Source of the DNA: a virus
Taxonomy: Duplodnaviria; Heunggongvirae; Uroviricota; Caudoviricetes
Virus record (IMG/VR): IMGVR_UViG_3300027763_000047
Coordinates: 6,308 to 70,307 of that record
Strand: one strand, 5' to 3'
DNA length: 64,000 nt
The notes below the pieces were generated by a model, which saw only the letters and a list, made by a program, of their open reading frames with translations, searched no databases and was not told the DNA's origin. Of this stretch, positions 1 through 64,000 are shown piece by piece. Each line of letters begins with the position of its first letter. The stretch's first letter is position 1. The translations under genes were made by a program, and so were the position numbers.

Positions 1-111
1 AACTGGGCGTTGATATTACCCCTTGGATAATTGACCAGCATGAAGTTTCAGATATCCCATTACAGGATATTATTACGGCCCGCCATACCATGGCCATGTT
101 AAAGCGTTAAT

Positions 112-348
112 ATGTCTGTTACTGTTGACGTTTCCGAGCAGGTAATTTATAATGTTGGGAGAGAATTACGTAGCCCAATAGATAGATTTAACAATAGGTA
201 CGTATTGGACCGTATAGAACAACGGTATAATGTGGTAATTAATCCAATTTTTATTCGCGCAAAGGACGGTAGGCATGTTGCTTTTAAATATTCAATTGAA
301 TTTAAATCCCCAAAAGCCGCCACATTCTTTTTATTAAAGTGGTCATAA
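112..348 (+). CDS. small paralog-array protein, member 1 (LRWS family)
   Basis: 78 aa; C-term ...KAATFFLLKWS; stop overlaps next start. Confidence 0.6.
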   Translation: MSVTVDVSEQVIYNVGRELRSPIDRFNNRYVLDRIEQRYNVVINPIFIRAKDGRHVAFKYSIEFKSPKAATFFLLKWS

Positions 349-569
349 TGTCATATACATGTGAAGTCTCGGGTTTTGTAATGTTTAATGCTACATTACC
401 GCTCACTCATTATATACTTGATGAAAATTATAACTTTATTCGCCATCTGGAAGAATCATATTCATTTAAAGTTATTCGGCGGGAAATAGTTGATAGCGTT
501 CGTTGGCGATATTTAATTGAATTTAATTCCGAGGCTGAAGCTACAATGTTTTTATTGAGGTTTTCGTAA
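339..569 (+). CDS. small paralog-array protein, member 2
   Basis: C-term EAEATMFLLRFS; coupled to neighbours. Confidence 0.6.
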   Translation: MVIMSYTCEVSGFVMFNATLPLTHYILDENYNFIRHLEESYSFKVIRREIVDSVRWRYLIEFNSEAEATMFLLRFS

Positions 570-763
570 TGAAAGTTGATGTATCCCATGAGACATTTAT
601 GCTGGCCATTGAATCACTGAATGACCCTGAGCATGGTAATCCTAGTAAGTCAGAATTCCTTGCTGCCTATAATATAACCAGTGTACAAAACCACGTTCAT
701 GGGTTTACTCTTGAATTTACACCTGAGACTGCTGCCACTCTATTTTTACTGAGATTTTCGTGA
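569..763 (+). CDS. small paralog-array protein, member 3
   Basis: C-term ETAATLFLLRFS; TAATG overlap. Confidence 0.6.
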   Translation: MKVDVSHETFMLAIESLNDPEHGNPSKSEFLAAYNITSVQNHVHGFTLEFTPETAATLFLLRFS

Positions 764-978
764 TGACGCCAGTTGTAATTACGTTTACCGACACGGGTAA
801 TTATGTACCTAAACTAACGGCTATGACGGAATGGTGCGAAGATAATGCTGGGATTCAGTACACCGACTGGCAATGGGATTGGTCTCCTTCTCATTCTCTT
901 GACTATACTTGCTTGGCCGCTAAATTTAAGTTTAAGCGTCACCAGGTGGCCAGTATGTTTGCCCTAAAGTTTTCGTAA
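760..978 (+). CDS. small paralog-array protein, member 4
   Basis: C-term HQVASMFALKFS. Confidence 0.55.
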   Translation: MMTPVVITFTDTGNYVPKLTAMTEWCEDNAGIQYTDWQWDWSPSHSLDYTCLAAKFKFKRHQVASMFALKFS

Positions 979-979
979 T

Positions 980-1183
980 ATGAAAGTTAAAGTAACTGAT
1001 AAAGCATATATCAGGGCCGCTACGGCATTATTAGAGCCTGGTGAAGAATTACCCATAGATTTTAACAGATTCAAATCCTCATACAATGTAATTAGTAACC
1101 AATATGCGTGGAGGGAACCGGGAGGTATGACTGAGTTTGTATCTGAGGCTGATGCTATAATGTTTTTATTGAGGTTTAGCTGA
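980..1183 (+). CDS. small paralog-array protein, member 5
   Basis: C-term EADAIMFLLRFS. Confidence 0.6.
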   Translation: MKVKVTDKAYIRAATALLEPGEELPIDFNRFKSSYNVISNQYAWREPGGMTEFVSEADAIMFLLRFS

Positions 1184-1184
1184 T

Positions 1185-1421
1185 ATGAATTATCGAGAAA
1201 AAATGCATTATTTAATGACCCAGCATCTATTTGAACCCTGGGACGAAACGACACGAAATGATATTGAAGAGAAATTTCGAGAGCATGTTCCGGGTAATTA
1301 CCGTCTATGTTGGGACAAGAATGCTGAATCAGTATATCTCACAGACGTGCAAAGAGATTATTTCCATTTGACATTTGATGATCCCGAGGAAGAAATCATC
1401 TGGAGATTACGCAATGAGTAA
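1185..1421 (+). CDS. small paralog-array protein, member 6 (divergent C-terminus)
   Basis: C-term EEEIIWRLRNE; ATGA overlap with next gene. Confidence 0.5.
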   Translation: MNYREKMHYLMTQHLFEPWDETTRNDIEEKFREHVPGNYRLCWDKNAESVYLTDVQRDYFHLTFDDPEEEIIWRLRNE

Positions 1422-1647
1422 GATAACATTTACCGATGCAAATCGTGCTACAGATTGCATATTATGGACAATAGCTAATATAGGACCAAAGATAAGTGTT
1501 CCTGGATCTAGTATTCGCGGAGAAGGCTGGCATTTTTGGACTAATATTCCGCATGATATTTCTGAAAAATCAATAACTTTTTCTATCGAATTGAACGAGC
1601 ATGTTGATGTAGACACAAAATTACTTTTTATGTTAAAATGGTCATGA
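1414..1647 (+). CDS. small paralog-array protein, member 7
   Basis: Internal ATG at 1414 overlaps previous stop (track ORF 1375-1647); C-term KLLFMLKWS. Confidence 0.55.
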   Translation: MSKITFTDANRATDCILWTIANIGPKISVPGSSIRGEGWHFWTNIPHDISEKSITFSIELNEHVDVDTKLLFMLKWS

Positions 1648-1886
1648 TAGCAGCAGAAGTTAAGACCTCACAGTTTTTTAAATTACCCAATGGCAAATGG
1701 CCAGAACCGGATTATGAACAAATGATGGATTGGTGCCGACAAATGATTGGACCCAAAGCTGAGTTCCGTGATCAAGTGTCAGAAGAATATCCCTGGACTT
1801 ACAGTCGTAGTAACGGTAATAGCTGGAGTACATGGCATTTCGCACGAGAAGAATATGCCACAATGTTTAGATTGAAATGGTTATGA
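1638..1886 (+). CDS. small paralog-array protein, member 8
   Basis: W-C-R-Q-M-I-G-P core, C-term EEYATMFRLKWL; true start may be ATG 1644 (ATGA overlap). Confidence 0.6.
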   Translation: MVMIAAEVKTSQFFKLPNGKWPEPDYEQMMDWCRQMIGPKAEFRDQVSEEYPWTYSRSNGNSWSTWHFAREEYATMFRLKWL

Positions 1887-2158
1887 TAATTGACATAACG
1901 AAACGATTGTGGCTCCCATTACGTCATAAAGACAAACAAAGTATTAAAAGCCAAATGATATCTTGGTTTGAACAAAATGTGGGCCCTGTAGTCAACTGTG
2001 ATCTAGATAACAGCATATACACCGGAGATGAGTGGAAATGGTTTAAGCATGTGATATATGATACAGGATCACAGGGACAACAAGTAACTTATACGTCATA
2101 CTTTGTTGATATCGCAGATGAAAGAGTAGCTACTATGTTTAGGTTAAAATTTTTATGA
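1877..2158 (+). CDS. small paralog-array protein, member 9
   Basis: C-term DERVATMFRLKFL. Confidence 0.6.
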   Translation: MVMIIDITKRLWLPLRHKDKQSIKSQMISWFEQNVGPVVNCDLDNSIYTGDEWKWFKHVIYDTGSQGQQVTYTSYFVDIADERVATMFRLKFL

Positions 2159-2385
2159 GAATGTCAATTTATAATGAACGTAATGAATGTCAAGTATGGT
2201 GGAGAAACTTCCGTAAAGTGGTACTACCAGGATCTCCTAACGGCCTAGGCTATCACGAATATATGGATCTTTATGCAAAAGCTCGCGCAGCTAAGTTAGC
2301 GGAATATGGGGCTACGTATCATTCACAGCATATTACCTTTATGAATCCTGCTATGGGTACTGTATTTTTATTGAGGTGGGCATAA
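2155..2385 (+). CDS. small paralog-array protein, member 10
   Basis: C-term AMGTVFLLRWA. Confidence 0.55.
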   Translation: MRMSIYNERNECQVWWRNFRKVVLPGSPNGLGYHEYMDLYAKARAAKLAEYGATYHSQHITFMNPAMGTVFLLRWA

Positions 2386-2564
2386 TGCTAAAATTCAATG
2401 ATTATCAATATAAGATAATGTGGCATGTGTTTACCCAAAAAGGTACATGTAACATACAAGGAGTTGATGCTTGCATTCGCTCGTATGGCGGAACTGTTGA
2501 AAATGGAAATATTTCATTCCGTATTCCTGAACAAGAAACATTATTTGTATTGAGGTGGTCATGA
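2376..2564 (+). CDS. small paralog-array protein, member 11
   Basis: C-term EQETLFVLRWS; gaggtggtcATGA junction. Confidence 0.6.
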   Translation: MGIMLKFNDYQYKIMWHVFTQKGTCNIQGVDACIRSYGGTVENGNISFRIPEQETLFVLRWS

Positions 2565-2761
2565 GTATTTTGAGAGATATGCCAAAAGATGTTATCATAA
2601 TTAAAATGAATGGATTTAGAGACGCTGATAAAGCCTGCGATTGGTGTCGTAAACAATTTGGTATACGTTCAGTACCAGAAGGTATGTGGGATTATTCGGG
2701 TAGAGAATTTCTGTTTAAACGAGAAGAAGATGCGGTGTTATTCGTATTGAGGTGGTCATGA
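2555..2761 (+). CDS. small paralog-array protein, member 12
   Basis: D-W-C-R-K-Q-F-G core; C-term EEDAVLFVLRWS; likely ATG 2561. Confidence 0.65.
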   Translation: MVMSILRDMPKDVIIIKMNGFRDADKACDWCRKQFGIRSVPEGMWDYSGREFLFKREEDAVLFVLRWS

Positions 2762-3006
2762 TTGGGGTAAACCAACTAAAGGCGATGATTCGTAAGCAAT
2801 GGATGGCTGAATTCCGTGGTAAACCTGTTGTGCTGCCGGGCGAGGCAAAGTTTATTACTGGAATACCGATGAAAGATGCGCACCTACATTATTTGGCGAC
2901 AGAGGCGGGAATAGAAGTAAGACTGTCAGACGATTACAAATCCATGGAAGGATTTTATATTCTTGATGAAGCGAAACTCATGTGGTTTGCCATGAGGTGG
3001 TCATGA
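2752..3006 (+). CDS. small paralog-array protein, member 13
   Basis: C-term EAKLMWFAMRWS; likely ATG 2758. Confidence 0.6.
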   Translation: MVMIGVNQLKAMIRKQWMAEFRGKPVVLPGEAKFITGIPMKDAHLHYLATEAGIEVRLSDDYKSMEGFYILDEAKLMWFAMRWS

Positions 3007-3197
3007 AAAAATACCCCTATTCCCTGGTAATAAGATATCGTGAAGCTGCTGAAAGACTTAAATGGATGGAGAAGTTACTTCCAGGTGAGGGGATAGATCG
3101 TTGGTGTTGGGCGGATAGTGCCGAGTTTGGCGAAGGATATGAAATTTTTTTTAGAGAAGAAGCTGATTATGTGTTATACTGTCTGAGGTGGACATGA
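3003..3197 (+). CDS. small paralog-array protein, member 14
   Basis: Start at ATGA overlap 3003 (track ORF from 2982); C-term EEADYVLYCLRWT. Confidence 0.6.
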   Translation: MKKYPYSLVIRYREAAERLKWMEKLLPGEGIDRWCWADSAEFGEGYEIFFREEADYVLYCLRWT

Positions 3198-3415
3198 TTT
3201 TTCCAGCAAGAATACCCAAGATGATTGCACAAGGTGAGATAGTGGCAATGGAACATGACTGGATTAAGACATTTATTCTATTGCCACATCGTACTATTGG
3301 GCATCGCTGGGTATGGTTAAAACGCATATATGTACGCAAAGTATGGATCTGCACAGGTTTTCATATCGAGCCAGAGACGCAGTATGGTGAATTATTTGAT
3401 ATCTTAAAAACATAA
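3194..3415 (+). CDS. hypothetical small protein embedded in the array (lacks the family C-terminus)
   Basis: ATGA overlap start 3194; ends ...LFDILKT. Confidence 0.5.
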   Translation: MIFPARIPKMIAQGEIVAMEHDWIKTFILLPHRTIGHRWVWLKRIYVRKVWICTGFHIEPETQYGELFDILKT

Positions 3416-3687
3416 TGATTACCGTTGATAAACAACCCAGATTAACACATGAAGTTAGGATAGGTGACAGATCTAACCTTGAGGTTGAACGGTTATGTAC
3501 ATGGTGCCACGAACAATTTGGAATAAGATTCAGTATTGTTGATCGTCCTGATAAGCAACCAACGTTTGGCCGCGATGGAGTATGGCAATGTATATACGAT
3601 GGATTTCAAAGGGATAGAGTTCCTGCGTATAAATTCTCATTTGATCATGAACAAGATGCTATACTTTTTGCCCTGAGGTGGTCATGA
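3415..3687 (+). CDS. small paralog-array protein, member 15
   Basis: W-C-H-E-Q-F-G-I-R core; C-term EQDAILFALRWS. Confidence 0.65.
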   Translation: MITVDKQPRLTHEVRIGDRSNLEVERLCTWCHEQFGIRFSIVDRPDKQPTFGRDGVWQCIYDGFQRDRVPAYKFSFDHEQDAILFALRWS

Positions 3688-3890
3688 TAATTATCAATGG
3701 AATCTCTCCGTGTATTTATAAAGCGGCAGGATGGTTAAGAAAACGGGCGTCGACACCGCCTGGCGAGCGATTGGATGATGAGTTTGCACAATATTTTAAT
3801 TGCCGTGTGGTCAGGAACGATGTTCTTAGTTTCCATATTGAATTCGATGATGACGCAGCCGCAACAATGTTTAAGTTGAGGTGGTCATGA
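3678..3890 (+). CDS. small paralog-array protein, member 16
   Basis: C-term DDAAATMFKLRWS. Confidence 0.6.
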   Translation: MVMIIINGISPCIYKAAGWLRKRASTPPGERLDDEFAQYFNCRVVRNDVLSFHIEFDDDAAATMFKLRWS

Positions 3891-4141
3891 CTGAAATTGT
3901 GCTGGAAGATTTGCTGGATTTTAATTTTACACAATTGGTTGAAATGCAGGATTGGTTAATTGAACACTTTGGAGAAAGCCGAATAGACGATATTGGAAGA
4001 TGGACTGGCGGTAGCTGGTTTTTACATCGAGTCTGGCGACCAGTTGACGGTTATCAGCGAGTACCCAGACACTACGGGCGTTGGATAGTGCAATTTGCAA
4101 ACGAACAAGATGCTACATTATTTAGATTGAGGTGGGCATGA
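3881..4141 (+). CDS. small paralog-array protein, member 17
   Basis: D-W-L-I-E-H-F-G core; C-term EQDATLFRLRWA. Confidence 0.6.
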   Translation: MVMTEIVLEDLLDFNFTQLVEMQDWLIEHFGESRIDDIGRWTGGSWFLHRVWRPVDGYQRVPRHYGRWIVQFANEQDATLFRLRWA

Positions 4142-4383
4142 TAATGATGGGGCGAGTAGTAGAAATAAGAAATAAGAGTCCAGACGAATGGTCTGAGATT
4201 ATGGCATGGTGTACAGAACAATTCGGGCTGCGAGCACTACACATAAATGAAGTTGCTGAATTTTCTCCACGAGGGGTGCTGGGTGGAAAATGGCTGGGAT
4301 CTTACTATGCATTTATTGGATGGGGTGATGTATATTTTCGACATGAGGAAGATGCTACACTTTTTATGTTAAGGTGGCTATAA
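4132..4383 (+). CDS. small paralog-array protein, member 18
   Basis: A-W-C-T-E-Q-F-G-L core; C-term EEDATLFMLRWL. Confidence 0.65.
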   Translation: MGMIMMGRVVEIRNKSPDEWSEIMAWCTEQFGLRALHINEVAEFSPRGVLGGKWLGSYYAFIGWGDVYFRHEEDATLFMLRWL

Positions 4384-4655
4384 TGACGGAATACGAATCA
4401 CAACATGCTTACTGGCAGAAAGACCATGATGCGGTTATGAAAGAAATGCAAGCGGAAAAAGCACAGATGGAAAAATACCCTCATCAAATTAAGGTGCAGA
4501 GTGTTGTAATTGATACTGGAAATAAAGAATGGTTTGTACGATGGCACTGGTGCGGTGAGAATTTTACCAAGGAAACTTATCGGTATAGCGGTGGATATTT
4601 TCAATTCCAGCATGAACAAGATGCAATATTTTTTGCGTTAAGGTGGAGCTCATGA
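4374..4655 (+). CDS. small paralog-array protein, member 19
   Basis: C-term EQDAIFFALRWSS; probable ATG 4383. Confidence 0.6.
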   Translation: MAIMTEYESQHAYWQKDHDAVMKEMQAEKAQMEKYPHQIKVQSVVIDTGNKEWFVRWHWCGENFTKETYRYSGGYFQFQHEQDAIFFALRWSS

Positions 4656-4834
4656 AAGTTACTTTACCCTATGATCCGTTATGGAAACCTTTGGAATGGG
4701 CCATGAAATATTGCCCAAGCTATATTACCAATGATGTGCATTGTGACGGATACAACACTTATGATAATACTAAGATTGATTATTTTTTTGGAAAAGAAAA
4801 AGATGCGACATTTTTTGCGTTAAGGTGGGCATAA
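4643..4834 (+). CDS. small paralog-array protein, member 20
   Basis: C-term EKDATFFALRWA; probable ATG 4652. Confidence 0.6.
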   Translation: MELMKVTLPYDPLWKPLEWAMKYCPSYITNDVHCDGYNTYDNTKIDYFFGKEKDATFFALRWA

Positions 4835-5037
4835 TGGACAATACAGAAAAACATTACATAAAAGTTTATTTGGTTAATGATGCACCCGGGTATAATTTAA
4901 AAAGAAAACAAATGGTCAATTGGATTAAGACATGCTGTAATGATTATAAATTGATAGATTCAGCTATTGATGGATTAGCGTATTCTGTATTTTTAACGGA
5001 GCAGGATTATATTATGTTTACACTGAAATGGGAATGA
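4825..5037 (+). CDS. small paralog-array protein, member 21
   Basis: C-term EQDYIMFTLKWE. Confidence 0.6.
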   Translation: MGIMDNTEKHYIKVYLVNDAPGYNLKRKQMVNWIKTCCNDYKLIDSAIDGLAYSVFLTEQDYIMFTLKWE

Positions 5038-5213
5038 CTGAAAGGGGAATGAGCCAAGAACCATGGACTTTTGTGTCTGTATCTAACATTGATGAGCCGG
5101 CCTGGATATGGTTACGCGAACAGCTAGACTTACGAACCTGGGATCATACGTATGACGGATTTTGGTTTATGCACGAACAGGATGCCATAATGTTTACATT
5201 AAAGTGGATATAA
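5028..5213 (+). CDS. small paralog-array protein, member 22
   Basis: C-term EQDAIMFTLKWI. Confidence 0.6.
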   Translation: MGMTERGMSQEPWTFVSVSNIDEPAWIWLREQLDLRTWDHTYDGFWFMHEQDAIMFTLKWI

Positions 5214-5464
5214 TGTATAATAACACTAAACCTAAGTATCAGTTTCATCGTGCTAAATGGTTCGAGTACGAAATGTGGGAGCCGTTTCCTGCAGGAAGGC
5301 CCGTCAATCAAGATAGAGTAAAGGCAATGCTTGAATGGTGTAAGGAACAATTTGGACCTGCACCCCCCATTACTGATGCATGGACACGATGGAGTGTATC
5401 CTACAGTATCATACGATTTAGGGACGAGAAGGATTATATATTTTTTATGTTGAAATGGGCATGA
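5213..5464 (+). CDS. small paralog-array protein, member 23
   Basis: TAATG overlap start 5213 (track ORF 5162); E-W-C-K-E-Q-F-G core; C-term EKDYIFFMLKWA. Confidence 0.65.
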   Translation: MYNNTKPKYQFHRAKWFEYEMWEPFPAGRPVNQDRVKAMLEWCKEQFGPAPPITDAWTRWSVSYSIIRFRDEKDYIFFMLKWA

Positions 5465-5652
5465 TTAAACACAAATATTCTGAACTAATACACGCATGGG
5501 CAGACGGTGCGACCATACAAGTGTATTGGACTGGAAGTGGCAAAACACAGTTTGAGTGGATGGATGTAGAATTTCCAGACTGGAATATAGATAACTGTAC
5601 AACCATGGATGGTCAAGTGATTACATGGCGTCTTAGAATTAAACCAAAATAA
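5461..5652 (+). CDS. small array protein (divergent; ends WRLRIKPK)
   Basis: ATGA overlap start; weak similarity to member 6 tail. Confidence 0.45.
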   Translation: MIKHKYSELIHAWADGATIQVYWTGSGKTQFEWMDVEFPDWNIDNCTTMDGQVITWRLRIKPK

Positions 5653-5662
5653 GAGAGAAGAA

Positions 5663-5893
5663 ATGTATAAAGTATATTGGTCTTCAGAAGATGGAGCCGC
5701 CCGTAGTAAAGATTATTTAGAAATGACTGATGCCCTAACCGAGGCTAACCGTATGCGTACCATTGGTATGTCATATGTTGCCATGGTAGGTGAGAACCCT
5801 AACCAAGTGGGCAAGATGGGATGTGATAGTGTGGAAGATGGTAAACTACCAAACGGTGAAGAGTATACTTGGAAAATGCGCGGGAATCTATAA
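5663..5893 (+). CDS. hypothetical small protein
   Basis: 76-aa ORF after a short gap with GAGAAG RBS. Confidence 0.5.
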   Translation: MYKVYWSSEDGAARSKDYLEMTDALTEANRMRTIGMSYVAMVGENPNQVGKMGCDSVEDGKLPNGEEYTWKMRGNL

Positions 5894-5894
5894 C

Positions 5895-6161
5895 ATGACA
5901 ACAATGTGGATTGGTGATTTAAATCAGTATCGTGCGATACGTGAAATGTTTGACATTTATTGTACCGATATTAATAGCGAAGATTGTGCCAGCCCATTCG
6001 AAGACTATTGGAATCGCAGAATTAATTCCCCTACCATGTGTTACGTTATTGGGGTTACTAAAATAAAGGTAATGTCAGATGACGGGTCATATTATATACC
6101 ACTGCAATTATCATTTAATAGCGAAGAAGAACGAACATTTTGGTTGTTACAGAACTCATGA
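5895..6161 (+). CDS. small paralog-array protein, terminal divergent member
   Basis: ATG 5895 just after previous stop; C-term EEERTFWLLQNS. Confidence 0.5.
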   Translation: MTTMWIGDLNQYRAIREMFDIYCTDINSEDCASPFEDYWNRRINSPTMCYVIGVTKIKVMSDDGSYYIPLQLSFNSEEERTFWLLQNS

Positions 6162-7222
6162 AGATTAGATTACTGGGGCAGGCGAACGACAGCGGGATCG
6201 GTACACATTACGATAGATACACCCGAGCTTTACAATCGGTCAATGGATTGAACTCCATACTGGAGTTGTTGGATTTTACCGACGCCGATGCTGTAACGCA
6301 ATCCGCAAAATTAAGCACCGCAGGTGATATTAATATATCATTTGTCTGTGCCAATCTCAACGGATATTTTCGTGGACACAATATTAACTGGGCAGTATTT
6401 GAATCCACCCGCATACCCGATACTTTATATCAGGTAATGAATCAGCATATGCTTTGGTTACCGACAGAATGGGCACGCAAGATAGCCATAGCCCAGGGAA
6501 TTAAACCGGAACAGATAGCTGTGGTACCCGAGGGTGTGGACACTGACCTGTTCCATCCTTACGGCATACCGCAACACGAAGTCTTTAGGTTCCTAACCAT
6601 AGGCAAATACGAACAGCGTAAATCAATTGATGAAACGATTGATGCCTTTGCCCAGGTATATGGCGACAACCCTGAGGTGGAACTGGTGATTAAGTCAGAC
6701 TTTTTTCGTGAGCCCGAAGTTAAATATTACCAGTTGCTGGATAAGATTGCCAGTACCGGGGTCGACAACATACACTTGGTCTGGGGTTATCAGACACACG
6801 ACCAATTGGCCAACCTATATAGATCTGCTGATGTATTCCTAATGCCCACCAAGGCCGAGGGTTGGGGCTTGCCTTTAATTGAAGCTGCTGCCATTGGCTT
6901 ACCCATAGTGACAACGTTCCATGCGGGGCAGACAGAGTTCCTACAGCATATAAGATCCAGTTGTGTGTTTGTTGACTATCAACTGACACCCATAGCCTGT
7001 CCCGAGTACCAGGGATTTTACCCTGCTGCTGACGGTGACTACGGCAAGTGGGCAGTTTCTACTGTGCCGGCTATTGCTAAAGCTATTGAACAAGCGTATA
7101 ATAACTATGCAGCATTAAAGTCACAAGCAGTCAAGAACAGTGATGTTATCCGCACTAAATTCTCCTGGGCCAACAGCGTGACTGCATCATTGAGTACGCT
7201 CAAGCAGTGGGGTATGTTGTAA
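6158..7222 (+). CDS. glycosyltransferase, GT4 / Glycos_transf_1-like
   Basis: PTKAEGWGLPLIEAAAIGLPIVTT (E-x7-E motif); ATGA-coupled start at 6158. Confidence 0.8.
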   Translation: MKIRLLGQANDSGIGTHYDRYTRALQSVNGLNSILELLDFTDADAVTQSAKLSTAGDINISFVCANLNGYFRGHNINWAVFESTRIPDTLYQVMNQHMLWLPTEWARKIAIAQGIKPEQIAVVPEGVDTDLFHPYGIPQHEVFRFLTIGKYEQRKSIDETIDAFAQVYGDNPEVELVIKSDFFREPEVKYYQLLDKIASTGVDNIHLVWGYQTHDQLANLYRSADVFLMPTKAEGWGLPLIEAAAIGLPIVTTFHAGQTEFLQHIRSSCVFVDYQLTPIACPEYQGFYPAADGDYGKWAVSTVPAIAKAIEQAYNNYAALKSQAVKNSDVIRTKFSWANSVTASLSTLKQWGML

Positions 7223-7238
7223 ATACGCAACACACTGG

Positions 7239-7267
7239 TTGACAGTTATATGGGTATCGGCTATAAT
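7239..7267 (+). promoter_or_regulatory. consensus sigma70-type promoter (TTGACA-17-TATAAT)
   Basis: ttgacagttatatgggtatcggctataat. Confidence 0.7.
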
Positions 7268-7298
7268 AGTTATACATTAACAACACGGAGTTTACAAC

Positions 7299-7466
7299 AT
7301 GAAAACATTTAACGTATTTTACACAGCGTACGAGGAAGGCAGTTCAAGCATTATCAGTGAAGGTGTTATGCCCGTCAGCACTGACTCCAGCTACCAAGCT
7401 GAAGCAGCAGTACAAGCTATGTTCCGCGGTTGCGAAGTTATTATTCGTTACACCAACGAGGCGTAA
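7299..7466 (+). CDS. small hypothetical protein (55 aa), not in ORF track
   Basis: ATG 24 nt after -10 with GGAG RBS; MKTFNVFYTAYEEG... Confidence 0.5.
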   Translation: MKTFNVFYTAYEEGSSSIISEGVMPVSTDSSYQAEAAVQAMFRGCEVIIRYTNEA

Positions 7467-7468
7467 TA

Positions 7469-7666
7469 ATGAAAAGCCGAACCCTTGCAAAGAAGTATCA
7501 TTTTTGGTTTATCCAAGTAAATGATGTCCGCACACGATTTAATCAATACCAGGATGCAAAAGCAGCCTGGGATACTACAACAAAAGGTGTGCTGTGCAGG
7601 GGTGACGGTGCAGTATACGATTGGAAACCTTTTTGTCCTGCGTTGTATGCAGGTGTTGACAATTAA
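7469..7666 (+). CDS. small hypothetical protein
   Basis: MKSRTLAKKYHFWFIQ...; the track extension from 7430 overlaps the upstream gene. Confidence 0.5.
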   Translation: MKSRTLAKKYHFWFIQVNDVRTRFNQYQDAKAAWDTTTKGVLCRGDGAVYDWKPFCPALYAGVDN

Positions 7667-7684
7667 TTAGCTGGACCTTATAAT
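7656..7684 (+). promoter_or_regulatory. consensus sigma70-type promoter of the TTGACAATTAA family
   Basis: ttgacaattaattagctggaccttataat overlapping the 3' end of the upstream ORF. Confidence 0.7.
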
Positions 7685-7713
7685 AGTATTTTACAATTAA
7701 ATAGGAGCGAAGC

Positions 7714-8715
7714 ATGTCAAATGTGCTGATTAAGAACGGTGTTTATCGCAATACCCCGGTAGTTAACGTTTCTTTCACGCTTGTAAAAGATTTGCAAACA
7801 GGTGCCAACGGCAATTATGTGACTGTAAAGTCCAATGGTTACTTTGGCCCCGACCACGACACAGTTCGTATTCGAGTAAACGGCATGGAGGATATTGAGT
7901 TTGAAGGTAACCCAGATCCTGTTGTACCAGCTGTTGCCGAAACGGACGAAGAAGTCATGGAGCGTATTGCTGAACGTTTCGAAATCCTACATCAAATGAC
8001 TCGTGCTACCATTGCTGGTGATGTACGTGCCATGATTGTTGTTGGCCCTCCTGGTGTGGGTAAGAGCTATGGTGTTGAGTATGAGCTGGAGAAATCTGGT
8101 TTGTTTGACAAGATCAGCAGCCGCAAGATCAAGTATGAAATTATCAAGGGTGCTATCAGCCCTATTGGTCTGTACTGCACATTATACAAACACTCAGATG
8201 CTAACAACGTTCTGGTGTTTGATGACTGTGACTCTGTATTCCAAGATGAGCTGGCGCTAAACATTCTTAAGGCGGCCCTGGATTCAGGCAAGAAGCGCAG
8301 GATCCACTGGAACTCGGACTCAAGTATGTTACGTCGTGAAGGTGTGCCAGACTGTTTTGATTTTAAGGGTGGTGCTATTTTTATCACTAACCTTAAGTTT
8401 GACAACTTAAAGTCCAAGCGTATGCAGGATCACCTGGAAGCATTGCAATCACGCTGTCACTTCCTGGACTTAACTCTGGATACAATGCGTGATAAGTTTT
8501 TGCGTATCAAACAGATTTTCCGTCAGGGTCAGCTGTTTAATGACTATGATCTTAGCCCCGAAGTTGGGGAAGAGATTTTAGCATTTATGGATGCTAACAA
8601 GAATCGCCTGCGGGAAATGAGCCTGCGTATGGCGTTGAAGTTAGCTGATCTTACCAAGGTAAGTGAGACTAATTGGAAGGCGTTAGCAGTATCGACTTGT
8701 ATGAAGGGTGCCTAA
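7714..8715 (+). CDS. AAA-type P-loop ATPase
   Basis: Walker A VVGPPGVGKSYG, Walker B VLVFDDCD, sensor FITN. Confidence 0.65.
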   Translation: MSNVLIKNGVYRNTPVVNVSFTLVKDLQTGANGNYVTVKSNGYFGPDHDTVRIRVNGMEDIEFEGNPDPVVPAVAETDEEVMERIAERFEILHQMTRATIAGDVRAMIVVGPPGVGKSYGVEYELEKSGLFDKISSRKIKYEIIKGAISPIGLYCTLYKHSDANNVLVFDDCDSVFQDELALNILKAALDSGKKRRIHWNSDSSMLRREGVPDCFDFKGGAIFITNLKFDNLKSKRMQDHLEALQSRCHFLDLTLDTMRDKFLRIKQIFRQGQLFNDYDLSPEVGEEILAFMDANKNRLREMSLRMALKLADLTKVSETNWKALAVSTCMKGA

Positions 8716-8856
8716 CGTGCCCTGGTTTGTGGTAATGCTGCTGGTGTTGATGAGCTATCCACACGCAGCAGTTTGGTTAGCGTTTATTATAGTATTGATG
8801 GACGTTATGAAAATTTAACTGTACGCTAATTAGCGTATAAGTAAAAGGTAGCTCCT

Positions 8857-8917
8857 GTATCGTTTTAACAGCGATACATTTTATCAGGTGTCCCTAAAAA
8901 GACACCTGCTTTTTTTT
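8857..8917. terminator. tandem hairpins plus T-run (likely bidirectional terminator between convergent operons)
   Basis: gtatcg...cgatac and caggtgtc-cctaaaaa-gacacctg followed by ctttttttttgg. Confidence 0.6.
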
Positions 8918-9027
8918 GGATTATCGTGATGCGGCAACACCCTGCTACTAAGTTAAATGATTACGCAACACTGGCAATTATGTCAGTGTGCGAGTTTTTA
9001 CCTATAGCTTTTATAGTTTATATTCTA

Positions 9028-9348
9028 TTATAGAAAATACCAGTTTCCGGGTGCATTGGCCAGGTCTCCAGGTAAGCCATAAGGAACGGTTCTACCGGCG
9101 TCAGTAAAAAACTCTACATCAATTGCTGTATACTGATGAGTGTATAAACGAACATTATCTGCGGCGGTGCCAGTGTTGCGCCACTCCCCATAACTGTCGC
9201 CAATTCCTGGGTTAGCATGCCATTCGGCTTGACTACCGGCAACAAAAAACGGTGTCCCGGGTCCAATAGTCCCTGGTAGTTCGCCTATATTAATGCCACC
9301 ACCTATTTCAATACCGTTGCCTACTTTAATTCCTAATGGGGGTGCCAT
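9028..9348 (-). CDS. putative tail-fiber tip/adhesin paralog C
   Basis: N-term MAPPLGIKVGNGIEIGGGINIG shared with two upstream genes. Confidence 0.55.
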   Translation of the reverse strand: MAPPLGIKVGNGIEIGGGINIGELPGTIGPGTPFFVAGSQAEWHANPGIGDSYGEWRNTGTAADNVRLYTHQYTAIDVEFFTDAGRTVPYGLPGDLANAPGNWYFL

Positions 9349-9357
9349 AATAATTCC

Positions 9358-10107
9358 TTAATATCCAAATCTTGTTTTGTAAGTGTTGTATTGTGCCTGT
9401 ATTGCGCTCAAACTTAACACACCGTCCCATACCTTTACCAAGCCCACATCAGCAGTGGGAACCTCTGAACTGGTGGTGGAATTAACATATCTACCAAACA
9501 ATCTTAGGCCGTTGAATCCACCGTTGGATGTGTTGGTATCATAAGTTGTTGTTGGCACAGTTGAGTTAGCAACATAGCTTTGTGAAAATGGAGATCCGGC
9601 GTCACCGTTATATGTTGCCCATATAAATTGCCAATTGCTGTCTGCAGGAATAGAATTACCTACAAAGGCATTGTTATAAAAAACATTTTGTACGTAACTA
9701 CTACCGTTAAACCATAAGCCCGCTAGCCAGTCTGGACTGGCGCTGTTGGCGTTTAACAATCTACCTGCCGCAATTGGTTGCGATCTGTACACCATCATCA
9801 CTGTGTAAGGTTGTGATGTTACGGAGTAATCTGGTCCAAATACCAAAAAGTCTGTGTCGGCGGCTGTAGTTTTGCGGAATATTCCGCCATCAGCAGGATC
9901 CCAAGACATACTGCCACTAGGATTAAGTGTTGTTATAGTGTAAGCGCCTGATCCCGCTATAGTTGTTCCATCCGCAGGCATGGTACTATAATTGGCCGCG
10001 TCAAGATCAAGAACTAAAACAGGTGGTATAGGTATTCGAACATCTGGACCAGCATTAATGCCGCCACCAAATGTAATGCCACCGCCAATTTGTAATGGTG
10101 CTACCAT
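9358..10107 (-). CDS. putative tail-fiber tip protein with concanavalin/LamG-like lectin fold
   Basis: N-term MVAPLQIGGGITFGGGINAG; W-x-F-I-W-A-T-Y-N-G ... V-K-V-W-D-G-V-L-S pattern. Confidence 0.5.
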   Translation of the reverse strand: MVAPLQIGGGITFGGGINAGPDVRIPIPPVLVLDLDAANYSTMPADGTTIAGSGAYTITTLNPSGSMSWDPADGGIFRKTTAADTDFLVFGPDYSVTSQPYTVMMVYRSQPIAAGRLLNANSASPDWLAGLWFNGSSYVQNVFYNNAFVGNSIPADSNWQFIWATYNGDAGSPFSQSYVANSTVPTTTYDTNTSNGGFNGLRLFGRYVNSTTSSEVPTADVGLVKVWDGVLSLSAIQAQYNTYKTRFGY

Positions 10108-10110
10108 AAT

Positions 10111-10434
10111 TTAATTTCCAGTAAATGTATAAAATAACCCACTGGTAAAGATTCCCCCAGTGATAGTAATTGTTTGTGCTCCTGGATCGGTACTGACCAC
10201 AGTTGCTCCTGGAATTTGATCCACTAACCAACCTGGCCCAACATTGTTTAAATTTGGTACACCAGTTAAAGAGTTCCAATTGCCAACAAAAAAGAATCCA
10301 ACGGCATCATTGCTGCCGGCTACATTTTGTACGCTGGGCGTTGTAGTCATTCCTTGGTAAATTTCGTGATTGCCAAGTTTAATACCACCGCCTATTTCAA
10401 TACCGTTGCCTATTTTAATTCCTGGAGCTACCAT
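10111..10434 (-). CDS. putative tail-fiber tip/adhesin paralog A
   Basis: N-term MVAPGIKIGNGIEIGGGIKLG. Confidence 0.55.
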   Translation of the reverse strand: MVAPGIKIGNGIEIGGGIKLGNHEIYQGMTTTPSVQNVAGSNDAVGFFFVGNWNSLTGVPNLNNVGPGWLVDQIPGATVVSTDPGAQTITITGGIFTSGLFYTFTGN

Positions 10435-10462
10435 AATAATTCCTTTTTAATATTTAGTTTAA

Positions 10463-13400
10463 TTAATAAAGTTTTGTATAACCATAATTAACTACCACAG
10501 AGTTGCCGCTGGTGTTGTTAATGCTAAAGTCAAATCTATTAGTAGTACTACTTGGAGCAACATTGCTTCTAACTATGGCGTTGGCTGTGCCTATAAATTG
10601 ATTGGGTATGCTGACAAAATCCAACGGTGTACCGCCACCGTTGTAAACCCAAGCATATTGTGTACCCACCACTGGAACATTGGTATTAGTAATGGTAGCT
10701 AGGGCATTCCACGCAATGATGCCGTTGGGTATATTGCCAGTGACCCACATATTATATGTGCCGCTACTTACAGTAAAGCTGTAAGTGTTGGTGCCAGCGG
10801 TTACTGACCAAGAGCCGGTTGTTTGTTGGGCCACATTGGTCAAGCCTGATCCATTACCAACAAAGGTATTAGCAGTAACATTGCCGGCAGCACTGATATT
10901 TGCACCAGAGATGTTGCCAGAAGAGGGTTCAACGGTAGCATAGTTATTATACTTTATATTACCATCATAGAGCATTATACTCATATAACCATTGGAGGTA
11001 ATATCTTGTGTGACTGCTGGAGCTGGTAAACTAGTTAATTGACTACCATTACCTAAAATATAATTGCCAGTAATATTACCGTAGGCACTTAGTGATCCGC
11101 CTGACATACTTGATGGTATCGTAATATCGCCACCACTTACTGTTAATCCTTGTACTCCGGTAATGTTGGCACTGACAACTGTTAGTTCTGACCCAGATGT
11201 TATGTTGCCCGAAACGCTAATATTGCCTTGTTGTATATTAAGATTACTTAGTACATTGCCACTTAAACTTAAATTACCACCATTGATATTTTGTCCATTT
11301 ACATTGGCACCTATTATATTGCCTTCCGCGCTAATGCTACCACCCATGCCGGTATTGGAAGACATTGTAAGATTTCCACCTTCCATTGTAAGGCCATTAA
11401 CACTATAAATGTTAGCGCCATATGCAAAGATGTTGCCACTCAAACTAATATTGCCTGCGGATATATTAGCAGCATTTACATTGCCGCTTATGTTGGCATT
11501 ACTAATAATATTACCTGATAAACTTAGGTTAGCGGCATTAATATCGCCTGAGAAGTTAGCACCAAAAGCATTAAGATATCCGCCGAGGCCAGTAATTTGA
11601 TTAATATTAATATTACCAGCATTGGAAGTAATGCCTGTTACTGTGTCAATTAATAATCCAGAGGCTGTAATGTTACCTGAAGTTGATATTACGTTACTAC
11701 CAAAGTCGCCTAAGAAGTTAGCCACGTTAGCGTTGCCATAATCGCTACCACCAATTGATACCGGGGTACCATTAGCGTAGTTAACTGCAAAAGTATTAGC
11801 TGGTAGAGTCAAGTTGCCTGTGTTACCAAATAACCATTGGTTAATGTTTGGGCCAGCGTTAGTAAAAATACCAACAGAGAAGTCGCTAGTAATACCAAAG
11901 ACGCCTTCGCCTCCGCTTATTGAAGAGTTGTCAGGAAACCTTAAACCACCATTTACACCAAATGTCCATTGTGCTGAGTTACCTACATTGTCATTAGTAT
12001 TAATAACAACGTTACCTGTGTTGGCTAGCTTGACGTACAAGTCATCACTGCCGAAGAACAATTCTGTAGAGTAAAGATTACCCGAAGTCAAGTGCAGATG
12101 ATTGGCATCATTAGTGGTTGGATAAATTAATAACTGTTGATCAGCATTTGTTCCACCTGTTGGCTTTAAAGCAATGGCACTGCCGCTAAGTCCGCCGTCC
12201 GGAATGTTGGTTTCATAGACAACACTATTCAATGGCAAGGTCAAGTTACCAGTAGTGTCAAAGTTCCAAGTCTTTGTGCCACTGACATTACCAGCCTGTA
12301 TGGCCACATTGCCATCCTGTAAAACAGCAACATTGGCTTGTTCATCTGTGCCCAAAATCACATTACCAACGCCACCACCAGCTGCTACATGTATATCCGC
12401 GTTCCCAGTCAAGTAAATATTTAAATACTCATTGCTGGCACCGTTTGGTTGTAGGTTTAAGTTTCCTGTGCCAATGATGTTGACATCATCAAATGTAACA
12501 TTACCTGTATTACCACCTCCGCCACTGAATGTAACAGGATCACCATTGGCATAGTTTACAGCGAATGTATTGGCTGGTAATGTTAAGTTACCAAGGCTAT
12601 CAAATATCCAAGTATTACCAGTTGAAGTGTACCCGTTCCAAGACTGTATGGAAACATTGCCGATTGGAGAAACTCCAACCATCACATTGGCACCAGCATC
12701 TTCACCTAATATAAGACTTCCATCATTGTTGGTAACATGAAGGTCTGGTCCAGAGGTTAGGAAGATGTCCAAATATGAAGCAGCATTGGTAGGATCTGGT
12801 TGTAAGTGTAAGTTACCTGTACCAATGACATTAATATCATTGAATGTTACATTGCCTGTGTTACCACCGCCACCGCCGTATGGACTACCGTTAGCATAGT
12901 TAATACTTGAGTAATTATTTGGTAATGTTATGTTACCGTCAACGCCGAATGTCCAATCAGTCGGAGCAGTATTATTATTACCGGCATTGGCAGCAGTATT
13001 ATATTTGGTTATTACAAATGTTGCCCCACCATTACCAGCAGTCATAGTCAATACATCACCTTCGGAATAACCTGTGCCCGGATCAGTTACACCAACGTTA
13101 ACAACCTGACCACTTAAACCATAACCGTAACCTACTATCATACCTGTACCTGTGCCTCCGGAAATAGCAGAAGAACTTCCGCCACCACCGTAACCACTGC
13201 CACCAGTTAGTAATGTACAGATATTATATTGACCTGTTACTCGTAGTGTCAAGTCGTTTACATTCGGTGCAATGATAGTAGCACTGTTGGGTAGTGTTAA
13301 GTTACCATTTACACCAAAGGCCCATGTATTGGCATTGGCTGTGATATTAACGCTAGTATTACTAGTTTCACTTATTTGGCTACCTTGAGGCAATGTCAAT

Positions 13401-16400
13401 GCACCACTAGCATTAAAATCCCATAGATTAGGACCAGGGCTACCATTTTGTCCTACTGCTATTCTAACAATACCTGATCCTGGAGTAGGGTTAGCATATA
13501 CTGCCGCTATGTTGCTGATGCCAACGTTCGCATAATCTTCTATCCATATGGATACTGCCGCACCATTGGCTCCAGTTGACAATATGGACAGTGGATGATC
13601 CGTAGATGCAATAGAAGCAATATTACCAGCAGGGTCATCAGGTGTGATAACTAAATTACCTGTTGGGAATGTTAAGTTACCAGTAGTGTCAAAGTTCCAC
13701 TGTGCTGAGTTTCCGGTGGCATCATCACTGCCGATCACAACATTGCCGGCGGCTTCTAATTTTACATACTTGATATCGGAGCCAAAGTATTGATCAAAAT
13801 AAGCATTGTTGCCTGTGTCAAGGTGTATGTGTGTGGCAACATCGCCACCACGCACTCGAATATATTGTAAATTGCCCACGCTTTCGGTGCCTGGAGCCAG
13901 GTACAGGCCACTGCTGCCAACTTGATCTCCAGTGCCCACAACAGCTTGATCGTCGAATGTAACGTTGCCTGTGTTGCCGCCGCCACCAGCCGTGTCATAT
14001 GTGATCTCACCAGTAGATGCATCATAATACATGGCATTTGCTGTGTTGGCTTGTCGCACTGGTTTCACTGTGAATGTGTTGACAGTGGTTTGCTCCAGGA
14101 CTGATCCTGTGGCGTTCAATATGATTGAGTTGTTGGCTTGATTGGAGTTGCCGGCTCCGTAGCCAATGGCCACTGCGTATTGGCCCTGTGTGTCTCGCCC
14201 GGCTCCATCACCAACGGCCACGGCCGAGATGCCTTGTGTGTTGTAACCAGCATTTTCGCCAATGGCCACTGCTGAGTTGCCTTGTGTGGTTTGACCAGCT
14301 TCAAAACCAATAGCCACGCCATAGATGCCTTGTGTGGTTTGACCAGCAAGTCTTCCAAATGCTATTGCCGAGGTTCCTTGTGTGGTTGCGCCAGCCCCAA
14401 AACCAATTGCTATTGCCGAGCCACCTTGTGTGGTTTGTCCAGCTCCTTGGCCCACAGCCACCGACGATTCACCTTGTGTGGTTTTACCAGCACTATCACC
14501 GATTGCTACTGATTGGTCACCTTGACTGGTATTACCAGCTTGATAACCAATGGCCACTGATATATTACCTTGATTGACATTACCAGCCGAGTTGCCAATG
14601 GCTACTGCAACCAGGCCTTGATTGGTTAGTCCAGCACCCGAACCAAATGCCACTGCGTCACCCACAGTGTCTTGAATTGTTGCACCGTTTGTGAGTGTGA
14701 TCACGCCTGTGCTGATATTGCCTGCTGTGATATTGCCCGTGGTGCTGATTGGGTTTGATCCTAATGCAGCCAAGTTAGCAACAACATTGGCGTTGCCATA
14801 ACTTGCGGAAATACCAGTCAGTTGACTACCGTTGCCCAGAATATAACTACCAGTGATGTTGCCAACAGCACTGATGTTGCCAGGCACAGTCAAGTTACCA
14901 TCTGTGCCAAAGGTCCATGCATTACCGGCAGTTCTATCCGTGATACTATAATTGTTGCTACCATTGCCAAGAATACCAAAGTCCCATTGCTGAGTTGCGG
15001 TGGCCTGATCCTGCACTGACATATAAGCACTACGCGGAGTATTGTAGTTGTCATCGTAGCCAACCACAGTAATGCCAGGGCCAGCCACAATGCCAAAGTC
15101 TGTGCTTTCTACTCTTGGAGTATTGACCGTTATGTATGGAGTATAATCAACTCGGGGCTGGTAAGCCGTGTTACCGTTAATATCCAATAGACCATCGCCA
15201 TCGAACTGCATGGTGGTGTAGGTATCACCAGGCGTACCGCCTTGATTGGAAAAATCTCCCAACCAATTTATCTGCACCGCTCCAGAGTTGCCGCTAGGAT
15301 AACCACCGTAAGGATCGCCATTGGCATAGTTGATTGATATTTCGCTGTTACCTGGCAGTGTTAAGTTACCATCAGTGTCAAAAGCCCAGTTATAGGTGTT
15401 TGTTCCAATTGATATGTTACCACCGGATTCTAACTTGACATATTTGCTATCATCACCAAAGTATTGATCAAAATAACCATTATCGCCAGTGTCAAGATGT
15501 ATGTGTGTGGCAACATCACCACCACGCACTCTCAAGTATTGTAAATTGCCCGAGCTGTTAGCGCCAGGAGCCAAATACAAGCCACTGCCGCCGATTTCAT
15601 CGCCTGTGCCTACTACAATGTTATTATCAAATGTAACATTACCCGTATTACCGCTACCAGATGGCAGACCAGTTAATTGACTTCCATTGCCTAGGATGTA
15701 ACTTCCGGTAATATTACCAGTTGTTGAAATTACTACGTTACTGTTTGCCAAATATGTAGAAACATCAGCATTTGAGTAACTGGCTGGAAGATTAGTTAAT
15801 TGACTTCCATTACCAACGAAATAATTAGCAGTAATATTGCCGGTAGCAGATACCGTACCTACTGTAAGAACTTCTGTTCCGGAATTATACTTGAATAAAT
15901 TAGAAGTAGTAATATAACCGGTAGAATTAGCAAACGCTACAGCATTAGCATAATAATTAGGAGAGTACAGATTATTTAAAGTAACATCGCCGGCGTTGAT
16001 TGATCCTGTCGTACTAATTGTGTTGGAACCAAAGTTTGCTAAGAAACCAGCAGTATTTGCATTTCCATAATTAGAAGCAATACCAGTTAGCTGACTGCCA
16101 TTGCCAAAGAAATAACTAGCGGTGATATTGCCAGTAGTTGATATATTTGATGTTAATGCTTGTAAGTAAGATGAAACATTGCCATTAGCATATACTTGGC
16201 CTTGTAATGTAGTTATATTACTTGAATTGTTTGAAACATTAGATTGAATACTAATTATAGTATTGTCAGTTGGCAAGTATACGGCTACATTACTGTTACC
16301 ATAACTAGTAGTAACTACAATATTTGATATCAGACCGCCATCACCAATAAAATAGCCACTTGTTGTAATATTACCTACAATAGATAAATTGGCGGTTGAT

Positions 16401-17437
16401 GCTAATTGATATGCCATTCCGGCTACAACAGCTGAGTTGGCATTGTCCGCTTGAACAGCATAAGTTGCTGCGTTAGCTGTTTGTGCTATAGTGGCTGTGT
16501 TAGCAAATGATGCTAAGTTGGCATTGATTGCGAATAAAGCAGTATCAGCATTGATCGCCTGAGTAGCCAATGCTGCTAGATTAGCTACATATGCTGTGTT
16601 AGCAACAAGAGCAAACGGCACATTACCTACAATAGCATTGGCTGTAATGTTAGTGATATTGCTGCCATTGCCATACAGATAATTAGCAGTAACTCTATTA
16701 CCAACAATAGCATTGGCATATACATTCCCGGTTGTTGATACATTACCAGTGATAGATAAGGCAGATATTTGTCCAAAACTAGTTAAGTTTGAATAATTTA
16801 TGCTATTGCTGAATGTATTTCCAAGTAAAGCATTGGCCTGTACATTGGCAATAACATTGGTTAAATTGGCACCATCACCGATGAAAGTAGGTGCTGTAAT
16901 AGCAATTGTGCTATTCCAGCTGTTAGCTGAGTAATTATATGTAAAGTTAGCTCCTGCTATAGGAATTAACAGTCCGCCGCCATTAGCCTGTGCTGCATTG
17001 GCAGCACCGGTTGCTAGTGTAACATTTGAATTAGCAACAGATAAATTAGAATAGTTAACAGTAATAACATTGCCTGTTACCTGCAGGTTACCAGCTACAT
17101 AGACATTACCGGAGAACGTACCGGTGGCAGCGTTTATATATTGAGCGTAAACTGTACTGAAACGATTGGTACCCAACCCAATTGACCGGACATTGGGCAC
17201 ATCTGGTACAAAGTTGGCTGCTGGCACAACAACACCAATGCCATTTGTGGCTAATTGTAAATTGCCATTGTTATTGGTAACCTGTATGGTATTGTTGGCA
17301 ATTGTGATATTGCTGCCCACCGGGCCCGCTGCAAAAAGCTGTGTAAAATTGTAATTGGTGTCGGTAAAAGCTGTACGAAGTGGCGCACCTGTGCCATCGT
17401 TAGCGATATTGCCGGTATTGATAATTATTTGTCCCAT
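10463..17437 (-). CDS. giant tail fiber protein (2324 aa)
   Basis: N-term MGQIIINTGNIANDGTGAPLRTAFTDTNYNFTQLF fiber motif; about 13 S-A-V-A-I-G-x-x-A-G-x-T-T-Q-G repeats; multiple W-x-F-x-x-x-G-N-L-T-L-P and GNGSQLTG modules. Confidence 0.85.
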   Translation of the reverse strand: MGQIIINTGNIANDGTGAPLRTAFTDTNYNFTQLFAAGPVGSNITIANNTIQVTNNNGNLQLATNGIGVVVPAANFVPDVPNVRSIGLGTNRFSTVYAQYINAATGTFSGNVYVAGNLQVTGNVITVNYSNLSVANSNVTLATGAANAAQANGGGLLIPIAGANFTYNYSANSWNSTIAITAPTFIGDGANLTNVIANVQANALLGNTFSNSINYSNLTSFGQISALSITGNVSTTGNVYANAIVGNRVTANYLYGNGSNITNITANAIVGNVPFALVANTAYVANLAALATQAINADTALFAINANLASFANTATIAQTANAATYAVQADNANSAVVAGMAYQLASTANLSIVGNITTSGYFIGDGGLISNIVVTTSYGNSNVAVYLPTDNTIISIQSNVSNNSSNITTLQGQVYANGNVSSYLQALTSNISTTGNITASYFFGNGSQLTGIASNYGNANTAGFLANFGSNTISTTGSINAGDVTLNNLYSPNYYANAVAFANSTGYITTSNLFKYNSGTEVLTVGTVSATGNITANYFVGNGSQLTNLPASYSNADVSTYLANSNVVISTTGNITGSYILGNGSQLTGLPSGSGNTGNVTFDNNIVVGTGDEIGGSGLYLAPGANSSGNLQYLRVRGGDVATHIHLDTGDNGYFDQYFGDDSKYVKLESGGNISIGTNTYNWAFDTDGNLTLPGNSEISINYANGDPYGGYPSGNSGAVQINWLGDFSNQGGTPGDTYTTMQFDGDGLLDINGNTAYQPRVDYTPYITVNTPRVESTDFGIVAGPGITVVGYDDNYNTPRSAYMSVQDQATATQQWDFGILGNGSNNYSITDRTAGNAWTFGTDGNLTVPGNISAVGNITGSYILGNGSQLTGISASYGNANVVANLAALGSNPISTTGNITAGNISTGVITLTNGATIQDTVGDAVAFGSGAGLTNQGLVAVAIGNSAGNVNQGNISVAIGYQAGNTSQGDQSVAIGDSAGKTTQGESSVAVGQGAGQTTQGGSAIAIGFGAGATTQGTSAIAFGRLAGQTTQGIYGVAIGFEAGQTTQGNSAVAIGENAGYNTQGISAVAVGDGAGRDTQGQYAVAIGYGAGNSNQANNSIILNATGSVLEQTTVNTFTVKPVRQANTANAMYYDASTGEITYDTAGGGGNTGNVTFDDQAVVGTGDQVGSSGLYLAPGTESVGNLQYIRVRGGDVATHIHLDTGNNAYFDQYFGSDIKYVKLEAAGNVVIGSDDATGNSAQWNFDTTGNLTFPTGNLVITPDDPAGNIASIASTDHPLSILSTGANGAAVSIWIEDYANVGISNIAAVYANPTPGSGIVRIAVGQNGSPGPNLWDFNASGALTLPQGSQISETSNTSVNITANANTWAFGVNGNLTLPNSATIIAPNVNDLTLRVTGQYNICTLLTGGSGYGGGGSSSAISGGTGTGMIVGYGYGLSGQVVNVGVTDPGTGYSEGDVLTMTAGNGGATFVITKYNTAANAGNNNTAPTDWTFGVDGNITLPNNYSSINYANGSPYGGGGGNTGNVTFNDINVIGTGNLHLQPDPTNAASYLDIFLTSGPDLHVTNNDGSLILGEDAGANVMVGVSPIGNVSIQSWNGYTSTGNTWIFDSLGNLTLPANTFAVNYANGDPVTFSGGGGNTGNVTFDDVNIIGTGNLNLQPNGASNEYLNIYLTGNADIHVAAGGGVGNVILGTDEQANVAVLQDGNVAIQAGNVSGTKTWNFDTTGNLTLPLNSVVYETNIPDGGLSGSAIALKPTGGTNADQQLLIYPTTNDANHLHLTSGNLYSTELFFGSDDLYVKLANTGNVVINTNDNVGNSAQWTFGVNGGLRFPDNSSISGGEGVFGITSDFSVGIFTNAGPNINQWLFGNTGNLTLPANTFAVNYANGTPVSIGGSDYGNANVANFLGDFGSNVISTSGNITASGLLIDTVTGITSNAGNININQITGLGGYLNAFGANFSGDINAANLSLSGNIISNANISGNVNAANISAGNISLSGNIFAYGANIYSVNGLTMEGGNLTMSSNTGMGGSISAEGNIIGANVNGQNINGGNLSLSGNVLSNLNIQQGNISVSGNITSGSELTVVSANITGVQGLTVSGGDITIPSSMSGGSLSAYGNITGNYILGNGSQLTSLPAPAVTQDITSNGYMSIMLYDGNIKYNNYATVEPSSGNISGANISAAGNVTANTFVGNGSGLTNVAQQTTGSWSVTAGTNTYSFTVSSGTYNMWVTGNIPNGIIAWNALATITNTNVPVVGTQYAWVYNGGGTPLDFVSIPNQFIGTANAIVRSNVAPSSTTNRFDFSINNTSGNSVVVNYGYTKLY

Positions 17438-17584
17438 TGGCCAATCCTTGATTGTTTCAAGTATTTAGTTAAAATAGGATATCATAGTTTTTGGGCGAAT
17501 CTAGCCAAAATATTTGTTTCTGTTGTCGTTTGCGCTATAATAACGCATAGGCTTAAAAACCTAACTACTTAAAAGGAAATCGTT

Positions 17585-17854
17585 ATGATTAAGAAATTAA
17601 ACAAAGGTACCAAGTCGCACCAGTTGTTCAAGCACCTACAGACCGGCGCTCAGATTACTGCCGCAGAAGCAGCTCGTATGTTCGGTATCAAGAATATTCG
17701 TGCTGAGGTTTCACGTGTACGTCACGCAGGTTTCGCAGTATACAGTAAGTCATATACTGCTGGTAACCATGTTAAAGTTACATACTACGTTATGGGAACC
17801 CCAAGTCAAGAGATCGTAGCTGCTGGCTATCGTGCGCTCGCATTAGGTCTGTAA
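17585..17854 (+). CDS. small hypothetical protein, possible HTH DNA-binding
   Basis: 89 aa; ITAAEAARMFGIKNIRAEVSRVR helix-turn-helix-like segment. Confidence 0.45.
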   Translation: MIKKLNKGTKSHQLFKHLQTGAQITAAEAARMFGIKNIRAEVSRVRHAGFAVYSKSYTAGNHVKVTYYVMGTPSQEIVAAGYRALALGL

Positions 17855-17881
17855 TACTCCGTTCGGTGTGTTATAAGTAAA

Positions 17882-17906
17882 AGCCCCAGCAATTGGGGCT
17901 TTTTTG
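17882..17906. terminator. bidirectional rho-independent terminator
   Basis: agcccca-gcaat-tggggct followed by tttttg; lies between convergent genes. Confidence 0.7.
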
Positions 17907-17912
17907 TGACAA

Positions 17913-18425
17913 TTACAGGAAGAACTTTTCATTCTCATAGAATATTCTACCGGAGATACTGAATCTTATCTTCCCAGGTTCAATACCACGTACTGCGTGA
18001 GGCTCGCTAACCTGTAGTATATGCCATCTATGTGGCTCGATATTCATTGATTGAACTTTTTCATGCGTCTTACCATCGTAAAATTCCGTAAGAACATTGT
18101 CGCCGCCTGTTTCAAAAATATAAGATATTTTTACAAGGGTAAGGTCTGTATGTGGAGCTAGGTCTCCATCTATAAATTGAAATCCCCAGGTTGTATCTGG
18201 TATTACGTTTTCATCACACCATTTGGCTATGGGACTTCCCATAATATTGGTACGTTTATAATTATCCCATTGATATAGATCTTCACCATGATATGTAGTA
18301 TAATCTCGACTGAGATTTGCTATTAGTTCTTCTGGAATTTTTGGGAGATTTATATATCTAATTGGTGAATTTTTCATGGTGCGCCTACTGTTTGAATATT
18401 TACTATAATTATTCACACTTGACAA
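17913..18425 (-). CDS. 2OG-Fe(II) oxygenase/cupin-like protein
   Basis: APHTDL (HxD) and distal EPHAV histidine. Confidence 0.45.
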   Translation of the reverse strand: MSSVNNYSKYSNSRRTMKNSPIRYINLPKIPEELIANLSRDYTTYHGEDLYQWDNYKRTNIMGSPIAKWCDENVIPDTTWGFQFIDGDLAPHTDLTLVKISYIFETGGDNVLTEFYDGKTHEKVQSMNIEPHRWHILQVSEPHAVRGIEPGKIRFSISGRIFYENEKFFL

Positions 18426-18447
18426 TTAAATAGACCCAGCATACAAT
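18419..18447 (+). promoter_or_regulatory. sigma70-type promoter of the TTGACAATTAA family
   Basis: ttgacaattaaatagacccagcatacaat. Confidence 0.6.
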
Positions 18448-18475
18448 AACTATAATTAAACAACGAGGAATTAGC

Positions 18476-18796
18476 ATGACAGATTTTTGGTTGGGATTGG
18501 TAATTGGGTTTGTGGTCGCACTGGTGCTGGCTTACCTGATAACGGATTATTTAGGCACACGACTGTTACGTAGACTGCAACAGGAGATGGCGGCAGAAGA
18601 TTCTGTACAAGAAGAAGTTGTTGTCAGAGTCGAACGTGTGGGTGATGTCATCTATTGTTACGATGAGGCCAACCAGTTTGTTTGTCAGGGTAGAGATGTA
18701 AAAGAAATCGAACAGGCATTTAGAGACCGTTATCCCAATAGATACTGCGTACTGATACTACGTGGTGAGCAAGACGTATTGGGGGAAATGAAATAA
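18476..18796 (+). CDS. small membrane protein
   Basis: N-terminal TM FWLGLVIGFVVALVLAYLI. Confidence 0.55.
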   Translation: MTDFWLGLVIGFVVALVLAYLITDYLGTRLLRRLQQEMAAEDSVQEEVVVRVERVGDVIYCYDEANQFVCQGRDVKEIEQAFRDRYPNRYCVLILRGEQDVLGEMK

Positions 18797-18815
18797 TATC
18801 ATAACTTAGATTTTG

Positions 18816-18844
18816 GTTGACAATTAATTCAGTTAATTGTAAAC
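18816..18844 (+). promoter_or_regulatory. sigma70-type promoter of the TTGACAATTAA family
   Basis: ttgacaattaattcagttaattgtaaact. Confidence 0.6.
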
Positions 18845-18862
18845 TAGTGGTATTATAAATTA

Positions 18863-19999
18863 ATGGAGAATGTAGTGGACGAGCTTAAAATACGTGAGGA
18901 CGAGGGCAAGCATTATGTGTACTTTAACGGACCTTTTGGATCATGTGCCTACCAGTCAGATGCATTTGATACCTTAGCCGAAGCAGAGGCCTTTCGTCAA
19001 GAGCAACTGGATTCAGCAGATTACTCCGAAAATAATACGGAAAAGATGTATTGCTATTTGTGGCACGAAAAGACCGACATTGACGAATGTAAGTTTGGTG
19101 AACGTTGGGTCAAAGAAGGCCAAGATCCTAAGAAAGAAGTACTCAAGCGTATTAAAGACTCTGTTGGTGTTCGCAAGGACAAGATCAACGACGGCACCAT
19201 TGAACTGGTAGCTATCTGGGACGTTACCGAATTAGCAAAAGAGGTTGGTCGTTTCAAGATACACGGCCGGGTTGACGACTATATCCGTGAACACGTAGGG
19301 TTTCGTAAAGGTACAACAGGCGAAGTTCACACCCTGTCAGCAGTAGATATGGCTTTTAAAGTCAACGAGTTCCTTAAGAAACAGAATCAGCCGTTGATTG
19401 AAGCAGGATTGAGCCAGAATCAGTATAGTGCCGCAGAGAATGTTCTTGCTGCTATTGCAGACGGCAAACGTACTATTGTTGCTGAATTGTGCGCTCGCTT
19501 TGGTAAGACTATTTGGTCAGGTGTGTTGGCAAAAGAAACTAATCGTCCGTTGACTATTGTTGCGTCCTATGTGCTGACAAGTTTTGCATCTTTTAAGAAA
19601 GACCTGAGCGCCTTTGAACAGTTCCGTGACTTTGAATTAATCGATGCCGGTGAAAACGAATGGGAACTTAAGATTGAACAGGCCATTGGCGAAGGTAAAC
19701 AGGCTGTGGTGTTCTTGTCAATGTGTGCTGGTGGCCGCCGACAAGATAAGATCGATTTTCTATTTGGGCAACCTGTGAACAAGTTAGTGATCATTGACGA
19801 AGCTGACTTTGGTGTTCACCAAATTAAACAGAGCACACCACTGATTGAAGCACGTGGTGACGATGACATTGTGGTGCTTATGACTGGTACAAACGGTGAC
19901 AAAGCCGCAAGCATTTGGCCTGTAGATCACTACCTCAGCGTAACCTACCCAGAATTGCTTATGGAGAAACACGCAGATCGCCTGGTTGACACAGTGTGA
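18863..19999 (+). CDS. SF2 helicase N-terminal (ATP-binding) core with a unique N-terminal domain
   Basis: motif I ELCARFGKT, Ia PLTIVAS, II IIDEADF. Confidence 0.65.
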   Translation: MENVVDELKIREDEGKHYVYFNGPFGSCAYQSDAFDTLAEAEAFRQEQLDSADYSENNTEKMYCYLWHEKTDIDECKFGERWVKEGQDPKKEVLKRIKDSVGVRKDKINDGTIELVAIWDVTELAKEVGRFKIHGRVDDYIREHVGFRKGTTGEVHTLSAVDMAFKVNEFLKKQNQPLIEAGLSQNQYSAAENVLAAIADGKRTIVAELCARFGKTIWSGVLAKETNRPLTIVASYVLTSFASFKKDLSAFEQFRDFELIDAGENEWELKIEQAIGEGKQAVVFLSMCAGGRRQDKIDFLFGQPVNKLVIIDEADFGVHQIKQSTPLIEARGDDDIVVLMTGTNGDKAASIWPVDHYLSVTYPELLMEKHADRLVDTV

Positions 20000-20014
20000 T
20001 TTTGGTGCTATAAT
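19986..20014 (+). promoter_or_regulatory. perfect consensus sigma70 promoter
   Basis: ttgacacagtgtgattttggtgctataat. Confidence 0.7.
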
Positions 20015-20045
20015 ATACACATACACTAAGCAAATAGGAACAATT

Positions 20046-21302
20046 ATGTTGAAACACTTTAAGGTAGATGTTAGTAGGCACCTACTTGTAGTAGATGTAG
20101 AGTTCTATCAAATGAACTTAGCATCTGTGGTTGAGATTGCTCGCACAGCAGAACCTGATGCATTCGTAGAGGATGGAGTGTTCCTGCCAGCGTGGAGTAA
20201 GTTTGCCGCTAATCCTGTAAAGGCCAAGGGATTCTTTACCAATATGCTTCAGGCATTATTTGAAGGCAAAGGCGGCGATGACAGTCTCAACGTAGACTAT
20301 CAAACTGGTCGCAAGGCCAAAGAAGGCATGAAGGTTGCTATGATGTTCCTGCCTGGTAGCACAACTAATGCTAACCTACAAGAGATCAAACCCATCGCTG
20401 AACAAGCCCTGCGTGGTTTCCGTGTTGTATTGGTTAGTGGTGCTGAAGATATCAGCAATGCCACAGCAGAGAAGTCTGTTAAGGAAGAGATTGAGAAAGC
20501 AGAGAAAACAGGACAGCACGTTCTGATTCTATCAGCAGGTATGGCACAGCGTAGCTTCAGTATCCCAGAAATCACTGAACTGTACCTTGCCTACGACACG
20601 GGTGACAATGGTGCTACTATACAAAAGATGAGCCGCACACTTACACCACACAAAGCAGGCAAGATAGGCCGTGTAGTTAGCCTGAGTTTTGATCCTAACC
20701 GTGATGACAAGTTCGATGCCATGATGATCGAAACAGCTCAAAACTACAAAAAGAATCACGGCATCAAAGACCTTAAGCAGGCCCTGCGTGATGTGTTACG
20801 CACAGTAGATATCTTTAAGTGCCAACAAGACGGCGCAGTTAAGATTGAGATTGATGAGTATCTAGAGCAGGCATTGTCACGCAAGAGTATTGATCGAGTG
20901 ATTGGTAAGATTGCTCCTGTGAATGATCTGTCTGCTGACGAAGTTCGTGCCCTTGCTGGCGGCAATGTTGATGTGTTTCGTGCCGCACGTAAGGAAGCGG
21001 CTGCACGTGGCAAGACACGCCTAAATGTTGCCAAGAAAAAGTCTGGTGCTAACAAGACTGATGCCAGCGAGAAAGAGTTGAAGTTGGCACGTGAGATGAT
21101 TGTTACAATTAGTCAGAACATTGACATCATTAGGTTCTACGGCGGTAGCACTATTGAAGAAGCCTTTGCCCTAATGGATGCTGATGGTCAGTCTATACAA
21201 GATGACGTCTCGGAACAGTTTGGAGTCCCTTATACCATGGTTAAAGAGTTAGTGCTCACTAACTTTATTAACCGTGATCTGCTTGATCTCAAGTTTGCTT
21301 GA
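20046..21302 (+). CDS. SF2 helicase C-terminal domain-like protein
   Basis: Start moved to ATG 20046 downstream of the promoter; HVLILSAG...ITELYLAYDTG...QKMSRTLTP resembles helicase motifs IV-VI. Confidence 0.55.
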   Translation: MLKHFKVDVSRHLLVVDVEFYQMNLASVVEIARTAEPDAFVEDGVFLPAWSKFAANPVKAKGFFTNMLQALFEGKGGDDSLNVDYQTGRKAKEGMKVAMMFLPGSTTNANLQEIKPIAEQALRGFRVVLVSGAEDISNATAEKSVKEEIEKAEKTGQHVLILSAGMAQRSFSIPEITELYLAYDTGDNGATIQKMSRTLTPHKAGKIGRVVSLSFDPNRDDKFDAMMIETAQNYKKNHGIKDLKQALRDVLRTVDIFKCQQDGAVKIEIDEYLEQALSRKSIDRVIGKIAPVNDLSADEVRALAGGNVDVFRAARKEAAARGKTRLNVAKKKSGANKTDASEKELKLAREMIVTISQNIDIIRFYGGSTIEEAFALMDADGQSIQDDVSEQFGVPYTMVKELVLTNFINRDLLDLKFA

Positions 21303-21331
21303 GTGTAGTTAAAATACAACAGCCTTAGTGG

Positions 21332-21360
21332 TTGACATGGTACCATTTTGGCAGTATAAT
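21332..21360 (+). promoter_or_regulatory. perfect consensus sigma70 promoter
   Basis: ttgacatggtaccattttggcagtataat; leader nearly identical to the 19986 cassette. Confidence 0.7.
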
Positions 21361-21391
21361 TAACACATACACACAAACAGTTGGAACGATT

Positions 21392-22429
21392 ATGTTAAGC
21401 AGAATGAAGTTTGAGATTGAACCACTGGTTGTAGAAATACTTGATCAGTTGCCCGACTCTGTTTGGTCTAGCAAGACCTCAACATTCTTTGATCCTGCAA
21501 TTGGTGGCGGTCAGTTTGTTCGTGCCATTGAACAACGGCTCCGTAATACCGGTCACAGTGATGCTAATATTCGCAGTCGAGTTTTTGGCTTCGAAGAAAG
21601 CGATTTACATATTCGCTTCGCAGTAAATAAGTACAAGCTCGTAGGCCAGTATATTCGTAAGCCCTACGACAAGTTCTTTGAATTGGACAATAGTATGAAA
21701 TTCGATGTAGTCATAGGCAACCCACCCTTTCAAAAATCAGGAGGTACCGCCAAACGTTGGACTCTGTGGGAACAGTTCCTGCAGAAATGTTTGACCCTAG
21801 ATGCAGGGATTGTAACCCTAGTGGTGCCACAAAGCCTGACTAGCCCAGGAGCAGCATTCGATAGTATTAAATCAAGATGCAGGGTATTAAATCTTGCAGT
21901 TAAGCGACATTTTAAGGTAGGATCAACCTTTTGTTATTTCATTGTTGACCTAACACAAGAAGTAACCGAAACATTGTTGATCACCGAAGATGGACAACGT
22001 ATGCTAGATATCAGAAATCTACCATTTGTTCCGGGCGAGGTGACAGACCAATCATTGGCGTTACTTGATAAACTATTATCTAGACAAAAACGGTCATGGT
22101 GGCGCGGTGAACTACACACAAGCAGACAGGATCTTTTCAGCGACACCGGTGAATATTCGGTAATTCACACTAATGCACAAACATTGAAAACAGATACTAT
22201 TCATTCAAATTTGAATAAGATTCGTGTGGTGGTGACTCTTAGTGGTTACCCCAAGTTTCAGGTGATCACCAATGCGTATGCATCACAGGCCACATTCTGG
22301 TGTGAGTTTGAGAGTATTGGGGCCGCGGAGGAATTTGCAGCAGAATGTAATGGAGATGAAATACAAAATATGCTAAATTTATTCAAATGGTCAGGTTGGA
22401 ATAGTCGTGAGGTAATTAGTTTATTGTAA
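21392..22429 (+). CDS. DNA N6-adenine methyltransferase (gamma-like order of motif I then IV)
   Basis: FFDPAIGGGQF (motif I) and VIGNPPFQ (motif IV). Confidence 0.8.
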   Translation: MLSRMKFEIEPLVVEILDQLPDSVWSSKTSTFFDPAIGGGQFVRAIEQRLRNTGHSDANIRSRVFGFEESDLHIRFAVNKYKLVGQYIRKPYDKFFELDNSMKFDVVIGNPPFQKSGGTAKRWTLWEQFLQKCLTLDAGIVTLVVPQSLTSPGAAFDSIKSRCRVLNLAVKRHFKVGSTFCYFIVDLTQEVTETLLITEDGQRMLDIRNLPFVPGEVTDQSLALLDKLLSRQKRSWWRGELHTSRQDLFSDTGEYSVIHTNAQTLKTDTIHSNLNKIRVVVTLSGYPKFQVITNAYASQATFWCEFESIGAAEEFAAECNGDEIQNMLNLFKWSGWNSREVISLL

Positions 22430-22442
22430 ACAAAAATATTGG

Positions 22443-22471
22443 TTGACAATTAAATCACGATAGTCTATAAT
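22443..22471 (+). promoter_or_regulatory. perfect consensus sigma70 promoter
   Basis: ttgacaattaaatcacgatagtctataat. Confidence 0.7.
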
Positions 22472-22555
22472 AGCTGTAACAATTGGAGCAAATATGTACA
22501 TGGACAGACAAAGAATTGTTTGATCACTTTGGTTTAACAGAAGAGGAGGTAAACC

Positions 22556-23020
22556 TTGTTACAGGATCTATCTAATATAATCGATCACATCCGAAATCGT
22601 ACTTACATGGGCGGAGTAGAGCGTGATAAGTTAAGAGTAAAGTCCACAGGTGAAGTATTCACTCCCACTGAACTGGTGCGTGAGATGCTGGAGCAGATTC
22701 CTATCGAACAATTTACGGATCCTACTAAAACTTTTCTAGATCCCAGTTGCGGAGATGGCCAGTTCTTAGGAGAAGTCCTAATCCGTAAGATGGAAAATGG
22801 TAGTACCTTTGAACAAGCGTTATCTACTACATACGGTGTTGATCTAATGCAAGACAACGTAGACTTATGCCGTAAGCGATTGTTATGCGGCAGAGAAGAT
22901 CTGCGACACATTGTTGAACGCAACATAGTCTGTCACGATGCACTGACCTATGACTATAGCTTTAACGGAACCAACATGAACCAGAATGATCTAACCTGGA
23001 ATCAACTATTTGAAATATGA
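22556..23020 (+). CDS. truncated methyltransferase-like protein (AdoMet-binding N-half only)
   Basis: TTG start with GAGGAGG RBS; motif X EVFTPTELV and motif I FLDPSCGDGQF; no NPPY/F motif. Confidence 0.5.
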   Translation: MLQDLSNIIDHIRNRTYMGGVERDKLRVKSTGEVFTPTELVREMLEQIPIEQFTDPTKTFLDPSCGDGQFLGEVLIRKMENGSTFEQALSTTYGVDLMQDNVDLCRKRLLCGREDLRHIVERNIVCHDALTYDYSFNGTNMNQNDLTWNQLFEI

Positions 23021-23065
23021 AATTTGGTGGTGTAATTGGCAATGCGCGGACTACATCTATATCTC

Positions 23066-23094
23066 TTGACATTCAATTGTTGGTTAGTTAAAAT
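23066..23094 (+). promoter_or_regulatory. sigma70-type promoter
   Basis: ttgacattcaattgttggttagttaaaat. Confidence 0.65.
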
Positions 23095-23119
23095 ATAAGA
23101 ATAACCTAACGGAAATAAA

Positions 23120-23896
23120 ATGAGAGTAAACGTAATTTCGGATTTGCATTTAGAGTTCAGTACGGACTTCACACTACCCGGCGGTGAGGTCTTGATCTTG
23201 GCTGGTGATTTATGCGAGGCCAAGAACTTAAAACATGCCAATTATCAAGATTGGATTTTTGAGAACCTTACCAAGTATCGTGATGTGTTGTATGTCTTGG
23301 GTAACCATGAAAGTTATGGTATGCGGATCGATAGAACAAAGGAACTGGTTGAAGAATACATGCCGGACAATGTTCGCGTGATGGAAAACCAAACACACAT
23401 CATTGATGATGTTGTGTTTGTGGGTGGGACACTCTGGACAGATATGAATAAAGGTGACCCCATGACTTCCCTACGTTGCCGTGAAGGTATGTCGGACTAT
23501 AAACATATCACCATGCACAACCGAGCAAAGGATGTGTATCATAAGCTCACGCCCGAGCATACCACTGTGCTGCATCGTGCCACAAGGGATCACATCATTG
23601 AGACCGCGCAGGCTAATAAGGACCGAAAGGTGGTAATGATCACGCATATGCTACCCAGTATGGCAGCTATCTCGGAACAATATCGAGAAGACTACCATTT
23701 GAATGGTGCATTTGCATCGGACCTGGATTACATCTTTATGGAGAATCCCAACATCAAGGTGGCCGTATTCGGGCATACACATGACTTTAAAGACTTTGTA
23801 GTGGGCGAAACTCGCTTGTTGTGTAATCCGCGTGGGTACGCTGGTTATGAACAACGAGTACAGGAGTTTGATCCAGCCTTTGGATTTGACATTTAA
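23120..23896 (+). CDS. calcineurin-like metallophosphoesterase
   Basis: ISDLHLE, LAGDL, VLGNHE motifs. Confidence 0.75.
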   Translation: MRVNVISDLHLEFSTDFTLPGGEVLILAGDLCEAKNLKHANYQDWIFENLTKYRDVLYVLGNHESYGMRIDRTKELVEEYMPDNVRVMENQTHIIDDVVFVGGTLWTDMNKGDPMTSLRCREGMSDYKHITMHNRAKDVYHKLTPEHTTVLHRATRDHIIETAQANKDRKVVMITHMLPSMAAISEQYREDYHLNGAFASDLDYIFMENPNIKVAVFGHTHDFKDFVVGETRLLCNPRGYAGYEQRVQEFDPAFGFDI

Positions 23897-23943
23897 ATCA
23901 TCTTCGCTTACAATAGTTATAACTTAACAAAACGGATTAAAAA

Positions 23944-24633
23944 ATGAACAAGTATGAAGAAGCCATTCGCCTAGTGGATGCGTGTCGTGTATGCGATCCT
24001 AAAGATCAAGAGCTGTGGGATCAAATTATTAGTTATGATGACAATCCATTTTGTTGGTACACTACAATGTCGCAACATCCAGATTTTAAAAGAGTGACTG
24101 ACGAGGCCACACAAAGATTGGATGTGTTGATGGAACACCTTCGTCAGACTTTTGGTACACCATCCACCAAGCCCTATATTAGAAAGGTAAAGTATAACTC
24201 AGCCGCCAAGAAAAAAGTCGTGTCTCCTGAAACGGTTGAAGCTTGTAGGAAAATCTTAGGAACTCGGAAATCAACCAACCCAGAGCTTGTGGCGGAAATT
24301 GTAGCGGGAATTCGTGGGAATCCACCCAGTGTATCAGATGAAATCTATCCAATTGCTGTGATTAAATTAGTAATGGGTCATTATCGTGTTCCAGAAAGGA
24401 CATATAAGCTGGCAAATTTTGATTGGTTTTATGATACATATGGCCATATTATTATGGCAGCGAGTGCCAATGACGAGGTCACTACTCCAGAAAAAGAAGC
24501 AGAGGAAAATGAACGGATAGACAAAATCCGGGCAAGATATGCTCTTGAACAAGAGTACAGGAAAAGACATGAAGCCGGCGATAAGAACGCTGCGGCAGAT
24601 TGGAGACAGTACATTTCTGAATTCAAAATTTAA
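23944..24633 (+). CDS. hypothetical protein
   Basis: 229-aa ORF. Confidence 0.5.
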   Translation: MNKYEEAIRLVDACRVCDPKDQELWDQIISYDDNPFCWYTTMSQHPDFKRVTDEATQRLDVLMEHLRQTFGTPSTKPYIRKVKYNSAAKKKVVSPETVEACRKILGTRKSTNPELVAEIVAGIRGNPPSVSDEIYPIAVIKLVMGHYRVPERTYKLANFDWFYDTYGHIIMAASANDEVTTPEKEAEENERIDKIRARYALEQEYRKRHEAGDKNAAADWRQYISEFKI

Positions 24634-24639
24634 GGTTAT

Positions 24640-24835
24640 CATGGGACAAGCTATTGTAATTTACGAAAGTCCAGAGTTGTTGGTAACTATTGACAGTGAT
24701 GCGCTTGAAACAAAGACTCAGGAAGAGATTGATGAAATTATTCGTCAAGCTAAAATAGCCGCTGACACTGGTGAAAGTGATTTCTTTGGTGAAGTCACAC
24801 ACGGTGTTAACCCTGAACCTGTGCGTAGGAGTTAA
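24640..24835 (+). CDS. small hypothetical protein
   Basis: ATG after previous stop (MGQAIVIYESPELL...). Confidence 0.45.
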
Positions 24836-24941
24836 ACATGGTGTTTAGGACAATTATGTGGTTTACCGTATACCTATTGTTGTTGGGTACCTGTTCAGTT
24901 CGTGCTGAATATTCAGATGGACTGGTAATTAAATTTAAAGG

Positions 24942-25373
24942 ATGGCTGGTAAAATGAAAATAGGCTTGAGTTATAGTCGTTGTGTTAGAGAGATCATTGA
25001 AGGCAAGGTCGATATCAATGATGTGTTGATTATTATTGCACGGACTAATTTTGATCCACATGATGATGCACAGTGGACAGGCATTTGGCGTGGATACAGT
25101 AATGATGCTTTCTTCAGTTATCCAGAATGGGGCAATTATGAAGATACAGATGAACAAAGATTTAGAGATGTAACCATTGAGTTATATGATTCTGGTCGTT
25201 TACATCAGCCACGCAAGTTTGGAGCACATCCGGTACGCCGTAATGAGGTTTGGCTTGAGGCTGTATTACCCAGTAGTGAACTTGAACGAAATACTGCGGC
25301 CAAAACAGCATGGGATCATTTCCAAACTGTGGCTGGCCTTACCAACGTAACCCTGGATAGGAATTACCGATGA
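24942..25373 (+). CDS. hypothetical protein
   Basis: 143-aa ORF; alternative ATG at 24954. Confidence 0.5.
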   Translation: MAGKMKIGLSYSRCVREIIEGKVDINDVLIIIARTNFDPHDDAQWTGIWRGYSNDAFFSYPEWGNYEDTDEQRFRDVTIELYDSGRLHQPRKFGAHPVRRNEVWLEAVLPSSELERNTAAKTAWDHFQTVAGLTNVTLDRNYR

Positions 25374-25570
25374 AATCAAAATACATTGAGCAGTATAAGG
25401 CGGACTGGGGGCCAGAGTTCGCTGAACTGGCTGGAGTTGAATATCGTCCCGAACATGACGAGATAGCAGCCATGGGTTGTTATACTCTAATGAATTATAT
25501 TGCCTATAACTTTCTCAACGGTGAGTGTAGAGCGGAAATCTTAAAAATGTGTGGAGTTGAAGAATGTTAA
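25370..25570 (+). CDS. small hypothetical protein
   Basis: ATGA coupling. Confidence 0.45.
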   Translation: MKSKYIEQYKADWGPEFAELAGVEYRPEHDEIAAMGCYTLMNYIAYNFLNGECRAEILKMCGVEEC

Positions 25571-25764
25571 AAGATAGAATTGTATTACTAGACGAAGAAA
25601 TTAAAAAACACACGGCCTACTGTGGTATGTTGTACAAGGAATTGGCCATTGTTAATTGGATTGTAGAAGGTCGCACAGAATATGATGCAGCACTAGCACG
25701 ATTGAATACAATGCTGGCAGAACGGCATGTGATTGAAGAGATGATTCGGTTGGGCCATCCATAA
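25564..25764 (+). CDS. small hypothetical protein
   Basis: coupled ORF. Confidence 0.45.
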   Translation: MLKDRIVLLDEEIKKHTAYCGMLYKELAIVNWIVEGRTEYDAALARLNTMLAERHVIEEMIRLGHP

Positions 25765-25766
25765 AA

Positions 25767-25961
25767 ATGTCAAGACTAACTAAGTGGTTGCGCAATTCAG
25801 GAATTAATGTTACACTAATGTTTAATCCTTGCCATTGGCATTGGGTACCAAAAGCATACAAGGACAACACCCAAGAGTGGCCTGATGGCTGGTTACATTC
25901 GTGGCATGCTAGCTGGTTATTTGTACGTATTAATATTTGGATCGATAACGGAGAATGGTAA
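25767..25961 (+). CDS. small hypothetical Trp-rich protein
   Basis: 64-aa ORF. Confidence 0.4.
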   Translation: MSRLTKWLRNSGINVTLMFNPCHWHWVPKAYKDNTQEWPDGWLHSWHASWLFVRINIWIDNGEW

Positions 25962-25962
25962 A

Positions 25963-26664
25963 TTGAAAGTTTATATTGGACCCTACAAAAATTGGTTTGG
26001 CCCCTACCAAATAGCCGAGAAGTTATGTTTCTGGGCTAAGAAAGAAAAGGATGAATATGGCATTATGCGGCATCCTGAGTGGGTTCACAACTTTGGTGAA
26101 TGGTTAGGTGGCAAAGATGACCATGACACTTGGCTAACCAAAGCGTGTCAGTGGATCGGATCGAAACGTAAGCAAACCATCAAGGTAAAGATCGATCGCT
26201 GGGATACCTGGAGCATGGACCATACCCTGTCACATATCGTCCTGCCCATGCTTAAACAGTTGAATGAGTCAAAGCATGGCGCACCTTTCGTTGATGACGA
26301 AGATGTACCCGAAGGTGTCGGTCTCCGCAGTACAGAAGCCGGCCCAAAAGAAAATGAGTATGATACCGATGATAATCACTTCAAACGCTGGGACTGGGTC
26401 ATGGGGGAAATGATCTTTGCCTTTGAATGTAAGGTCGATGATTCCTGGGAAGATGCATTCCGCTCGGGTGATTTCGATACTGTTTGGCTTCCCGTGGACC
26501 GAGAGGGTAATCCTGTCCCCGAGAAAGAAGCTAAACTTTTTCAAATGGCTGATGGTCCCAACCATACATACAAGTGTGACTATGAAGGTATGCGGGTAGT
26601 TGAAACTCGCATCCAGAATGGCTTCCGTTTATTCGGCAAGTACTATCAGGGACTGTGGGATTAA
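25963..26664 (+). CDS. hypothetical protein
   Basis: Proposed TTG start with GGAG 8 nt upstream, directly after previous stop; track ORF extends to 25885 and overlaps the upstream gene. Confidence 0.45.
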   Translation: MKVYIGPYKNWFGPYQIAEKLCFWAKKEKDEYGIMRHPEWVHNFGEWLGGKDDHDTWLTKACQWIGSKRKQTIKVKIDRWDTWSMDHTLSHIVLPMLKQLNESKHGAPFVDDEDVPEGVGLRSTEAGPKENEYDTDDNHFKRWDWVMGEMIFAFECKVDDSWEDAFRSGDFDTVWLPVDREGNPVPEKEAKLFQMADGPNHTYKCDYEGMRVVETRIQNGFRLFGKYYQGLWD

Positions 26665-26903
26665 TGAGCGCCTGGGCAAACATCGTGAATCAATTAAGCA
26701 ATTCAGAAAACAGAATGGGACCAAAACATATTAGTCAGGAACAATATGAAATTTGGAAAAAGGATGCGGTCTTTGACGGTCTTCGTGGATTACGATATGG
26801 CCAGAGTTTTTGTAACAGCTTTGGTATAACAGATAATATTCTGTTCTTTACCCTGAATCATGTAGATGCAGACGAGTATATTAGGCGGCTCTACATTGCA
26901 TGA
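26655..26903 (+). CDS. small hypothetical protein
   Basis: 82-aa ORF. Confidence 0.45.
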   Translation: MGLMSAWANIVNQLSNSENRMGPKHISQEQYEIWKKDAVFDGLRGLRYGQSFCNSFGITDNILFFTLNHVDADEYIRRLYIA

Positions 26904-26934
26904 TCCTGCATTTACACACACAGTTACGGTGTGC

Positions 26935-27147
26935 ATGGCACTTGATGATCAAGACATTCAACACTGGAATGAAATGTGTTCACGTGCGGTGGATCTATTC
27001 GGTTTACCGGGTGATCGTTTTATAACTAATGTTACTGTAGTAGATGACAAATATTCATTCGCTGGTGTTACTGCCATGGAATGGATCTTCCGCGAAGAAC
27101 ATGACGCTATTCTGTTTAAATTAAAATTTGGTGAGGTTTGTGTTTGA
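26935..27147 (+). CDS. dispersed member of the LRWS paralog family
   Basis: H-W-N-E-M-C-S-R-A-V-D-L-F-G core; C-term EHDAILFKLKF. Confidence 0.5.
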   Translation: MALDDQDIQHWNEMCSRAVDLFGLPGDRFITNVTVVDDKYSFAGVTAMEWIFREEHDAILFKLKFGEVCV

Positions 27148-27353
27148 TCATTGACTCAGGCTTCCAGTACGTCAAAACGATTCACAAACCCAAGGGGAGT
27201 CTGGATCGAATAATCGATTGGTGCAAACAGGAGACCCAGGGCGAGTGGCGATGGCAGTTAATTGCTGTTAGCAGCGAACATACCCCGGGCGAGTACATCT
27301 TTTATTTCGATTCCGAACGCGATTACCTTTCATTCCTAATGAAATGGTCTTGA
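27138..27353 (+). CDS. dispersed member of the LRWS paralog family
   Basis: I-D-W-C-K-Q-E core; C-term ERDYLSFLMKWS. Confidence 0.55.
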   Translation: MCLIIDSGFQYVKTIHKPKGSLDRIIDWCKQETQGEWRWQLIAVSSEHTPGEYIFYFDSERDYLSFLMKWS

Positions 27354-27378
27354 CAATTAATTCACCATAAACTATAAT
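27350..27378 (+). promoter_or_regulatory. perfect consensus sigma70 promoter
   Basis: ttgacaattaattcaccataaactataat. Confidence 0.7.
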
Positions 27379-27406
27379 AGTTGTACATTAACAAATGGAG
27401 TGCAGC

Positions 27407-27574
27407 ATGAGTTTTATGCAAGAAGCAGTTCGTGAGTGGGCGTGGATTGTGGGTCAAGATCGAGAAGATCAACAATGGATTCTTTCCGATTATGATACTT
27501 GGGAACGTAATCCACATTACCGTGGCCCGGATCTGGGTCATCCTGAAGATTGCTATTACGGAGATGAAGAATGA
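27407..27574 (+). CDS. small hypothetical protein (55 aa), not in ORF track
   Basis: GGAG RBS 7 nt upstream; stop overlaps next ATG. Confidence 0.5.
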   Translation: MSFMQEAVREWAWIVGQDREDQQWILSDYDTWERNPHYRGPDLGHPEDCYYGDEE

Positions 27575-27912
27575 AAATGAAAAGCTATCGTTATCTTGGT
27601 GATAACATTGAAATTTTAGGTCAACGATTAGATGGTGCTCGTAAAGCACTGGCTAATTCTAAAACTGACTGGGCAAAGGGTTACTGGAATAATGTTATTG
27701 AATGTCTAGTGGCACAATGGCACTTGTTGCCGGTGTTGCATGACTGTGATGCCGTTTTCACGGATAAGCCACGCTGGACTGTTAAGTATGATTTCATTGA
27801 AGGTGATCTTGACGAGCGTGGTGGTTGGATCAGTAATCTTTATCAGCGTGATGTTAACTTCAACTGGAGCTGGGACAATGTTCGTGCTCAGCGATTAGCT
27901 AAATCTCAATAA
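27571..27912 (+). CDS. hypothetical protein
   Basis: ATGA-coupled. Confidence 0.5.
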   Translation: MKMKSYRYLGDNIEILGQRLDGARKALANSKTDWAKGYWNNVIECLVAQWHLLPVLHDCDAVFTDKPRWTVKYDFIEGDLDERGGWISNLYQRDVNFNWSWDNVRAQRLAKSQ

Positions 27913-28124
27913 TGGAAATTGATATGACAGAATTTGTTCTTACCCGTAAACAAGTGTTACAATTATCGGAAATTGCTAGCAAGTTTCCACATGTACAACA
28001 TTACACCATCTCCTTTAGTAATGAATCTGGAATTGGCACTAGTGTAACAGCTAAGTTTGTATTATTTGACGATGCCAAAGACTTTGATGCAACAGTGGAT
28101 CTCACGGATTTAGGTTCATGGTGA
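27912..28124 (+). CDS. small hypothetical protein
   Basis: 70 aa. Confidence 0.45.
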   Translation: MEIDMTEFVLTRKQVLQLSEIASKFPHVQHYTISFSNESGIGTSVTAKFVLFDDAKDFDATVDLTDLGSW

Positions 28125-28181
28125 TAAGGAGATATAAATGCCAATACGAACTAGAACTATATTTAATTAATAGGACAAAAA

Positions 28182-28598
28182 ATGCTTGATTGTTTGATTG
28201 TAGGCGATTCAATCGCCGTTGGTACTAAGATGTTTATGCCCCACTGCCAGTTACAGGGCAAAGGTGGTATTAATACCTGGCAGTTTAATAAGATGTACAA
28301 GGGCAGTTTTTATGCTGATACAGTTATTATCAGTCTAGGTTCAAACGACCATAAAGGTGTAAAGACCTATGATGAACTGTTTGAAATGCGTCAGCGTGTA
28401 GGTGCTAAGAATGTATTTTGGGTATTGCCAGCAGGCAATAATCCTGCAGGTGGTGTATCAATTGAAAAAATTCAAAGTATCGTGAAAGAAATCGCCAGTA
28501 GTTATGGTGATACAGTATTGCCTATTACACGATTACAACCTGATGGAATTCATCCATCATGGGCAGGTTACAAAAATATTGCAGAGAAAGCAAAATGA
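28182..28598 (+). CDS. SGNH/GDSL-type hydrolase
   Basis: LIVGDSIAVG, SLGSNDH, C-terminal DGIHP. Confidence 0.6.
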   Translation: MLDCLIVGDSIAVGTKMFMPHCQLQGKGGINTWQFNKMYKGSFYADTVIISLGSNDHKGVKTYDELFEMRQRVGAKNVFWVLPAGNNPAGGVSIEKIQSIVKEIASSYGDTVLPITRLQPDGIHPSWAGYKNIAEKAK

Positions 28599-28825
28599 AC
28601 GAACAGAAGATTAAAGAATTGGTGCTAGCCGCAGGTGCTGAGTATCATTTTGGAGGGGATATTTTGGTAAACAATGTGCATATATTTGCTGAAAAGTTGA
28701 TTGAGTTGACTGTTAAGGAATGTATTTCTGTCTTAGAAGAAGAAGTTGTGGGGTCGATTGACCGGCATGGCGATAACGTCTACCTGGACCTTATATTAAA
28801 CAAACATTTTGGAGTTGACAAATGA
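28595..28825 (+). CDS. small protein of the HFGVEE paralog family
   Basis: FAEKLIELTVKECI ... LNKHFGVDK; ATGA coupled. Confidence 0.5.
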   Translation: MNEQKIKELVLAAGAEYHFGGDILVNNVHIFAEKLIELTVKECISVLEEEVVGSIDRHGDNVYLDLILNKHFGVDK

Positions 28826-29013
28826 ATTTTTTAATTACCTTATACAATAATACTTTGGATTGGCTGGAACGTCATGAAAAAATAGTATTGGGATTTATCT
28901 TGGGAGTAATCTCATTCACTGTGCTGATGTTATTACTAAACGCACATTGGGTCGCAGCAGGTATTTTTGCTGTGCTTACATTTCTTAATTTTTACCTCAA
29001 CAGAAACAAATAA
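28822..29013 (+). CDS. small membrane protein
   Basis: two hydrophobic segments. Confidence 0.45.
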   Translation: MNFLITLYNNTLDWLERHEKIVLGFILGVISFTVLMLLLNAHWVAAGIFAVLTFLNFYLNRNK

Positions 29014-29018
29014 GTAAT

Positions 29019-29171
29019 ATGAAAACTTTAATTCACTCCGGATGGGTTATAACTTGGCTATTTGGAATAGTATTAGCTAAAGGTTTTTGGAGTACATTAG
29101 TTGCAGTAATCTTCCCACTATGGGGATACTACTTGGTAGCTGAATACGTAGTACTGAAGTACTTACAATAG
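29019..29171 (+). CDS. small membrane protein (50 aa), not in track
   Basis: MKTLIHSGWVITWLFGIVLAKGFW... Confidence 0.35.
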   Translation: MKTLIHSGWVITWLFGIVLAKGFWSTLVAVIFPLWGYYLVAEYVVLKYLQ

Positions 29172-29179
29172 GAGTTATT

Positions 29180-29371
29180 ATGAATGCAGATCGCAGAATG
29201 GTAGCAGAAGCTGTAGTACAAGGTCTAGTTAGTGAAGAACATTTGACCTTATCAGAGTTAAATGAGATGATTGAAATATTAAGCGATGTATCAATTCATC
29301 AAGGACTTGAAGACGCTCGTCTTCGTGGATGTATTGTATTTTATGGATTTGACATAGAAACAATACATTAA
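29180..29371 (+). CDS. small hypothetical protein
   Basis: 63 aa. Confidence 0.4.
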   Translation: MNADRRMVAEAVVQGLVSEEHLTLSELNEMIEILSDVSIHQGLEDARLRGCIVFYGFDIETIH

Positions 29372-29503
29372 GTACCGCTATAACTACCATTATATGCGTA
29401 GTTATAGCAGTTAAGTACAAGGTTATTCAAAAGATTTGTTAGTTAAATAATCTTGCTATATAATATGTTACTCAATGTAGTTCAATTTAAAAAAGGAAAA
29501 GTA

Positions 29504-30673
29504 ATGAAATTTACTCAAAAAATGCTGGCAGCAGCTTTACTGGCACTAGGTCTTGGATCTAGCGCAGCTCACGCCGCAGACTCGTCTGTGACACTATACG
29601 GTATCTTAGATGCCGGTCTCCAAGGCTCTTCACAAAGTTTGTCCAACGGTTACTCATCAAGTAATGTTGGATTGGCCTCTGGTGTGCAGTCAGGCAATCG
29701 CTTTGGTATCAAAGGTTCGGAAGATTTAGGTTCAGGTCTTCGTGCTACTTTTGCTCTTGAAGCAGGCTTCAACTTAGGTAGTGGTGTTAGTCAGCAAAAT
29801 GGCACCTTGTTTGGTCGTCAATCATGGGTTGGTGTTGAAAGCAGCTCGTTAGGTTACGCTCGTGTAGGTAAGCAATATAACTTTGCAACAGACTATGTTG
29901 GCGCAATTGATCCATTCCTCTTGGGATTTGGTCAGGCTAATATGGGTACCACATTCGGTGCTGCTAATACTACCCGTTATAACAACATGGTTAAGTATCA
30001 GACACCAACATGGAATGGCTTAACAGCTGGTGTTGGTTATTCGTTTGCTAACGGCTTGGCTAGTTTGTATGCTGATCCAGCTAACTACGGTGGATATGTT
30101 GCTGCTAACACATACAACTATGCCACAGCTAACAACGCTCGTACATTAACAGCTGGTATTAAGTATGCGTCTGGTCCCGTGACTGTTGTTGGTTCATATG
30201 ATGTTATGTATGGTCCTGAAAACATTGTTGGTTCAAATGCTGCTAATCCATCACAGTGGATTGTGGGCGGTGCGTATGACTTCTCAGTTGCTAAAATTGC
30301 TGCTGCGTACAGTCAGTCACGTAACGGTTGGATCAATGGACAAGCTAGTGTAGACCCAACATTCACAGCCAACACTTATAACAGTGGTGCCGGTGCCGTG
30401 TTGTATAGTCCTTCGTTTGGTGCTAACAGCTATCTAGTAGGTGCTACTGTTCCTGTAACAGGCGCACAGAAAGTATTTGCCAGCTATCAATATGCTACTC
30501 CGGTCGCATCAATGGCTGCTGCTGCTAATCTGAGCATTTATTCAGTTGGTTATCAATATGACTTGTCAAAGCGTACCAATGCGTATGCCTATGCTAGTCA
30601 GGCTCAAAACTATGCGTTCTTAGACGGTGCCAAGAGCACAGTTTATGGACTTGGTTTACGGCATCAGTTCTAG
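29504..30673 (+). CDS. Gram-negative outer-membrane porin (betaproteobacterial porin_4-like)
   Basis: signal peptide ending AHA-AD; VTLYGILDAG; C-terminal ...GLRHQF; start at ATG 29504 after AAGGAAAAG. Confidence 0.75.
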   Translation: MKFTQKMLAAALLALGLGSSAAHAADSSVTLYGILDAGLQGSSQSLSNGYSSSNVGLASGVQSGNRFGIKGSEDLGSGLRATFALEAGFNLGSGVSQQNGTLFGRQSWVGVESSSLGYARVGKQYNFATDYVGAIDPFLLGFGQANMGTTFGAANTTRYNNMVKYQTPTWNGLTAGVGYSFANGLASLYADPANYGGYVAANTYNYATANNARTLTAGIKYASGPVTVVGSYDVMYGPENIVGSNAANPSQWIVGGAYDFSVAKIAAAYSQSRNGWINGQASVDPTFTANTYNSGAGAVLYSPSFGANSYLVGATVPVTGAQKVFASYQYATPVASMAAAANLSIYSVGYQYDLSKRTNAYAYASQAQNYAFLDGAKSTVYGLGLRHQF

Positions 30674-30688
30674 AAGTAAAAGGATAAC

Positions 30689-31228
30689 ATGAACAAGTTT
30701 TTATCAATCGTTATCCTAGCACTGGCTTCCGCTTCAGCGGTTGCTGGTGGCTATGTAACAGCAACCGACGGCAGCATCGTTAAGACTGGTAGTGATTTGT
30801 GTTTACACACAGGTTATTACACAGCTACTGATGCAGTTAAAGGTTGTGACGCAGTTCCAGTTACCCCAGCTAAGCCAGCATCAATCACGCTTGACTCAGA
30901 TGTATTGTTTAAGTTTGATTCGGCAACGCTAACCGCAGACGGTGTGAAAGCACTGGACGTGGTTGCAGCCAAAGCCGGTGGCGTTGTAATCATCGTAGGA
31001 CACACTGATCGTATTGGATCTAGTCGATACAATCAATCTTTAAGTGTTGCTCGTGCTGACACCGTTGCAAAATATGTAGGTGCAAAGGCAAAAGCAGATT
31101 ACTCAGTAACTGGAGTTGGATCCACACAACCAAGTGGCAAAACAAAACAATGTATTGGCCCTATGAGCCCGCAACTTATTGCTTGTTTAGCACCTGATCG
31201 TCGTGTAGTTATTACTATCGTTAAGTAA
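30689..31228 (+). CDS. OmpA-family C-terminal domain protein (signal peptide)
   Basis: VIIVGHTDRIGSSRYNQSLSVARADTV OmpA-like motif. Confidence 0.75.
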   Translation: MNKFLSIVILALASASAVAGGYVTATDGSIVKTGSDLCLHTGYYTATDAVKGCDAVPVTPAKPASITLDSDVLFKFDSATLTADGVKALDVVAAKAGGVVIIVGHTDRIGSSRYNQSLSVARADTVAKYVGAKAKADYSVTGVGSTQPSGKTKQCIGPMSPQLIACLAPDRRVVITIVK

Positions 31229-31331
31229 CATGGCTTGGGCCTCTGCGGTTTAACCGTACGCCTGAGTTTTCTAAATATAGCAACAAAACCCTACCCTGCC
31301 TCTCGCAGAAGCACACTTTGGAGGGTTACTC

Positions 31332-31362
31332 GGGACACAGTAATGTGTCCCATTTCTTTCTC
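31332..31362 (+). terminator. rho-independent terminator
   Basis: gggacaca-gtaa-tgtgtccc followed by atttctttctc. Confidence 0.65.
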
Positions 31363-31391
31363 TTGACATTTAATTCATCAACAACTATACT
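31363..31391 (+). promoter_or_regulatory. sigma70-type promoter
   Basis: ttgacatttaattcatcaacaactatact. Confidence 0.6.
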
Positions 31392-31451
31392 GTTATTATA
31401 GCAGTAAGAAGAATTTTATGCAGGTAACTCTCAAGATTAGGAACTATTATA

Positions 31452-31628
31452 ATGATTAGACTTTGGTTAATATTTGTTGTACTTTCAATATTAATTCATT
31501 TGGGTATCTCCACCTGGAGAAATATGAAAGGTAAGGATCGATGGGCATTGACTAAGTCCATTGGTTATAGTATAATTGTTGCATTACTAGTTGTTCTATT
31601 CTTAACTTCAATCGTTATTTTATTCTAA
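31452..31628 (+). CDS. small two-TM membrane protein (58 aa), not in track
   Basis: MIRLWLIFVVLSILIHLG... Confidence 0.4.
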   Translation: MIRLWLIFVVLSILIHLGISTWRNMKGKDRWALTKSIGYSIIVALLVVLFLTSIVILF

Positions 31629-31636
31629 GGAATTAT

Positions 31637-32434
31637 ATGAAACAAATTTTTAAATTGGCAGTTGTAGCAGGTCTTATCGCAACCACAGTTGGTTGTCAGC
31701 GTATTGAAACCGGCGAAGTAGGTGTACGAGTTGGCTTTGATAAACAAGTAAAACCAGGCGAGTTGCAACCAGGTTCTTTTAATCAAACACTAATTGGTGA
31801 TGTACTTACATTCCCTGTTCGTGATGTATCAGTTAAGATTGATGACATGACTCCGCTTGCCAAAGACAACAGCACTATGAAAGACATGGATGTTACTGTT
31901 ATCTATAACATCAATCCAACGCAAGTTAGCGAATTGTATGTTAGCAAGAACCGTAGCTTTCACGTTAAGCACAATGGTGACACTTACTTGATGTACAACT
32001 ACATTTTCAATGCCGCACGAAATGCTGCTTACAAAGCTGCTCGTAAGTATGACGCATTGACTATGAACGACAGTCGTGCGTTAATGGAACAGGATATGAA
32101 AGACATCATTGCCAAGACCTTGGCAGATGAAAATCTTGCTGGTTCAATTACAGTAAGCCAAGTTCTTATTCGTGCGCTAACTCCAGCAGACTCAGTGGTT
32201 GCGTCAGCCAATGAATTGGTACGTTCTAAGAACGAGCTGTTGCAAAAGGAGGTTGAAGTCAAAACAGCCGAAGCAGAATCTCGTCGTATGGCAGCACTTA
32301 CCAATCAAAGCTCGGCCAGTATTGCTTACATGAATGCTCAGGCTGCGTTAAACATCTCCGAAGGTGTCAAGAACGGTAAGGTGCAGACCATTATTGTTCC
32401 CAGCAACATGACCGGCTTGATGATTGGCAAGTAA
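31637..32434 (+). CDS. SPFH/band-7 domain lipoprotein
   Basis: lipobox LIATTVGC; ETGEVGVRVGF...DVTVIYNINP SPFH-like core. Confidence 0.55.
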   Translation: MKQIFKLAVVAGLIATTVGCQRIETGEVGVRVGFDKQVKPGELQPGSFNQTLIGDVLTFPVRDVSVKIDDMTPLAKDNSTMKDMDVTVIYNINPTQVSELYVSKNRSFHVKHNGDTYLMYNYIFNAARNAAYKAARKYDALTMNDSRALMEQDMKDIIAKTLADENLAGSITVSQVLIRALTPADSVVASANELVRSKNELLQKEVEVKTAEAESRRMAALTNQSSASIAYMNAQAALNISEGVKNGKVQTIIVPSNMTGLMIGK

Positions 32435-32684
32435 TATGAACGAACGATTTCAGCAACTATTGAAACAGAGTACCAATCCTCCCTGGGATGGTGAGCAGGG
32501 CCCAATGAACGAATTTAATTTGGAACGGTTCGCTGAGTCGATTGTAAGAGAATGTGCCAAGTATATCAATGAACGCACTCAAGACTGGGATGCCGATTTG
32601 CGGTGGATCTTCAATGACGGTTCTGGTGATATGGCAGTCAATGTTGACGAATTATTAAATAGACATTTCGGAGTTGAAGAATGA
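32424..32684 (+). CDS. small protein of the HFGVEE family
   Basis: FAESIVRECAKYI ... LNRHFGVEE. Confidence 0.55.
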   Translation: MASNMNERFQQLLKQSTNPPWDGEQGPMNEFNLERFAESIVRECAKYINERTQDWDADLRWIFNDGSGDMAVNVDELLNRHFGVEE

Positions 32685-32878
32685 ACGAACGAATTAGAGA
32701 GCTTGCTGATGATGCTGGATTTATGGATTCTTGGTTTTCCGAATCCGGTGATGATTGTGAACGAGAACTTAAAAAGTTCGCCGAGTTGATTGTCGAAGAA
32801 TGTATTAATATTTGTATTTCCAATAGAAACGATGACTCTGCCCAGTACATCGAAAAACATTTCGGAGTTGAAGAATGA
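32681..32878 (+). CDS. small protein of the HFGVEE family
   Basis: FAELIVEECINICI ... IEKHFGVEE. Confidence 0.55.
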   Translation: MNERIRELADDAGFMDSWFSESGDDCERELKKFAELIVEECINICISNRNDDSAQYIEKHFGVEE

Positions 32879-33138
32879 ACTTAGAACTGGTAGCCAAGCT
32901 ATACGAGCAATCATATAAGACAGTACCACATAACCCCACCAGCGGCTTTGATGCTAAATTGGAGGATCGTGTGTTTGTACCAGAGTTGTTCGCCGAGTTA
33001 CTGGTCATGGAATGCTATGAAAGTTGCAGAAGTCAGGTACTTGATAAAGAAACTGCTGACACAAACGAACTAACATATAATGATGCTGTTGGTGATTGTG
33101 CAATTGGGTTATTACAACATTTTGGGATGATGGAATGA
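32875..33138 (+). CDS. small protein of the HFGVEE family
   Basis: FAELLVMECYESC ... LLQHFGMME. Confidence 0.5.
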   Translation: MNLELVAKLYEQSYKTVPHNPTSGFDAKLEDRVFVPELFAELLVMECYESCRSQVLDKETADTNELTYNDAVGDCAIGLLQHFGMME

Positions 33139-33281
33139 AGAAAACATTGGCTGTGCTACTTACAATTACTTTCCCAATTTGGTGTATCCCTGCTGTGCTG
33201 GGGTCACTAGCTTACTTGGCAGTGGCTACACTATATAAAGAAATGTTGGCATTTTTAGAATGGCTTGGAGTTAAAGAATGA
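33135..33281 (+). CDS. small membrane peptide
   Basis: ATGA-coupled; ends LEWLGVKE using the same junction cassette. Confidence 0.4.
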   Translation: MKKTLAVLLTITFPIWCIPAVLGSLAYLAVATLYKEMLAFLEWLGVKE

Positions 33282-33733
33282 CAAATCGTAGAGGATTTTT
33301 ACAATCAGTATCGGCAGCATTGGGGTCAACCCTGTTGTCTGGTAGTACAGTTGCATCAGTATTGACAGCCGCACCTGTAGCATCAGGAGTAGCCACAGTG
33401 GCCGCAGTTGCGGCAGTGGCCAGACAGTTTAAGTCGAGTGGTGTTGTTCTTGATGCTGCCACGCTTGAACCAATATCTCGGGTGGTGATATTTAATGGAG
33501 ACGAGTCAGTAATTAAAGAAGACGTGAAGTATTCTGAGATATTTGACGATCCGGCAAGACTAGCAGAAATTGAAGAATTGGATAAATTATATCCTAATTC
33601 CAATGTGCATAGTAAATGGACCTTGGCGGCGACACGTTTGGTACTGGAAAAGAAAGGCATGCCACCACTTACTGCCGAGGAAGAAATTATGATTATTGAA
33701 GGTCGAAAGCCCGTGGTTGGAGTCGAGGGATGA
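33278..33733 (+). CDS. Tat-signal (twin-arginine) secreted protein
   Basis: MTNRRGFLQSVSAALGSTLLSG... Confidence 0.5.
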   Translation: MTNRRGFLQSVSAALGSTLLSGSTVASVLTAAPVASGVATVAAVAAVARQFKSSGVVLDAATLEPISRVVIFNGDESVIKEDVKYSEIFDDPARLAEIEELDKLYPNSNVHSKWTLAATRLVLEKKGMPPLTAEEEIMIIEGRKPVVGVEG

Positions 33734-34302
33734 CGTGGCCATTGGCTTCTCCATTGAAAGAAAATACCAACTGGATCGTTAGGGATAACGTCTTTAGTAA
33801 TATTGAGCTTGATCAAATAATTAAATTAGGCAACAGTATTACCTCCAGTACCGGTACGATAGGTTCTGAAATAACTAACGAATATCGTAAATCCAGTATA
33901 GCCTGGCTGGATACTGAAGATCCAGAATTCGATTGGATATATGCCACGCTTGCACCAGTGATTACTGAAATCAATGATGCATATTATCGATTTGATCTGA
34001 AGTCCCTCCAGACTTTACAGTTTACCCGGTATACCACCGCTGGCGTATATAAACCGCATACCGATCTGGGTAGGCAAAAGCCCACTAGAAAGTTGAGTTT
34101 TACTGTACAATTATCTGATACGACAAATTACGAAGGTGGAGATTTGCGTTTTTTAAATTTAAAGACAACCCCCGAGTCAGCCCCCAGGGCTCGAGGAAAA
34201 ATTATTTTCTTCCCCAGCTGGATGACTCACGAGATAACTCCCGTGACCCAGGGTACACGATATAGTCTAGTTGGGTGGGTAGAAGGACCGTTATTCAGAT
34301 GA
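33730..34302 (+). CDS. 2OG-Fe(II) oxygenase (prolyl-4-hydroxylase-like)
   Basis: YKPHTDL (HxD), WMTHEI (His), RYSLVGW (Arg). Confidence 0.7.
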   Translation: MTWPLASPLKENTNWIVRDNVFSNIELDQIIKLGNSITSSTGTIGSEITNEYRKSSIAWLDTEDPEFDWIYATLAPVITEINDAYYRFDLKSLQTLQFTRYTTAGVYKPHTDLGRQKPTRKLSFTVQLSDTTNYEGGDLRFLNLKTTPESAPRARGKIIFFPSWMTHEITPVTQGTRYSLVGWVEGPLFR

Positions 34303-34417
34303 CGTCGGTAACGGCATCTGTATCGTTTTTGGCTAACCAGGTCAAGATGAATACTAAATTCAGATGAAATCTGCATGATGTGGATCAGTACGCTGTATCG
34401 GTATAAATACTATTATC

Positions 34418-36358
34418 ATGAAAATACACGAAATTACCTTGTTATTCGAGGGTTATCCCCAAGCTCAAGATGCTTTTATTCAGCAATCGGGCGGTGATAC
34501 TGCATCAGTACAAAAAACTATCGCCGACTTTCGTCAGTTGGTGAATAGAAATCAGATCAAAGACACAAACCAAAAGAATATCGATTGGTGGGCCAAACAG
34601 GGCTGGGATAAGTTCAATGCTTTTGTCAATCAGGCATCAGCAATACCCAGCAAGACGCAAATGACCAGAAAGAAAATACCTGGGCAAAGCATCAACTTGG
34701 TGGATGATGCTCAGTGGCTCATCGTTGTGCCACTGGACAAGGAAGCCAGCTGTTTTCATGGAAGAAACAGCAGTTGGTGTACTACTAAAGTTCATCAGGA
34801 ACATTTTGAAAATTACTTCTACAACAATGAAGTAACCTTGATATATTGCTTTAATAAAGCCACTGGTGGTATGTGGGCTATAGCGGCACATAAAAGAACA
34901 GATCGCATGGAAATGTTTACACAACAAGATGCATCAATATCGGCAGAACAATTTACACAACTGACTGGTCTAGATCCTCAACAGTTACGATCCATGGCTC
35001 TGGGTGACGTTCATCAACCTGCAGTACAGGCATCCAGAGATCAATGGAAGGAATCTGTAGCATTGACAAAACAATTGATGGCTACAATGCCACGCGGCAC
35101 CAGATCGGCAGAAATAGAAAAGCAATTGGAGTATAATAAAGTAGGGGGATTATGCTTTGATTATATCTACCGATTTCAGTCAATTGAATCCAAAGACTTT
35201 CCGTTGTCGATACAGATATCGGCAATTAACAAAAATGGTGCCGTATTGGACCGAATCAATAATCCTGTTCAAGCTGTGCAACTGGCAGCAGTCAAGAAGG
35301 AAAATCTTGGGTTGAAAACCATCATTGCTCATGGAGCCAAGCCCAATGAAGCCGTACAACTGGCAGCAGTCACACAACACGGTCCTGCTATAGGTTTCCT
35401 GAAAGCCGCCGGCATCACTCCCAGCGAGGCTGTTCAAATGGCAGCAGTAAATCAGAGCGGTACTGCTATACATTCCATCATATCGAATGGTATCGTGCCC
35501 AGTGATGAGGTGCAAATAGCAGCAGTAACTCAGAATCCAGAAGCAATAAAATTCATAATCACAGATTTGGGCACTGAGCCAAGTCATGCTGTGCAAATGG
35601 CAGCAGTCAAACGTTACGGCGGAACGTTTCGAATGTTGATGAATCATGGAATTGTTCCCAGCAAAGACGTTCAAGAAGAAGCAATAGCCAGGGACGGCCT
35701 TAGTATACAATATTTGAAAAATCCCAATGAGAGATTACAATTGGCCGCAGTTAGCAATGTTGGCAGGGCTATATTGTTTATTCTCCGGGCCGGCATCAGA
35801 CCAAGTCACGCGGTGCAATTGGCAGCAGTGACGCAGGATGGGCTGGCACTCGATTATATCTTACAGGATAAAATTAAACCAGAGTATGATGTGCTATTAG
35901 CAGCAGTGACCCAGGATGGCCGTGCCATTGAATATATCCAAAATCCCGACGAGCGATTACAGATAGCCGCAGCCAAGAGAAATAGTGGTGCATTAAAACT
36001 TTTAATGAAAGCTGGAATAACCCCCAGTTATGCCGTACAGATGGCGTCAGTTACTCATGATCCCTGGTCTATAAAATATTTGAAAAATCCCGATGAGAGA
36101 TTACAATTGGCCGCAGTCAACAATCATGGTGGTGCATTACATGAAATAATCAAATCTGGAATTCTTCCCAGCGAGGCGGTACAATTGGCCGCGGTCAAAT
36201 CAAGCCCCATAGTATTACGTATGATCCAAAATCCCAGCATGGCGGTTCGCGACGCTGCACACATAGCAGCACAAGAGAAAAAAGCTCAAGAGGATGCTGC
36301 TATAAACGCTGCCAGAGCTGCCAGAGCTGCTCAAGGTGCCCAAGCAGCACCGGCCTAA
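34418..36358 (+). CDS. repeat protein with about 14 tandem ~37-aa repeats (DUF4116-like)
   Basis: repeats P-S-x-A-V-Q-[LM]-A-A-V-x-Q-x-G-x-A-[IL]-x-[YF]-[IL]; TATAAATA 10 nt upstream. Confidence 0.55.
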   Translation: MKIHEITLLFEGYPQAQDAFIQQSGGDTASVQKTIADFRQLVNRNQIKDTNQKNIDWWAKQGWDKFNAFVNQASAIPSKTQMTRKKIPGQSINLVDDAQWLIVVPLDKEASCFHGRNSSWCTTKVHQEHFENYFYNNEVTLIYCFNKATGGMWAIAAHKRTDRMEMFTQQDASISAEQFTQLTGLDPQQLRSMALGDVHQPAVQASRDQWKESVALTKQLMATMPRGTRSAEIEKQLEYNKVGGLCFDYIYRFQSIESKDFPLSIQISAINKNGAVLDRINNPVQAVQLAAVKKENLGLKTIIAHGAKPNEAVQLAAVTQHGPAIGFLKAAGITPSEAVQMAAVNQSGTAIHSIISNGIVPSDEVQIAAVTQNPEAIKFIITDLGTEPSHAVQMAAVKRYGGTFRMLMNHGIVPSKDVQEEAIARDGLSIQYLKNPNERLQLAAVSNVGRAILFILRAGIRPSHAVQLAAVTQDGLALDYILQDKIKPEYDVLLAAVTQDGRAIEYIQNPDERLQIAAAKRNSGALKLLMKAGITPSYAVQMASVTHDPWSIKYLKNPDERLQLAAVNNHGGALHEIIKSGILPSEAVQLAAVKSSPIVLRMIQNPSMAVRDAAHIAAQEKKAQEDAAINAARAARAAQGAQAAPA

Positions 36359-36441
36359 AAGGCAGCATAATTTAAATGAGGACCTTGGCGCTCTATGTAT
36401 CAGTTTTGGCTAACTAGGTCAAGAAAAATAATAAATTATGG

Positions 36442-36470
36442 TTGACATTTAATCAAAGGTCAGCTATAAT
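36442..36470 (+). promoter_or_regulatory. perfect consensus sigma70 promoter
   Basis: ttgacatttaatcaaaggtcagctataat. Confidence 0.7.
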
Positions 36471-36542
36471 GTAGTTGTAGTATGTAGTTAAGTTTAACTT
36501 TTATTTTAATCAACTTTGAAAGGCATCTTAGAAAGGCATCTT

Positions 36543-36866
36543 ATGAAACAAGAAAATTTATTTAAAGTAGCAGGTACCTCCAACCATAATGGAGAAATTA
36601 AAGTACGTTTTGCCAATGACTTGGTATCGCGTATTAAGGCCCTGCATCGCGCAGGTCACACTGATGTTAACCTCGTTGAGCTACCCAAGCCAATGACCAA
36701 ACTGGAAGCAGTTCAGTATCTGCAGTCAGTTGGATACAATCAAGGTGACGTTGGTTATATCGTATCAGCTAAATTGGCTGAGAAAACCAAAATCGCCAAG
36801 AAAGGCGAAGTTAAGGTTAAGTCTGCAAAGGTTAGTAAACCAGCTAAAGTCGCTGAAACAGTTTAA
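36543..36866 (+). CDS. small protein with lysine-rich C-terminal tail (possible DNA-binding)
   Basis: KTKIAKKGEVKVKSAKVSKPAKV tail; alternative ATG 36516. Confidence 0.45.
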   Translation: MKQENLFKVAGTSNHNGEIKVRFANDLVSRIKALHRAGHTDVNLVELPKPMTKLEAVQYLQSVGYNQGDVGYIVSAKLAEKTKIAKKGEVKVKSAKVSKPAKVAETV

Positions 36867-36878
36867 TTTTTCAGCAAA

Positions 36879-36904
36879 AAGGCGGCTAACAAGCCGCTTT
36901 TCCA
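36879..36904 (+). terminator. rho-independent terminator
   Basis: ggcggct-aaca-agccgc followed by ttttcc. Confidence 0.55.
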
Positions 36905-36925
36905 CGAACTCGAATAATTAAATAT

Positions 36926-37168
36926 ATGAGTGAACAGGAAGTAGTGGAACCATTTCGGTTAGCCATCATGGAGATCATGATGATTTTACATAAACATGGT
37001 ATTAGGGAAGTACACATAGGTGCTATGATGCGCCTAGTCGGCGTGGAAGAAGAAGATGCAAAAATCTGTGATGATGAGCGTATTATGTTAACCGAAGACT
37101 TTACCGAATATGTAAATCAAGTGTTGGCGTTATCATCTGTCAGCAGTGAAAATCAAACTTTACATTAA
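36926..37168 (+). CDS. small hypothetical protein
   Basis: 80 aa. Confidence 0.45.
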   Translation: MSEQEVVEPFRLAIMEIMMILHKHGIREVHIGAMMRLVGVEEEDAKICDDERIMLTEDFTEYVNQVLALSSVSSENQTLH

Positions 37169-37410
37169 TGTCCGTCCCAGTATTTAAGAATATCGAATCA
37201 GTATATATTGTTATCTTACGGACGCAGGACGCAAAAAGTCTACTTCAAAAATGGCTATCATCAAATCGTTACGCATCGGCTCGTGTTGATGACAATCGAC
37301 TGTATATAAACGATCATAATACTTACAATTTGTTCCTGGTCACATGGTCACATGGTTGGGATAACATCTTAGTATGGGATTGTTATATGAAGCGACACAT
37401 TTACATTTAA
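37168..37410 (+). CDS. small hypothetical protein
   Basis: 80 aa. Confidence 0.45.
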   Translation: MSVPVFKNIESVYIVILRTQDAKSLLQKWLSSNRYASARVDDNRLYINDHNTYNLFLVTWSHGWDNILVWDCYMKRHIYI

Positions 37411-37471
37411 CCAAAAAATTTGTAGTATATGTCGTATAGTGTATAATTAACAATACTATAAAGGAAATACT

Positions 37472-37660
37472 ATGTCAACACATGAACAAATCGTAGCAGC
37501 TTACGAAAACTACTTGGCTGAAAATGCTAAGTTCAGCGACAAAGGTGTTAAAGCCGCCGCCGCCCGTGCCAGAAAATCTCTACAGGAAATCGCCAAGGCT
37601 GTCAAAGTACGCCGTGCTGAGATCACCACAGAAAAAGAAGCACTGACTCCAGCGAAGTAA
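37472..37660 (+). CDS. small basic protein
   Basis: KAAAARARKSLQEIAKAVKVRRAEI. Confidence 0.4.
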   Translation: MSTHEQIVAAYENYLAENAKFSDKGVKAAAARARKSLQEIAKAVKVRRAEITTEKEALTPAK

Positions 37661-37851
37661 TGACTACGCACACACGTATCGTTATGGAAAACCCAGAAAA
37701 TCCAGAGGAATTAATTCTGGACCTGGGTGAAGAAATTTGTGGTCCCCTCGGTTGGAAAGAGGGTGACACAATAGTATGGACAGATATGGGAAATGGATCA
37801 TGGCAGCTAACAAAGCAACAAACGACCCTAACAACACCACAGCAACAGTAG
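37660..37851 (+). CDS. small hypothetical protein
   Basis: 63 aa. Confidence 0.4.
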   Translation: MTTHTRIVMENPENPEELILDLGEEICGPLGWKEGDTIVWTDMGNGSWQLTKQQTTLTTPQQQ

Positions 37852-38264
37852 CCCCCTCACTGACCTCTGTAATTAACGGCGGGTATGTTACCACCAGTAC
37901 CACTGGTCCGGTGTACTACACTGGTGGTGGCATTGTCGGCGGCGGCGGCTATGCCGGTGGTGCTGGATTTGGCGGTGGTAATACTGCTATAGGCATTGGG
38001 TCATGGTCCAGTCAGCCAGCACCAGCCACAATCACTGCCGGCACACTAGAGCTATCGGGCGATAAAGCTGATATTAAAATCAATGGTGTCAGTCTAAATG
38101 ACACTTTAACAGCTATACAAAAAAAATTAGATGTATTAACCGTCAATCCTAAATTAGAAAATGAATGGGACAAGCTCAAGGAATTGGGTGAACAATATCG
38201 CAAGCTGGAAGCCGAACTTGCAGAAAAATCTCGTATGTGGGCAGCTTTAAAAAAGACTGAGTGA
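37776..38264 (+). CDS. glycine-rich protein with C-terminal coiled coil
   Basis: GGGIVGGGGYAGGAGFGGG; start uncertain (overlaps previous ORF). Confidence 0.4.
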   Translation: MDRYGKWIMAANKATNDPNNTTATVAPSLTSVINGGYVTTSTTGPVYYTGGGIVGGGGYAGGAGFGGGNTAIGIGSWSSQPAPATITAGTLELSGDKADIKINGVSLNDTLTAIQKKLDVLTVNPKLENEWDKLKELGEQYRKLEAELAEKSRMWAALKKTE

Positions 38265-38830
38265 TGAAAATTAAATATTTTTCATTACTGGTCTTGTTGG
38301 GATTGGGCGGGTGTTTAACTACACCCGTTCTAGACTCTACACTAACATCGGTTGACTATGAATTAATGGATGCATTGATCTATGAAAGAACACCAACTCC
38401 ATTGGTTAAAACTCCACTATTTTCTCCCAAGGACATTGAATGTCTGGCCCGGAATATATATTACGAATCAGGAGCAGAGCCACTTGAAGGCAAAGTTGCT
38501 GTGGCTGTGGTAACCATCAATCGCTCGAAAGATGAGAGATTTGGTTCAAAAACGCTATGCGGCATTATATACACAAGAACAAATATAGGCAAGGGTGTGA
38601 TAGTTTGCCAGTTTAGCTGGACCTGTGGTACTAAAATTCCAATTAAAAAAGATAGTGAGCATTGGCGGTTATCCAAGGAAGTTGCTGAGAACATAGCTCG
38701 TGGCGATTACAGTGAGTACTCGTACAAATATCGAAAAGCCCTATTCTTTCACGCTGTATCAGTCAAGCCATCATGGGCTTATGTCAAGCGTGTAGTAGCC
38801 CGTATCGGCGGCCATGTATTTTATGAATAG
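38261..38830 (+). CDS. SleB-like cell-wall hydrolase (Hydrolase_2), lipoprotein
   Basis: lipobox LLGLGGC; ECLARNIYYESGAEPLEGKVAVAVVTINR...QFSW. Confidence 0.65.
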   Translation: MMKIKYFSLLVLLGLGGCLTTPVLDSTLTSVDYELMDALIYERTPTPLVKTPLFSPKDIECLARNIYYESGAEPLEGKVAVAVVTINRSKDERFGSKTLCGIIYTRTNIGKGVIVCQFSWTCGTKIPIKKDSEHWRLSKEVAENIARGDYSEYSYKYRKALFFHAVSVKPSWAYVKRVVARIGGHVFYE

Positions 38831-38831
38831 C

Positions 38832-38860
38832 TTGACAATTAAATCCGCTGTTACTATAAT
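38832..38860 (+). promoter_or_regulatory. perfect consensus sigma70 promoter
   Basis: ttgacaattaaatccgctgttactataat; ATG 38867 only about 6 nt after the -10. Confidence 0.65.
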
Positions 38861-38866
38861 AGCTTT

Positions 38867-39259
38867 ATGACAATGCATCTACTCCCCCCGCTGTATTCGA
38901 CCACAGGCAAAAAGAAAGGTCGCTATAAATTCGCATCTGCTGAGCAAAAACAGCAAGCTGAAGCTAATAAGGAAGAGTGGCAGCGTAAACTAAATGAATT
39001 TAATCGACTATCACCCTCTGTAAGGACGTCAAAGAGCCCTATGCCCACACTAAGCAAATCGCTACCCCGTATTCCCACCAGCCGTCAAACAGCTCACATT
39101 GAGTCCCTAGTAACCACCTGGGGTCCTTGCCTTAAGGTAGAAGATATGCAGTACACTGGCAACAAAATTAAGGGCATTGGCACAATGCATAAATCAAATG
39201 CGGTGCCGGTATTCAGTGACGAAGAAGCTGTTGAAATTTCACAAATGCGGAGAGGCTAA
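38867..39259 (+). CDS. hypothetical basic protein
   Basis: 130 aa. Confidence 0.45.
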   Translation: MTMHLLPPLYSTTGKKKGRYKFASAEQKQQAEANKEEWQRKLNEFNRLSPSVRTSKSPMPTLSKSLPRIPTSRQTAHIESLVTTWGPCLKVEDMQYTGNKIKGIGTMHKSNAVPVFSDEEAVEISQMRRG

Positions 39260-39260
39260 G

Positions 39261-39710
39261 ATGAGCGTAACAGATAATACAACCGATTTATTTACAACTT
39301 TATTTGATTTTGATTCGACCAGTGAGCTTTTGAAGACTAAACCAACTGCACCTCGCCCAACATGTGTAAATCATGGATGTAGTAAGCCAGTTGCATCGGA
39401 TGGTAAGCGTTGGCGTATTCATTGCGGACATTGCCAAGGTGCAAGTTACGGAAGAAACCCTCACGCAGCCGGAGTTACCCCATTAAAAACAGGTATTTGT
39501 TCAAATATTGATGGACATTTAGGATTTCCCTGTGTGATAGACTGGAAAAAAGTTCCAGAATTTGCTAAAGGCATGACTGAAATTGACCATATTGACGGCA
39601 ATCATTTGAATAATTCTATTAGCAACCTTAAAGAACTATGTCCCATTTGTCATAAACTTAAAGGACAACGAGCCGGCGATTTTAAACGCGGTAGATACAC
39701 ACATAAATAA
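39261..39710 (+). CDS. HNH endonuclease
   Basis: Cys-rich; IDHIDGNHLNN...LCPICH motif. Confidence 0.7.
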   Translation: MSVTDNTTDLFTTLFDFDSTSELLKTKPTAPRPTCVNHGCSKPVASDGKRWRIHCGHCQGASYGRNPHAAGVTPLKTGICSNIDGHLGFPCVIDWKKVPEFAKGMTEIDHIDGNHLNNSISNLKELCPICHKLKGQRAGDFKRGRYTHK

Positions 39711-39739
39711 CTGCTCATAACAGGAGATAATAAAACAAA

Positions 39740-39961
39740 TTGAGTAAATCAGATGATGTAATTAAAATGGAGGGTGTAATCACCGAAGTATTACGAAACA
39801 CGAATTATCGTGTTAAAATTGAAAACATTGAAAATCACATTCTCGCTACACTAAGCGGGAGAATACGCCAAAATAATATCAAAGTACTTACAGGCGACAG
39901 AGTACAGTTAGATATATCACCCTACGACCTATCTCGTGGTAGAATTACACGTAGGCTATGA
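39740..39961 (+). CDS. infA: translation initiation factor IF-1 homolog
   Basis: EGVITEVLRNTNYRVKIEN...LSGRIRQNNIKVLTGDRVQLDISPYDLSRGRI aligns with bacterial IF-1; TTG start. Confidence 0.85.
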   Translation: MSKSDDVIKMEGVITEVLRNTNYRVKIENIENHILATLSGRIRQNNIKVLTGDRVQLDISPYDLSRGRITRRL

Positions 39962-40521
39962 TTTTAATAAATACCTACATGAGAGATTTATTAAACTTAG
40001 TGGAAGCAGCAACCGTTTCAGCTAAACTGGAAACTACCCCACTACCCTACGCACATAAAGATCTGGCTCCCATAATGAGCGCAGACACAATAGAATACCA
40101 CTACGAGCACCTGGCTAAAGGCTACGCTAAAAAGTACAATGCCGGCGAAGGTGATGCCGATTTCAACCGTGCTGGCAGCTTCTTACACAACAAATTCTTT
40201 CCCCAATTGCAAGCACCAAAAGGTGCCAACCGTCCCAAGGGTGCGGTGCTAGAACTCATTGAAGCTAACTTCAAAACTTACGAAGATTTCAAGGTAGCGT
40301 TCAAAGAAGCTGCCATGAAGATTCAGGGATCGGGTTGGGTTTATCTCAGCACAGGTGGAACTATTAAAACCATACGAAATCATCAGGTTCGTACCGATAT
40401 TTGTGTACTGGTTGACTGGTGGGAACATTCATGGTCGACGGATTACAAGTGGGATAAAGAAAAGTATCTAGATAATATCTGGAAAATTATCAACTGGAAC
40501 GTATGTTCGGAGAGAATATGA
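39958..40521 (+). CDS. divergent Fe/Mn superoxide dismutase-like protein
   Basis: [37 protein letters not shown] resemble SOD N- and C-domain signatures. Confidence 0.65.
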
Positions 40522-40844
40522 TCACACTAACTGAAAACGCCGCGATTAAAATTAAAGATTTATTAGCAGAAGAAAACAATCCCAAGCTAAAACTTCGTGT
40601 ATTCGTTCAGGGCGGCGGATGCAGTGGAATGCAGACAGGCTTTACCATGGATGAAGAACAAGCTGACGATGACTGGGAGGTCGAAGTCAATGGCGTTCAT
40701 TTGTTAGTAGATAGTATGAGTAGTAATTATTTAAAAGGTTCAACCGTGGATTATCGCGATGATATCAATGGATCTGCCTTTGTTATCACTGGCATGGAAG
40801 CCACAACGACATGTGGCTGTGGTAGTAGTTTTTCACCATATTAA
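40518..40844 (+). CDS. Fe-S cluster insertion protein, ErpA/IscA/HesB family
   Basis: [14 protein letters not shown]...CGCGSSF conserved cysteines. Confidence 0.8.
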
Positions 40845-40901
40845 GCCCCGAATGACATAGACATTACTTTAGCTAAATAATAAGAGCTAAAGAGGACGGA
40901 T

Positions 40902-42323
40902 ATGTCGCAACAAATTATTAATGTAGGTACGGCGCCCAACGATGGTTTGGGAACTCCAATACGTACTGCTTTTCAGTACACAAATAATAACTTCACGCAA
41001 CTGTTTTCGTTGCCGAATCCTACACCCCCAACTACCCTAGTGGGCAAAGCGGGCGATGTCCCGGGTATGTATGCATACAGCGCGGCATATTTTTACTACT
41101 GTTTTGGAACTTATGATGGTTCCACTGTTATTTGGGCACAGATTGCCCAGGGTAATACCTCAATCTCAAATATCGTTAATGGCACTAGTAATGTAAGAAT
41201 CGGTAGTGCCAATGCCAATGTAACCGTGGGAGTAAACGGTACAGCAAATATTGCAGTTTTCAGTAATACTGGAGTATCAGTAACTGGTAATATTAGAACC
41301 TCTGGACAAATAACAGCCACTGGTAATGTATATGGTAATGCCATTGTCGGCACTTACTTGTACGGAGATGGCAGCAATATTAGTAACATATCAGGTGGCG
41401 GGAATTACAGTAATACCAATGCAGCAGCATATCTACAGGTACTAACTTCAAATGTATCAACAACTGGCAACATAACCGGAAGTTATATTTTAGGCAATGG
41501 TAGAAATTTAACTGGATTACCGTTAACCTATGGCAATGCTAACGTTGCTAACTTTTTACCAGTATTTACTGGTAACATATTATCAAGTAATATGACCGCT
41601 ACTGGAAACGTGCATGCCGGAAATATTAAAACGGTGGGAATAGTTTCAGCAACAGGAAACATCACTACTGACGGATATTTTATTGGCAATTTCGTTGGGA
41701 ACATATCAGGTAACTTAGTAGTGCCTGGATCGAATACTCAAGTACTTTATAATGATAATGGAAATGCTGGAGCAAGCGCCGGGTTAATATTTAACTCTGC
41801 ATCAAACATTTTATCAGTAACGGGAAATGTGTATGGCAATTATTTTCTTGGTAACGGTAGTCAATTAACAGGGTTACCAGTTACGTATGGCAATGCCAAT
41901 GTGGCTGCTTATCTACCAACTTATACCGGCAACATAACAGCAGGTAATATCAGTACCACTGGAAATATAACAGCTAGCTATATTTTAGGTAATGGTAGTC
42001 AATTAACTGGCATCGCCGCCACCGGCATAAATGCAAACGCACTAACTGGATCTACCTTATCAAGCAATGTTACTACCAGCAGCTTGACTTCTGTTGGTAC
42101 TTTGGCAAATTTAAGTGTAACCGGCAATGTAGTGGCATCTGGGGTAGTGACTTCTACCGGCACATTTAGATTGCCTAGTTATACTACCGCACAAATTGCC
42201 AACATATCAGCGGTAGAAGGAGATATGGTTTATAATTCAACTGTACAACAAATACAAGCATATCAAGCAAATGCCACAGGTAACGTAACATGGGTAAGTT
42301 TAAGTGTGTCTACTTACCAGTAA
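40902..42323 (+). CDS. tail fiber protein
   Basis: N-term MSQQIINVGTAPNDGLGTPIRTAFQYTNNNFTQLF; ILGNGSQLTG modules shared with the giant fiber. Confidence 0.8.
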   Translation: MSQQIINVGTAPNDGLGTPIRTAFQYTNNNFTQLFSLPNPTPPTTLVGKAGDVPGMYAYSAAYFYYCFGTYDGSTVIWAQIAQGNTSISNIVNGTSNVRIGSANANVTVGVNGTANIAVFSNTGVSVTGNIRTSGQITATGNVYGNAIVGTYLYGDGSNISNISGGGNYSNTNAAAYLQVLTSNVSTTGNITGSYILGNGRNLTGLPLTYGNANVANFLPVFTGNILSSNMTATGNVHAGNIKTVGIVSATGNITTDGYFIGNFVGNISGNLVVPGSNTQVLYNDNGNAGASAGLIFNSASNILSVTGNVYGNYFLGNGSQLTGLPVTYGNANVAAYLPTYTGNITAGNISTTGNITASYILGNGSQLTGIAATGINANALTGSTLSSNVTTSSLTSVGTLANLSVTGNVVASGVVTSTGTFRLPSYTTAQIANISAVEGDMVYNSTVQQIQAYQANATGNVTWVSLSVSTYQ

Positions 42324-42334
42324 TGGAGTAACTT

Positions 42335-45076
42335 ATGACAGCACAGCCTATTTGGATTACTCCCCCTGGTAGTTTAGGTACTGTACCAGAAGGTGCTTAC
42401 TACGAAGTACCACTGCGTGTTACCGATACGTTTACCACTGACCTCATAGGTATCGTGGGTAGTGGATCTTCAGTCACAGCTACATTTTATACTCAGACAG
42501 TATCCATGTTCCAACCTGGTGATACTGTTGTGGTCACTGGAGTTAACCCGTCATCTTATAACGGTAGCTTTATAGTAACCAAATGTACCACTACACAAAT
42601 TACATATACGAGTTCGGCTACCGGTACTTGGATCGGTGGCGGTACTATCACTTCCGTGCCATCGACTGTATATTTTGAATCTATTGCTGGCGCATTACCC
42701 GATGGTATTGAATGCACGACATCTGGCGTACTACAGGGTACTCCTACCAATGTGGTTACAGTGGCAGATGAAGCATTGGTAGTGGGAGTCAATGTTACCA
42801 GTAAATTTGCTATTAGGGCCTATACAACCAAAACAGTTGGTGGCATTACTGTCATTAATAGATTAGCCGATAGAACATTTACTATAACGGTCGCTGGGCA
42901 AAATCTACCCAGTTGGATCACACCTGCGGGCGAACTTAGTCAGCTATGGGTAGGTGAATTGTTGTCCCCAGGTATACAATTAGATTATACTACTGATAAT
43001 ACAACTGGAATTCCGCCGGCTATCAGCTTGTATTCGGGGAGTTTGCCCCCGGGAATTACAGTTAGTGATACTGGCTTAATTTCTGGATTTGTTGGCTTAA
43101 ATCCAACAACATCTGCTCAACCTGGATTCAGTGTTAACGGTCAAGGATTTAGTACATACCCATTTGATTTTGATATAGAAGCACAAAATTCCACATATAC
43201 ATTTACACTACAGGTTACTGATGGTCGAATATCTGCATTACGAGAATTTAGCCTATTCGTATGGAGTACTGAGGCATTTACTGCTGACACTACCTTGATC
43301 ACAGCTGATAACACCTATCTAACAGCCAGCATATCCAGTGTTAATACCCCAGTGATAACAAACCCTCAGGGATCTATTGGCACCACATACAGCAATACAT
43401 ATTTTGCTTACCAATTTGTGGGGAAGAATATTACCGGAGACACTATAGGGTATACTGGTGCTTCGTTACCCACAGGGTTAACACTTAATTCAACAACTGG
43501 ATGGTTAACCGGATACTTACCTACAATTGGGCTATTCGAATCTACTTTTGATTTTACAGTAACCGCATACCTAACCAACTCGCCATCAGTGACTAGTGAT
43601 CCATATGATTTTAGCCTGACAGTTGAAGGACCTATATTCTCCAATGTGACCTGGCTCACACCCTCCAACTTGGGCACCATTGCCAATGGGTCCACCAGTA
43701 TATTTTATGTTGAGGCGACCAATACTACTAACACAAATTTACAGTATCAATTAGTATCAGGATCAGATTCAAAATTACCGCAGGGATTAACTCTATTGCC
43801 ATCAGGTAATATTGCTGGGCGTGTAAGTTTTAATGCATACCCCACCCCCGCTCAGTATGGTAGCACAGTATACACCTTTACAGTAAACGCTTACAGTACT
43901 AATGGATTTATCAGTGTTAATAAAACGTTCTCCATCACGGTGGAGCGTGTCTACGAGACACCTTATCAAAACTTGTATATCCAATGTATGCCGCCGGTTG
44001 ATGATCGAGAATTGATTGCTAGTTTACTGCAAAATTCTACTATCTTTACTCCGTCACTACTATATCGTCCCGATGATACTAACTTTGGATTGAGTCGCAA
44101 TGTCGTGTATCATCATGCATATGGATTAAATGCTGCCAGCGTGGATACCTATGTATCCTCACTTCAACTTAACCACTACTGGAAGAATTTACTCTTGGGA
44201 GAAATTAAAACAGCACAAGCTGTCGACCCTTTAACAGGTAATGTAGTGTACGAAGTAGTATATTCGGAAATCATAGATAGCTTAGTCAACAATGACAATC
44301 TAAGTGTTGGCAAAGAAGTGGTGCTGGCCTATCCAATAGAAGAGCAAACAATTGATGTAGTGTACCCTAATTCGCTTGATAACATGAGAGATCAGGTAAT
44401 TGACGTAGTGGGACAGGAGAGTGACCTGTTACCGTTATGGATGCAGAGTTCCCAAGCAGATGGTAAAGTTTTAGGGTTTATCCCAGCATGGGTAATTGCA
44501 TATACAATACCAGGGGCGTCGGGGCAGATACAATACAATATACAGACACAGTTTGGAATCCAATTAAATCTAGTGGATTTTGTAGCCGATCGGTATGAGC
44601 TTGATAACGCTCTTACAGTTAACTGGGATGGCAACACACAAAGTTGGGTACCAAGCCCACCGGAGACGACATCATTTGACATCAATTACCACTATAATGT
44701 CACTATAGGCACAGCAGGCAATGTATACCTAGCGGGTGATCAAATTAAGATCTTAGGCTCGTCACTGGGCGGGGTAACTCCTGCTAATGATTTACTCATA
44801 ACGGTCAATACTGTAAATACCAATGGTGCCATCCTTGATGCATTCTATTATGGTACTGCCAATAGCGCAGCGGCTGGTAATTCCTATGATAACTTAGCCG
44901 GGGTAAATGTAGTTGGTCCAGGCACTGGGGCCACTTGGGATATTACTGTAGTACCAGGAGTCGAAACTGTATTTGACGGGGGAAGCGTTACCTTTATTGC
45001 TCCAGCAGATACAGATACCAGCTCCACTGCTAACGACAAATACTTGTTGTATCCCAAATACAATATATTAGTTTAA
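42335..45076 (+). CDS. tail fiber/structural protein (913 aa)
   Basis: Ser/Thr/Gly/Asn-rich beta-rich composition; directly downstream of fiber gene. Confidence 0.55.
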   Translation: MTAQPIWITPPGSLGTVPEGAYYEVPLRVTDTFTTDLIGIVGSGSSVTATFYTQTVSMFQPGDTVVVTGVNPSSYNGSFIVTKCTTTQITYTSSATGTWIGGGTITSVPSTVYFESIAGALPDGIECTTSGVLQGTPTNVVTVADEALVVGVNVTSKFAIRAYTTKTVGGITVINRLADRTFTITVAGQNLPSWITPAGELSQLWVGELLSPGIQLDYTTDNTTGIPPAISLYSGSLPPGITVSDTGLISGFVGLNPTTSAQPGFSVNGQGFSTYPFDFDIEAQNSTYTFTLQVTDGRISALREFSLFVWSTEAFTADTTLITADNTYLTASISSVNTPVITNPQGSIGTTYSNTYFAYQFVGKNITGDTIGYTGASLPTGLTLNSTTGWLTGYLPTIGLFESTFDFTVTAYLTNSPSVTSDPYDFSLTVEGPIFSNVTWLTPSNLGTIANGSTSIFYVEATNTTNTNLQYQLVSGSDSKLPQGLTLLPSGNIAGRVSFNAYPTPAQYGSTVYTFTVNAYSTNGFISVNKTFSITVERVYETPYQNLYIQCMPPVDDRELIASLLQNSTIFTPSLLYRPDDTNFGLSRNVVYHHAYGLNAASVDTYVSSLQLNHYWKNLLLGEIKTAQAVDPLTGNVVYEVVYSEIIDSLVNNDNLSVGKEVVLAYPIEEQTIDVVYPNSLDNMRDQVIDVVGQESDLLPLWMQSSQADGKVLGFIPAWVIAYTIPGASGQIQYNIQTQFGIQLNLVDFVADRYELDNALTVNWDGNTQSWVPSPPETTSFDINYHYNVTIGTAGNVYLAGDQIKILGSSLGGVTPANDLLITVNTVNTNGAILDAFYYGTANSAAAGNSYDNLAGVNVVGPGTGATWDITVVPGVETVFDGGSVTFIAPADTDTSSTANDKYLLYPKYNILV

Positions 45077-45121
45077 CAATCAAATACGCTAAATAATAGA
45101 AACAATTAAGGAATACAGAAC

Positions 45122-46024
45122 ATGACCAGTGCAATAAATCCAAACAACATCAATGGCGCTTACCCAGTAGCGGGCCAAGATAATAATTCACAGGGGTTTC
45201 GTACTAATTTTACAAATACTTCGACCAACTTCCAGTATGCAGCACAAGAAATCACAGACTTACAGGGCAAAGTCGTGGTAAATGCACAGTTATCTGGCGG
45301 CGCGAACTTGTCAGTTCAAAACAACATGTTAAACTCTCCACTAACCAATGCGTTGGTAGCTGATTTTGCCTACACCACCGTTGGCCTTGGTAGTGTAAGC
45401 GGATCGTTTACTGTAAATTATGCAGTGGGTCATTATCAAACAGCCACACTAGCTGGCAGTGCAAGTGTAGCATTTACCAACTGGCCTATCTCCGGACAGA
45501 CAGGTGTGGTAACTTTGCAGGTTACCGTACCAAATACAGCATATACCCTGACACTACCCACGGCAGTCAGTCAAAATATTAACGGGATACAGGGTCTTGT
45601 GTATCCAGCAGGTGCTAGCCCAGTGATTCAATTTGCCGCGACCGGAGTTTATACTTTTGTATTCTCTACTAGCACAAATGGATCTACTATTATCATTAAT
45701 CAAAACAATGAAATACTGACCCCACTAAACAGCTCTAAAGAATCTGTAACAAGTGCCGCTGCTGCTAGCCTAGCAACAACTACCTCATTCTTTACCACAG
45801 CAGGAACCGCCACGCTGGCCAACGGAGTCGAGGGTCAGATCAAAGTGTTCACGCAAACTGCATCAGCCTCCATGGTTATTACGGTGGCCAGTGCCGGTTG
45901 GAACTCAGCAACATCGGGAACTTCTGGTACTATTACGCTGGCAGCTAGAGGTGCTGGATGCACCCTACAGTATACCAATTCGGTTTGGTACTGTATTGGT
46001 AATAACGGCGCTACGTTTGGTTAA
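45122..46024 (+). CDS. structural (fiber-like) protein
   Basis: Ser/Thr/Ala-rich 300 aa; CTAAATAATA late-promoter-like motif upstream. Confidence 0.5.
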   Translation: MTSAINPNNINGAYPVAGQDNNSQGFRTNFTNTSTNFQYAAQEITDLQGKVVVNAQLSGGANLSVQNNMLNSPLTNALVADFAYTTVGLGSVSGSFTVNYAVGHYQTATLAGSASVAFTNWPISGQTGVVTLQVTVPNTAYTLTLPTAVSQNINGIQGLVYPAGASPVIQFAATGVYTFVFSTSTNGSTIIINQNNEILTPLNSSKESVTSAAAASLATTTSFFTTAGTATLANGVEGQIKVFTQTASASMVITVASAGWNSATSGTSGTITLAARGAGCTLQYTNSVWYCIGNNGATFG

Positions 46025-46069
46025 TCAAAACTGTTGATTTACTACCGTCATTCCTGTACAATTTAATGT

Positions 46070-46294
46070 ATGGAACATCCACTTATCCCCAGCATCGATA
46101 ACCTTACCACTGAAGAACTATTGGATAAGGTTAACGAACTAAACAAAAAACTTGGCATAGCGCATCGTTTGGGTAATTACCATTTATGCACCCAAATTCG
46201 CATGGCCATAGAAACTTACCAAAACAAATATACAGACAAACTACGTGCTAGTCAGTCTGGTAAAGACACCGATGGAATCATTGATATATCATGA
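46070..46294 (+). CDS. small hypothetical protein
   Basis: 74 aa. Confidence 0.45.
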   Translation: MEHPLIPSIDNLTTEELLDKVNELNKKLGIAHRLGNYHLCTQIRMAIETYQNKYTDKLRASQSGKDTDGIIDIS

Positions 46295-46896
46295 ACGTTA
46301 GAATAGTTTGCCCCTTGAGTTTTATCGCCGGTATACACTATAACGGTGAATTACAAATGAATAGTTATACTGTTAAGTTATTCATTTTAACCAATAGTTT
46401 AGATGGAACTATCAATAACATTGCACTTGATAGAATAAAATACTTTGTCTATCGAGAAATGGATAGTACTATTTTTATCAACAGCAAAGAAGAAGATCAG
46501 TGTCGATTATATCTTGACGCTAACATCAAAATTACCACCATACCCGAAGAACCTATTGATCAACTGGTGGGTATAATGCTGTTTAATAAACTGACTGCCA
46601 TTGTTGAAGATAGACTTATTATTGATGAAATAGAAATAAGTTCTGGTCTTGGCGACGGTATAATTTACATGCATAGTCAAGAAGAAAATGTAGATGATTT
46701 ACCCATACCCGATTGGTGGGCAACTTCTGACCTAGCACATTGTGATGCTAAATTCCTTGACGCTGATGAATATATTACTCTAGCCAATGTAACTATATGG
46801 CGAGATTTAGAGTTGCAATGGCCCGACGAAGCTGAACCCGAAGTTGGAAATACTGTTGTATTTGCGGATTTTAAATTACTAGATGAAAAAGAATAA
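46291..46896 (+). CDS. hypothetical protein
   Basis: 201 aa. Confidence 0.5.
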   Translation: MNVRIVCPLSFIAGIHYNGELQMNSYTVKLFILTNSLDGTINNIALDRIKYFVYREMDSTIFINSKEEDQCRLYLDANIKITTIPEEPIDQLVGIMLFNKLTAIVEDRLIIDEIEISSGLGDGIIYMHSQEENVDDLPIPDWWATSDLAHCDAKFLDADEYITLANVTIWRDLELQWPDEAEPEVGNTVVFADFKLLDEKE

Positions 46897-47407
46897 TTAC
46901 GGGGAAATGATTTTTAATGAGAATGATGTCCTTGATCAATTGATGAAGGGGCGTGCCGTTGATTCATTGAAAGGTATGCTGGTGGATGAAACTGTTGATA
47001 TCGAACAGATAGTATATTTTGTGGATCACTTTCCAACTACGTTTATGCCATACAAATTTACTCCTGATCAAGTTGTCTCGGTGCCCGCATGGGATGCCGC
47101 TCAACAGAAGACCTGGCATATGCCCCAGCAGTATCAGGATATGGACATAGCAGAATACGTGTTAAGTTTATGTGTTGATGATGCCGAACTACAAAGGTGT
47201 GGGGAAGAGCTATTGCTGTACCAACAGCACAACCTATTTAATCTACTGAAATATTTAAAATATTTGGTGGATGTAATGAAAGAGAACCACGTAATTTGGG
47301 GTGTCGGGCGAGGCAGTAGTGTGGCCAGCTTTGTACTGTATAAATTAGGCGTACACCGTATAAACAGTATGTACTATAATTTATCCATCACCGAATTTTT
47401 ACGTTAA
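46883..47407 (+). CDS. hypothetical protein
   Basis: 174 aa. Confidence 0.5.
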   Translation: MKKNNYGEMIFNENDVLDQLMKGRAVDSLKGMLVDETVDIEQIVYFVDHFPTTFMPYKFTPDQVVSVPAWDAAQQKTWHMPQQYQDMDIAEYVLSLCVDDAELQRCGEELLLYQQHNLFNLLKYLKYLVDVMKENHVIWGVGRGSSVASFVLYKLGVHRINSMYYNLSITEFLR

Positions 47408-47431
47408 ATATAATGAATTCAGGAGAATATC

Positions 47432-47899
47432 ATGACAACAAAAGTCTATAAAACCGCAAAAGGTAAACCAGTAGACCTTGGAGCATTACGTTTACAAAAC
47501 GAAAATGTTCGAGCAGTTGGTAATATGAATGTAAATGCCCGTGGGGATAGGATCGACGCTGATGGCAACGTAATTGACCCTCGTAATCAACAGATTCAAC
47601 GACGAATACAACGACAAACTAATGTGGCCAGCGGACCGGTACACTCAAGCTCACGTGCTCAACAAGCGGAACAGGTAGCAGCAGAAAATCCAGTGATGCC
47701 CACACGACCAGTAGCACCGGCTGCGGATCCACTCCCTATTCCAGCGGCTCCTCCGGTTGCAACTAGGGAAACAATCGTTACCCAAGATAATGCATTTGCC
47801 GCGGCAATGGGACGTACCAAGACAGTTACACAGACGTTAGAATTAACCGAACGTCAGAAATTAGAAAATCAAATAGCGCAAGCAAAAAAGGGAAAATGA
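47432..47899 (+). CDS. hypothetical protein
   Basis: 155 aa; Pro/Ala-rich middle. Confidence 0.5.
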   Translation: MTTKVYKTAKGKPVDLGALRLQNENVRAVGNMNVNARGDRIDADGNVIDPRNQQIQRRIQRQTNVASGPVHSSSRAQQAEQVAAENPVMPTRPVAPAADPLPIPAAPPVATRETIVTQDNAFAAAMGRTKTVTQTLELTERQKLENQIAQAKKGK

Positions 47900-48291
47900 A
47901 AGCACAGTACGCACCACATAAAGTAGAAAAGCAGAAACTTAAAGTATTACAAAACAATGTTCTGGTATCGGATATGGTGTTTGATGAACGTATCAGTACA
48001 GGCGGTATCTTACTGTTAAATGACAATGGCAAAGGCAATGGTATTCGCCCACGCTGGGGTCGTGTATACGCAGTAGGTCCAGAACAAAAAGATGTTAACG
48101 TAGGTGATTGGGTATTGGTAGCACATGGTCGTTGGACTAGGGGTTTAGATCTCGAAGACGAAAATGGCAAATTAACCGTTCGTAAGATTGATCCTAAAGA
48201 TATCCTACTAGTATCAGATGACGAAGAGTGCCCCACAGTCGAAGGCATTAGTTCTGCCGTGCATGTAGATCGTAAGGAAATGCCTAATTAA
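47896..48291 (+). CDS. co-chaperonin GroES-like (Cpn10)
   Basis: TGGILL, RVYAVGPE...VNVGDWVLV, KDILLV match GroES core. Confidence 0.6.
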   Translation: MKAQYAPHKVEKQKLKVLQNNVLVSDMVFDERISTGGILLLNDNGKGNGIRPRWGRVYAVGPEQKDVNVGDWVLVAHGRWTRGLDLEDENGKLTVRKIDPKDILLVSDDEECPTVEGISSAVHVDRKEMPN

Positions 48292-48364
48292 ACCAAAGTG
48301 TTTGCTTTTATCATCTGCTCCATGTATAATTGTATTATGAATTTTAAAAAGCATGGAGCATTAA

Positions 48365-49291
48365 ATGAATGATTTATGGACAGAAAAGTACAGACCCAAT
48401 ACAGTCGATGGATATGTTTTTACAGACGATGCACAACGACAGCAAGTACAACATTGGATTAAGCAAGGCAGTATCCCACACTTATTACTAAGTGGTAGTC
48501 CCGGCACTGGTAAAACTACCCTGGCTAAATTACTGATCAATGAGCTTGGGGTAGATGAATTTGATGTGCTATACTCAAATGGATCTAAAGATGCCCGTAA
48601 ACTAGATTGGGTGGACAAACTGATTGGCTTTTGTAGTACTATGCCTTTTGGTAAATTTAAAGTGGTATTGGTTGATGAAGCGGATTTTATGAATCCAAAT
48701 TCTGTACAACCAGCACTTAGAAACCTAATGGAAGACTACAGTGAAAGCGTCAGATTTATCCTGACCTGTAACTATCCCAATAAGATACTGCCAGCATTGC
48801 ACAGTCGGTGTCAAGGGTTTCACATGCAAAAGACAGATCTTGTGGAATTTACAGCTCGTCTAGCAACTGTATTGATCAGCGAAGAAATAGATTTTGACTT
48901 GCCCACACTTGATTTATTTGTAACAGCCACATATCCAGATCTACGTAAATCGTTAAATTTGCTACAGGCTAATTCAACAACAGGAAAACTTGTTGAGCCC
49001 AGTTCAACTGAACAGTCAGTTGATAATTGGAGACTGCAAGCAGTATCGTTATTCAAAGCTGGTAATATCAATGAAGCACGTAAGGTTATCTGCAATCAAG
49101 CAAACATTGAAGATATGGATAGCATGTATCGATGGATGTATGATAACCTTTCGCTATGGAGTGACACACAGGAAGGACAAGACCGAGCGATTATTATTAT
49201 TAGAAACTCGCTGGCTAACGTTCATTTGATGTCAGATCAAGAAATCAACTTATCAGCAACGCTTTGCGAATTAACTCAAATAGGAAATTAA
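48365..49291 (+). CDS. clamp-loader ATPase (RFC/gp44-like)
   Basis: WTEKYRP, Walker A SGSPGTGKTT, VLVDEADF. Confidence 0.75.
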   Translation: MNDLWTEKYRPNTVDGYVFTDDAQRQQVQHWIKQGSIPHLLLSGSPGTGKTTLAKLLINELGVDEFDVLYSNGSKDARKLDWVDKLIGFCSTMPFGKFKVVLVDEADFMNPNSVQPALRNLMEDYSESVRFILTCNYPNKILPALHSRCQGFHMQKTDLVEFTARLATVLISEEIDFDLPTLDLFVTATYPDLRKSLNLLQANSTTGKLVEPSSTEQSVDNWRLQAVSLFKAGNINEARKVICNQANIEDMDSMYRWMYDNLSLWSDTQEGQDRAIIIIRNSLANVHLMSDQEINLSATLCELTQIGN

Positions 49292-49594
49292 ATGCGATAC
49301 TTAGTTATCATGTATATTAAAAAGCCCGATGGGCAAGTAGATGAAGCAACAACTGTTACAAAATCACTTAAATCAAAAGACTTGTCTATGGGTAGTGTAA
49401 TCCTTGACTTTAAAGAAAAGAAAATTGTTAAAGCCAGCTTTAGTGGCACACTGGCTGAGAAACGCTGGGATAAGATTCGAGATTTTTATTACGAGTTTTA
49501 CCCAAAGTACATTGACCTGCTGGAAGCAGCCTATCAAACTATAGAAGAGATTCAAAATGAAGTATCTACCGAAACAGAAAATAATCCTAACTGA
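49292..49594 (+). CDS. small hypothetical protein (possible clamp-loader partner)
   Basis: 100 aa directly downstream. Confidence 0.4.
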   Translation: MRYLVIMYIKKPDGQVDEATTVTKSLKSKDLSMGSVILDFKEKKIVKASFSGTLAEKRWDKIRDFYYEFYPKYIDLLEAAYQTIEEIQNEVSTETENNPN

Positions 49595-50162
49595 TTGTGA
49601 CGGAGTATGTTTAGATTGGGAATGGGCATTTAATATCTGGATGTATCAACACGGATTTGAAGAAATTCCTGGTGCCAAACTAAACTATGACATGTCTGTA
49701 CGTTATGGCATTCCGCGTGAACAAGTAGTTAAACTGATCCGCATTTTTAATGAAAGTGCGTCTATCGGATTCTTGCCGCCCATGCGTGATGCCATGTATT
49801 ATATCAAAAGATTGCATGAAGAATTTGGTTATAAGTTTCATGCCATTACTTCATTGAGTTTAGATCCTAATGCTCAGAAGCTAAGGGAAATGAATCTTCA
49901 TAAGTTATTTGGTCCTACCGCATTTGAGCGTATTGTATGTTTAGATACTGGTGCTGATAAAGATGAGGCGTTGGCAGAATATAAAGACTCCGGATATTAT
50001 TGGATTGAAGATAAGTGGGCCAATGCTGAAGCCGGCTATAAAGCCGGCCTCAGGTGTATCGTGTTAGAACATGGTCATAATATGTACGAGTATCATCCAG
50101 AAATTACTATCTTAAAAAACTGGAAAACAATATTTGACCATATTACCGATCAGTCGGAATAA
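49557..50162 (+). CDS. HAD-superfamily phosphatase (5'-deoxynucleotidase-like)
   Basis: IILTDCDGVCLDW (DxDG motif). Confidence 0.5.
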   Translation: MKYLPKQKIILTDCDGVCLDWEWAFNIWMYQHGFEEIPGAKLNYDMSVRYGIPREQVVKLIRIFNESASIGFLPPMRDAMYYIKRLHEEFGYKFHAITSLSLDPNAQKLREMNLHKLFGPTAFERIVCLDTGADKDEALAEYKDSGYYWIEDKWANAEAGYKAGLRCIVLEHGHNMYEYHPEITILKNWKTIFDHITDQSE

Positions 50163-50935
50163 AGGCGAAGCACGGAATCAATGATTCTGTGCCGCTGTAT
50201 GTCGCGACTATCTAGCTCGCACACAGCTATTCCATTTACACCTCCTTTCAACAATCTTTGGCATAAATCTGCGAGGCCGTTGTTACCTTTAGTGCGGTCA
50301 GCTTGTTCAATATCTCCCGTAATGACGATTTTACTGCCTTCGCCGATACGTGTCATTAGCATCTTACATTGTGCCGGAGTAGCATTCTGCATCTCATCAG
50401 CTATAATGTATGCGTTTTTAAAGGTTCTACCCCTCATAAACGCAAGTGGTGCTATCTCTATTTTTTGATCCTCTAACATACCAGCAATATCCTGCTGACG
50501 ATAATATTCACGAAGAATATCAGTTAAGGGCCTTACCCATGGATCCATCTTTTGGTTTAAATCTCCTGGTAAAAATCCATGTTTTTCATCTTCTACGCCA
50601 ACTGCTGGTCGTGTTAGGATTATACGATCAACTTCTCCTTCGCGGAATGCCTTAACAGCGGCTAGCATAGCAAGGTAAGTTTTACCTGTACCAGCTGGAC
50701 CTGCTGTGATTACAATATGTTGACTTTCATCTTGCAATGCCAATACCAATCGCTCTTGATTTCGTGTACGGGGCACGATATCAATGGGACGTTGTTTTAA
50801 GGGTTTTGCTTGATTGAAGTTTATTGTATTTTCTTGAAATACCGTATCACGGCGTTGTGATTTTACTGCTTTGTGTCTACTCATTAAAGCCTCATGTAGA
50901 AGTAAGTTACTGCTATCAGCACCTTGCTGACCCAA
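50150..50935 (-). CDS. phoH: PhoH-like ATPase
   Basis: ITAGPAGTGKTYLAM and YIIADEMQN. Confidence 0.85.
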   Translation of the reverse strand: MGQQGADSSNLLLHEALMSRHKAVKSQRRDTVFQENTINFNQAKPLKQRPIDIVPRTRNQERLVLALQDESQHIVITAGPAGTGKTYLAMLAAVKAFREGEVDRIILTRPAVGVEDEKHGFLPGDLNQKMDPWVRPLTDILREYYRQQDIAGMLEDQKIEIAPLAFMRGRTFKNAYIIADEMQNATPAQCKMLMTRIGEGSKIVITGDIEQADRTKGNNGLADLCQRLLKGGVNGIAVCELDSRDIQRHRIIDSVLRLYSD

Positions 50936-51063
50936 GTATTTACATCAGTGTATTTTTATATTCTATGAGTAGTAAAAAGGTGTTATAAGTTGATAAGTAT
51001 TAGGCTATACTGTAAATTCTTACATTCCCAATATTATGCCATATTCGCAACTACACTAAATAC

Positions 51064-51684
51064 TTGACTATGGCAAACAAAGCATTCGATTCAGAAATAT
51101 TCAAAGATCACCAAGATTATTGGCAAGTGGCCCAAAACATCAAGGACATATACCTATCCGAGGGTACGCTATTGACCCTGTTAGACTTCGAGCGTGTATT
51201 AGATTCCATGGATCTATACGCATTTAAAAACTGGGATATCGGTGAGCTGGTACAAGGCCCAACAGTGGGAAAATATCACGTTAGTTGTATATTTCTCTGG
51301 CCCGAAAACTTAATGCCCGATCCACGTGGTGGACGTAGATTATTACCGTTTGATTGTACTGTAAAGTACAAGAAAACTGACATGAAGATTCCCATTAAAA
51401 TTGATGATCCTAGCGATTATCGCCCGGGAACAAAAATAGCAAGAATCATTGAGAAAAAGGTATGGTTGGTGGAAATCACCATGCCCAAAACTTTGATGAG
51501 CGATATACGTACAGGCAGTATTGATCTTGAAGAACAGGAACTTGATCTACAAGAATTAGATAACGCTTATTCGGTTGATGAACGTGGTACTGCACCTAGC
51601 GCACCGCCTGGAGCAGCACCGGCCCCAGCGGCACCTGCTGCTGCCGCAGCAGCCGCACCGGCCGCACCCCCCACTGGCGCATAA
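51064..51684 (+). CDS. hypothetical protein with Pro/Ala-rich C-terminus
   Basis: 206 aa; CTAAATACTTGA motif just upstream. Confidence 0.5.
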   Translation: MTMANKAFDSEIFKDHQDYWQVAQNIKDIYLSEGTLLTLLDFERVLDSMDLYAFKNWDIGELVQGPTVGKYHVSCIFLWPENLMPDPRGGRRLLPFDCTVKYKKTDMKIPIKIDDPSDYRPGTKIARIIEKKVWLVEITMPKTLMSDIRTGSIDLEEQELDLQELDNAYSVDERGTAPSAPPGAAPAPAAPAAAAAAAPAAPPTGA

Positions 51685-51686
51685 AA

Positions 51687-52244
51687 ATGACTAATAAACC
51701 ATCAAATTTTAACTTTGTTTTCGAAGGATTAGGATATAAGGATATGGATGGCTTGATCAAGCCTATTGTCCATGTTGATGAATTTACCAGTAAAATGGGT
51801 GACGATGATGATGTCATTGTATTATCTTTTTTCCTACGTGATCCTACCGCAGCCAAGGACCTAATGAATTGGTTTGAACGTGGCTATGATTTTATTATTG
51901 ATGCTGATCGTAGCCCAGGTGAAATCAAAACAAATAGATACCTAGTATTTGTTGAAATACGTCGACGCAGTACAGCCGGCGCACATGTCAACCGATTATT
52001 AGAAGACCTGAGTACACTAACAGAACATGATGTAGAAGATTGGAAAATGGTGTACGATGGTAAGGAATTTCCCTTTAGCCAGGAAGAGTTTGAAAAAATA
52101 GTTCCACTATCGCCAAAAGCATATCGCGAGGCACACGATGGTGAATTAAATGAAATGCGTACCGCAGCTGGATTACCAGTAAAAACATATTATGAGCAGG
52201 ATAACGATATTAAATCAATACAATCTGCTGCGGGGATACTGTAA
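51687..52244 (+). CDS. hypothetical protein
   Basis: 185 aa. Confidence 0.5.
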   Translation: MTNKPSNFNFVFEGLGYKDMDGLIKPIVHVDEFTSKMGDDDDVIVLSFFLRDPTAAKDLMNWFERGYDFIIDADRSPGEIKTNRYLVFVEIRRRSTAGAHVNRLLEDLSTLTEHDVEDWKMVYDGKEFPFSQEEFEKIVPLSPKAYREAHDGELNEMRTAAGLPVKTYYEQDNDIKSIQSAAGIL

Positions 52245-52474
52245 TGAAAATGTCAGAAATATTAAGAATAATAGCGGACACCATTGAGCCACTAGAAGAG
52301 TACGATCCTGCAGAAGTTACTCCTGACAATCCTGTAGAAGACCCTGCTCCTGGGATCGCATTGATCGTTCACCATGAACCGGAAATGGAACCTGAAATGC
52401 AGCAGGCCCCCGAACAAGAACTTCCTGCTGGACTAAGTGATATACTTAGGCTCGCCGGTGGCCCTGGTTGCTAG
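52244..52474 (+). CDS. small acidic protein
   Basis: 76 aa. Confidence 0.4.
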   Translation: MKMSEILRIIADTIEPLEEYDPAEVTPDNPVEDPAPGIALIVHHEPEMEPEMQQAPEQELPAGLSDILRLAGGPGC

Positions 52475-52492
52475 AATCTGGTGTCTATAAAT

Positions 52493-52753
52493 TTATTTTA
52501 CTGAATCAAATATCTTTTTTTGTTCTATATACCAGTTATTCCACGCATCAACTTTGTAACTACATTCATGATATTTTCCATAGTTTGTAGTTACATTAGA
52601 TATTAAAACACTTAGTTTATTAGTTATAGGAGCAGCAGTAAGCTGTTCACATGCTGTGGTCAATGATGGCGGAACAGATGGAAAATTTCTTTCAACCGGC
52701 GTTGCGACACAGCCTGTTAAAAATAATAAAGATAAAATTATAACTGATTTCAT
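52493..52753 (-). CDS. o-spanin-like outer-membrane lipoprotein
   Basis: lipobox LFLTGC; ATGA overlap with upstream gene. Confidence 0.5.
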   Translation of the reverse strand: MKSVIILSLLFLTGCVATPVERNFPSVPPSLTTACEQLTAAPITNKLSVLISNVTTNYGKYHECSYKVDAWNNWYIEQKKIFDSVK

Positions 52754-53196
52754 TTCTTAACTCCTACTAATGCTGATTGATTTAGTATGTCAATAGCCAA
52801 TGGATCAACTTTACAAGTTAAGTCAAGTTTAGCAGCATTTTTGGCAATGCGATTTTTAACTACATACTGAACTTCTTTCACAATTTTAACACGATCAACA
52901 TACACCGTTTCAATTTTGCCATTAGCTTCAGCGGCCTCCTTCTCTGCCTTAGCAACCTTTATTTCAAGTTCGGCAACTCTTGCTGCCCATTTGGCTTCAT
53001 TTGCAATTCCGCCTTCTATCCACACACAAAATACAATAAGCACGGCACTAGCAATACGAATTACAAATGCATTGGTTGTGATAAAAGGAATCATTTTAAG
53101 AATGTAGCTGGCCCCAAATGCTAGTATAGCAAATATTAACAATAGATGATATACAAAATCAGGTAATAAAGATAACAGCCACATTATTTGCCACAT
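52750..53196 (-). CDS. i-spanin-like membrane protein with coiled coil
   Basis: N-terminal TM(s) then AARVAELEIKVAKAEKEAAEANGKIE coiled coil; directly downstream of endolysin. Confidence 0.45.
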   Translation of the reverse strand: MWQIMWLLSLLPDFVYHLLLIFAILAFGASYILKMIPFITTNAFVIRIASAVLIVFCVWIEGGIANEAKWAARVAELEIKVAKAEKEAAEANGKIETVYVDRVKIVKEVQYVVKNRIAKNAAKLDLTCKVDPLAIDILNQSALVGVKK

Positions 53197-53197
53197 A

Positions 53198-53827
53198 TCA
53201 TGCCCCTAGTACGTGACAAGCATGTTGATAGTGTTTTTCTCTGTCAGCAAGGCCAATGGTGCCACCATTGATTCGTTTAGTTAATGTTAAAATATCACCT
53301 GCGTCAGCAAATTGATTTAGTCCATTAGTTTCCCAGAACCAACATGCGCTCTGAACAGCGCCTTCAAATGTACCTAGGTACTCTGGCAATTGTTCAACAG
53401 GAGTTTCTATACTTTCCGCAAAGCGTGTATAATTATCTTTGCCTGTTAACTGGATAAGACCCTTGCCTGCGTAACGCCATCCATCACCACTTTCTTCTGG
53501 ACCATTGCCCATGCGGTCACAATAAGCACGATTGGCTATCATTTCTTGATTGTGTGCGTATTGCTCTGCAATAGCAGGCGGAAAACGACTAGGCCAGACA
53601 CGGCTTAATGATGCTGCTGTGTAGTTTAAGTTTTCTTTTAATGCTGTAAAATTAGCACTCTCGTGGGCACATTGAGCTAAAAAAGCAGCTACCCTAGGTA
53701 CTGTGTTAATTTCGTAATCAGGTAATATACGTGATATAGCATCATACCACTCTGCCACATACGGATTGTTAGGTATAATTTGTGCCAGTTGTTCTGGTGT
53801 AAAGTTGAATGCGAATCCTTGACTCAT
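53198..53827 (-). CDS. GH19 (chitinase-like) endolysin
   Basis: AAFLAQCAHESANF and YAGKGLIQLTGKDNY signatures. Confidence 0.8.
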   Translation of the reverse strand: MSQGFAFNFTPEQLAQIIPNNPYVAEWYDAISRILPDYEINTVPRVAAFLAQCAHESANFTALKENLNYTAASLSRVWPSRFPPAIAEQYAHNQEMIANRAYCDRMGNGPEESGDGWRYAGKGLIQLTGKDNYTRFAESIETPVEQLPEYLGTFEGAVQSACWFWETNGLNQFADAGDILTLTKRINGGTIGLADREKHYQHACHVLGA

Positions 53828-53838
53828 TTAATTTTCCT

Positions 53839-54195
53839 TTATTTTTTAGGTACTAGGTGACCAAACTGAGCTTCAGCACGGCGTGTGCCTGGACCAGTAA
53901 TTCCATCTGCTGTGATCTTAGCTCCGGCAGCAATTAGTTCTTTTTGACGTTTCTGAACAGCAGCATCAAAACCAGGTGGTTTAGCAGCTGGCTTGGCAGG
54001 TGCCTTAGCTGGTACTGCTGTGCCTTCGTATTTCTTGTGTACCTTAATAGTACGGCAAGTTTGCTTAGTTGTCCCATCTTTATTTAATACAACATGACCA
54101 GCTTTGTCTTTAACTGGATTACATACTTGTTTAGTTTCGGCGGCATTAGCAGAAGATGCTATGCCTAATATGATTATTGCAAATAGAGTTTTCAT
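53839..54195 (-). CDS. secreted protein with PG_binding_1-like domain
   Basis: signal peptide; DGITGPGTRRAEAQFG. Confidence 0.5.
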   Translation of the reverse strand: MKTLFAIIILGIASSANAAETKQVCNPVKDKAGHVVLNKDGTTKQTCRTIKVHKKYEGTAVPAKAPAKPAAKPPGFDAAVQKRQKELIAAGAKITADGITGPGTRRAEAQFGHLVPKK

Positions 54196-54204
54196 TATTA
54201 TTCC

Positions 54205-54729
54205 TTATAAGGGTTGATCTACTTGTGCTGCTGGACCTGGTTTGCCAGCATACATAGTTTTTGTTGGTGCGCTGTTAAACCCGGGAGATGGACTGTTAAA
54301 TCCATTTGAGGGACTATTGAATCCAGGTGATGGGCTACCAAATCCAGATGATGGACTGTTAAGCCCGGTTGACGGACTGTTAAATCCTGACGATGGGCTA
54401 CCATATCCATTTGATGGATTATTACCATACCCTGTATTCATGCCATTGTTGACCCCGGCTAATTTTTCTTGGGTACGCCCAAATGCCGCTACTCCTATTA
54501 TGGCACCCATTGCCATATGAAATAGTCCTGCTCCTTGAAGAGTGATTGGTTGCCATTGTGTTTCAACACGGCCACCATGTGCTGCTTGTATTAAACTCCA
54601 TAGTATAGGAAATACCACAAAATCACACATACAGACAAACATATACATCCACCCCATCATAGGGCGCCATTTGCTGTTCATCCAATCTTCTTTTTTCTTT
54701 TCGCTTTCAGATTGTACTGTTTCTGACAT
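54205..54729 (-). CDS. holin-like membrane protein with C-terminal SPSxGFN heptad repeats
   Basis: two TM segments; 7 tandem S-P-S-x-G-F-N repeats; first gene of lysis cluster. Confidence 0.4.
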   Translation of the reverse strand: MSETVQSESEKKKEDWMNSKWRPMMGWMYMFVCMCDFVVFPILWSLIQAAHGGRVETQWQPITLQGAGLFHMAMGAIIGVAAFGRTQEKLAGVNNGMNTGYGNNPSNGYGSPSSGFNSPSTGLNSPSSGFGSPSPGFNSPSNGFNSPSPGFNSAPTKTMYAGKPGPAAQVDQPL

Positions 54730-54779
54730 ACTAAATCCTCGAATTGTACAGATATTTATCTAGATTCACCAAAGCTAGA

Positions 54780-54808
54780 TTGACATAAATATCGTTTTAC
54801 TATACAAT
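54780..54808 (+). promoter_or_regulatory. sigma70-type promoter
   Basis: ttgacataaatatcgttttactatacaat. Confidence 0.6.
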
Positions 54809-54840
54809 ACACCCATGACTATCTTATACCCTGTTACCAT

Positions 54841-55638
54841 ATGAGTAATCCTTACGATACACTGGGCGTGCCTAAAAACGCCACTACTGACGAAATTAAA
54901 AAGGCTTACCGCAAGTTGGCTAGTCAACATCATCCTGACAAAGGTGGCGATACCAAAAAATTCCAAGACATACAAACAGCTTACGAGACACTGGGTGACG
55001 AACAAAAACGTGCTCAGTATGATAGACCACAGCCGCAAGGTGTGCATTTTGAATTTGGTGGACCGGGAGGATTCGATCTCGGTAGTATATTCAATATGTT
55101 CGGGGCGAAGGGATTTCAAAATCATCCTCCTGGTCAGCCACCAAGACAACAGCACACACGCATGAGCTTGTGGATTACCTTATCAGACATTGCATCGGGC
55201 GGAAAACGTACAGTAGCCATTGGCGGTAGCCACGGTAGTATGAACATTGAAATCGAAATCCCCATGGGTATCAATGATGGAGACAATGTTCAGTATGGAG
55301 GAATTGGTCCGGGAAATACGGATCTAATTATTAACTTCCGTATTCATCCTCACCCCAAATGGCAACGTAATGGATTGACACTAATTGCCGAACAAACGGT
55401 ATCCATCTGGGACTGTTTAGTAGGCGGTGAAACAATTGTAAAAGATTTACTGAATAATCAATATACTATTAGTGTTCCCCCATTAACTCAACCAGGGAGT
55501 TTATTAAGATTAAAAGACAAAGGGTTGCGTAACAGGCAAGGTCAGTCCGGAGATCTACTGATTAGGATTCAGGCTAAAATGCCAGAATCTATCAGCCAAG
55601 AGCTATCGGAACTGATTAAAGAGCAGCAGGAAAAATAG
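54841..55638 (+). CDS. J-domain protein (DnaJ/CbpA-like, no zinc finger)
   Basis: YDTLGV...AYRKLASQHHPDKGG (HPD motif) plus DnaJ C-terminal-like domain. Confidence 0.8.
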   Translation: MSNPYDTLGVPKNATTDEIKKAYRKLASQHHPDKGGDTKKFQDIQTAYETLGDEQKRAQYDRPQPQGVHFEFGGPGGFDLGSIFNMFGAKGFQNHPPGQPPRQQHTRMSLWITLSDIASGGKRTVAIGGSHGSMNIEIEIPMGINDGDNVQYGGIGPGNTDLIINFRIHPHPKWQRNGLTLIAEQTVSIWDCLVGGETIVKDLLNNQYTISVPPLTQPGSLLRLKDKGLRNRQGQSGDLLIRIQAKMPESISQELSELIKEQQEK

Positions 55639-55701
55639 TCTTATCACTTGTATTTAAAATATTTTTACTATATACTATAACGGTACTGGATAAAGGATAC
55701 C

Positions 55702-57981
55702 ATGCAAAACAACAAAGAAATTGAAGCAATTGTAGGGCAGGCGGTTTCGATTGCTCGGATTAAACATCACGAGTATGTGCTAACCGAACATATATTATTG
55801 GCCTTAATACGCCACATTCCTTTCCGCAAAGTACTGGAAGGATTCGGTACAAGTATTGCACTCATGGACGAGGAATTAGATGTCTATTTGGACAGTTTAA
55901 CCAGTATAGTTACATCTAAGTCAGAATTTCAACCACGTAAAACTAACGCCCTTGAACGTTGTTTTAATCGGGCTATGACACAGGTGTTATTTACTGGCCG
56001 CCGTTCAGTAACCACATTTGATTTGTATCTTGCTATGATGAGTGAGACAAACAGTCACGCACATTACTTCCTGATGAAGTATGGAGTTAAGAAAGCCGAG
56101 TTTATGGAATACTGGCAGCAAAATTATAAAGCTGAAGATGCCGAGGTTAGTGCTTCTGAAGCTGATGCCATCTTAACTGAATTTTGTACAAACCTAACCA
56201 AAATGGCTACTGAAGATAAGTTAGAGCCAATGATTGGCCGCTCAGCTGAACTAGACGAAATCATTACTGTACTGGCTCGAAAGTTTAAAGCTAACGTACT
56301 AATGGTGGGCGATCCGGGTGTAGGCAAAACTGCCATCGCAGAAGGGCTTGCCCAGGAAATTGTAAACAACCGTGTACCCGCATTCCTTAACGGACATGAA
56401 GTATGGAGTTTGGAAATCGGCTCATTGTTAGCCGGCAGTAAGTATCGTGGCGAATTTGAGGAAAAGTTTAAACAGGTCATTGGTGCATTAGAAGCCAAGA
56501 AAAATTGTATCTTATTTGTTGATGAAGCACATACAATGAAAGGCGCTGGCGCAAGTTCACAATCATCACTAGACTTTGCTAATATGCTAAAGCCAGCTAT
56601 TACCAAGGGTTATCTTAAGGTAATTGCGTCAACTACCTGGGAAGAATTCTATGAGTCATTTGAAAAGGATCGTGCGCTAATGCGTCGATTCCATCGTGTG
56701 TCCATTGACGAACCCACGCCAGAAGTAACGGAGCAAATCTTAATCGGCTTATCACCTCGCTTGGAAAAATTCCACGATGTGTTGATTGATACTGATGCTA
56801 TTAAAGCAGCAGTAGACTTGTCGGGTCGTTACATACATGATCGCAAGAATCCAGATAAGTCAATTGACTTGCTAGACGGTGCATGTGCCAAGGAACGTGT
56901 TAAAGATATAGGCACTACTACTGTGACTAAAGACATGATCATGGCACAGTTGAGTCGTATTACTGAGGTTCCCATGGATCGTTTACAAAACGAACGTTCG
57001 GCTAATATTGTGGAACTGGAAGGTAATATTAAACAGAAGTTGTATGGCCAAGACGAAGCTGTTAATTCGGTACTTGAGCGGGTATACATTAACTTCTCGG
57101 GTATTGGTAACGAAAACAAACCAATTGCCAGCTTCTTATTCTTGGGACCAACTGGCACAGGTAAGACAGAATTGGCCAAGTTATTGGCTGAGCATTTAGA
57201 TATGCAGTTGTTGAAATATGACATGAGTGAGTTCCAGGAGAAGCATACTGTTAGCTCATTGATTGGTGCTCCCCCAGGATACGTTGGGTTTGAAGATGGT
57301 AATGTGGGTGGTGGAAAACTTATTAGTGATGTCAGTAAGAACCCTTATTCAATCTTGTTGTTTGATGAAATTGAAAAGGCACATCCGGATGTAGTTAACC
57401 TTATGTTGCAAATGTTGGATGAAGCTCGCATCACCAGTGCCAATGGTAAAACTGTTAACCTGAAGAACTGCATCATTATTATGACCAGTAACTTAGGTGC
57501 TCGCGACAATGAGAATAACAACATTGGCTTTGGGCAGACACTGGAAAAGACAGGATCAGAACACAAGGCAATGAAGGATTTCTTTAAACCTGAATTACGT
57601 AATCGTATTGATCAAATCTGTCGCTTTAAGAAACTAGATACACTGGCTGTTAAGAAAATTGTTGTTAAATTTGTTGATCAACTACAAACCAGTTTAAGCA
57701 CAAAGAATATTCGTCTTAACTTATCCGAGCCAGTAATCGACATGCTGGTTGAAAAAGGCTATGATAACAAGATGGGTGCTCGACCATTAAATCGTAAGAT
57801 TGATGAACTTATTCGCGTACCATTGAGTAAGAAAATTCTCTTTGAACGATTAAGTGACTGTGTAATTACAGCGGACATGGTTAATGATCAAATTGACTTT
57901 ATCATCATACCTAATCCCGCATTAGCTATTGTCGACAACTCAGGAATTATTTTACTTGATGGCGAATCTTCCACCGTTTAA
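55702..57981 (+). CDS. ClpA-like AAA+ unfoldase (two AAA domains)
   Basis: Clp-N LTEHILLALI; D1 GDPGVGKTAIAEGLA; D2 GPTGTGKTELAKLLAE, LLFDEIEKAHPDV; 759 aa. Confidence 0.85.
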   Translation: MQNNKEIEAIVGQAVSIARIKHHEYVLTEHILLALIRHIPFRKVLEGFGTSIALMDEELDVYLDSLTSIVTSKSEFQPRKTNALERCFNRAMTQVLFTGRRSVTTFDLYLAMMSETNSHAHYFLMKYGVKKAEFMEYWQQNYKAEDAEVSASEADAILTEFCTNLTKMATEDKLEPMIGRSAELDEIITVLARKFKANVLMVGDPGVGKTAIAEGLAQEIVNNRVPAFLNGHEVWSLEIGSLLAGSKYRGEFEEKFKQVIGALEAKKNCILFVDEAHTMKGAGASSQSSLDFANMLKPAITKGYLKVIASTTWEEFYESFEKDRALMRRFHRVSIDEPTPEVTEQILIGLSPRLEKFHDVLIDTDAIKAAVDLSGRYIHDRKNPDKSIDLLDGACAKERVKDIGTTTVTKDMIMAQLSRITEVPMDRLQNERSANIVELEGNIKQKLYGQDEAVNSVLERVYINFSGIGNENKPIASFLFLGPTGTGKTELAKLLAEHLDMQLLKYDMSEFQEKHTVSSLIGAPPGYVGFEDGNVGGGKLISDVSKNPYSILLFDEIEKAHPDVVNLMLQMLDEARITSANGKTVNLKNCIIIMTSNLGARDNENNNIGFGQTLEKTGSEHKAMKDFFKPELRNRIDQICRFKKLDTLAVKKIVVKFVDQLQTSLSTKNIRLNLSEPVIDMLVEKGYDNKMGARPLNRKIDELIRVPLSKKILFERLSDCVITADMVNDQIDFIIIPNPALAIVDNSGIILLDGESSTV

Positions 57982-58003
57982 TCACTTTGAACACAGGAGT
58001 ACT

Positions 58004-58654
58004 GTGCTCAAAGATCGATTATTTTATGATAAATTCAAATACTGTATCTCCTTCGTAATGGATGAGATTACAATATTAATTAAACCCGTTACTCATTATG
58101 ATATTGATCGCTTGATTGATATTCGTAATGAGTATCGAAGACAGTATTCAAGGAATAGCCGACCATACAAAGTTCCGGATATTGCCTTGGATATACGACA
58201 ACAGATTCACGAAATAGCCGATATATTGATCAAGACAACGGAAGATTACAAATTCAATACATCATATAGAACAATGTGGTTGTATACCAACAGCGAAGAT
58301 CTTATTAACAAGTTGGATAAATTAGAATTTATTAGTAACATAAAAGTAAGCGAAGCTATTGTAAACCGACCCAGAGGTACTGTTAAACTAAAGAATCCCG
58401 AACACACGCATCGCAGCTATTTTCGTTTTCTTAGGCCCACTGTTGATGATCGCAGGAGAATTGTTAATTTCCTAGACACTCACTCCTCCCATATTAAGCC
58501 CAGTCCGGCATTGTCACGATATCTGCTCAACGACGGCTTTCCTTTTATTCTGGAATATTTTTTTATAGATTATACAGGTGAGAGTTGGGTAACTGTTTTG
58601 ACCTTGTTGTATCCGGGATTAATTAGGAAGACCCTACCAATTATCCCAGCATAA
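58004..58654 (+). CDS. hypothetical protein
   Basis: GTG start with GGAG RBS; track extension from 57929 overlaps clpA-like 3' end. Confidence 0.45.
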   Translation: MLKDRLFYDKFKYCISFVMDEITILIKPVTHYDIDRLIDIRNEYRRQYSRNSRPYKVPDIALDIRQQIHEIADILIKTTEDYKFNTSYRTMWLYTNSEDLINKLDKLEFISNIKVSEAIVNRPRGTVKLKNPEHTHRSYFRFLRPTVDDRRRIVNFLDTHSSHIKPSPALSRYLLNDGFPFILEYFFIDYTGESWVTVLTLLYPGLIRKTLPIIPA

Positions 58655-58664
58655 ATAATAGACT

Positions 58665-59033
58665 ATGACAACCTTCACAAATCAACAATTACTGCCGCCC
58701 ACTACATTTGGTACACCATCGGGAAATTACGATGGTTCAAGTTCCAGTTTCACGGGTAACGCTATTCCGGCAGCAAACTATTACGGTGGGCAAGGGTCTG
58801 CGCAAACAAACATTATACAAACAACCGGATTTCAGGGTGTCATTACTATTGAAGCATCACTAAATGACCTAACTCAACAGGCACTTTGGTTTGAAGTTGC
58901 CGCTTATGGCAATGCCAGCACACCCACTACCGACACGCAGGCACTCAATGTCATCGGTAACTTTGTTTGGATACGAGCCCATGTTACAGATTTTACTGCT
59001 GGCACGGTAAATTCAGCTAACGTGGTTTATTAA
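58665..59033 (+). CDS. hypothetical protein
   Basis: 122 aa; ATAAATAATA motif upstream. Confidence 0.45.
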   Translation: MTTFTNQQLLPPTTFGTPSGNYDGSSSSFTGNAIPAANYYGGQGSAQTNIIQTTGFQGVITIEASLNDLTQQALWFEVAAYGNASTPTTDTQALNVIGNFVWIRAHVTDFTAGTVNSANVVY

Positions 59034-59034
59034 T

Positions 59035-59871
59035 ATGAACGTCATCGTAGTATATCCAGGGCGTTTTGAACCACCACATCGTGGACATAAATCCAGCTAT
59101 AATGAGCTGCAAAAAGCATTTCCCGGGGCTAAGATACTAATTGCATCCAGTGGCATCACTGCGCCTATAACTCATCCTTTTAAGTTTGAAGACAAGGTAG
59201 CACTATTTACCAAACTGGGTGTTCCTGCTACCAACATAATTTTGTCCAAGAGCCCGTACCAAATGCCTGAATTACGTGCAGATGTAAGTGAAGAAGAACA
59301 GGCTAATATTGTATTGATATTTGCTGTTAGCAAGAAAGACCAACAAAACAATCCCGAAGCAGGCAAGAAGCCGCGTTTTGCATACGGTCTTAAAAAGAAT
59401 GGGGAAAAGAGTTATATGCAACCCTACCCAGGCAGTATCAAACAATGTCTGCCTATGACAAAACATGCGTATGTTTACGAAACAGAAACCAAGACATTTA
59501 AAGTACTGGGCAAAGACGCTGAAGGCGCTACCGCTATACGCGATGCATATACCAACGGCAATGAAAATGAACGCGAGCATATCATACATGATTTGTATGG
59601 TAAAGACGACCACGCAATTAAAGACCTATTCGATCAGAGATTGGGCGTTGCCAAAAAGCTCAAGGATATCGTAATACAAGAACCTAACATAGACGGAGAT
59701 GTTATTGAACAACCCATGCCCGTAGTACGCACAGAAAGCAAAGCTAAACTGGCTAAACTATTGGAATCAGCATTATCAGCCGAACGTGCAGCAAACCGCA
59801 GTTATACCACCATCAAAGAAGACTTAGCCCCCAACTATGTAGACGAAAAAACAGGCAGAAAATTTTACTAG
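59035..59871 (+). CDS. HxGH-motif nucleotidyltransferase (cytidylyltransferase-like; possible NMN or pantetheine adenylyltransferase)
   Basis: VVYPGRFEPPHRGH resembles (T/H)xGH nucleotidyltransferase signature. Confidence 0.55.
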   Translation: MNVIVVYPGRFEPPHRGHKSSYNELQKAFPGAKILIASSGITAPITHPFKFEDKVALFTKLGVPATNIILSKSPYQMPELRADVSEEEQANIVLIFAVSKKDQQNNPEAGKKPRFAYGLKKNGEKSYMQPYPGSIKQCLPMTKHAYVYETETKTFKVLGKDAEGATAIRDAYTNGNENEREHIIHDLYGKDDHAIKDLFDQRLGVAKKLKDIVIQEPNIDGDVIEQPMPVVRTESKAKLAKLLESALSAERAANRSYTTIKEDLAPNYVDEKTGRKFY

Positions 59872-59916
59872 CCCTGACAAGTAGTGTAAATAGTTTACAC
59901 TTTATAAGAGGAAACC

Positions 59917-60843
59917 ATGGCATCAACCCAAGCAGCATCACCCGAAGTTCAAGCTACACCAACCGCACCAGCAGCACCCGTAGACCAAGCACCACAACAA
60001 GGACAAGTACAGGTCAACGTTGATTTTCTTAAGACCACCCGTGTTCACATCTGCATGCCCTGCTACGGTGGTATGCTTACTGAATCTACTTTCATGAGTT
60101 ATATTAAATGGGCCAATACAGCTCGTCAATTAGGCATTGACTGGACTATGGAAACAATGACAAACGAATCATTGATTTCTCGTGCTCGTAACACACTTAC
60201 AGCTAAGTTCCTTTCAAATCCAGACTCAACGCACTTAATGTTTATCGATGCTGATATTGGCTGGGAGCCATGGCATTTGTTAGTCCTGTTGAATCGTGAC
60301 GTGGACGTTATCGGAGGATTATATCCTATGAAATCACTGCCGGTCAAATGGTGTGTCAACGGATTTGACGGTGCAGAAGAAGGCCCAGATGGCTTACAAG
60401 AAGTTACCAAAACTGGCACTGGCTTCTTGCTAATGAAGCGTGGTGTATTTGAGAAATTAAATGCTCACCCTGCGGTTAAGCCATTCAATAGTGATATCGG
60501 CCTTCCCCCAGAGTTAAACGTTTACATGAAAACCTACTTTGATACAGCAGTTCGTGAGAACCGTTACTACTCAGAAGATTGGACATTCTGCGAAAATTGG
60601 CGTGATTTAGGTGGTAAAGTATGGGTTGACAAACGTATATTATTACGTCACACTGGTACATACGTGTTTGACTTTGCTACACAAGATCAGTTATACAAAG
60701 ATCTACATGCGTTAGCCATGCAGAATCAATCTCAATCGGTGGTACAAGCCGCTCCTGTTGTAGCAGATACATCAGCCCCCCAGGCTCCTGTTGACCCAAT
60801 AGCAAAAGTAGTGGCAACCAGTAAAGGTAAAAAGAAAAAGTAA
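59917..60843 (+). CDS. hypothetical protein with low-complexity termini, possible DxD glycosyltransferase
   Basis: LMFIDADIGW DxD-like motif; weak. Confidence 0.35.
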   Translation: MASTQAASPEVQATPTAPAAPVDQAPQQGQVQVNVDFLKTTRVHICMPCYGGMLTESTFMSYIKWANTARQLGIDWTMETMTNESLISRARNTLTAKFLSNPDSTHLMFIDADIGWEPWHLLVLLNRDVDVIGGLYPMKSLPVKWCVNGFDGAEEGPDGLQEVTKTGTGFLLMKRGVFEKLNAHPAVKPFNSDIGLPPELNVYMKTYFDTAVRENRYYSEDWTFCENWRDLGGKVWVDKRILLRHTGTYVFDFATQDQLYKDLHALAMQNQSQSVVQAAPVVADTSAPQAPVDPIAKVVATSKGKKKK

Positions 60844-60867
60844 AACTACTCGCATAGTTTTATAAAG

Positions 60868-60908
60868 AAACCGCTATAGTTGATTCTGTAGCGGTTTCTG
60901 CTTTTTGG
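60868..60908 (+). terminator. rho-independent terminator
   Basis: gaaaccgcta...tagcggtttc followed by tgctttttgg. Confidence 0.7.
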
Positions 60909-60919
60909 TAAATATTACT

Positions 60920-63379
60920 ATGAATATTGAACAACTTGAATCTTATAACTTAGCAGATGCTGTTAAGTTTCATGACCGTCTGAACCCATTACTATGGGAT
61001 AGTCGTGAGAATCTGCACCCTGAAATACACAGTAAGTTGTTGAAAATTGCTGATGATTTTCGTGATTCGCTGGGCGTAAATGATTTAGAGCTTAAAGATA
61101 TCACTATATCAGGTAGTAATGCTGCTTATTCCTATACTCCACATTCAGACATAGATTTACATTTAATTGTTGATTTATCCGGGGTAGATCACCCAGAAAT
61201 CTACAGAGAATTATTTGATGCTAAAAAAGCCATTTACAACAATGAGCATACAATTACAATCAAGGGAATTCCAGTGGAATTGTATGTGCAGGATGCTGCT
61301 CAAGATCATCATAGTCAGGGCATTTATAGTATAATAAACAATGACTGGATACAGATCCCACGTAGAGTACAAGCTGATATCGACGATATGAGTGTGCGTA
61401 GCAAATACGAAGATTTAAGTAACCGTATTGACAAAGTTGTCAAAACTGAAAATCTTACTAAGATGGATGAACTTGCAGCAAAAATTAAAAAAATGCGACA
61501 AGAGGGATTAGCGGAACACGGTGAGTTTGGTCCCGAGAATTTAGTATTTAAAATGTTACGCAATCAGGGTCACATTGAAGAATTACGAACAGCACGCCAT
61601 GAAGCAAAAAGTAAAGAACTAAGTCTAAAAGAACGTGTCGGCAAACCTAAAACAATATATGGATACGGTCGAGACTTTGTGGATGAGGTTGCACTAACAC
61701 CCGGTGGTGTGTCAGATCATACTAAAATGTTTGTGGAAAAAGAAGAAGCTCCGGTTAACTCACAACAGGAAATTATTGAAGATTTCATTGATTTTTGTTC
61801 GGCACAGTTATCATTAGCAAAAGAAATCAACTTACGAATTCGACGTGACCCCGAGTGGTCTGTACGCAACAAGACATTTGGTAGATATGACCAACAGACC
61901 AATGAGTTAAATGTTGGGGTCAGTGGTCGTCATACCATGGACATACTGCGTACCGTAGCACATGAGCTGGTGCATCAACGACAAAATGAAACTCAGGAAA
62001 TGCCGCCGGATGCTGGAGCGGATGGTAGCGAATATGAAAATGAAGCCAATGCGCGGGCCGCTGTATTGATGCGTAAGTATGGTAAGCTACATCCTGAATT
62101 ATTCGTACCATCTGAATTGAATGAAGAATTAGAAAAGCCAGTTACTGCTCATGGTTATATGTACAATCGACAAGATCAGCGTATAGCATGGACCAAAGAA
62201 TTTGCTAGTGAGGCGGCGGCCAAGGAATGGGCACGCCGTCGTAATGCTACTTTATTAAGTATTGTTTCCAAACAATTGGAAGCAGTGGGTAATTTCACTG
62301 CCGACCCCCAACAGCAGGCTAGGATGTATCTGCAATACCATACTGGTACGTTTGATCCAGCAACAATGCCCAAATTTTTGGCAATTAAACCTGGCGTTTC
62401 TTTATCCGTACAGCCTCCACCTCCTGGATCTTCTGGCTCGCATGAAGAAACATTGGCATATTTGTCAGCAGCTAATAAAAAGTTGCCCAAAGAGCTACAA
62501 GTTGGGTGGGATGAATTAAAGAATATCGGCGGCGTTAGTAACACAATTAAATTGACCGGTGAACCACATCCTGACAAATACAATCCAGCCACTGATCCTA
62601 CCGTTGCCAATCCAGTTGCTACACCGTTCAAGGTACAGGAAAATGGGTTAGGTGGCTTGGCGGAAGGCTTAAATGAAGCATCCGGCTACATTCCAACCGA
62701 AGCAGAAAGCGCAAAACAAATAAACTGGATTAAGCCCAACTTTGATTTTGAATGGCACGAAGTTGAAGAACAATCTAAGATGAAGCAAGTACCGCCCGAA
62801 GTAAGAAAATATTATCAAAAACATTTTCCCAACAAAGCCGCATGGCTTGCCGCAGTTCAAAATGGTAGAGCAGTTGTTGTGCCGCCTGATCATTCGTATG
62901 AGATTAGAAATGCCCCCCATGATAAGAAATCACTACTGCAAGTCTTGGCTCCTACTTCTCATGAAGGCGCTATTGGACCTGCCAAACAGAAAAGGGTCAA
63001 CGCACTATTTTCTAAAGGTGGTCCGATAGAAATGCCTATCATACTAAAAACAAGTAAAGGTTTGTGGTTAATTGGCGGTAAGACCAGACTAGGAACCGCA
63101 AATTACATCAAAGGAATTCCTGCTAAAGTATGGATGATTGACGGTGACCAAGATGTGACGAAAGGTTTAAAAGAATCATCCGGTTATATTCCAACCGCAG
63201 CAGAAGCCAATGATCCACGTTTTGAGATGGCATTGACAGTTGATGTCAGACCAGGCGCATTAGGCAAGGCTGCTAACAGTTTCCTATTGAATACAGATAG
63301 GCAGGGTCATCCTCAAGAACTACGTCCTGATGGATTGGTCAATCGTATGATGGTGGAATATTTAGAGTTTAAACAATGA
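60920..63379 (+). CDS. large multidomain protein: N-terminal nucleotidyltransferase-fold motif and HExxH motif
   Basis: GSNAAYSYTPHSDIDLHLIVD (GS-x10-DxD); VAHELVHQRQ; duplicated SGYIPT(E/A)AE repeats. Confidence 0.5.
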   Translation: MNIEQLESYNLADAVKFHDRLNPLLWDSRENLHPEIHSKLLKIADDFRDSLGVNDLELKDITISGSNAAYSYTPHSDIDLHLIVDLSGVDHPEIYRELFDAKKAIYNNEHTITIKGIPVELYVQDAAQDHHSQGIYSIINNDWIQIPRRVQADIDDMSVRSKYEDLSNRIDKVVKTENLTKMDELAAKIKKMRQEGLAEHGEFGPENLVFKMLRNQGHIEELRTARHEAKSKELSLKERVGKPKTIYGYGRDFVDEVALTPGGVSDHTKMFVEKEEAPVNSQQEIIEDFIDFCSAQLSLAKEINLRIRRDPEWSVRNKTFGRYDQQTNELNVGVSGRHTMDILRTVAHELVHQRQNETQEMPPDAGADGSEYENEANARAAVLMRKYGKLHPELFVPSELNEELEKPVTAHGYMYNRQDQRIAWTKEFASEAAAKEWARRRNATLLSIVSKQLEAVGNFTADPQQQARMYLQYHTGTFDPATMPKFLAIKPGVSLSVQPPPPGSSGSHEETLAYLSAANKKLPKELQVGWDELKNIGGVSNTIKLTGEPHPDKYNPATDPTVANPVATPFKVQENGLGGLAEGLNEASGYIPTEAESAKQINWIKPNFDFEWHEVEEQSKMKQVPPEVRKYYQKHFPNKAAWLAAVQNGRAVVVPPDHSYEIRNAPHDKKSLLQVLAPTSHEGAIGPAKQKRVNALFSKGGPIEMPIILKTSKGLWLIGGKTRLGTANYIKGIPAKVWMIDGDQDVTKGLKESSGYIPTAAEANDPRFEMALTVDVRPGALGKAANSFLLNTDRQGHPQELRPDGLVNRMMVEYLEFKQ

Positions 63380-64000
63380 TACTCAGTGACTTTACCCCCG
63401 CCCGAAGAGCACGATTTAGCCGTGAACAACTAGACGGATTACTAGCCGACCTTTGCGGAATGATTATTGATGGTCAAAAAGATAATTCGGATTTCTATGG
63501 CATGGTAGCAGCAGCAGTAATAGATCCCATGGGTCGAGTAGCAACAGGCGTAAACTATCTATATGGCAATGAACGCATACATGCCGAACGAGCTGCCGTA
63601 GACAACTATGAAAGAGAATACGGTGAGCTACCAGCGGGGTCTGTAGTGGTCACTACACTAAGCCCCTGTAATCAAGATACAGGTGACGTTAAAGAAACAA
63701 CCTGTACCAGCGAATTAAATGAAAAACATGTTAAGATGGCCTATTGCGGATATCGTGATCCCACGCAGCATGATGAACACAACGACTTCGCTATTGTCAT
63801 CACAGAAAATAACAAGCTACGGCATTTATGCAAAAAGTTTGCTGATACATTTTTGAAAAAAGATGTAGATGAAGCAGGTATCGGTATCAACGTATACGAA
63901 AACTTTGCTGATGGTAAAGGTCCAGGCCGCCCCGGTGACAGCGTTAGACACGGTATACCCAAACATGCTACAAAAGCAGAATTAACTAAAGCAAGCCACG
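63376..64000 (+). CDS. partial ORF (runs off window), CDA-fold deaminase-like
   Basis: ATGA-coupled start, no stop before window end; HAERAAV ... SPC. Confidence 0.4.
   Translation, partial: MILSDFTPARRARFSREQLDGLLADLCGMIIDGQKDNSDFYGMVAAAVIDPMGRVATGVNYLYGNERIHAERAAVDNYEREYGELPAGSVVVTTLSPCNQDTGDVKETTCTSELNEKHVKMAYCGYRDPTQHDEHNDFAIVITENNKLRHLCKKFADTFLKKDVDEAGIGINVYENFADGKGPGRPGDSVRHGIPKHATKAELTKASH

Follow-up and report, generated by a model that had tools for sequence, protein, structure and literature searches.

In phage T4 the capsid-targeting sequence is MKTYQEFIAE (PMC8442874); the first 10 residues are enough for packaging, and residues 8 and 10 guide processing by gp21 (PMC9026906; PMC8442874). 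The T4 proteins ipII and ipIII start with MKTYQEFIAE/A, gp22 with MLKEQLIAE/A and gp21 with MNEPQLLIE/T, where the slash marks the position of cleavage (of putative cleavage in the family described below). The PA5oct group has been tied to T4-like viruses via gene sharing, and the promoters reported for PA5oct are of the TATAATA/TTGAC type only (PMC7318152). Structural annotations of PA5oct are based on ESI-MS/MS. The fold of DUF4116 repeats was earlier modelled as an alpha-solenoid (PMC8078820). Here we describe a phage gene whose product joins repeats of this kind to a conserved N-terminal domain and a T4-like N-terminal peptide, and which we tentatively predict to be a late-expressed, head-packaged accessory protein.

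The gene lies in a stretch of 64,000 nucleotides (64 kb, the window) whose source, judging by clamp-loader similarity, is an uncultured giant freshwater phage, kin to the PA5oct/Atu_ph07/SCTP-2 group. The open reading frame of 646 codons reported by the first-pass annotation is real, and its start codon is consistent with the N-termini of homologs. An identical 646-aa, 14-unit protein is present on 8 lake-metagenome contigs, and the four contigs listed with it come from four different samples. We found that the protein is built of two modules, a conserved N-terminal domain with a helical linker and then a 14-unit alpha-solenoid, which is followed by a long Ala-rich helix (Table 1). The genes around it are auxiliary and include a 2OG oxygenase, a cell-wall hydrolase and a superoxide dismutase. 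The window protein matches phrog_17056 (1e-103, aa 1-401), phrog_28193 (2.5e-38, aa 4-193) and, through its repeat region, phrog_5925 (1.7e-46). These strong matches indicate that the family is already in the phage-protein catalogue, where it has no assigned function.

Table 1. Features of the gene for the 646-aa repeat protein (nucleotide positions in the window; aa, residues of the protein).
Feature	Position	Strand	Basis or remark
Candidate T4-type late promoter element TATAAATA, core ATAAATA at 34403-34409	34402..34409	+	8 nt before ATG
Coding sequence and stop codon, 646 aa	34418..36358	+	ORF list; identical protein called on 8 metagenome contigs
Candidate capsid-targeting propeptide MKIHEITLLFE, aa 1-11	34418..34450	+	(I/L)xE prohead-protease site; putative cleavage before G12
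Conserved N-terminal domain, aa 12-200	34451..35017	+	Helices and five-stranded beta core, aa 91-168; no Pfam family
Helical linker, aa 201-263	35018..35206	+	Helices 200-222, 231-240 and 243-251 (AlphaFold2)
14 DUF4116-type helix-turn-helix units, aa 264-608	35207..36241	+	Unit alignment, unit HMM, AlphaFold2 helix pairs
Unit starts, aa 264, 286, 312, 338, 364, 391, 417, 439, 465, 491, 513, 539, 561, 587			
60-nt segment, copy 1	35704..35763	+	90% identical to 36070-36129
60-nt segment, copy 2	36070..36129	+	90% identical to 35704-35763
Degenerate cap unit, then Ala/Gln-rich C-terminal helix, aa 609-646	36242..36355	+	Translation; modelled helix 606-643
9-nt GCTGCCAGA repeat, x2.6	36308-36330		Within C-terminal tail coding region

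The lag autocorrelation of the protein has peaks at 26, 48 and 74, and an HMM made from the units recovers exactly 14 of them in the window protein. In the unit alignment the lengths are, in order, 22, 26, 26, 26, 27, 26, 22, 26, 26, 22, 26, 22, 26 and 22 aa; the five short units have 22 aa and the nine longer ones, of 26-27 aa, have an inserted xGIx. Thus the earlier description of about 14 tandem 37-aa helical repeats stands in its count, 14 units and a partial cap, and not in its period, which is 22 or 26-27 aa and not 37 aa; 14 x 37 aa exceeds the room in the protein. The motif proposed along with it, PSxAVQ[LM]AAVxQxGxAIx[YF]IxNP, agrees with the unit consensus.

The likeness to DUF4116 that had been proposed was borne out by the Pfam model (PF13475), which scored 36.1 bits against a gathering cut-off of 24.9 (E 4.6e-9) at aa 468-507, the only stretch of the repeat region that passes it independently. 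This model has 49 positions, which corresponds to one double unit of 22 + 26 aa and fits the lag peak at 48. The tandem alpha-helical repeats also form a modelled solenoid. AlphaFold2 of the full length, run with a 41-sequence alignment, gave a pLDDT of 89 and 14 helix-turn-helix pairs, and Foldseek with the full model returned generic alpha-solenoids only, for example PPR proteins and importin-alpha. These results support a confidently predicted alpha-solenoid and agree with the suggestion that the protein is a solenoid or binding scaffold. The Ala/Gln-rich tail was likewise confirmed, and is predicted to be a single long helix. By itself the repeat protein is an ordinary DUF4116 solenoid, and since DUF4116 has no assigned function, membership is uninformative on role.

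We found that the repetition is one of protein and far less one of DNA. The units share a mean pairwise nucleotide identity of 52% (maximum 70%), a repeat search found copies spaced 66, 78 or 144 nt at 60-74% identity, and Tandem Repeats Finder, run on the gene, detected no array among the repeats. The sole well-conserved DNA stretch there is the 60-nt pair, which includes the longest exact repeat among the units (25 nt) and marks a later event, duplication or gene conversion, that involved a 22 + 26-aa double unit. An unstable DNA repeat was therefore rejected, on the degenerate copies and the empty Tandem Repeats Finder result. The claim that the DNA is prone to expansion and contraction lacks support, given the same degeneracy and the identical 14-unit protein of the 8 contigs; unit number does vary among relatives, from 0 to 13, over evolutionary time and not as a present-day instability.

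The N-terminal domain, which the first-pass annotation had called unique, is anything but. A first homolog search with it gave 113 homologs of 152 to 464 aa, and a profile search gave 6,908 matches at E<=1e-3, including 402 at <=1e-30; these are representatives of 50%-identity clusters, and the profile was built from naturally short members. The family is almost entirely metagenomic, is found in giant and T4-related phages, has a median pI of 6.2 and includes members of about 250 to more than 1,000 aa. Among homologs, 0-13 DUF4116 units stand behind the domain, and their spacing has its mode at 22 aa and a second peak at 26 aa. Individual members were viewed among the best 150 of the 6,908 profile matches. 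Alternative C-terminal modules are 'GRWPEAE' helical repeats or MORN-like repeats, and a genome often has several paralogs, often in tandem, with four at locus L028 and three each at L029 and L052. Five paralogs (genes 37, 40, 45, 46 and 48) lie within a 13-kb locus (L011) of the cultured Salicola phage SCTP-2, in which tblastn of the domain found seven matching places.

The domain itself was modelled by AlphaFold2 with a pLDDT of 90, and residues R207, E234, L237 and Y249 of the linker are conserved family-wide. We found no match of the domain in Pfam at E<=1 or among PDB sequences, and a word-indexed profile search gained no distant named relatives. Foldseek against BFVD returned uncharacterised phage proteins and weak matches to ankyrin- or leucine-rich-repeat fusions. 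A PcfJ-like domain (PF14284) was considered and rejected: the signal is limited to a weak Foldseek match (E 0.047), hhalign against pCF10 PcfJ gave a probability of 0.4%, and Pfam gave no match at E<=1. Among cultured phages, tblastn of the domain matched SCTP-2 at E<=5, with a marginal match in CcrBL9 as the sole other, tblastn of a head-module member found SCTP-2 only, and tblastn of a distant member (P0138) found nothing. Literature searches on DUF4116, PcfJ and SCTP-2 found no functional study or description of the N-terminal-domain family.

We compared 172 family N-termini and found an invariant Glu at residue 9-12. Of the 172, 165 have I or L at position P3 and 151 have G at P1', and the family logo reads M-[RK]-x-x-E-x-x-(I/L)-x-E/G-Y, with MRAYEFIAE/GY in relatives and MKIHEITLLFE/GY in the window protein. 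The five SCTP-2 paralogs start with MKVKHITQYLFE/SY or a close variant, and gene 40 starts with MKVKHILFE/NY. A strict form of the pattern fits 1 of the 99 open reading frames of the window, and that one is the 646-aa protein. Residues 1-10 of its model have a low pLDDT of 43-56. The peptide is thus, like the T4 targeting sequence, about 10 residues long and ends in (L/I)-x-E.

The proposed T4 late-promoter motif, TATAAATA, is present at 8 nt from the ATG and is supported in a refined form, as the ATAAATA core. The exact 8-mer has 2 copies in the 64-kb window against 7 expected by chance, and a dismissal of the promoter on that count was reversed by a comparative test of the core. In the 60 nt before the start, 26/53 family genes have ATAAATA, as do 84/821 other ORFs of the same loci (49% vs 10%; Fisher p 1.4e-11, OR 8.4). 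By the same comparison TTGAC is rarer before family genes (1/53 vs 121/821, p 0.006), as is TATAAT, at borderline significance (2/53 vs 105/821, p 0.05). In the window the core is avoided, with 7 copies against 24.3 +/- 3.8 expected, and 5 of these 7 are found no more than 60 nt before a gene start on the same strand. Thus the motif sits just upstream of the gene, recurs before genes and is avoided elsewhere in the window. A sigma-70 promoter for the 646-aa gene was rejected, as no TTGACA/TATAAT pair stands in front of it; a perfect TTGACA-17-TATAAT at 36442-36470 is downstream and belongs to the next gene. No Shine-Dalgarno sequence lies between TATAAATA and the ATG, and the AGGA-type ribosome site that is found in most other genes with an intergenic leader is absent here.

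Some relatives lie among head genes. At five loci (L032, L033, L036, L039 and L040) the family gene stands between a T4-like portal and an S77 prohead protease, where T4 has gp67/gp68, and the preceding gene, of 70 aa, starts with MKSREFLKE. At two others (L009 and L017) it is near the S77 protease and gp23, and at L017 ATAAATA is also upstream of the gene directly 5' of gp23. This position is restricted to a narrow lineage: of 80 loci that have related S77 proteases, just 4 show a family gene there, and a conserved head-module position was therefore rejected as a general rule. In the 64-kb window we searched for an S77 protease, ClpP and ClpS and found none.

We tentatively favor the reading, which is possible rather than probable, that the window protein is made late and packaged into the head and that its solenoid binds a target. 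A T4-type late promoter (ATAAATA) would drive the gene and, because the motif is so near the ATG, give an mRNA with almost no leader. As a T4-like capsid-targeting sequence, the first 9-12 residues would direct the protein to the prohead core, and a prohead protease of the gp21 type (S77) would cleave it there after the conserved (I/L)xE. Once cleaved, the protein would remain in the head until it passes into the host together with the DNA. In the host the constant domain may provide docking or an activity that members share, and the solenoid may bind a target that differs between paralogs. Against packaging, the N-terminal residues could simply belong to the fold, the head-module slot is narrow, the closest relatives are flanked by ClpP genes and the window copy has auxiliary genes around it. 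Further points against it are that no S77 protease was found in the 64-kb window and that the family's median pI differs from that of the very basic T4 internal proteins. An alternative is an adaptor or host-takeover protein of the cytoplasm. It would be made late, remain within the infected cell and never be packaged; the constant domain would dock to a machine of the phage or the host, the solenoid would recruit a variable partner, and the N-terminal peptide would belong to the fold. The two-module architecture and the diversification of paralogs suit any adaptor, and the auxiliary setting of the window copy and the family's median pI agree with it, but it leaves unexplained both the kept, T4-targeting-like (I/L)xE/G at residue 9-12 and the placement of some members between portal and prohead protease. 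We regard this alternative as rather unlikely.

Other roles appear less probable still. The four closest relatives (L005, L007, L013 and L014) lie directly between two ClpP genes, six further loci (L028, L030, L031, L035, L041 and L042) carry ClpS within 8 kb, in some cases along with ClpP, and a ClpA/ClpC-like unfoldase is encoded in the window at 55702-57981, all of which would suit an adaptor, regulator or substrate recruiter of a phage-encoded Clp protease system. However, the association amounts to about two independent lineages, most other family loci have no Clp gene nearby, ClpP and ClpS are missing from the window itself, and the ClpP-flanked copies have their own ATAAATA 4 nt before the ATG and therefore resemble an inserted late-gene cassette; we consider this minor alternative improbable. 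The same holds for a permanent structural part of the virion that is not ejected; it might decorate the head, be an accessory of the neck or tail, or scaffold assembly. The late-promoter motif and the head-gene proximity in some lineages are consistent with it, as is a Foldseek match in BFVD to a PA5oct 'structural protein' (E 4e-5, TM 0.33), which is the sole link of the family to a virion proteome and has no sequence-level counterpart, similarity of the family to PA5oct being undetectable by sequence. Essential structural proteins, however, are usually single-copy, syntenic and constant in length, and this family is multi-copy, shifts its context and varies widely in size. Least probable, and in our view very unlikely, is a nucleic-acid binder of the PPR, PUF or TALE type that would read sequence at one base per helical unit. 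The top Foldseek matches are designed and natural RNA-bound PPR proteins (E 2.6e-5 to 1e-3), the variable positions within the unit cluster at 8-10, 12 and 15, and the solenoid is mildly basic (pI 9.1). Yet the TM-scores are low enough (0.13-0.23) that the resemblance is generic for solenoids; moreover, the units have 22-26 aa against 35 in PPR, the Pfam scan gave no PPR, PUF or TALE match, and unit number and type vary freely between close relatives.

The main interest lies in the family, which is very large, paralog-rich and nearly all metagenomic. Its members have in common the constant domain, a late-promoter motif and a peptide that resembles those for targeting or cleavage in T4, and they swap the repeat modules behind. 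It is conceivable, if doubtful, that the whole family of about 7,000 clusters is a major class, as yet unrecognised, of proteins that T4-related and giant phages pack into the head and eject. A conserved T4-like capsid-targeting peptide would load them, ATAAATA promoters would yield nearly leaderless late mRNAs, and interchangeable solenoids (DUF4116, GRWPEAE or MORN-like) would direct one shared activity at different host targets. If the proteins are packaged, the idea of T4 internal proteins would reach giant phages, a simple sequence tag would serve to predict their head-carried proteins, and DUF4116 repeats would have their first biological setting.

Compared with known repeat proteins, the window solenoid resembles PPR, ARM/importin-alpha and HEAT proteins, which are likewise stacks of helix-turn-helix units with an extended surface, but the units of these proteins have 35 or about 40 aa and those of the window are shorter, at 22-27 aa. 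In the Pfam scan HEAT stayed below its threshold (E 0.022, 15.4 bits vs 23.5), no PPR or ARM membership was found, and the Foldseek TM-scores, normalised by the query, were <=0.25. The window repeats are like the DUF4116 repeats modelled earlier (PMC8078820); in contrast to DUF4116 proteins, they are joined to an N-terminal domain that is conserved, specific to phages and without a model in Pfam.

Compared with the T4 internal head proteins, the 646-aa window protein is folded and repeat-rich, whereas IPII and IPIII have 100-193 aa, and the T4 proteins are very basic, which the family overall is not. Homology to IPI, IPII, IPIII or Alt beyond the targeting peptide was not found in Pfam or PDB sequence searches. 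However, IPI, IPII, IPIII and Alt have a short N-terminal peptide with hydrophobic-x-Glu, as this family has at residue 9-12, and a further likeness is the late promoter core of T4 type upstream of the family genes. The internal-protein genes of T4 relatives are non-syntenic, multi-copy and variable (reviewed in PMC9026906), and in this the N-terminal-domain family is alike.

The repeat protein flagged by the first-pass annotation is real, with three corrections: its period is 22/26 aa, its N-terminal domain is widespread, and its DNA holds no unstable repeat. The ORF encodes 646 aa, and its start codon is backed by homologs sharing an M-[RK]-x-x-E...EGY beginning. About 14 tandem 37-aa DUF4116-like repeats had been proposed. 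We found that the DUF4116 match (36.1 bits, above the Pfam threshold of 24.9) and the count hold, since an HMM made from the protein's own units gave exactly 14 (aa 264-608, anchored on the AVQLAAV core). The period does not, as BLOSUM lag autocorrelation peaked at 26, 48 and 74 residues, not 37. The units measure, in order, 22, 26, 26, 26, 27, 26, 22, 26, 26, 22, 26, 22, 26 and 22 aa; the two length classes differ by a four-residue xGIx insertion, and the 49 positions of the Pfam model equal one 22+26 double unit. A degenerate fifteenth unit leads into the Ala/Gln-rich tail already described.

The repeat DNA had been thought prone to expansion and contraction. TRF found no tandem repeat in the repeat region, between-unit nucleotide identity averaged 52%, and a DNA repeat search gave 11 copies at just 60-74% identity plus a single 60-nt stretch at 90%. 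The DNA copies are old. The same 14-unit protein recurs, identical, on 8 contigs from at least four different lake samples, and thus the array is stable today.

The protein is built of two modules: a conserved uncharacterised domain at the front and a DUF4116 alpha-solenoid behind it. In the full-length model (pLDDT 89) 14 helix-turn-helix pairs (aa 263-604) and a long helix (606-643) are predicted, consistent with the solenoid suggested earlier. The first 265 residues (pLDDT 90, 79-sequence alignment) are predicted to run from N-terminal helices through a five-stranded beta core (aa 91-168) to linker helices; residues 1-10 have low confidence (43-56) in both models. An initial search with the N-terminal domain, once called unique, returned 113 metagenomic homologs of 152 to 464 aa, and a profile search returned 6,908 matches at E<=1e-3 (402 at <=1e-30) among 1.84 billion cluster representatives. 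Invariant residues include N54-I-D56, W58, P105, S111-C112, G115, W120-C121, Y133 and Y143. Among 50,697 cultured phage genomes the domain was clear only in Salicola phage SCTP-2, in seven places, five of them inside one 13-kb locus. Tandem paralogs also occur in IMG/VR loci (four in L028, three each in L029 and L052), and contigs carrying the family reach 365 kb. The C-terminal module differs among members: it comprises 0-13 DUF4116-type units, spaced most often by 22 aa with a secondary peak at 26, or else helical repeats of the GRWPEAE type or MORN-like ones. The phage family is thus very large and rich in paralogs, and its repeat module is interchangeable; unit number varies across relatives, and the window's own 14-unit array lies at the top of the range.

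A T4 late-promoter consensus had also been reported upstream of the gene. We doubted this at first because the exact 8-mer TATAAATA is under-represented (2 copies in 64 kb versus 7 expected) and the window's enriched intergenic words are sigma-70-like (TTGACA, TATAAT(A)), motifs also reported for PA5oct. A comparative test of the ATAAATA core reversed that doubt. ATAAATA recurs upstream of family genes, lying within 60 nt of 26 of 53 non-redundant members versus 84 of the 821 remaining ORFs of these loci (OR 8.4, Fisher p 1.4e-11); there TTGAC is rarer (p 0.006) and TATAAT only marginally so (p 0.05). The window strongly avoids ATAAATA (7 copies versus 24.3 +/- 3.8 expected), and for five of the seven a same-strand start codon follows within 60 nt. 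The late-promoter reading is thus supported in a refined form, through the core. In T4, late transcription begins about 6 nt past the late motif. The ATAAATA-to-ATG gap is just 4-8 nt in 11 of the 26 motif-bearing family genes and 8 nt in the window gene, where no Shine-Dalgarno sequence was found between motif and ATG. If the T4 spacing applies, mRNAs of short-gap genes would be nearly leaderless.

Four further window copies are candidate late promoters, 54753 and 54785 forming a divergent pair, and in viral contig L017 (7250-7325) three tandem copies 10 nt apart (ATAAATAcaaATAAATAcaaATAAATAggag) directly precede a family gene. GTTGACA...TATAAT pairs comparable to the perfect one behind the repeat-protein gene occur in several other window intergenic regions, e.g. 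before 18863, 20046 and 21392. The possible hairpin ahead of the gene looks like a terminator; its 13-nt loop exceeds the limit of the scan tool, and it is therefore absent from the scan's list. A genuine terminator here would leave the repeat-protein gene dependent on a promoter of its own.

Coordinates of the repeat-protein gene and other window features
Feature	Position	Strand	Remark
Tandem array of small genes (60-93 aa)	112-5461	+	many overlapping stop/start codons
2,324-aa ORF	10463-17437	-	largest window gene by length
Auxiliary gene cluster	31637-40844	+	surrounds repeat protein
Terminator-like hairpin	34296-34330	+	CAGATG...CATCTG then TATCGTTTTT, directly after 2OG-Fe(II) oxygenase stop
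Repeat-protein gene	34418-36358	+	
Perfect sigma-70 consensus promoter	36442-36470	+	TTGACA-17 nt-TATAAT, 12/12; between repeat-protein gene and next gene (36543)
ATAAATA copies	39703-39709, 54785-54791, 58651-58657	+	intergenic, <=60 nt upstream of + starts 39767, 54841, 58665
ATAAATA copy	54753-54759	-	intergenic, <=60 nt upstream of - start 54729
174-aa ORF	46883-47407	+	matches just part of DNA polymerase III alpha NTPase domain, E 2.6e-7
Clamp-loader gene	48365-49291		~1 kb downstream of 46883-47407
ClpA/ClpC/ClpB-like double-AAA+ unfoldase with Clp_N domain	55702-57981	+	phrog_4871, E 2.9e-232

In the small-gene array 18 of 24 ORFs form one paralog family (mean identity ~42%) with a C-terminal ...A(T)MF(L)L(R/K)(F/W)S motif and similar upstream regions (...ttgaggtggtc before ATG). 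The largest ORF had no PHROG match at E<=1e-5, and the 174-aa ORF may represent a polymerase gene that is split or incomplete. At 54% identity, the clamp loader is nearest to giant Pseudomonas phages of the PA5oct group, followed by Phosso, Atu_ph07 and SCTP-2; the PA5oct group is tied to T4-like viruses through gene sharing (PMC7318152). The auxiliary cluster encodes SPFH/Band 7, 2OG-Fe(II) oxygenase, SleB-type cell-wall hydrolase, HNH endonuclease, eIF-1a-like, Fe/Mn superoxide dismutase and Fe-S assembly proteins, and an Hc1-like histone, so annotated on identical contigs. ClpP pairs and ClpS are present on contigs of related phages, suggesting that phages of this group have a Clp proteolysis system of their own.

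The family has a conserved (I/L)xE-G peptide at its extreme N-terminus (hyphen after the Glu). Among 172 members with complete N-termini the Glu is invariant at residue 9-12 (mode 9), with I/L two residues ahead in 165 and Gly directly behind in 151. Examples are MRAYEFIAE-GY and MRAKEFLIE-GY, MKIHEITLLFE-GY in the window protein and MKVKHITQYLFE-SY in SCTP-2; the strict pattern fits only the repeat protein among 99 window ORFs. In T4, ipII and ipIII start MKTYQEFIAE-A, gp22 MLKEQLIAE-A and gp21 MNEPQLLIE-T. MKTYQEFIAE is the T4 capsid-targeting sequence (PMC8442874); these ten residues are enough to get a protein packaged, with gp21 cleavage after the Glu directed by residues 8 and 10 (reviewed in PMC9026906).

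We tentatively favor a single mechanism, which we regard as possible: the gene would be transcribed late, the peptide would target the protein to the prohead, a gp21-type protease would trim its N-terminus, and the trimmed protein would reside in the head and be delivered into the host, where the solenoid would bind a target. Five loci (L032/33/36/39/40) place the family gene between a T4-like portal and the gp21-type protease S77, behind a 70-aa gene starting MKSREFLKE, and in L009 and L017 it also lies near S77 and gp23. However, of 80 loci that carry related proteases just 4 have the gene in the head-module position, and the family's variable context counts against packaging; the gene acts more like a mobile late-gene cassette than a fixed head gene. 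The median pI of 6.2, i.e. not basic, also counts against packaging, as does the fact that the sole link to virions, a structural match to a PA5oct 'structural protein', is unverifiable.

The main rival, an adaptor that stays in the cytoplasm and never enters the head, we consider somewhat less likely. A Clp-linked adaptor, a minor alternative, would draw on the nearest relatives (N-terminal domain 71-74% identity, 7-8 units), whose gene lies between two ClpP genes, and on another lineage with ClpS and ClpP within 8 kb; the window gene is flanked by a 2OG-Fe(II) oxygenase and small genes without assigned function, and no S77 protease, ClpP or ClpS was found within the 64-kb window. A permanent structural protein, to which the PA5oct match would point, is likewise minor, as is a PPR-like nucleic-acid reader: Foldseek against the PDB matched the full-length model to generic alpha-solenoids only, namely PPR proteins (E 2.6e-5, TM below 0.25) and importin-alpha.

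As a DUF4116 solenoid the window protein is ordinary, and the family-wide late-promoter and capsid-targeting-like signatures are a modestly interesting, experimentally testable lead. In the five loci that place it between portal and S77, the family gene occupies the slot of T4 gp67/gp68, and the family's peptide, with hydrophobic-x-Glu at residue 9-12, resembles that of T4 ipII and ipIII.

Follow-up and report, generated by a model that had tools for sequence, protein, structure and literature searches.

The infA-like gene and its genomic neighborhood

The window, i.e., the whole stretch of 64,000 nt that was analyzed (IMGVR_UViG_3300027763_000047:6308-70307), has a GC content of 41% and contains about 100-105 ORFs, which are mostly small and unannotatable and nearly all of which are arranged on one strand in blocks. 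An ORF whose bounds are exactly 39740..39961 on the plus strand, with TTG as its first and TGA as its last codon, is an infA-like gene encoding a 73-aa homologue of translation initiation factor IF-1, as judged from TIGR00008, PF01176, phrog_30201, an AF2 model, and dN/dS. It belongs to a set of neighboring genes that we call the up130-infA-sod-erpA module. The first gene of this module (38867..39259, plus strand) encodes a conserved 130-aa protein of unknown function, named up130 here (phrog_27048, E=2.5e-27), and is preceded by a perfect sigma-70 consensus promoter (TTGACA-17-TATAAT, 38832..38860, plus strand), in which 12/12 consensus positions are matched. Between up130 and infA lies a gene for an HNH homing-type endonuclease (39261..39710, plus strand), which matches Pfam HNH and HNH_3 as well as several PHROG HNH endonuclease families and whose ATG (39261) is preceded by GGAGAGG. 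On the other side, the TGA stop of infA overlaps the ATG of the next gene (ATGA), which is a Fe/Mn superoxide-dismutase (SOD)-like gene (39958..40521, plus strand; Pfam Sod_Fe_C E=3.8e-20, Sod_Fe_N E=1.5e-6). Its product matches solved SODs at E=3e-23 and has the ligand positions H48, H77, D153, and H157, with a shortened N-terminal hairpin. The last module gene (40503..40844, plus strand) overlaps the SOD-like gene by 19 nt and encodes an ErpA/IscA-type Fe-S cluster insertion protein, which scores 152.9 bits on the NCBIfam ErpA equivalog NF010147 (cut-off 117 bits) and also matches Pfam Fe-S_biosyn (E=1.7e-17).

Nine perfect consensus promoters are present in the window, eight of them on the plus strand, compared with 0.07 expected by chance, and the one at 38832..38860 is likely to serve as the promoter of the infA operon. 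In many relatives, a TTGAC(A/C/T)...TATAAT-type promoter is also located 5' of the homologous 130-aa gene, suggesting that the operon is read by host RNA polymerase. The promoter of the window ends just 6 nt before the up130 ATG (38867), which is a leaderless-like arrangement. This looks like a local peculiarity of the window because up130 leaders in relatives are about 31 nt long and contain a Shine-Dalgarno (SD) motif. Leaders of 28-31 nt with a purine-rich, SD-like stretch were observed for five of the eight perfect promoters on the plus strand.

Translation start of the infA-like gene

An in-frame TAA is found two codons before the TTG (39731-39733), and thus TTG is the first possible start of infA; the next possible one is an ATG at codon 10. 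Codons 2-9 (SKSDDVIK) align with the conserved N-terminus of bacterial IF-1, and among relatives they have accumulated many synonymous but few non-synonymous changes (pS 0.9 and pN 0 between the window and the related locus L081). A GGAG SD-like motif was read from the sequence at 39723..39726 (plus strand), 13 nt 5' of the TTG, and both the motif and its spacing of 13 nt are kept in related loci L081-L086 and L100. The same loci also start with TTG, and L088 starts with ATG. For the window in general, an SD-like 4-mer was detected at 33% of naively called starts versus 8.6% of the background, although start calls based on the longest ORF are unreliable, and two of the called TTG starts are actually the TTGACA of promoters.

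Identification of the 73-aa protein as a member of the IF-1 family

Both sequence models of the family cover nearly the complete protein. Residues 8-72 match positions 1-64 of the 64-position PF01176 (eIF-1a/IF-1) profile with E=1.3e-18 and 66.8 bits (gathering score 30.2), and residues 5-72 match positions 2-68 of the 69-position NCBIfam infA equivalog TIGR00008 with 93.6 bits (cut-off 61.15 bits). The cold-shock-domain family is absent from the Pfam matches of this protein. It is also matched by phrog_30201 (E=1.6e-20), which is labeled 'unknown function' in PHROGs. When all PDB sequences were searched with phmmer, only bacterial IF-1s were found as top matches (E=7e-19 to 2e-11), and solved bacterial IF-1s matched with E=7e-19 to 1e-15 are about 46-51% identical to the window protein.

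An AF2 model built on 40 homologues has a mean pLDDT of 90 and predicts a small OB-fold with the order b1-b2-b3-short helix-b4-b5 (strands 8-17, 22-27, and 34-38, helix 40-44, strands 54-60 and 63-72). The protein is basic, with a pI of 9.98. In a Foldseek search against PDB, the top 14 matches are all IF-1 (rmsd 1.2-1.6 Å). Ribosome-bound structures are among the best of them (TM 0.87-0.91), i.e., E. coli IF1 in a 30S complex (9fco_I; TM 0.87/0.91, rmsd 1.2 Å) and IF1 of the T. thermophilus 30S-IF1 crystal (1hr0_W). Considering the sequence models, the key residues, and the predicted fold together, the window protein is a genuine full-length member of the IF-1 family. The homology along the full length that had been proposed in a sequence-only reading is therefore upheld by the TIGR00008 score (93.6 vs 61.15 bits), the PF01176 match (E=1.3e-18), and the superposition of the predicted fold on IF1, and the C-terminal motif quoted there, GDRVQLDISPYDLSRGRI, is present in the translated ORF. 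The significance of the alignment with IF-1, on which that reading had been made to depend beforehand, is far beyond chance in the Pfam, NCBIfam, and phmmer searches. Its TTG start is also confirmed by the upstream TAA, the N-terminal alignment, the synonymous changes in codons 2-9, and the conservation of TTG and GGAG described above.

Comparison of functionally relevant residues with bacterial IF-1

Contacts of IF1 with the 30S subunit have been assigned to K39, R41, R46, Y60, R64, R66, and the C-terminal Arg (PMC10913371, PMC4611024). [quoted passage not shown] In the alignment with the window protein, these contacts correspond to R41 (for K39), R43 (R41), K48 (R46), Y62 (Y60), R66 (R64), R68 (R66), and R72 (C-terminal Arg), while M42 and H35 are replaced by Q44 and T37, respectively. 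All the basic 30S contacts are hence kept or conservatively replaced as far as the alignment tells, which argues for binding of the window IF-1 to the A site.

Several other positions are different. The 'NGH' turn contains His (His30 of C. difficile IF1) in 71/71 compared bacterial IF-1s but Asn32 in the window protein, and His is retained in only 8/37 phage-module sequences. The residue before the C-terminal Arg is Y/F/W in 71/71 bacterial IF-1s but Arg71 in the window protein, and Arg is also found here in 25/37 phage-module sequences. In addition, the Y/F at position 44 of bacterial IF-1 is Asn in the window protein, the b2-b3 loop contains a one-residue insertion (a feature shared by 21/37 phage-module sequences), and the 'LPNAMF' loop has become 'LRNTNY' in the subclade of the window, with 'LPN' changed to 'LRN' in the b1-b2 loop that enters helix 44. 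With regard to the His, work by Gualerzi et al. in 1989 reportedly found that E. coli IF1 can bind 30S without His29 but that this residue is involved in the ejection of IF1 induced by the 50S subunit, and we take the NGH His replaced in the window IF-1 to be this residue. Our literature search found no support for the involvement of His29/30 in ejecting IF1. According to an NMR titration of C. difficile IF1, the NGH His and the aromatic position are both perturbed by 30S binding (PMC10913371), and the window protein may therefore act on the ribosome in a different manner from host IF-1. Cellular IF-1s conserve the lost His and aromatic residue, but neither is a formal criterion of the family, and thus these losses lower the confidence in identical behavior but not in homology. 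These residue differences are the one feature that could make the phage IF-1 more than a spare copy.

Conservation of the module and phage nature of the window

We examined the genes around IF-1 in viral contigs of IMG/VR and in bacterial genomes. In 56/70 IMG/VR loci, IF-1 has one or more of the SOD-like, ErpA, and up130 genes within 5 kb, compared with 0/78 bacterial infA loci, and all three are close to IF-1 in 34 of the 70 viral loci. Individually, up130 was detected upstream of IF-1 in 39/70, the SOD-like gene downstream of it in 48/70, and a syntenic ErpA gene in 45/70 viral loci. This synteny persists where the identity of IF-1 to the window protein is as low as 45-55%, and the same module is also present on related contigs of 168 kb and 344 kb (JGI 3300045700 and 3300019776). 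An exact-sequence look-up of the window protein and of P0001 gave no record, and the relatives P0011 and P0085 were examined in their place. The HNH gene is an insertion in the module: L084-L088 and L155 lack it at the up130-IF-1 junction, and about 25-50 nt separate the end of up130 from IF-1 there. In some relatives, other insertions (a NUMOD3-containing ORF, an HNH_3 endonuclease, and an unannotated 334-aa ORF) were found at other junctions of the module. As for up130, no Pfam match was obtained, but more than 7,900 metagenomic homologues were detected and 35 columns are invariant in an alignment of 42 sequences; its AlphaFold model (pLDDT 62, pTM 0.27) is uninformative and too poor for a fold search.

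The window contains recognizable genes for replication and nucleic-acid metabolism (a T4-type clamp loader, a DNA pol III alpha fragment, PhoH, and a DNA methyltransferase), cell-wall enzymes (a cell-wall hydrolase and a chitinase/lysozyme-like protein), proteostasis genes (DnaJ and a ClpA/B-type ATPase), envelope genes (a Gram-negative porin, an OmpA-family protein, and an SPFH protein), an Hc1 histone-like protein, and a free-standing HNH endonuclease. A PHROG 'virion structural protein' is among the many PHROG family matches. Nucleotide search of the region 36000-43900 against INPHARED phages gave no match. Among the proteins, the clamp loader has 54% identity with those of PA5oct and relatives and 42-44% with those of Phosso, Atu_ph07, and SCTP-2, the SOD-like protein is 37% identical to its homologue in PA5oct, and a 913-aa protein has weak matches to Atu_ph07 and Phosso. 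IMG/VR classes related metagenomic contigs that share this gene order as viral, and these reach 158, 168, 344, and 364 kb. With a phage assignment that rests on relatives and PHROG matches, we conclude that the window is part of a large, probably jumbo-class phage, whose distant cultured relatives are Pseudomonas phage PA5oct, Sinorhizobium phage Phosso, and Agrobacterium phage Atu_ph07. The porin (porin_4 family), the ErpA equivalog, and homologues of the up130 C-terminus in Delftia and Acidovorax phages give weak hints of a Gram-negative host.

It is barely credible that the window instead represents a bacterial chromosome, a megaplasmid, or a mis-binned contig with the cell's own infA. Capsid, portal, and terminase genes were not identified within the 64-kb window, and the porin, OmpA, DnaJ, ClpA/B, ErpA, and SOD genes look cellular. 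However, scans of the whole 64-kb window for tRNA/tmRNA genes and with Rfam gave no match, rRNA genes are likewise absent, and the roughly 100 ORFs are mostly small and unannotatable. Moreover, PHROG matches are numerous and include the virion structural protein and the T4-type clamp loader, jumbo phages give the best cultured matches, the window carries free-standing homing endonucleases, and the neighborhood is syntenic with IMG/VR viral contigs but shared by none of the 78 bacterial infA loci. The phage origin assumed in the sequence-only reading is well founded on this synteny, on the cultured jumbo-phage relatives, and on the PHROG matches, the virion structural protein among them.

Evolution of the phage IF-1 genes

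A search of 5.8 billion proteins yielded more than 1,000 metagenomic homologues of the window IF-1, and those at 69-99% identity that were checked are on phage-like contigs. For cellular organisms, a pattern-seeded scan of one genome per species (185,579 species) was used, and among the candidates selected by the pattern the best cellular match is 59% identical. Cellular matches are scattered over Gemmatimonadota, Melainabacteria, Clostridia, Chloroflexota, Bacteroidota, and other phyla, and no donor host is evident among them. The GC content of the infA-like gene (36.5%) is within the range of the phage's genes (40.8 +/- 3.9%). A recent horizontal transfer from a host was considered and rejected in view of the best cellular identity of 59% and the unremarkable GC content of the gene.

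Pairwise comparison within the close clade of the window gave pS values of 0.5-0.87, i.e., synonymous sites are saturated, and pN values of only 0.03-0.26, with dN/dS of 0.02-0.13 where calculable. Judging from these substitutions, the infA-like gene is under strong purifying selection. With saturated synonymous sites, few replacements, and such dN/dS values, it appears to be a functional gene rather than a decaying capture.

In a neighbor-joining (NJ) tree based on 72 columns, nearly all viral IF-1s are placed together, apart from 71 bacterial sequences. Bootstrap support is 60-74% for the close clade of the window but 0.5-8% for the deep phage clades. As an independent check, we therefore also compared two HMMs, one built from distant module-linked phage IF-1s only and the other from the bacterial IF-1s that are closest (71 sequences). 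On the phage-only HMM, the window protein reaches 108.9 bits, versus 100.8 bits on the bacterial HMM; the phage HMM gives scores 7-16 bits higher for it and all its close relatives (nine in the close clade), and 26/28 distant module-linked sequences prefer a jackknifed phage HMM over the bacterial one. The NJ topology and the HMM scores suggest a single origin of the module-linked phage IF-1s, for which synteny and HMM scores rather than the tree have to be relied on because deep bootstrap values are only 0.5-8%. Taken with the synteny, these comparisons favor, but do not prove, the view that this phage group acquired the gene long ago and then passed it on vertically.

Proposed function and alternative explanations

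We consider it likely, on the strength of sequence, predicted fold, contact residues, selection, synteny, expression signals, and companion genes, that this gene encodes a functional IF-1 orthologue of a jumbo-class phage, which acts as an A-site factor supplementing or replacing host IF-1 during infection. In such a scenario, host RNA polymerase would transcribe the infA operon from the perfect sigma-70 consensus promoter, and the phage IF-1, like its cellular counterpart, would bind host 30S subunits at the A site, in the space bounded by helix 44, the 530 loop, and S12. It would then cooperate with host IF2 and IF3 to form initiation complexes, and would thereby supplement or replace host IF-1 in a long, protein-hungry infection, acting beside the host-like maintenance genes DnaJ, ClpA/B, SOD, ErpA, and PhoH. 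Ribosome binding, expression timing, and any benefit to the phage are what we infer for this protein. Since the window carries DnaJ, ClpA/B, PhoH, SOD, and ErpA, and PA5oct carries bS21, ClpX, ClpS, and FtsH, IF-1 is one of a set of host-like maintenance genes.

Another explanation, which we regard as unlikely, is that the protein is a specialized IF-1 that binds the A site with altered kinetics or partner contacts (e.g., slower ejection on 50S joining, or a different cooperation with IF2 or IF3) and thereby shifts initiation to phage transcripts. The transcripts favored in this case might be closely coupled or overlapping cistrons, SD-poor mRNAs, those with non-AUG starts, or leaderless mRNAs. 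Such an explanation would fit the replacement of bacterial-invariant positions across the phage-module clade (His30 to N/K/T among others, the aromatic residue 69 to R, Y/F44 to N, and the loop insertion), the strong purifying selection by which these derived residues are held, and the preference of 26/28 distant module-linked and all nine close-clade sequences for the phage-only HMM. It would also fit the role of E. coli His29, which is said to be dispensable for binding but involved in ejection. Furthermore, genes of the operon itself overlap (by ATGA and by 19 nt), only 6 nt separate the -10 box from its first cistron, and IF1 has a strong stimulatory effect on 70S-scanning initiation and also enhances leaderless translation in vitro (PMC9031893). 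However, a bias of initiation toward phage or leaderless mRNAs, as put forward in the sequence-only reading, is unsupported speculation: IF1 stimulates SD-led, 70S-scanning, and leaderless initiation alike according to a review (PMC9031893), and because all modes are stimulated, what is known of IF1 does not predict any bias. Moreover, leaders of 28-31 nt with an SD-like stretch follow five of the eight perfect promoters on the plus strand, and the leaderless-like up130 is peculiar to the window, with leaders of about 31 nt in relatives. The substitutions may also reflect relaxed constraint or co-adaptation to an unsampled host. In a more elaborate form of the same idea, which we find similarly doubtful, the module-linked phage IF-1s would be an old, vertically inherited, phage-specific subfamily whose derived residues alter exit from or interaction with the ribosome, and whose early expression from host-type promoters re-tunes initiation to phage transcripts instead of only enlarging the IF-1 pool. 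The derived residues concerned are the lost NGH His, Arg for the aromatic residue, N for Y/F44, and the longer b2-b3 loop, and the transcripts concerned are, for example, those whose cistrons overlap or are tightly coupled and those with weak starts or starts other than AUG.

Functions other than productive initiation have also to be weighed against that of a supplementary A-site factor. RNA chaperone and antitermination activity has been described for E. coli IF1, and overexpression of infA reportedly suppresses csp defects in B. subtilis. A small basic OB-fold protein with a pI of 9.98, from a superfamily to which cold-shock proteins also belong, might thus be mainly an off-ribosome binder of single-stranded RNA that melts phage transcripts or aids antitermination, and the related contigs come from environmental metagenomes. 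Nevertheless, we think this very unlikely: the score exceeds the cut-off of an IF-1-specific equivalog, the Arg/Lys residues that contact the ribosome are retained, including the C-terminal Arg essential for 30S binding, the Pfam matches do not include the cold-shock-domain family, and chaperone activity would add to A-site binding rather than replace it. It seems more improbable still that the protein is an inhibitory decoy that occupies the 30S A site unproductively or titrates IF2 or IF3, shutting off host translation, even though the His presumably implicated in IF1 ejection has been lost. High IF1 concentrations may indeed inhibit protein synthesis (PMC10913371). On the other hand, a general blocker of the A site would stop phage translation too, the gene is grouped in a predicted operon with maintenance genes (SOD and ErpA) instead of recognizable host-takeover genes, and the whole ribosome-binding surface and the predicted fold are conserved as in productive IF-1s.

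Comparison with known systems

The presence of IF-1 genes in phages is already known. IF1 and IF3 were listed among the translation genes of huge phages by Al-Shayeb et al. in 2020 (PMC7162821), and because of this publication the sequence finding alone is not surprising; a conserved core gene of Jug phages is also described as 'translation initiation factor 1A' (PMC12880540). By tblastn, we detected IF-1 homologues that align with most of the protein at 41-54% identity in Lak phages, Bacteroides DAC phages, Phosso, and Acinetobacter phage MD-2021a, as well as in two 'uncultured phage' records of 484 and 595 kb; the copies of Phosso and Acinetobacter phage MD-2021a are annotated as IF-1/infA in GenBank. 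What is new here is the conserved up130-infA-sod-erpA module, the evidence that the gene has long resided in phages and is subject to purifying selection, and the lineage-specific replacements at sites without variation in the compared bacterial IF-1s. No functional study of any phage IF-1 was found in the literature. Large phages carry parts of the translation apparatus, and whether these sustain or redirect host protein synthesis has rarely been tested. The window IF-1 offers a clean test case, as it is small and easily expressed, with more than 1,000 natural variants, lineage-specific substitutions, and a conserved operon. Should the phage factor act in the same way as host IF-1, it would document 'supply-side' support of infection; if it differs, it would be a natural tool to dissect the release of IF-1 and the choice between initiation modes.

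Compared with bacterial IF-1 (infA; 1AH9, 1HR0 chain W, and 9FCO chain I), the window protein has the same length, a single S1-like OB domain, and 46-51% identity, and it is at most 59% identical to the cellular IF-1s that were found. However, the window copy is phage-borne, lies outside the ribosomal-protein or infA chromosomal context, starts with TTG, and differs by the b2-b3 insertion, Asn for the NGH His, Arg for the aromatic residue, Asn for Y/F44, and 'LRN' for 'LPN'. The IF1 genes of huge and jumbo phages likewise reside in large genomes with other translation or proteostasis genes, but the window copy belongs to a separate and very populous metagenomic clade (matches at 69-99% identity), and the window is without a nucleotide-level relative in INPHARED. 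Phosso IF-1 shares the TTG start and the missing His with the window copy, whereas the module in which the latter is embedded is absent around the gene of Phosso. PA5oct (Arenbergviridae, Wroclawvirus) and its relatives have the closest cultured clamp loader (54%) and SOD-like protein (37%), and PA5oct also carries host-like bS21, ClpX, ClpS, FtsH, and a heat-shock protein. Unlike the window, PA5oct and its relatives gave no IF-1 match by tblastn, and ErpA and up130 were not found beside the SOD-like gene of PA5oct. Finally, phage-encoded bS21, bS1, and similar proteins form the same conceptual class as phage IF-1, i.e., small host-derived initiation components that are presumed to favor phage translation (PMC7162821). 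In contrast to these ribosomal proteins, IF-1 is a transient factor rather than a subunit protein, and the window copy has neither an N-terminal extension nor an obvious neofunctionalizing domain.

Consensus promoters and the start of the module operon

Perfect sigma-70 consensus promoters (TTGACA-N16-18-TATAAT) are strongly enriched in the window, with nine found versus 0.07 expected by chance. They are located at 7239-7267, 7656-7684, 13223-13252 (minus strand), 19986-20014, 21332-21360, 22443-22471, 27350-27378, 36442-36470, and 38832-38860, the last of which is the likely promoter of the operon of the IF-1/SOD/ErpA module. Several of them have the extended form TTGACAATTAA in common, and five of the nine are followed by a leader of 28-31 nt with a purine-rich, SD-like stretch and then an ATG. 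The TTG starts assigned to long ORFs at 19986 and 21332 are miscalls and are really promoter sequence.

In the module operon, only 6 nt separate the -10 box from the conserved ATG (MTMH...) of the first gene, up130 (38832-38881), a leaderless-like arrangement. The equivalent promoter in four relatives (loci L084, L087, L088, and L155) is followed by a leader of approximately 31 nt, in some cases with an SD-like motif. The up130 gene (38867-39259) encodes a 130-aa protein of phrog_27048 that has no Pfam match. More than 7,900 metagenomic homologues were detected, 35 columns are invariant (such as YTG..IKGIGTMHKSNAVPVF), and Delftia phage PhiW-14 and Acidovorax phage ACP17 both encode homologues of its C-terminal half. 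Its AF2 model is poor (pLDDT 62).

Inserted ORFs and the SOD-like protein

Additional ORFs were observed at junctions of the module, namely an HNH ORF in the window (39261-39710), a NUMOD3-containing ORF in relative L153 (10786-11547), an HNH_3 endonuclease in L154 (892-1350), and an unannotated 334-aa ORF in L155 (10220-11224). Because these ORFs occupy different intergenic junctions in different relatives, the module appears to be a hotspot for homing-endonuclease insertion.

The Fe/Mn-SOD-like protein (39958-40521) is more conserved among relatives than IF-1. It is strongly divergent (81 bits versus the NCBIfam cut-off of 348), and all four metal-ligand positions (H48, H77, D153, and H157) are apparently kept. 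The N-terminal helical hairpin is approximately 20 residues longer in canonical SODs. Its homologue in the Pseudomonas jumbo phage PA5oct is flagged as detected by ESI-MS/MS.

Host-like genes and other ORFs

SOD, ErpA, and IF-1 form a host-like proteostasis/stress gene set together with DnaJ (54841-55638), the adjoining ClpA/B-type double-AAA ATPase (55702-57981), and a PhoH-like ATPase (50150-50935, minus strand). The phage genome also carries a porin gene followed by an OmpA-family gene (29453-31228): a full-length Gram-negative porin (29453-30673; Porin_4, E=2e-41) and, directly after it, the OmpA-family protein (30689-31228), with an SPFH/Band-7 protein downstream of the pair (31637-32434).

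The window encodes a 62-aa protein of the Hc1 (chlamydial histone H1-like) family (37472-37660, E=1.2e-11), and both the gene and its location are conserved in relatives L153 and L155. Both relatives also have the same short polymerase-like ORF as the window, where a 174-aa ORF (46883-47407) covers just the first part of the DNA polymerase III alpha NTPase domain (24-94 of the 260 profile positions) and may represent a split or fragmented polymerase gene. A tblastn search of 50,697 phage records with the 2,324-aa ORF (10463-17437, minus strand) gave no match, and no Pfam family was detected in it either.

Comparison with the IF-1 of phage Phosso

The annotated IF-1 of Sinorhizobium phage Phosso (locus L151, 4992-5210) shares with the window IF-1 a TTG start and the lack of the His of the NGH turn, which reads 'NGAK' in Phosso. 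However, unlike the window protein, Phosso IF-1 still has an aromatic residue immediately preceding its C-terminal Arg, and neither a SOD nor an ErpA gene flanks its gene.

What the first reader, a model, noticed from the sequence alone, without database searches (positions are those of the whole stretch)
39958..40521. Divergent Fe/Mn superoxide-dismutase-like gene, coupled to IF-1 and an Fe-S protein
Signature SOD segments are present (LPY..L.P.is, F..L.P motif with His, GSGW, DxWEH), but the N-terminal HH-K-HH block is altered to YHYEH and there is a 20-aa N-terminal extension. The protein is ATGA-coupled upstream to IF-1 and downstream to an ErpA/IscA homolog. This is a small module of oxidative-stress and metal-homeostasis genes that is unusual for a phage.
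Basis: partly seen in the sequence, partly recalled or inferred. Interest (0 to 1): 0.65.

Follow-up and report, generated by a model that had tools for sequence, protein, structure and literature searches.

The report
Minimal Fe/Mn superoxide dismutase of jumbo phages
This gene encodes a real but stripped-down iron/manganese superoxide dismutase that a large group of freshwater giant phages keeps under strong selection, locked between a translation initiation factor gene and an iron-sulfur cluster carrier gene; its enzyme activity has never been tested.

Summary

It belongs to a distinct short SOD family. All four metal ligands are kept down to about 30% identity (H48, H77, D153, H157). So are the Tyr34 and Glu170 equivalents and a C-terminal water-coordinating His (H142). 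The tip of the alpha-hairpin is deleted (26 residues against E. coli SodA). The His30, His31 and Tyr174 equivalents are lost, and a family-specific N-terminal helix is added.

The family occurs almost only on phage contigs: 225 IMG/VR contigs up to 344 kb, PA5oct-like Pseudomonas jumbo phages and Vibrio phage 2.275.O. The IF-1/SOD/ErpA order persists down to 40% SOD identity. The SOD is the most constrained gene of the block (dN/dS about 0.07).

Most likely it is an active, probably Fe-preferring or cambialistic SOD that protects Fe-S enzymes during infection. Pipelines already label it SOD, but I found no paper on it. Verdict: new variant of a known kind, moderate interest.

The parts
38832..38860 (+). 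Perfect sigma-70 consensus promoter (TTGACA-17-TATAAT). It is the likely start of the transcription unit p130-(HNH)-IF-1-SOD-ErpA. The -10 hexamer ends only 6 nt before the first ATG of the next ORF.
   Evidence: 12/12 match; sequence read. A match of at least 11/12 lies upstream of the p130 homolog in 35 of 71 related loci, against 2% of random 120-nt windows. Function is inferred, not shown.
38867..39259 (+). Conserved 130-aa protein of unknown function (p130), first gene of the block.
   Evidence: phrog_27048, E 2.5e-27, unknown function. Present upstream of IF-1 in 68 of 80 IMG/VR loci.
39261..39710 (+). HNH endonuclease gene, probably a mobile insertion between p130 and IF-1.
   Evidence: Pfam HNH / HNH_3. 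The 149-aa gene call in L004 maps to these window coordinates. Found only in the window's nearest relatives and absent from most related loci.
39740..39961 (+). Translation initiation factor IF-1 (73 aa, TTG start).
   Evidence: PF01176 1.3e-18. TIGR00008 infA equivalog, 93.6 bits against cut-off 61.15. Its stop overlaps the SOD start.
39958..40521 (+). Short Fe/Mn superoxide dismutase (187 aa; alternative start at 39979 gives 180 aa). Ligands are H48, H77, D153 and H157. Y56 is the Tyr34 equivalent, H142 the C-terminal water-coordinating residue, E156 the Glu170 equivalent and L151 the X(D-2) residue. L52 and A53 replace His30 and His31.
39979..40032 (+). Codons 8-25: the family-specific N-terminal amphipathic helix that precedes the LPY motif.
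   Evidence: AF2 predicts a helix over residues 2-18 with pLDDT 69-79. The pattern (I/V)R..(I/L).(L/I)(V/L)E recurs across the short family, including PA5oct. It is absent from E. coli SodA and SodB.
40518..40844 (+). ErpA-type A-type Fe-S cluster carrier (108 aa) with the canonical Cys...CGC motif.
   Evidence: PF01521 1.7e-17. NF010147 ErpA equivalog, 151.8 bits against cut-off 117. GGGCSG and TCGCG are read in the translation. ATGA overlap with the SOD stop.
40852..40881 (+). Weaker promoter-like site (10/12) in the 57-nt gap before the 473-aa repeat protein. It may mark the downstream boundary of the module.
   Evidence: This is a consensus match only.

Best explanation
The ORF encodes a catalytically competent, minimal Fe/Mn superoxide dismutase made by a freshwater jumbo phage. 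An Fe or Mn ion is held by H48, H77, D153 and H157. It would cycle between the 3+ and 2+ states to dismute superoxide. Y56 (Tyr34 equivalent) and the C-terminal His H142 position the metal-bound solvent. E156 and the GSGW/DWWEH surfaces keep the usual dimer contact. The distal alpha-hairpin has been deleted; in cellular enzymes this segment builds the tetramer or outer dimer surface. The His30-Tyr174' relay is lost and an N-terminal helix has been added. The combination of H142 and Leu at X(D-2) suggests an Fe-preferring or cambialistic enzyme. The gene is co-transcribed and translationally coupled with IF-1 and ErpA, probably from a near-consensus sigma-70 promoter read by host RNA polymerase. 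The pair SOD + ErpA would keep superoxide-sensitive [4Fe-4S] enzymes working in the infected aerobic cell after host gene expression declines. Shown here: homology, fold, conservation of the active-site residues, purifying selection, synteny and overlaps. Inferred: activity, metal preference, dimeric state, timing of expression and the physiological role.

For: Active site. hhalign (probability 100%, E 1e-55) aligns H48/H26, H77/H81, H142/Q146, D153/D167 and H157/H171. Across 44-50 family members down to 29% identity, H48, H77, D153, E156, G124, G126 and W127 are invariant, and Y56, H142, W155 and H157 are at least 90% conserved. Position 142 is Gln in P0131; His and Gln are the two residues seen at this site in SodFMs (PMC10172142).

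Selection. dN/dS is about 0.07, lower than IF-1 (0.14), ErpA (0.20) and p130 (0.21) in the same loci. SOD median identity is 79%, against 66%, 65% and 49%.

Module. IF-1 lies upstream in 77 of 78 loci and ErpA downstream in 72 of 78, abutting the SOD in 57. The same order holds at 40% SOD identity (P0146), and IF-1 is directly upstream at 48% identity (L008).

Expression. The PA5oct homolog EST35_0261 carries the GenBank note 'ESI-MS/MS', so the protein was detected.

Metal preference. Among tested enzymes, 69% of those with a C-terminal His prefer Fe, and Leu at X(D-2) occurs in the cambialistic S. aureus SodM.
Against: No activity or metal-content data exist for any member. I found no paper on phage Fe/Mn SODs. 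The gateway His30 equivalent is Leu in 25 of 31 family representatives, and the Tyr174 equivalent is replaced. Both residues sit in the proton relay of canonical enzymes, so turnover may be reduced. The protein scores far below NCBI's SodB and SodA equivalog cut-offs (81 against 348; 29.5 against 363). The hairpin deletion and the extra N-terminal helix could alter oligomerisation, on which activity depends. Ligand geometry in the model could not be measured because coordinates are not exposed. SOD folds that keep their ligands can still serve mainly as structural subunits, as PAP4/FSD3 does in the plastid RNA polymerase.
Confidence: 0.66

Rival explanations
1. The protein keeps its metal site but works mainly as an accessory subunit docked on translation or proteostasis machinery. 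There it would act as a local ROS shield or a purely structural partner. Precedents are PAP4/PAP9 (FSD3/FSD2) on the plastid RNA polymerase, and mS42/mS43 or the intact SOD of Andalucia on the mitoribosomal small subunit.
Against: Adjacency may only reflect clustering of host-like genes within conserved jumbo-phage gene order. There are effectively two independent lineages, and the pattern was noticed post hoc. No S21, IF-3 or ClpS homolog occurs in this window. Strict conservation of ligands and second-sphere residues is what a free enzyme would also show. There is no interaction evidence.
Confidence: 0.12
2. The protein is a metal-binding partner of the adjacent ErpA, for example an iron donor or store for Fe-S cluster insertion, and not a dismutase. 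The two would be made in fixed ratio through translational coupling.
For: The SOD stop and ErpA start abut or overlap in 57 of 72 loci that have ErpA, and the order is kept at 40% identity. ErpA passes its equivalog cut-off and has the Cys...CGC motif.
Against: Six of 78 loci lack ErpA next to the SOD and 15 have insertions between the two genes. The PA5oct and Vibrio phage lineages have no ErpA beside their SOD. Conservation of Tyr34, the water-coordinating His/Gln and Glu170 equivalents is specific to catalysis and is not needed for metal storage. I know of no precedent for a SodFM acting as an iron donor (own knowledge).
Confidence: 0.07
3. The protein is packaged in the virion and delivered with the DNA, acting at the very start of infection. 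This is compatible with it being an active SOD.
For: The PA5oct homolog EST35_0261 is flagged 'ESI-MS/MS'. That label marks the 93 gene products detected in a purified phage preparation. In this window the gene lies next to large tail-fibre-like genes (40902..45076).
Against: The same PA5oct list includes '7 virion-unrelated enzymes', and FtsH is flagged too, so carry-over of abundant cytoplasmic proteins is likely. The supplementary table with abundances was not available. A near-consensus sigma-70 promoter upstream suggests expression in the cell by host polymerase and not a late virion gene.
Confidence: 0.1
4. The gene is a decaying passenger recently picked up from a host, with no function in the phage.
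For: It is host-like in origin and flanked by mobile HNH insertions in some relatives.
Against: dN/dS is about 0.07 and it is the most conserved gene of the block. The ORF is intact in more than 225 viral contigs. It fails the cellular equivalog models. Close relatives occur in only one of 185,579 species genomes, a MAG with the same phage synteny.
Confidence: 0.02

Closest known systems
SodFM3/SodFM4 subfamilies of Fe/Mn superoxide dismutases (Sendra et al. 2023, PMC10172142), e.g. Aeropyrum pernix 3AK2, Acidilobus 4FFK, Pyrobaculum 1P7G
   Same: The water-coordinating residue is a C-terminal His (H142). Gly occupies the FeSOD-Gln69 position (G73), and Leu precedes the second ligand His (L76-H77, as in GHxLH). 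Like SodFM4, the last His of HXXXHH is lost. These archaeal enzymes are the best Foldseek hits and are among the best PDB sequence hits.
   Different: The hairpin is far shorter: His1-His2 spacing is 29 here, against 47-55 in canonical enzymes in this data set. SodFM3/4 are tetramers built on long N-terminal helices. Both His30 and His31 equivalents are lost, not only the last one. X(D-2) is Leu or Ile. There is an extra N-terminal helix. The family is phage-borne. Phylogenetic placement was not resolved here.
E. coli SodB / SodA (canonical dimeric FeSOD and MnSOD; SodFM2 and SodFM1)
   Different: Identity is 26-34%. The tip of the hairpin is deleted: 26 residues against SodA in the hhalign alignment, and the His1-His2 spacing is 18 residues shorter than in SodB. 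It has neither an N-terminal Gln (SodB type) nor a C-terminal Gln (SodA type), but a C-terminal His. His30, His31 and Tyr174 are absent. It fails both NCBIfam equivalog cut-offs.
SOD-like proteins of cultured jumbo phages: PA5oct EST35_0261 / Callisto and MIJ3 'sodB' (Wroclawvirus), Vibrio phage 2.275.O NVP2275O_049, and UniProt A0A6J5L7W0 (uncultured Caudovirales phage)
   Same: They belong to the same short family, with the same ligands, short hairpin and N-terminal helix (37-50% identity; TM 0.90 to A0A6J5L7W0). They are already labelled superoxide dismutase in some records.
   Different: Their neighbours differ: ClpS, S21, IbpB, ClpX and FtsH in PA5oct, and IF-3, S21 and a ClpS-like gene in the Vibrio phage. 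None has IF-1 or ErpA alongside. None has been characterised biochemically as far as the searchable literature shows.
Recruited SOD-fold subunits: plastid PEP-associated PAP4/PAP9 (FSD3/FSD2) and mitoribosomal mS42/mS43
   Different: mS42/mS43 have lost the metal site (PMC7947838), whereas this family keeps it strictly. No physical association is shown for the phage protein.

Membership tests
Fe/Mn superoxide dismutase superfamily (SodFM; Pfam PF00081 + PF02777) | Two-domain fold: N-terminal alpha-hairpin plus C-terminal alpha/beta domain | tested here: met
Fe/Mn superoxide dismutase superfamily (SodFM) | Four metal ligands (His26, His81/73, Asp167/156, His171/160 in E. coli SodA/SodB numbering) | tested here: met
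   H48, H77, D153 and H157 align to them in hhalign. They are invariant or at least 90% conserved in 44-50 family members. Their geometry in the model could not be measured.
Fe/Mn superoxide dismutase superfamily (SodFM) | Second-sphere water-coordinating Gln or His, and gateway Tyr34 | tested here: met
   H142 aligns with Gln146, is at least 90% conserved, and is Gln in P0131. Y56 aligns with Tyr34 and is at least 90% conserved.
Fe/Mn superoxide dismutase superfamily (SodFM) | Gateway His30 and its cross-dimer partner Tyr174 (proton relay); both nearly invariant in the canonical set | tested here: not met
   L52 replaces His30 (Leu in 25 of 31 short-family representatives). S160 replaces Tyr174, and that position is variable.
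Fe/Mn superoxide dismutase superfamily (SodFM) | Dimer-bridging Glu170 and the interface motifs GSGW and DxWEH | tested here: met
   E156, G124, G126 and W127 are invariant and W155 is at least 90% conserved. The oligomeric state itself was not tested.
Fe/Mn superoxide dismutase superfamily (SodFM) | Superoxide dismutase activity with Fe or Mn | not testable with these tools
   This needs recombinant protein and an assay. No published data were found.
SodFM3/SodFM4 subfamilies (Sendra et al. 2023) | C-terminal His as the water-coordinating residue | tested here: met
   H142. The criterion is quoted from PMC10172142.
SodFM3/SodFM4 subfamilies (Sendra et al. 2023) | HXXXHH motif intact (SodFM3), or only its last His lost (SodFM4) | tested here: inconclusive
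   The motif here is H48-YEH-L52-A53, so both the fifth and sixth positions are non-His. This goes further than SodFM4.
SodFM3/SodFM4 subfamilies (Sendra et al. 2023) | Long N-terminal helices that support a homotetramer | tested here: not met
   His1-His2 spacing is 29 against 47-55. The model's helices span 42-61 and 67-83 only. The oligomeric state was not measured.
SodB / SodA orthologs (NCBIfam equivalogs NF007832, NF008177, NF041312) | Score above the curated equivalog cut-off | tested here: not met
   81.1 against 348, 29.5 against 363 and 69.3 against 300.
ErpA (neighbouring gene 40518..40844) | Equivalog score and the three conserved Cys | tested here: met
   NF010147 scores 151.8 against cut-off 117. 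GGGCSG ... TCGCG is present in the translation.
IF-1 (neighbouring gene 39740..39961) | Equivalog score and S1-like fold length of about 72 aa | tested here: met
   TIGR00008 scores 93.6 against cut-off 61.15; the protein is 73 aa.
Recruited SOD-fold subunits (mS42/mS43, PAP4/PAP9) | Physical incorporation into a ribosome or RNA polymerase complex | not testable with these tools
   Only fold similarity and gene neighbourhood are available.

The most novel reading that the evidence does not exclude
The short phage SodFM is not just a free cytoplasmic enzyme. It would be a phage-specific, minimal SOD module that uses its added N-terminal helix to dock onto the translation or proteostasis apparatus that jumbo phages bring along (IF-1 here; S21, IF-3 and ClpS in PA5oct-like and Vibrio phages), or onto the virion. 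That would repeat, in a virus, the recruitment of SOD folds to mitoribosomes and to the plastid RNA polymerase.
Probability: 0.1. Interest if true: 0.7.

Novelty: new variant of a known kind. Interest (0 to 1): 0.4.

Why it matters
Fe/Mn SODs are a model system for how metalloenzymes evolve. The five subfamilies now recognised were defined on cellular genomes only (PMC10172142). This phage family is a natural minimal version. The active-site core is kept under very strong selection, while the hairpin tip, His30/His31 and Tyr174 are gone. It would show which parts of the scaffold are dispensable for catalysis and dimerisation. It also offers a small, probably robust enzyme. For phage biology, a conserved SOD + ErpA pair suggests that giant phages of oxic freshwaters actively defend Fe-S metabolism during infection. 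The repeated neighbourhood with phage-encoded translation factors gives a cheap hypothesis to test. If the protein proves to be an ordinary SOD, the finding is a tidy annotation refinement and not a discovery.

Tried and rejected
- Near-identical DNA search of 36000-46000 against cultured phages found nothing, so the window is from an uncultured phage.
I re-ran it with A3.
- The search for related loci with the diverse alignment A3 failed for lack of a conserved 7-10 column stretch. The single-protein scan therefore returned only relatives of at least 76% identity. Deeper synteny had to come from individual look-ups.
- The afdb50 fold library was unavailable, so I could not survey cellular carriers of the short form by structure.
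- Model coordinates are not exposed, so ligand distances could not be measured.
- The PA5oct supplementary tables are not held, so the abundance or band of gp261 in the virion proteome is unknown.
- I suspected that longer family members (P0121-P0127, 247-368 aa) were SOD-ErpA or IF-1-SOD fusions. Their extra segments are unrelated Lys-rich or unknown tails. Rejected.
- PHROGs has no family for the SOD.
- No S21, IF-3, ClpS, IbpB or KTSC homolog was found in the window by tblastn.
- Eight literature searches for phage Fe/Mn SODs returned only poxvirus Cu/Zn SOD homologs and unrelated papers.
- I did not attempt a phylogeny against labelled SodFM1-5 references, because I could not obtain verified reference sequences. 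Subfamily assignment rests on the published diagnostic residues.
Their only check is that they align with the expected invariant H26, H81, D167 and H171.

Full report
**1. The observation**

ORF 39958..40521 (+) exists and translates to 187 aa. The named motifs are all present: [26 protein letters not shown] and DWWEH.

Its ATG overlaps the stop of an upstream 73-aa ORF by ATGA. Its own stop overlaps the ATG at 40518 of a downstream 108-aa ORF by ATGA.

- Pfam gives Sod_Fe_C at 3.8e-20 over the whole profile. It gives Sod_Fe_N at 1.5e-6, just above threshold and covering only the first half of the profile.
- The neighbours are IF-1 (PF01176; TIGR00008, 93.6 bits against cut-off 61) and an ErpA-type carrier (PF01521; NF010147, 151.8 bits against cut-off 117).
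- Most relatives are 180-184 aa and start at the equivalent of M8. The N-terminal extension is therefore 14-21 residues, depending on the start used.

**2. What the protein is**

phmmer finds 155 solved Fe/Mn SODs at E<=1e-3, the best at 3e-23.

A profile-profile alignment of the family against canonical SODs has probability 100% and E 1e-55. It puts these residues in register, in E. coli SodA numbering:

| This protein | Canonical position |
|---|---|
| H48 | His26 |
| H77 | His81 |
| H142 | Gln146 |
| D153 | Asp167 |
| H157 | His171 |

A single 26-residue deletion falls at the tip of the alpha-hairpin. I read the five codons directly.

**3. A distinct short family**

An exhaustive search of 1.84 billion cluster representatives gives 2,753 hits at E<=1e-3 and 43 at E<=1e-30. 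The near hits are 170-190 aa proteins.

Conservation was measured in alignments of 44 and 50 members, down to 29% identity:

- Invariant: H48, H77, G124, G126, W127, D153, E156, W180.
- At least 90% conserved: P38, Y56, G73, L76, H142, W155, H157.

The spacing between the first two ligand histidines is 27-29 residues in the family, against 47-55 in canonical enzymes of the same hit list. A few sequences are intermediate, at 32-41.

Family signatures:

- The His30 equivalent is Leu in 25 of 31 representatives.
- The His31 equivalent is Thr, Ala or Tyr.
- The Tyr174 equivalent is variable.
- X(D-2) is Leu or Ile in 26 of 31.
- Position 142 is His, or Gln in P0131.
- An N-terminal segment with the pattern (I/V)R..(I/L).(L/I)(V/L)E, predicted helical, is shared even with PA5oct.

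In the scheme of Sendra et al. 2023, a C-terminal His marks SodFM3/4, and loss of the last His of HXXXHH marks SodFM4. Both subfamilies are tetramers with long N-terminal helices, and no phage sequences were sampled. The phage family shares the His and the motif erosion, but it has the opposite hairpin architecture.

It fails NCBI's SodB and SodA equivalog models by a wide margin and has no PHROG.

**4. Where it occurs**

- No cultured phage is close at DNA level.
- By tblastn, 23 of 50,697 phage records match. The best are eleven PA5oct-like Pseudomonas jumbo phages (37%) and Vibrio phage 2.275.O (39.5%). The weaker ones look like ordinary bacterial-type SODs in unannotated records.
- IMG/VR holds 225 viral contigs with relatives, up to 344 kb. 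JGI, ENA and Logan assemblies hold contigs up to 375 kb.
- The identical protein is on freshwater lake contigs.
- Among 185,579 species genomes, only one MAG carries it (Haliscomenobacter sp. EUL_031). It does so on two contigs with the same phage synteny.
- More distant members sit in phage-like contexts, with many small ORFs lacking Pfam hits.
- BFVD contains only two viral SOD folds. The nearer one, A0A6J5L7W0, is 182 aa, 50% identical, TM 0.90, and already named superoxide dismutase.

**5. The module**

In the 80 best IMG/VR loci the gene order is cell-wall hydrolase, p130, IF-1, SOD, ErpA, large repeat protein.

- IF-1 is upstream in 77 of 78 loci with room for it.
- ErpA is downstream in 72 of 78, abutting or overlapping the SOD in 57.
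- In the other loci, insertions of 0.15-2.4 kb separate the genes.
- The same IF-1/SOD/ErpA/large protein/Ig-domain protein order is found with a SOD only 40% identical (P0146).
- IF-1 is directly upstream of a 48%-identical SOD (L008).

Within these loci the SOD is the most conserved protein:

| Gene | Median identity | dN/dS |
|---|---|---|
| SOD | 79% | ~0.07 |
| IF-1 | 66% | 0.14 |
| ErpA | 65% | 0.20 |
| p130 | 49% | 0.21 |

Two caveats apply. The loci were chosen by SOD similarity, and dS is near saturation at 1.1-1.3.

A perfect TTGACA-17-TATAAT promoter lies at 38832-38860, upstream of p130. A match of at least 11/12 is found at that place in 35 of 71 relatives, against 2% of random windows. 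This suggests transcription of the block by host sigma-70 polymerase.

In the other phage lineage the neighbours differ:

- PA5oct: ClpX, S21, IbpB and ClpS upstream, FtsH downstream.
- Vibrio phage 2.275.O: IF-3, S21 and a ClpS-like gene.
- L009: ClpS.

None of these genes has a homolog in the window. The window does encode a ClpA/B-like AAA+ protein.

**6. Mechanism**

The simplest reading is an active SOD. Every residue needed to bind the metal and position the solvent ligand is retained under strong purifying selection across a family that is otherwise free to vary. The one position that toggles (142, His or Gln) toggles between the two residues known to work there.

The deleted segment is distal to the active site. 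In cellular enzymes it contributes to tetramer or outer contacts. The paired loss of His30 and Tyr174, which hydrogen-bond across the dimer in canonical enzymes (my own knowledge), suggests a rewired and possibly slower proton relay.

A C-terminal His is associated with Fe preference in 69% of tested enzymes. Leu at X(D-2) occurs in the cambialistic S. aureus SodM. I therefore infer an Fe-preferring or cambialistic enzyme.

Coupling to ErpA fits a role in keeping [4Fe-4S] enzymes functional in an aerobic infected cell. ErpA inserts [4Fe-4S] clusters under aerobic conditions (established knowledge from E. coli). This role is inference.

The PA5oct homolog was detected by mass spectrometry in a purified phage preparation. 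That shows the protein is made. It does not prove packaging, since virion-unrelated enzymes were detected too.

**7. Rivals**

- **(a) Docked or moonlighting subunit of translation or proteostasis machinery.** Gene neighbourhood in two lineages suggests this. So do precedents for recruited SOD folds: PAP4/PAP9 and mS42/mS43, and the intact Andalucia SOD on the mitoribosome (PMC7947838).
- **(b) Metal partner of ErpA.**
- **(c) Virion-delivered protein.**
- **(d) Functionless passenger.** This is contradicted by the selection data.

None of (a) to (c) excludes SOD activity.

**8. Novelty and verdict**

The gene is already auto-annotated as an Fe-Mn SOD by JGI, UniProt and some GenBank records. 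The basic identification is therefore not new.

What I did not find in the searchable literature:

- recognition of a phage-borne, hairpin-truncated SodFM family with its own N-terminal helix;
- its lost His30, His31 and Tyr174;
- its conserved coupling to IF-1 and ErpA.

I rate it a new variant of a known kind. It is of moderate interest to metalloenzyme and jumbo-phage specialists. It is readily testable in E. coli delta-sodA delta-sodB and in PA5oct.

Noticed in passing
window 38832-38873: The perfect sigma-70 promoter ends only 6 nt before the first ATG of p130 (TATAAT-AGCTTT-ATG). The mRNA could therefore be leaderless or nearly so. In relatives the equivalent promoter lies about 30 nt upstream. 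An operon with this start also encodes an IF-1.
   Followed up: partly
window 39261-39710, and the gaps in L011-L086: An HNH endonuclease gene sits between p130 and IF-1 only in the window's closest relatives. In other relatives, insertions of 0.15-2.4 kb split IF-1 from the SOD or the SOD from ErpA. The block seems to be a hot spot for mobile insertions, yet the gene order survives.
   Followed up: partly
window 29453-32434: The phage carries a Gram-negative porin gene (Porin_4, 2e-41), followed by an OmpA-family protein and an SPFH/Band-7 protein. This is a cluster of envelope genes that is unusual in a phage and may hint at the host.
   Followed up: no
window 55702-57981: A ClpA/ClpB-like double AAA+ chaperone (Clp_N, AAA, AAA_2, ClpB_D2-small). 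It parallels the ClpX, ClpS, FtsH and IbpB set found next to the SOD homolog in PA5oct-like phages.
   Followed up: no
window 10463-17437 (-): A 2,324-aa ORF with no Pfam or PHROG match.
   Followed up: no
window 40902-45076: A 473-aa protein is full of (T/S)GN(I/V) repeats with no family match. It is followed by a 913-aa protein with a He_PIG Ig-like domain. These are probably tail-fibre proteins placed immediately after the IF-1/SOD/ErpA block, and their position is conserved in relatives.
   Followed up: partly
It was therefore among the 93 products detected in purified virions, as was FtsH.
   Followed up: partly
L091 and L092 (Haliscomenobacter sp. MAG EUL_031): This is the only cellular genome among 185,579 species that holds close relatives. 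It holds two different copies (73% and 81% identity) on two contigs with the phage synteny. They are probably binned phage contigs from two related phages, and possibly a host clue.
   Followed up: partly
P0121-P0127, P0153, P0189 (metagenomic proteins): Some short-family SODs carry extra segments of unknown function. These are 80-200-aa Lys-rich or unknown C-terminal tails, or in P0189 a 470-aa N-terminal domain. None is an IF-1 or ErpA fusion.
   Followed up: partly
window 33730-34302, 21332-22429, 6140-7222, 50150-50935 (-): Other auxiliary genes are present: a 2OG-Fe(II) oxygenase, an Eco57I-like methylase, a GT4 glycosyltransferase of the 'conflict system' type, and PhoH.
   Followed up: no
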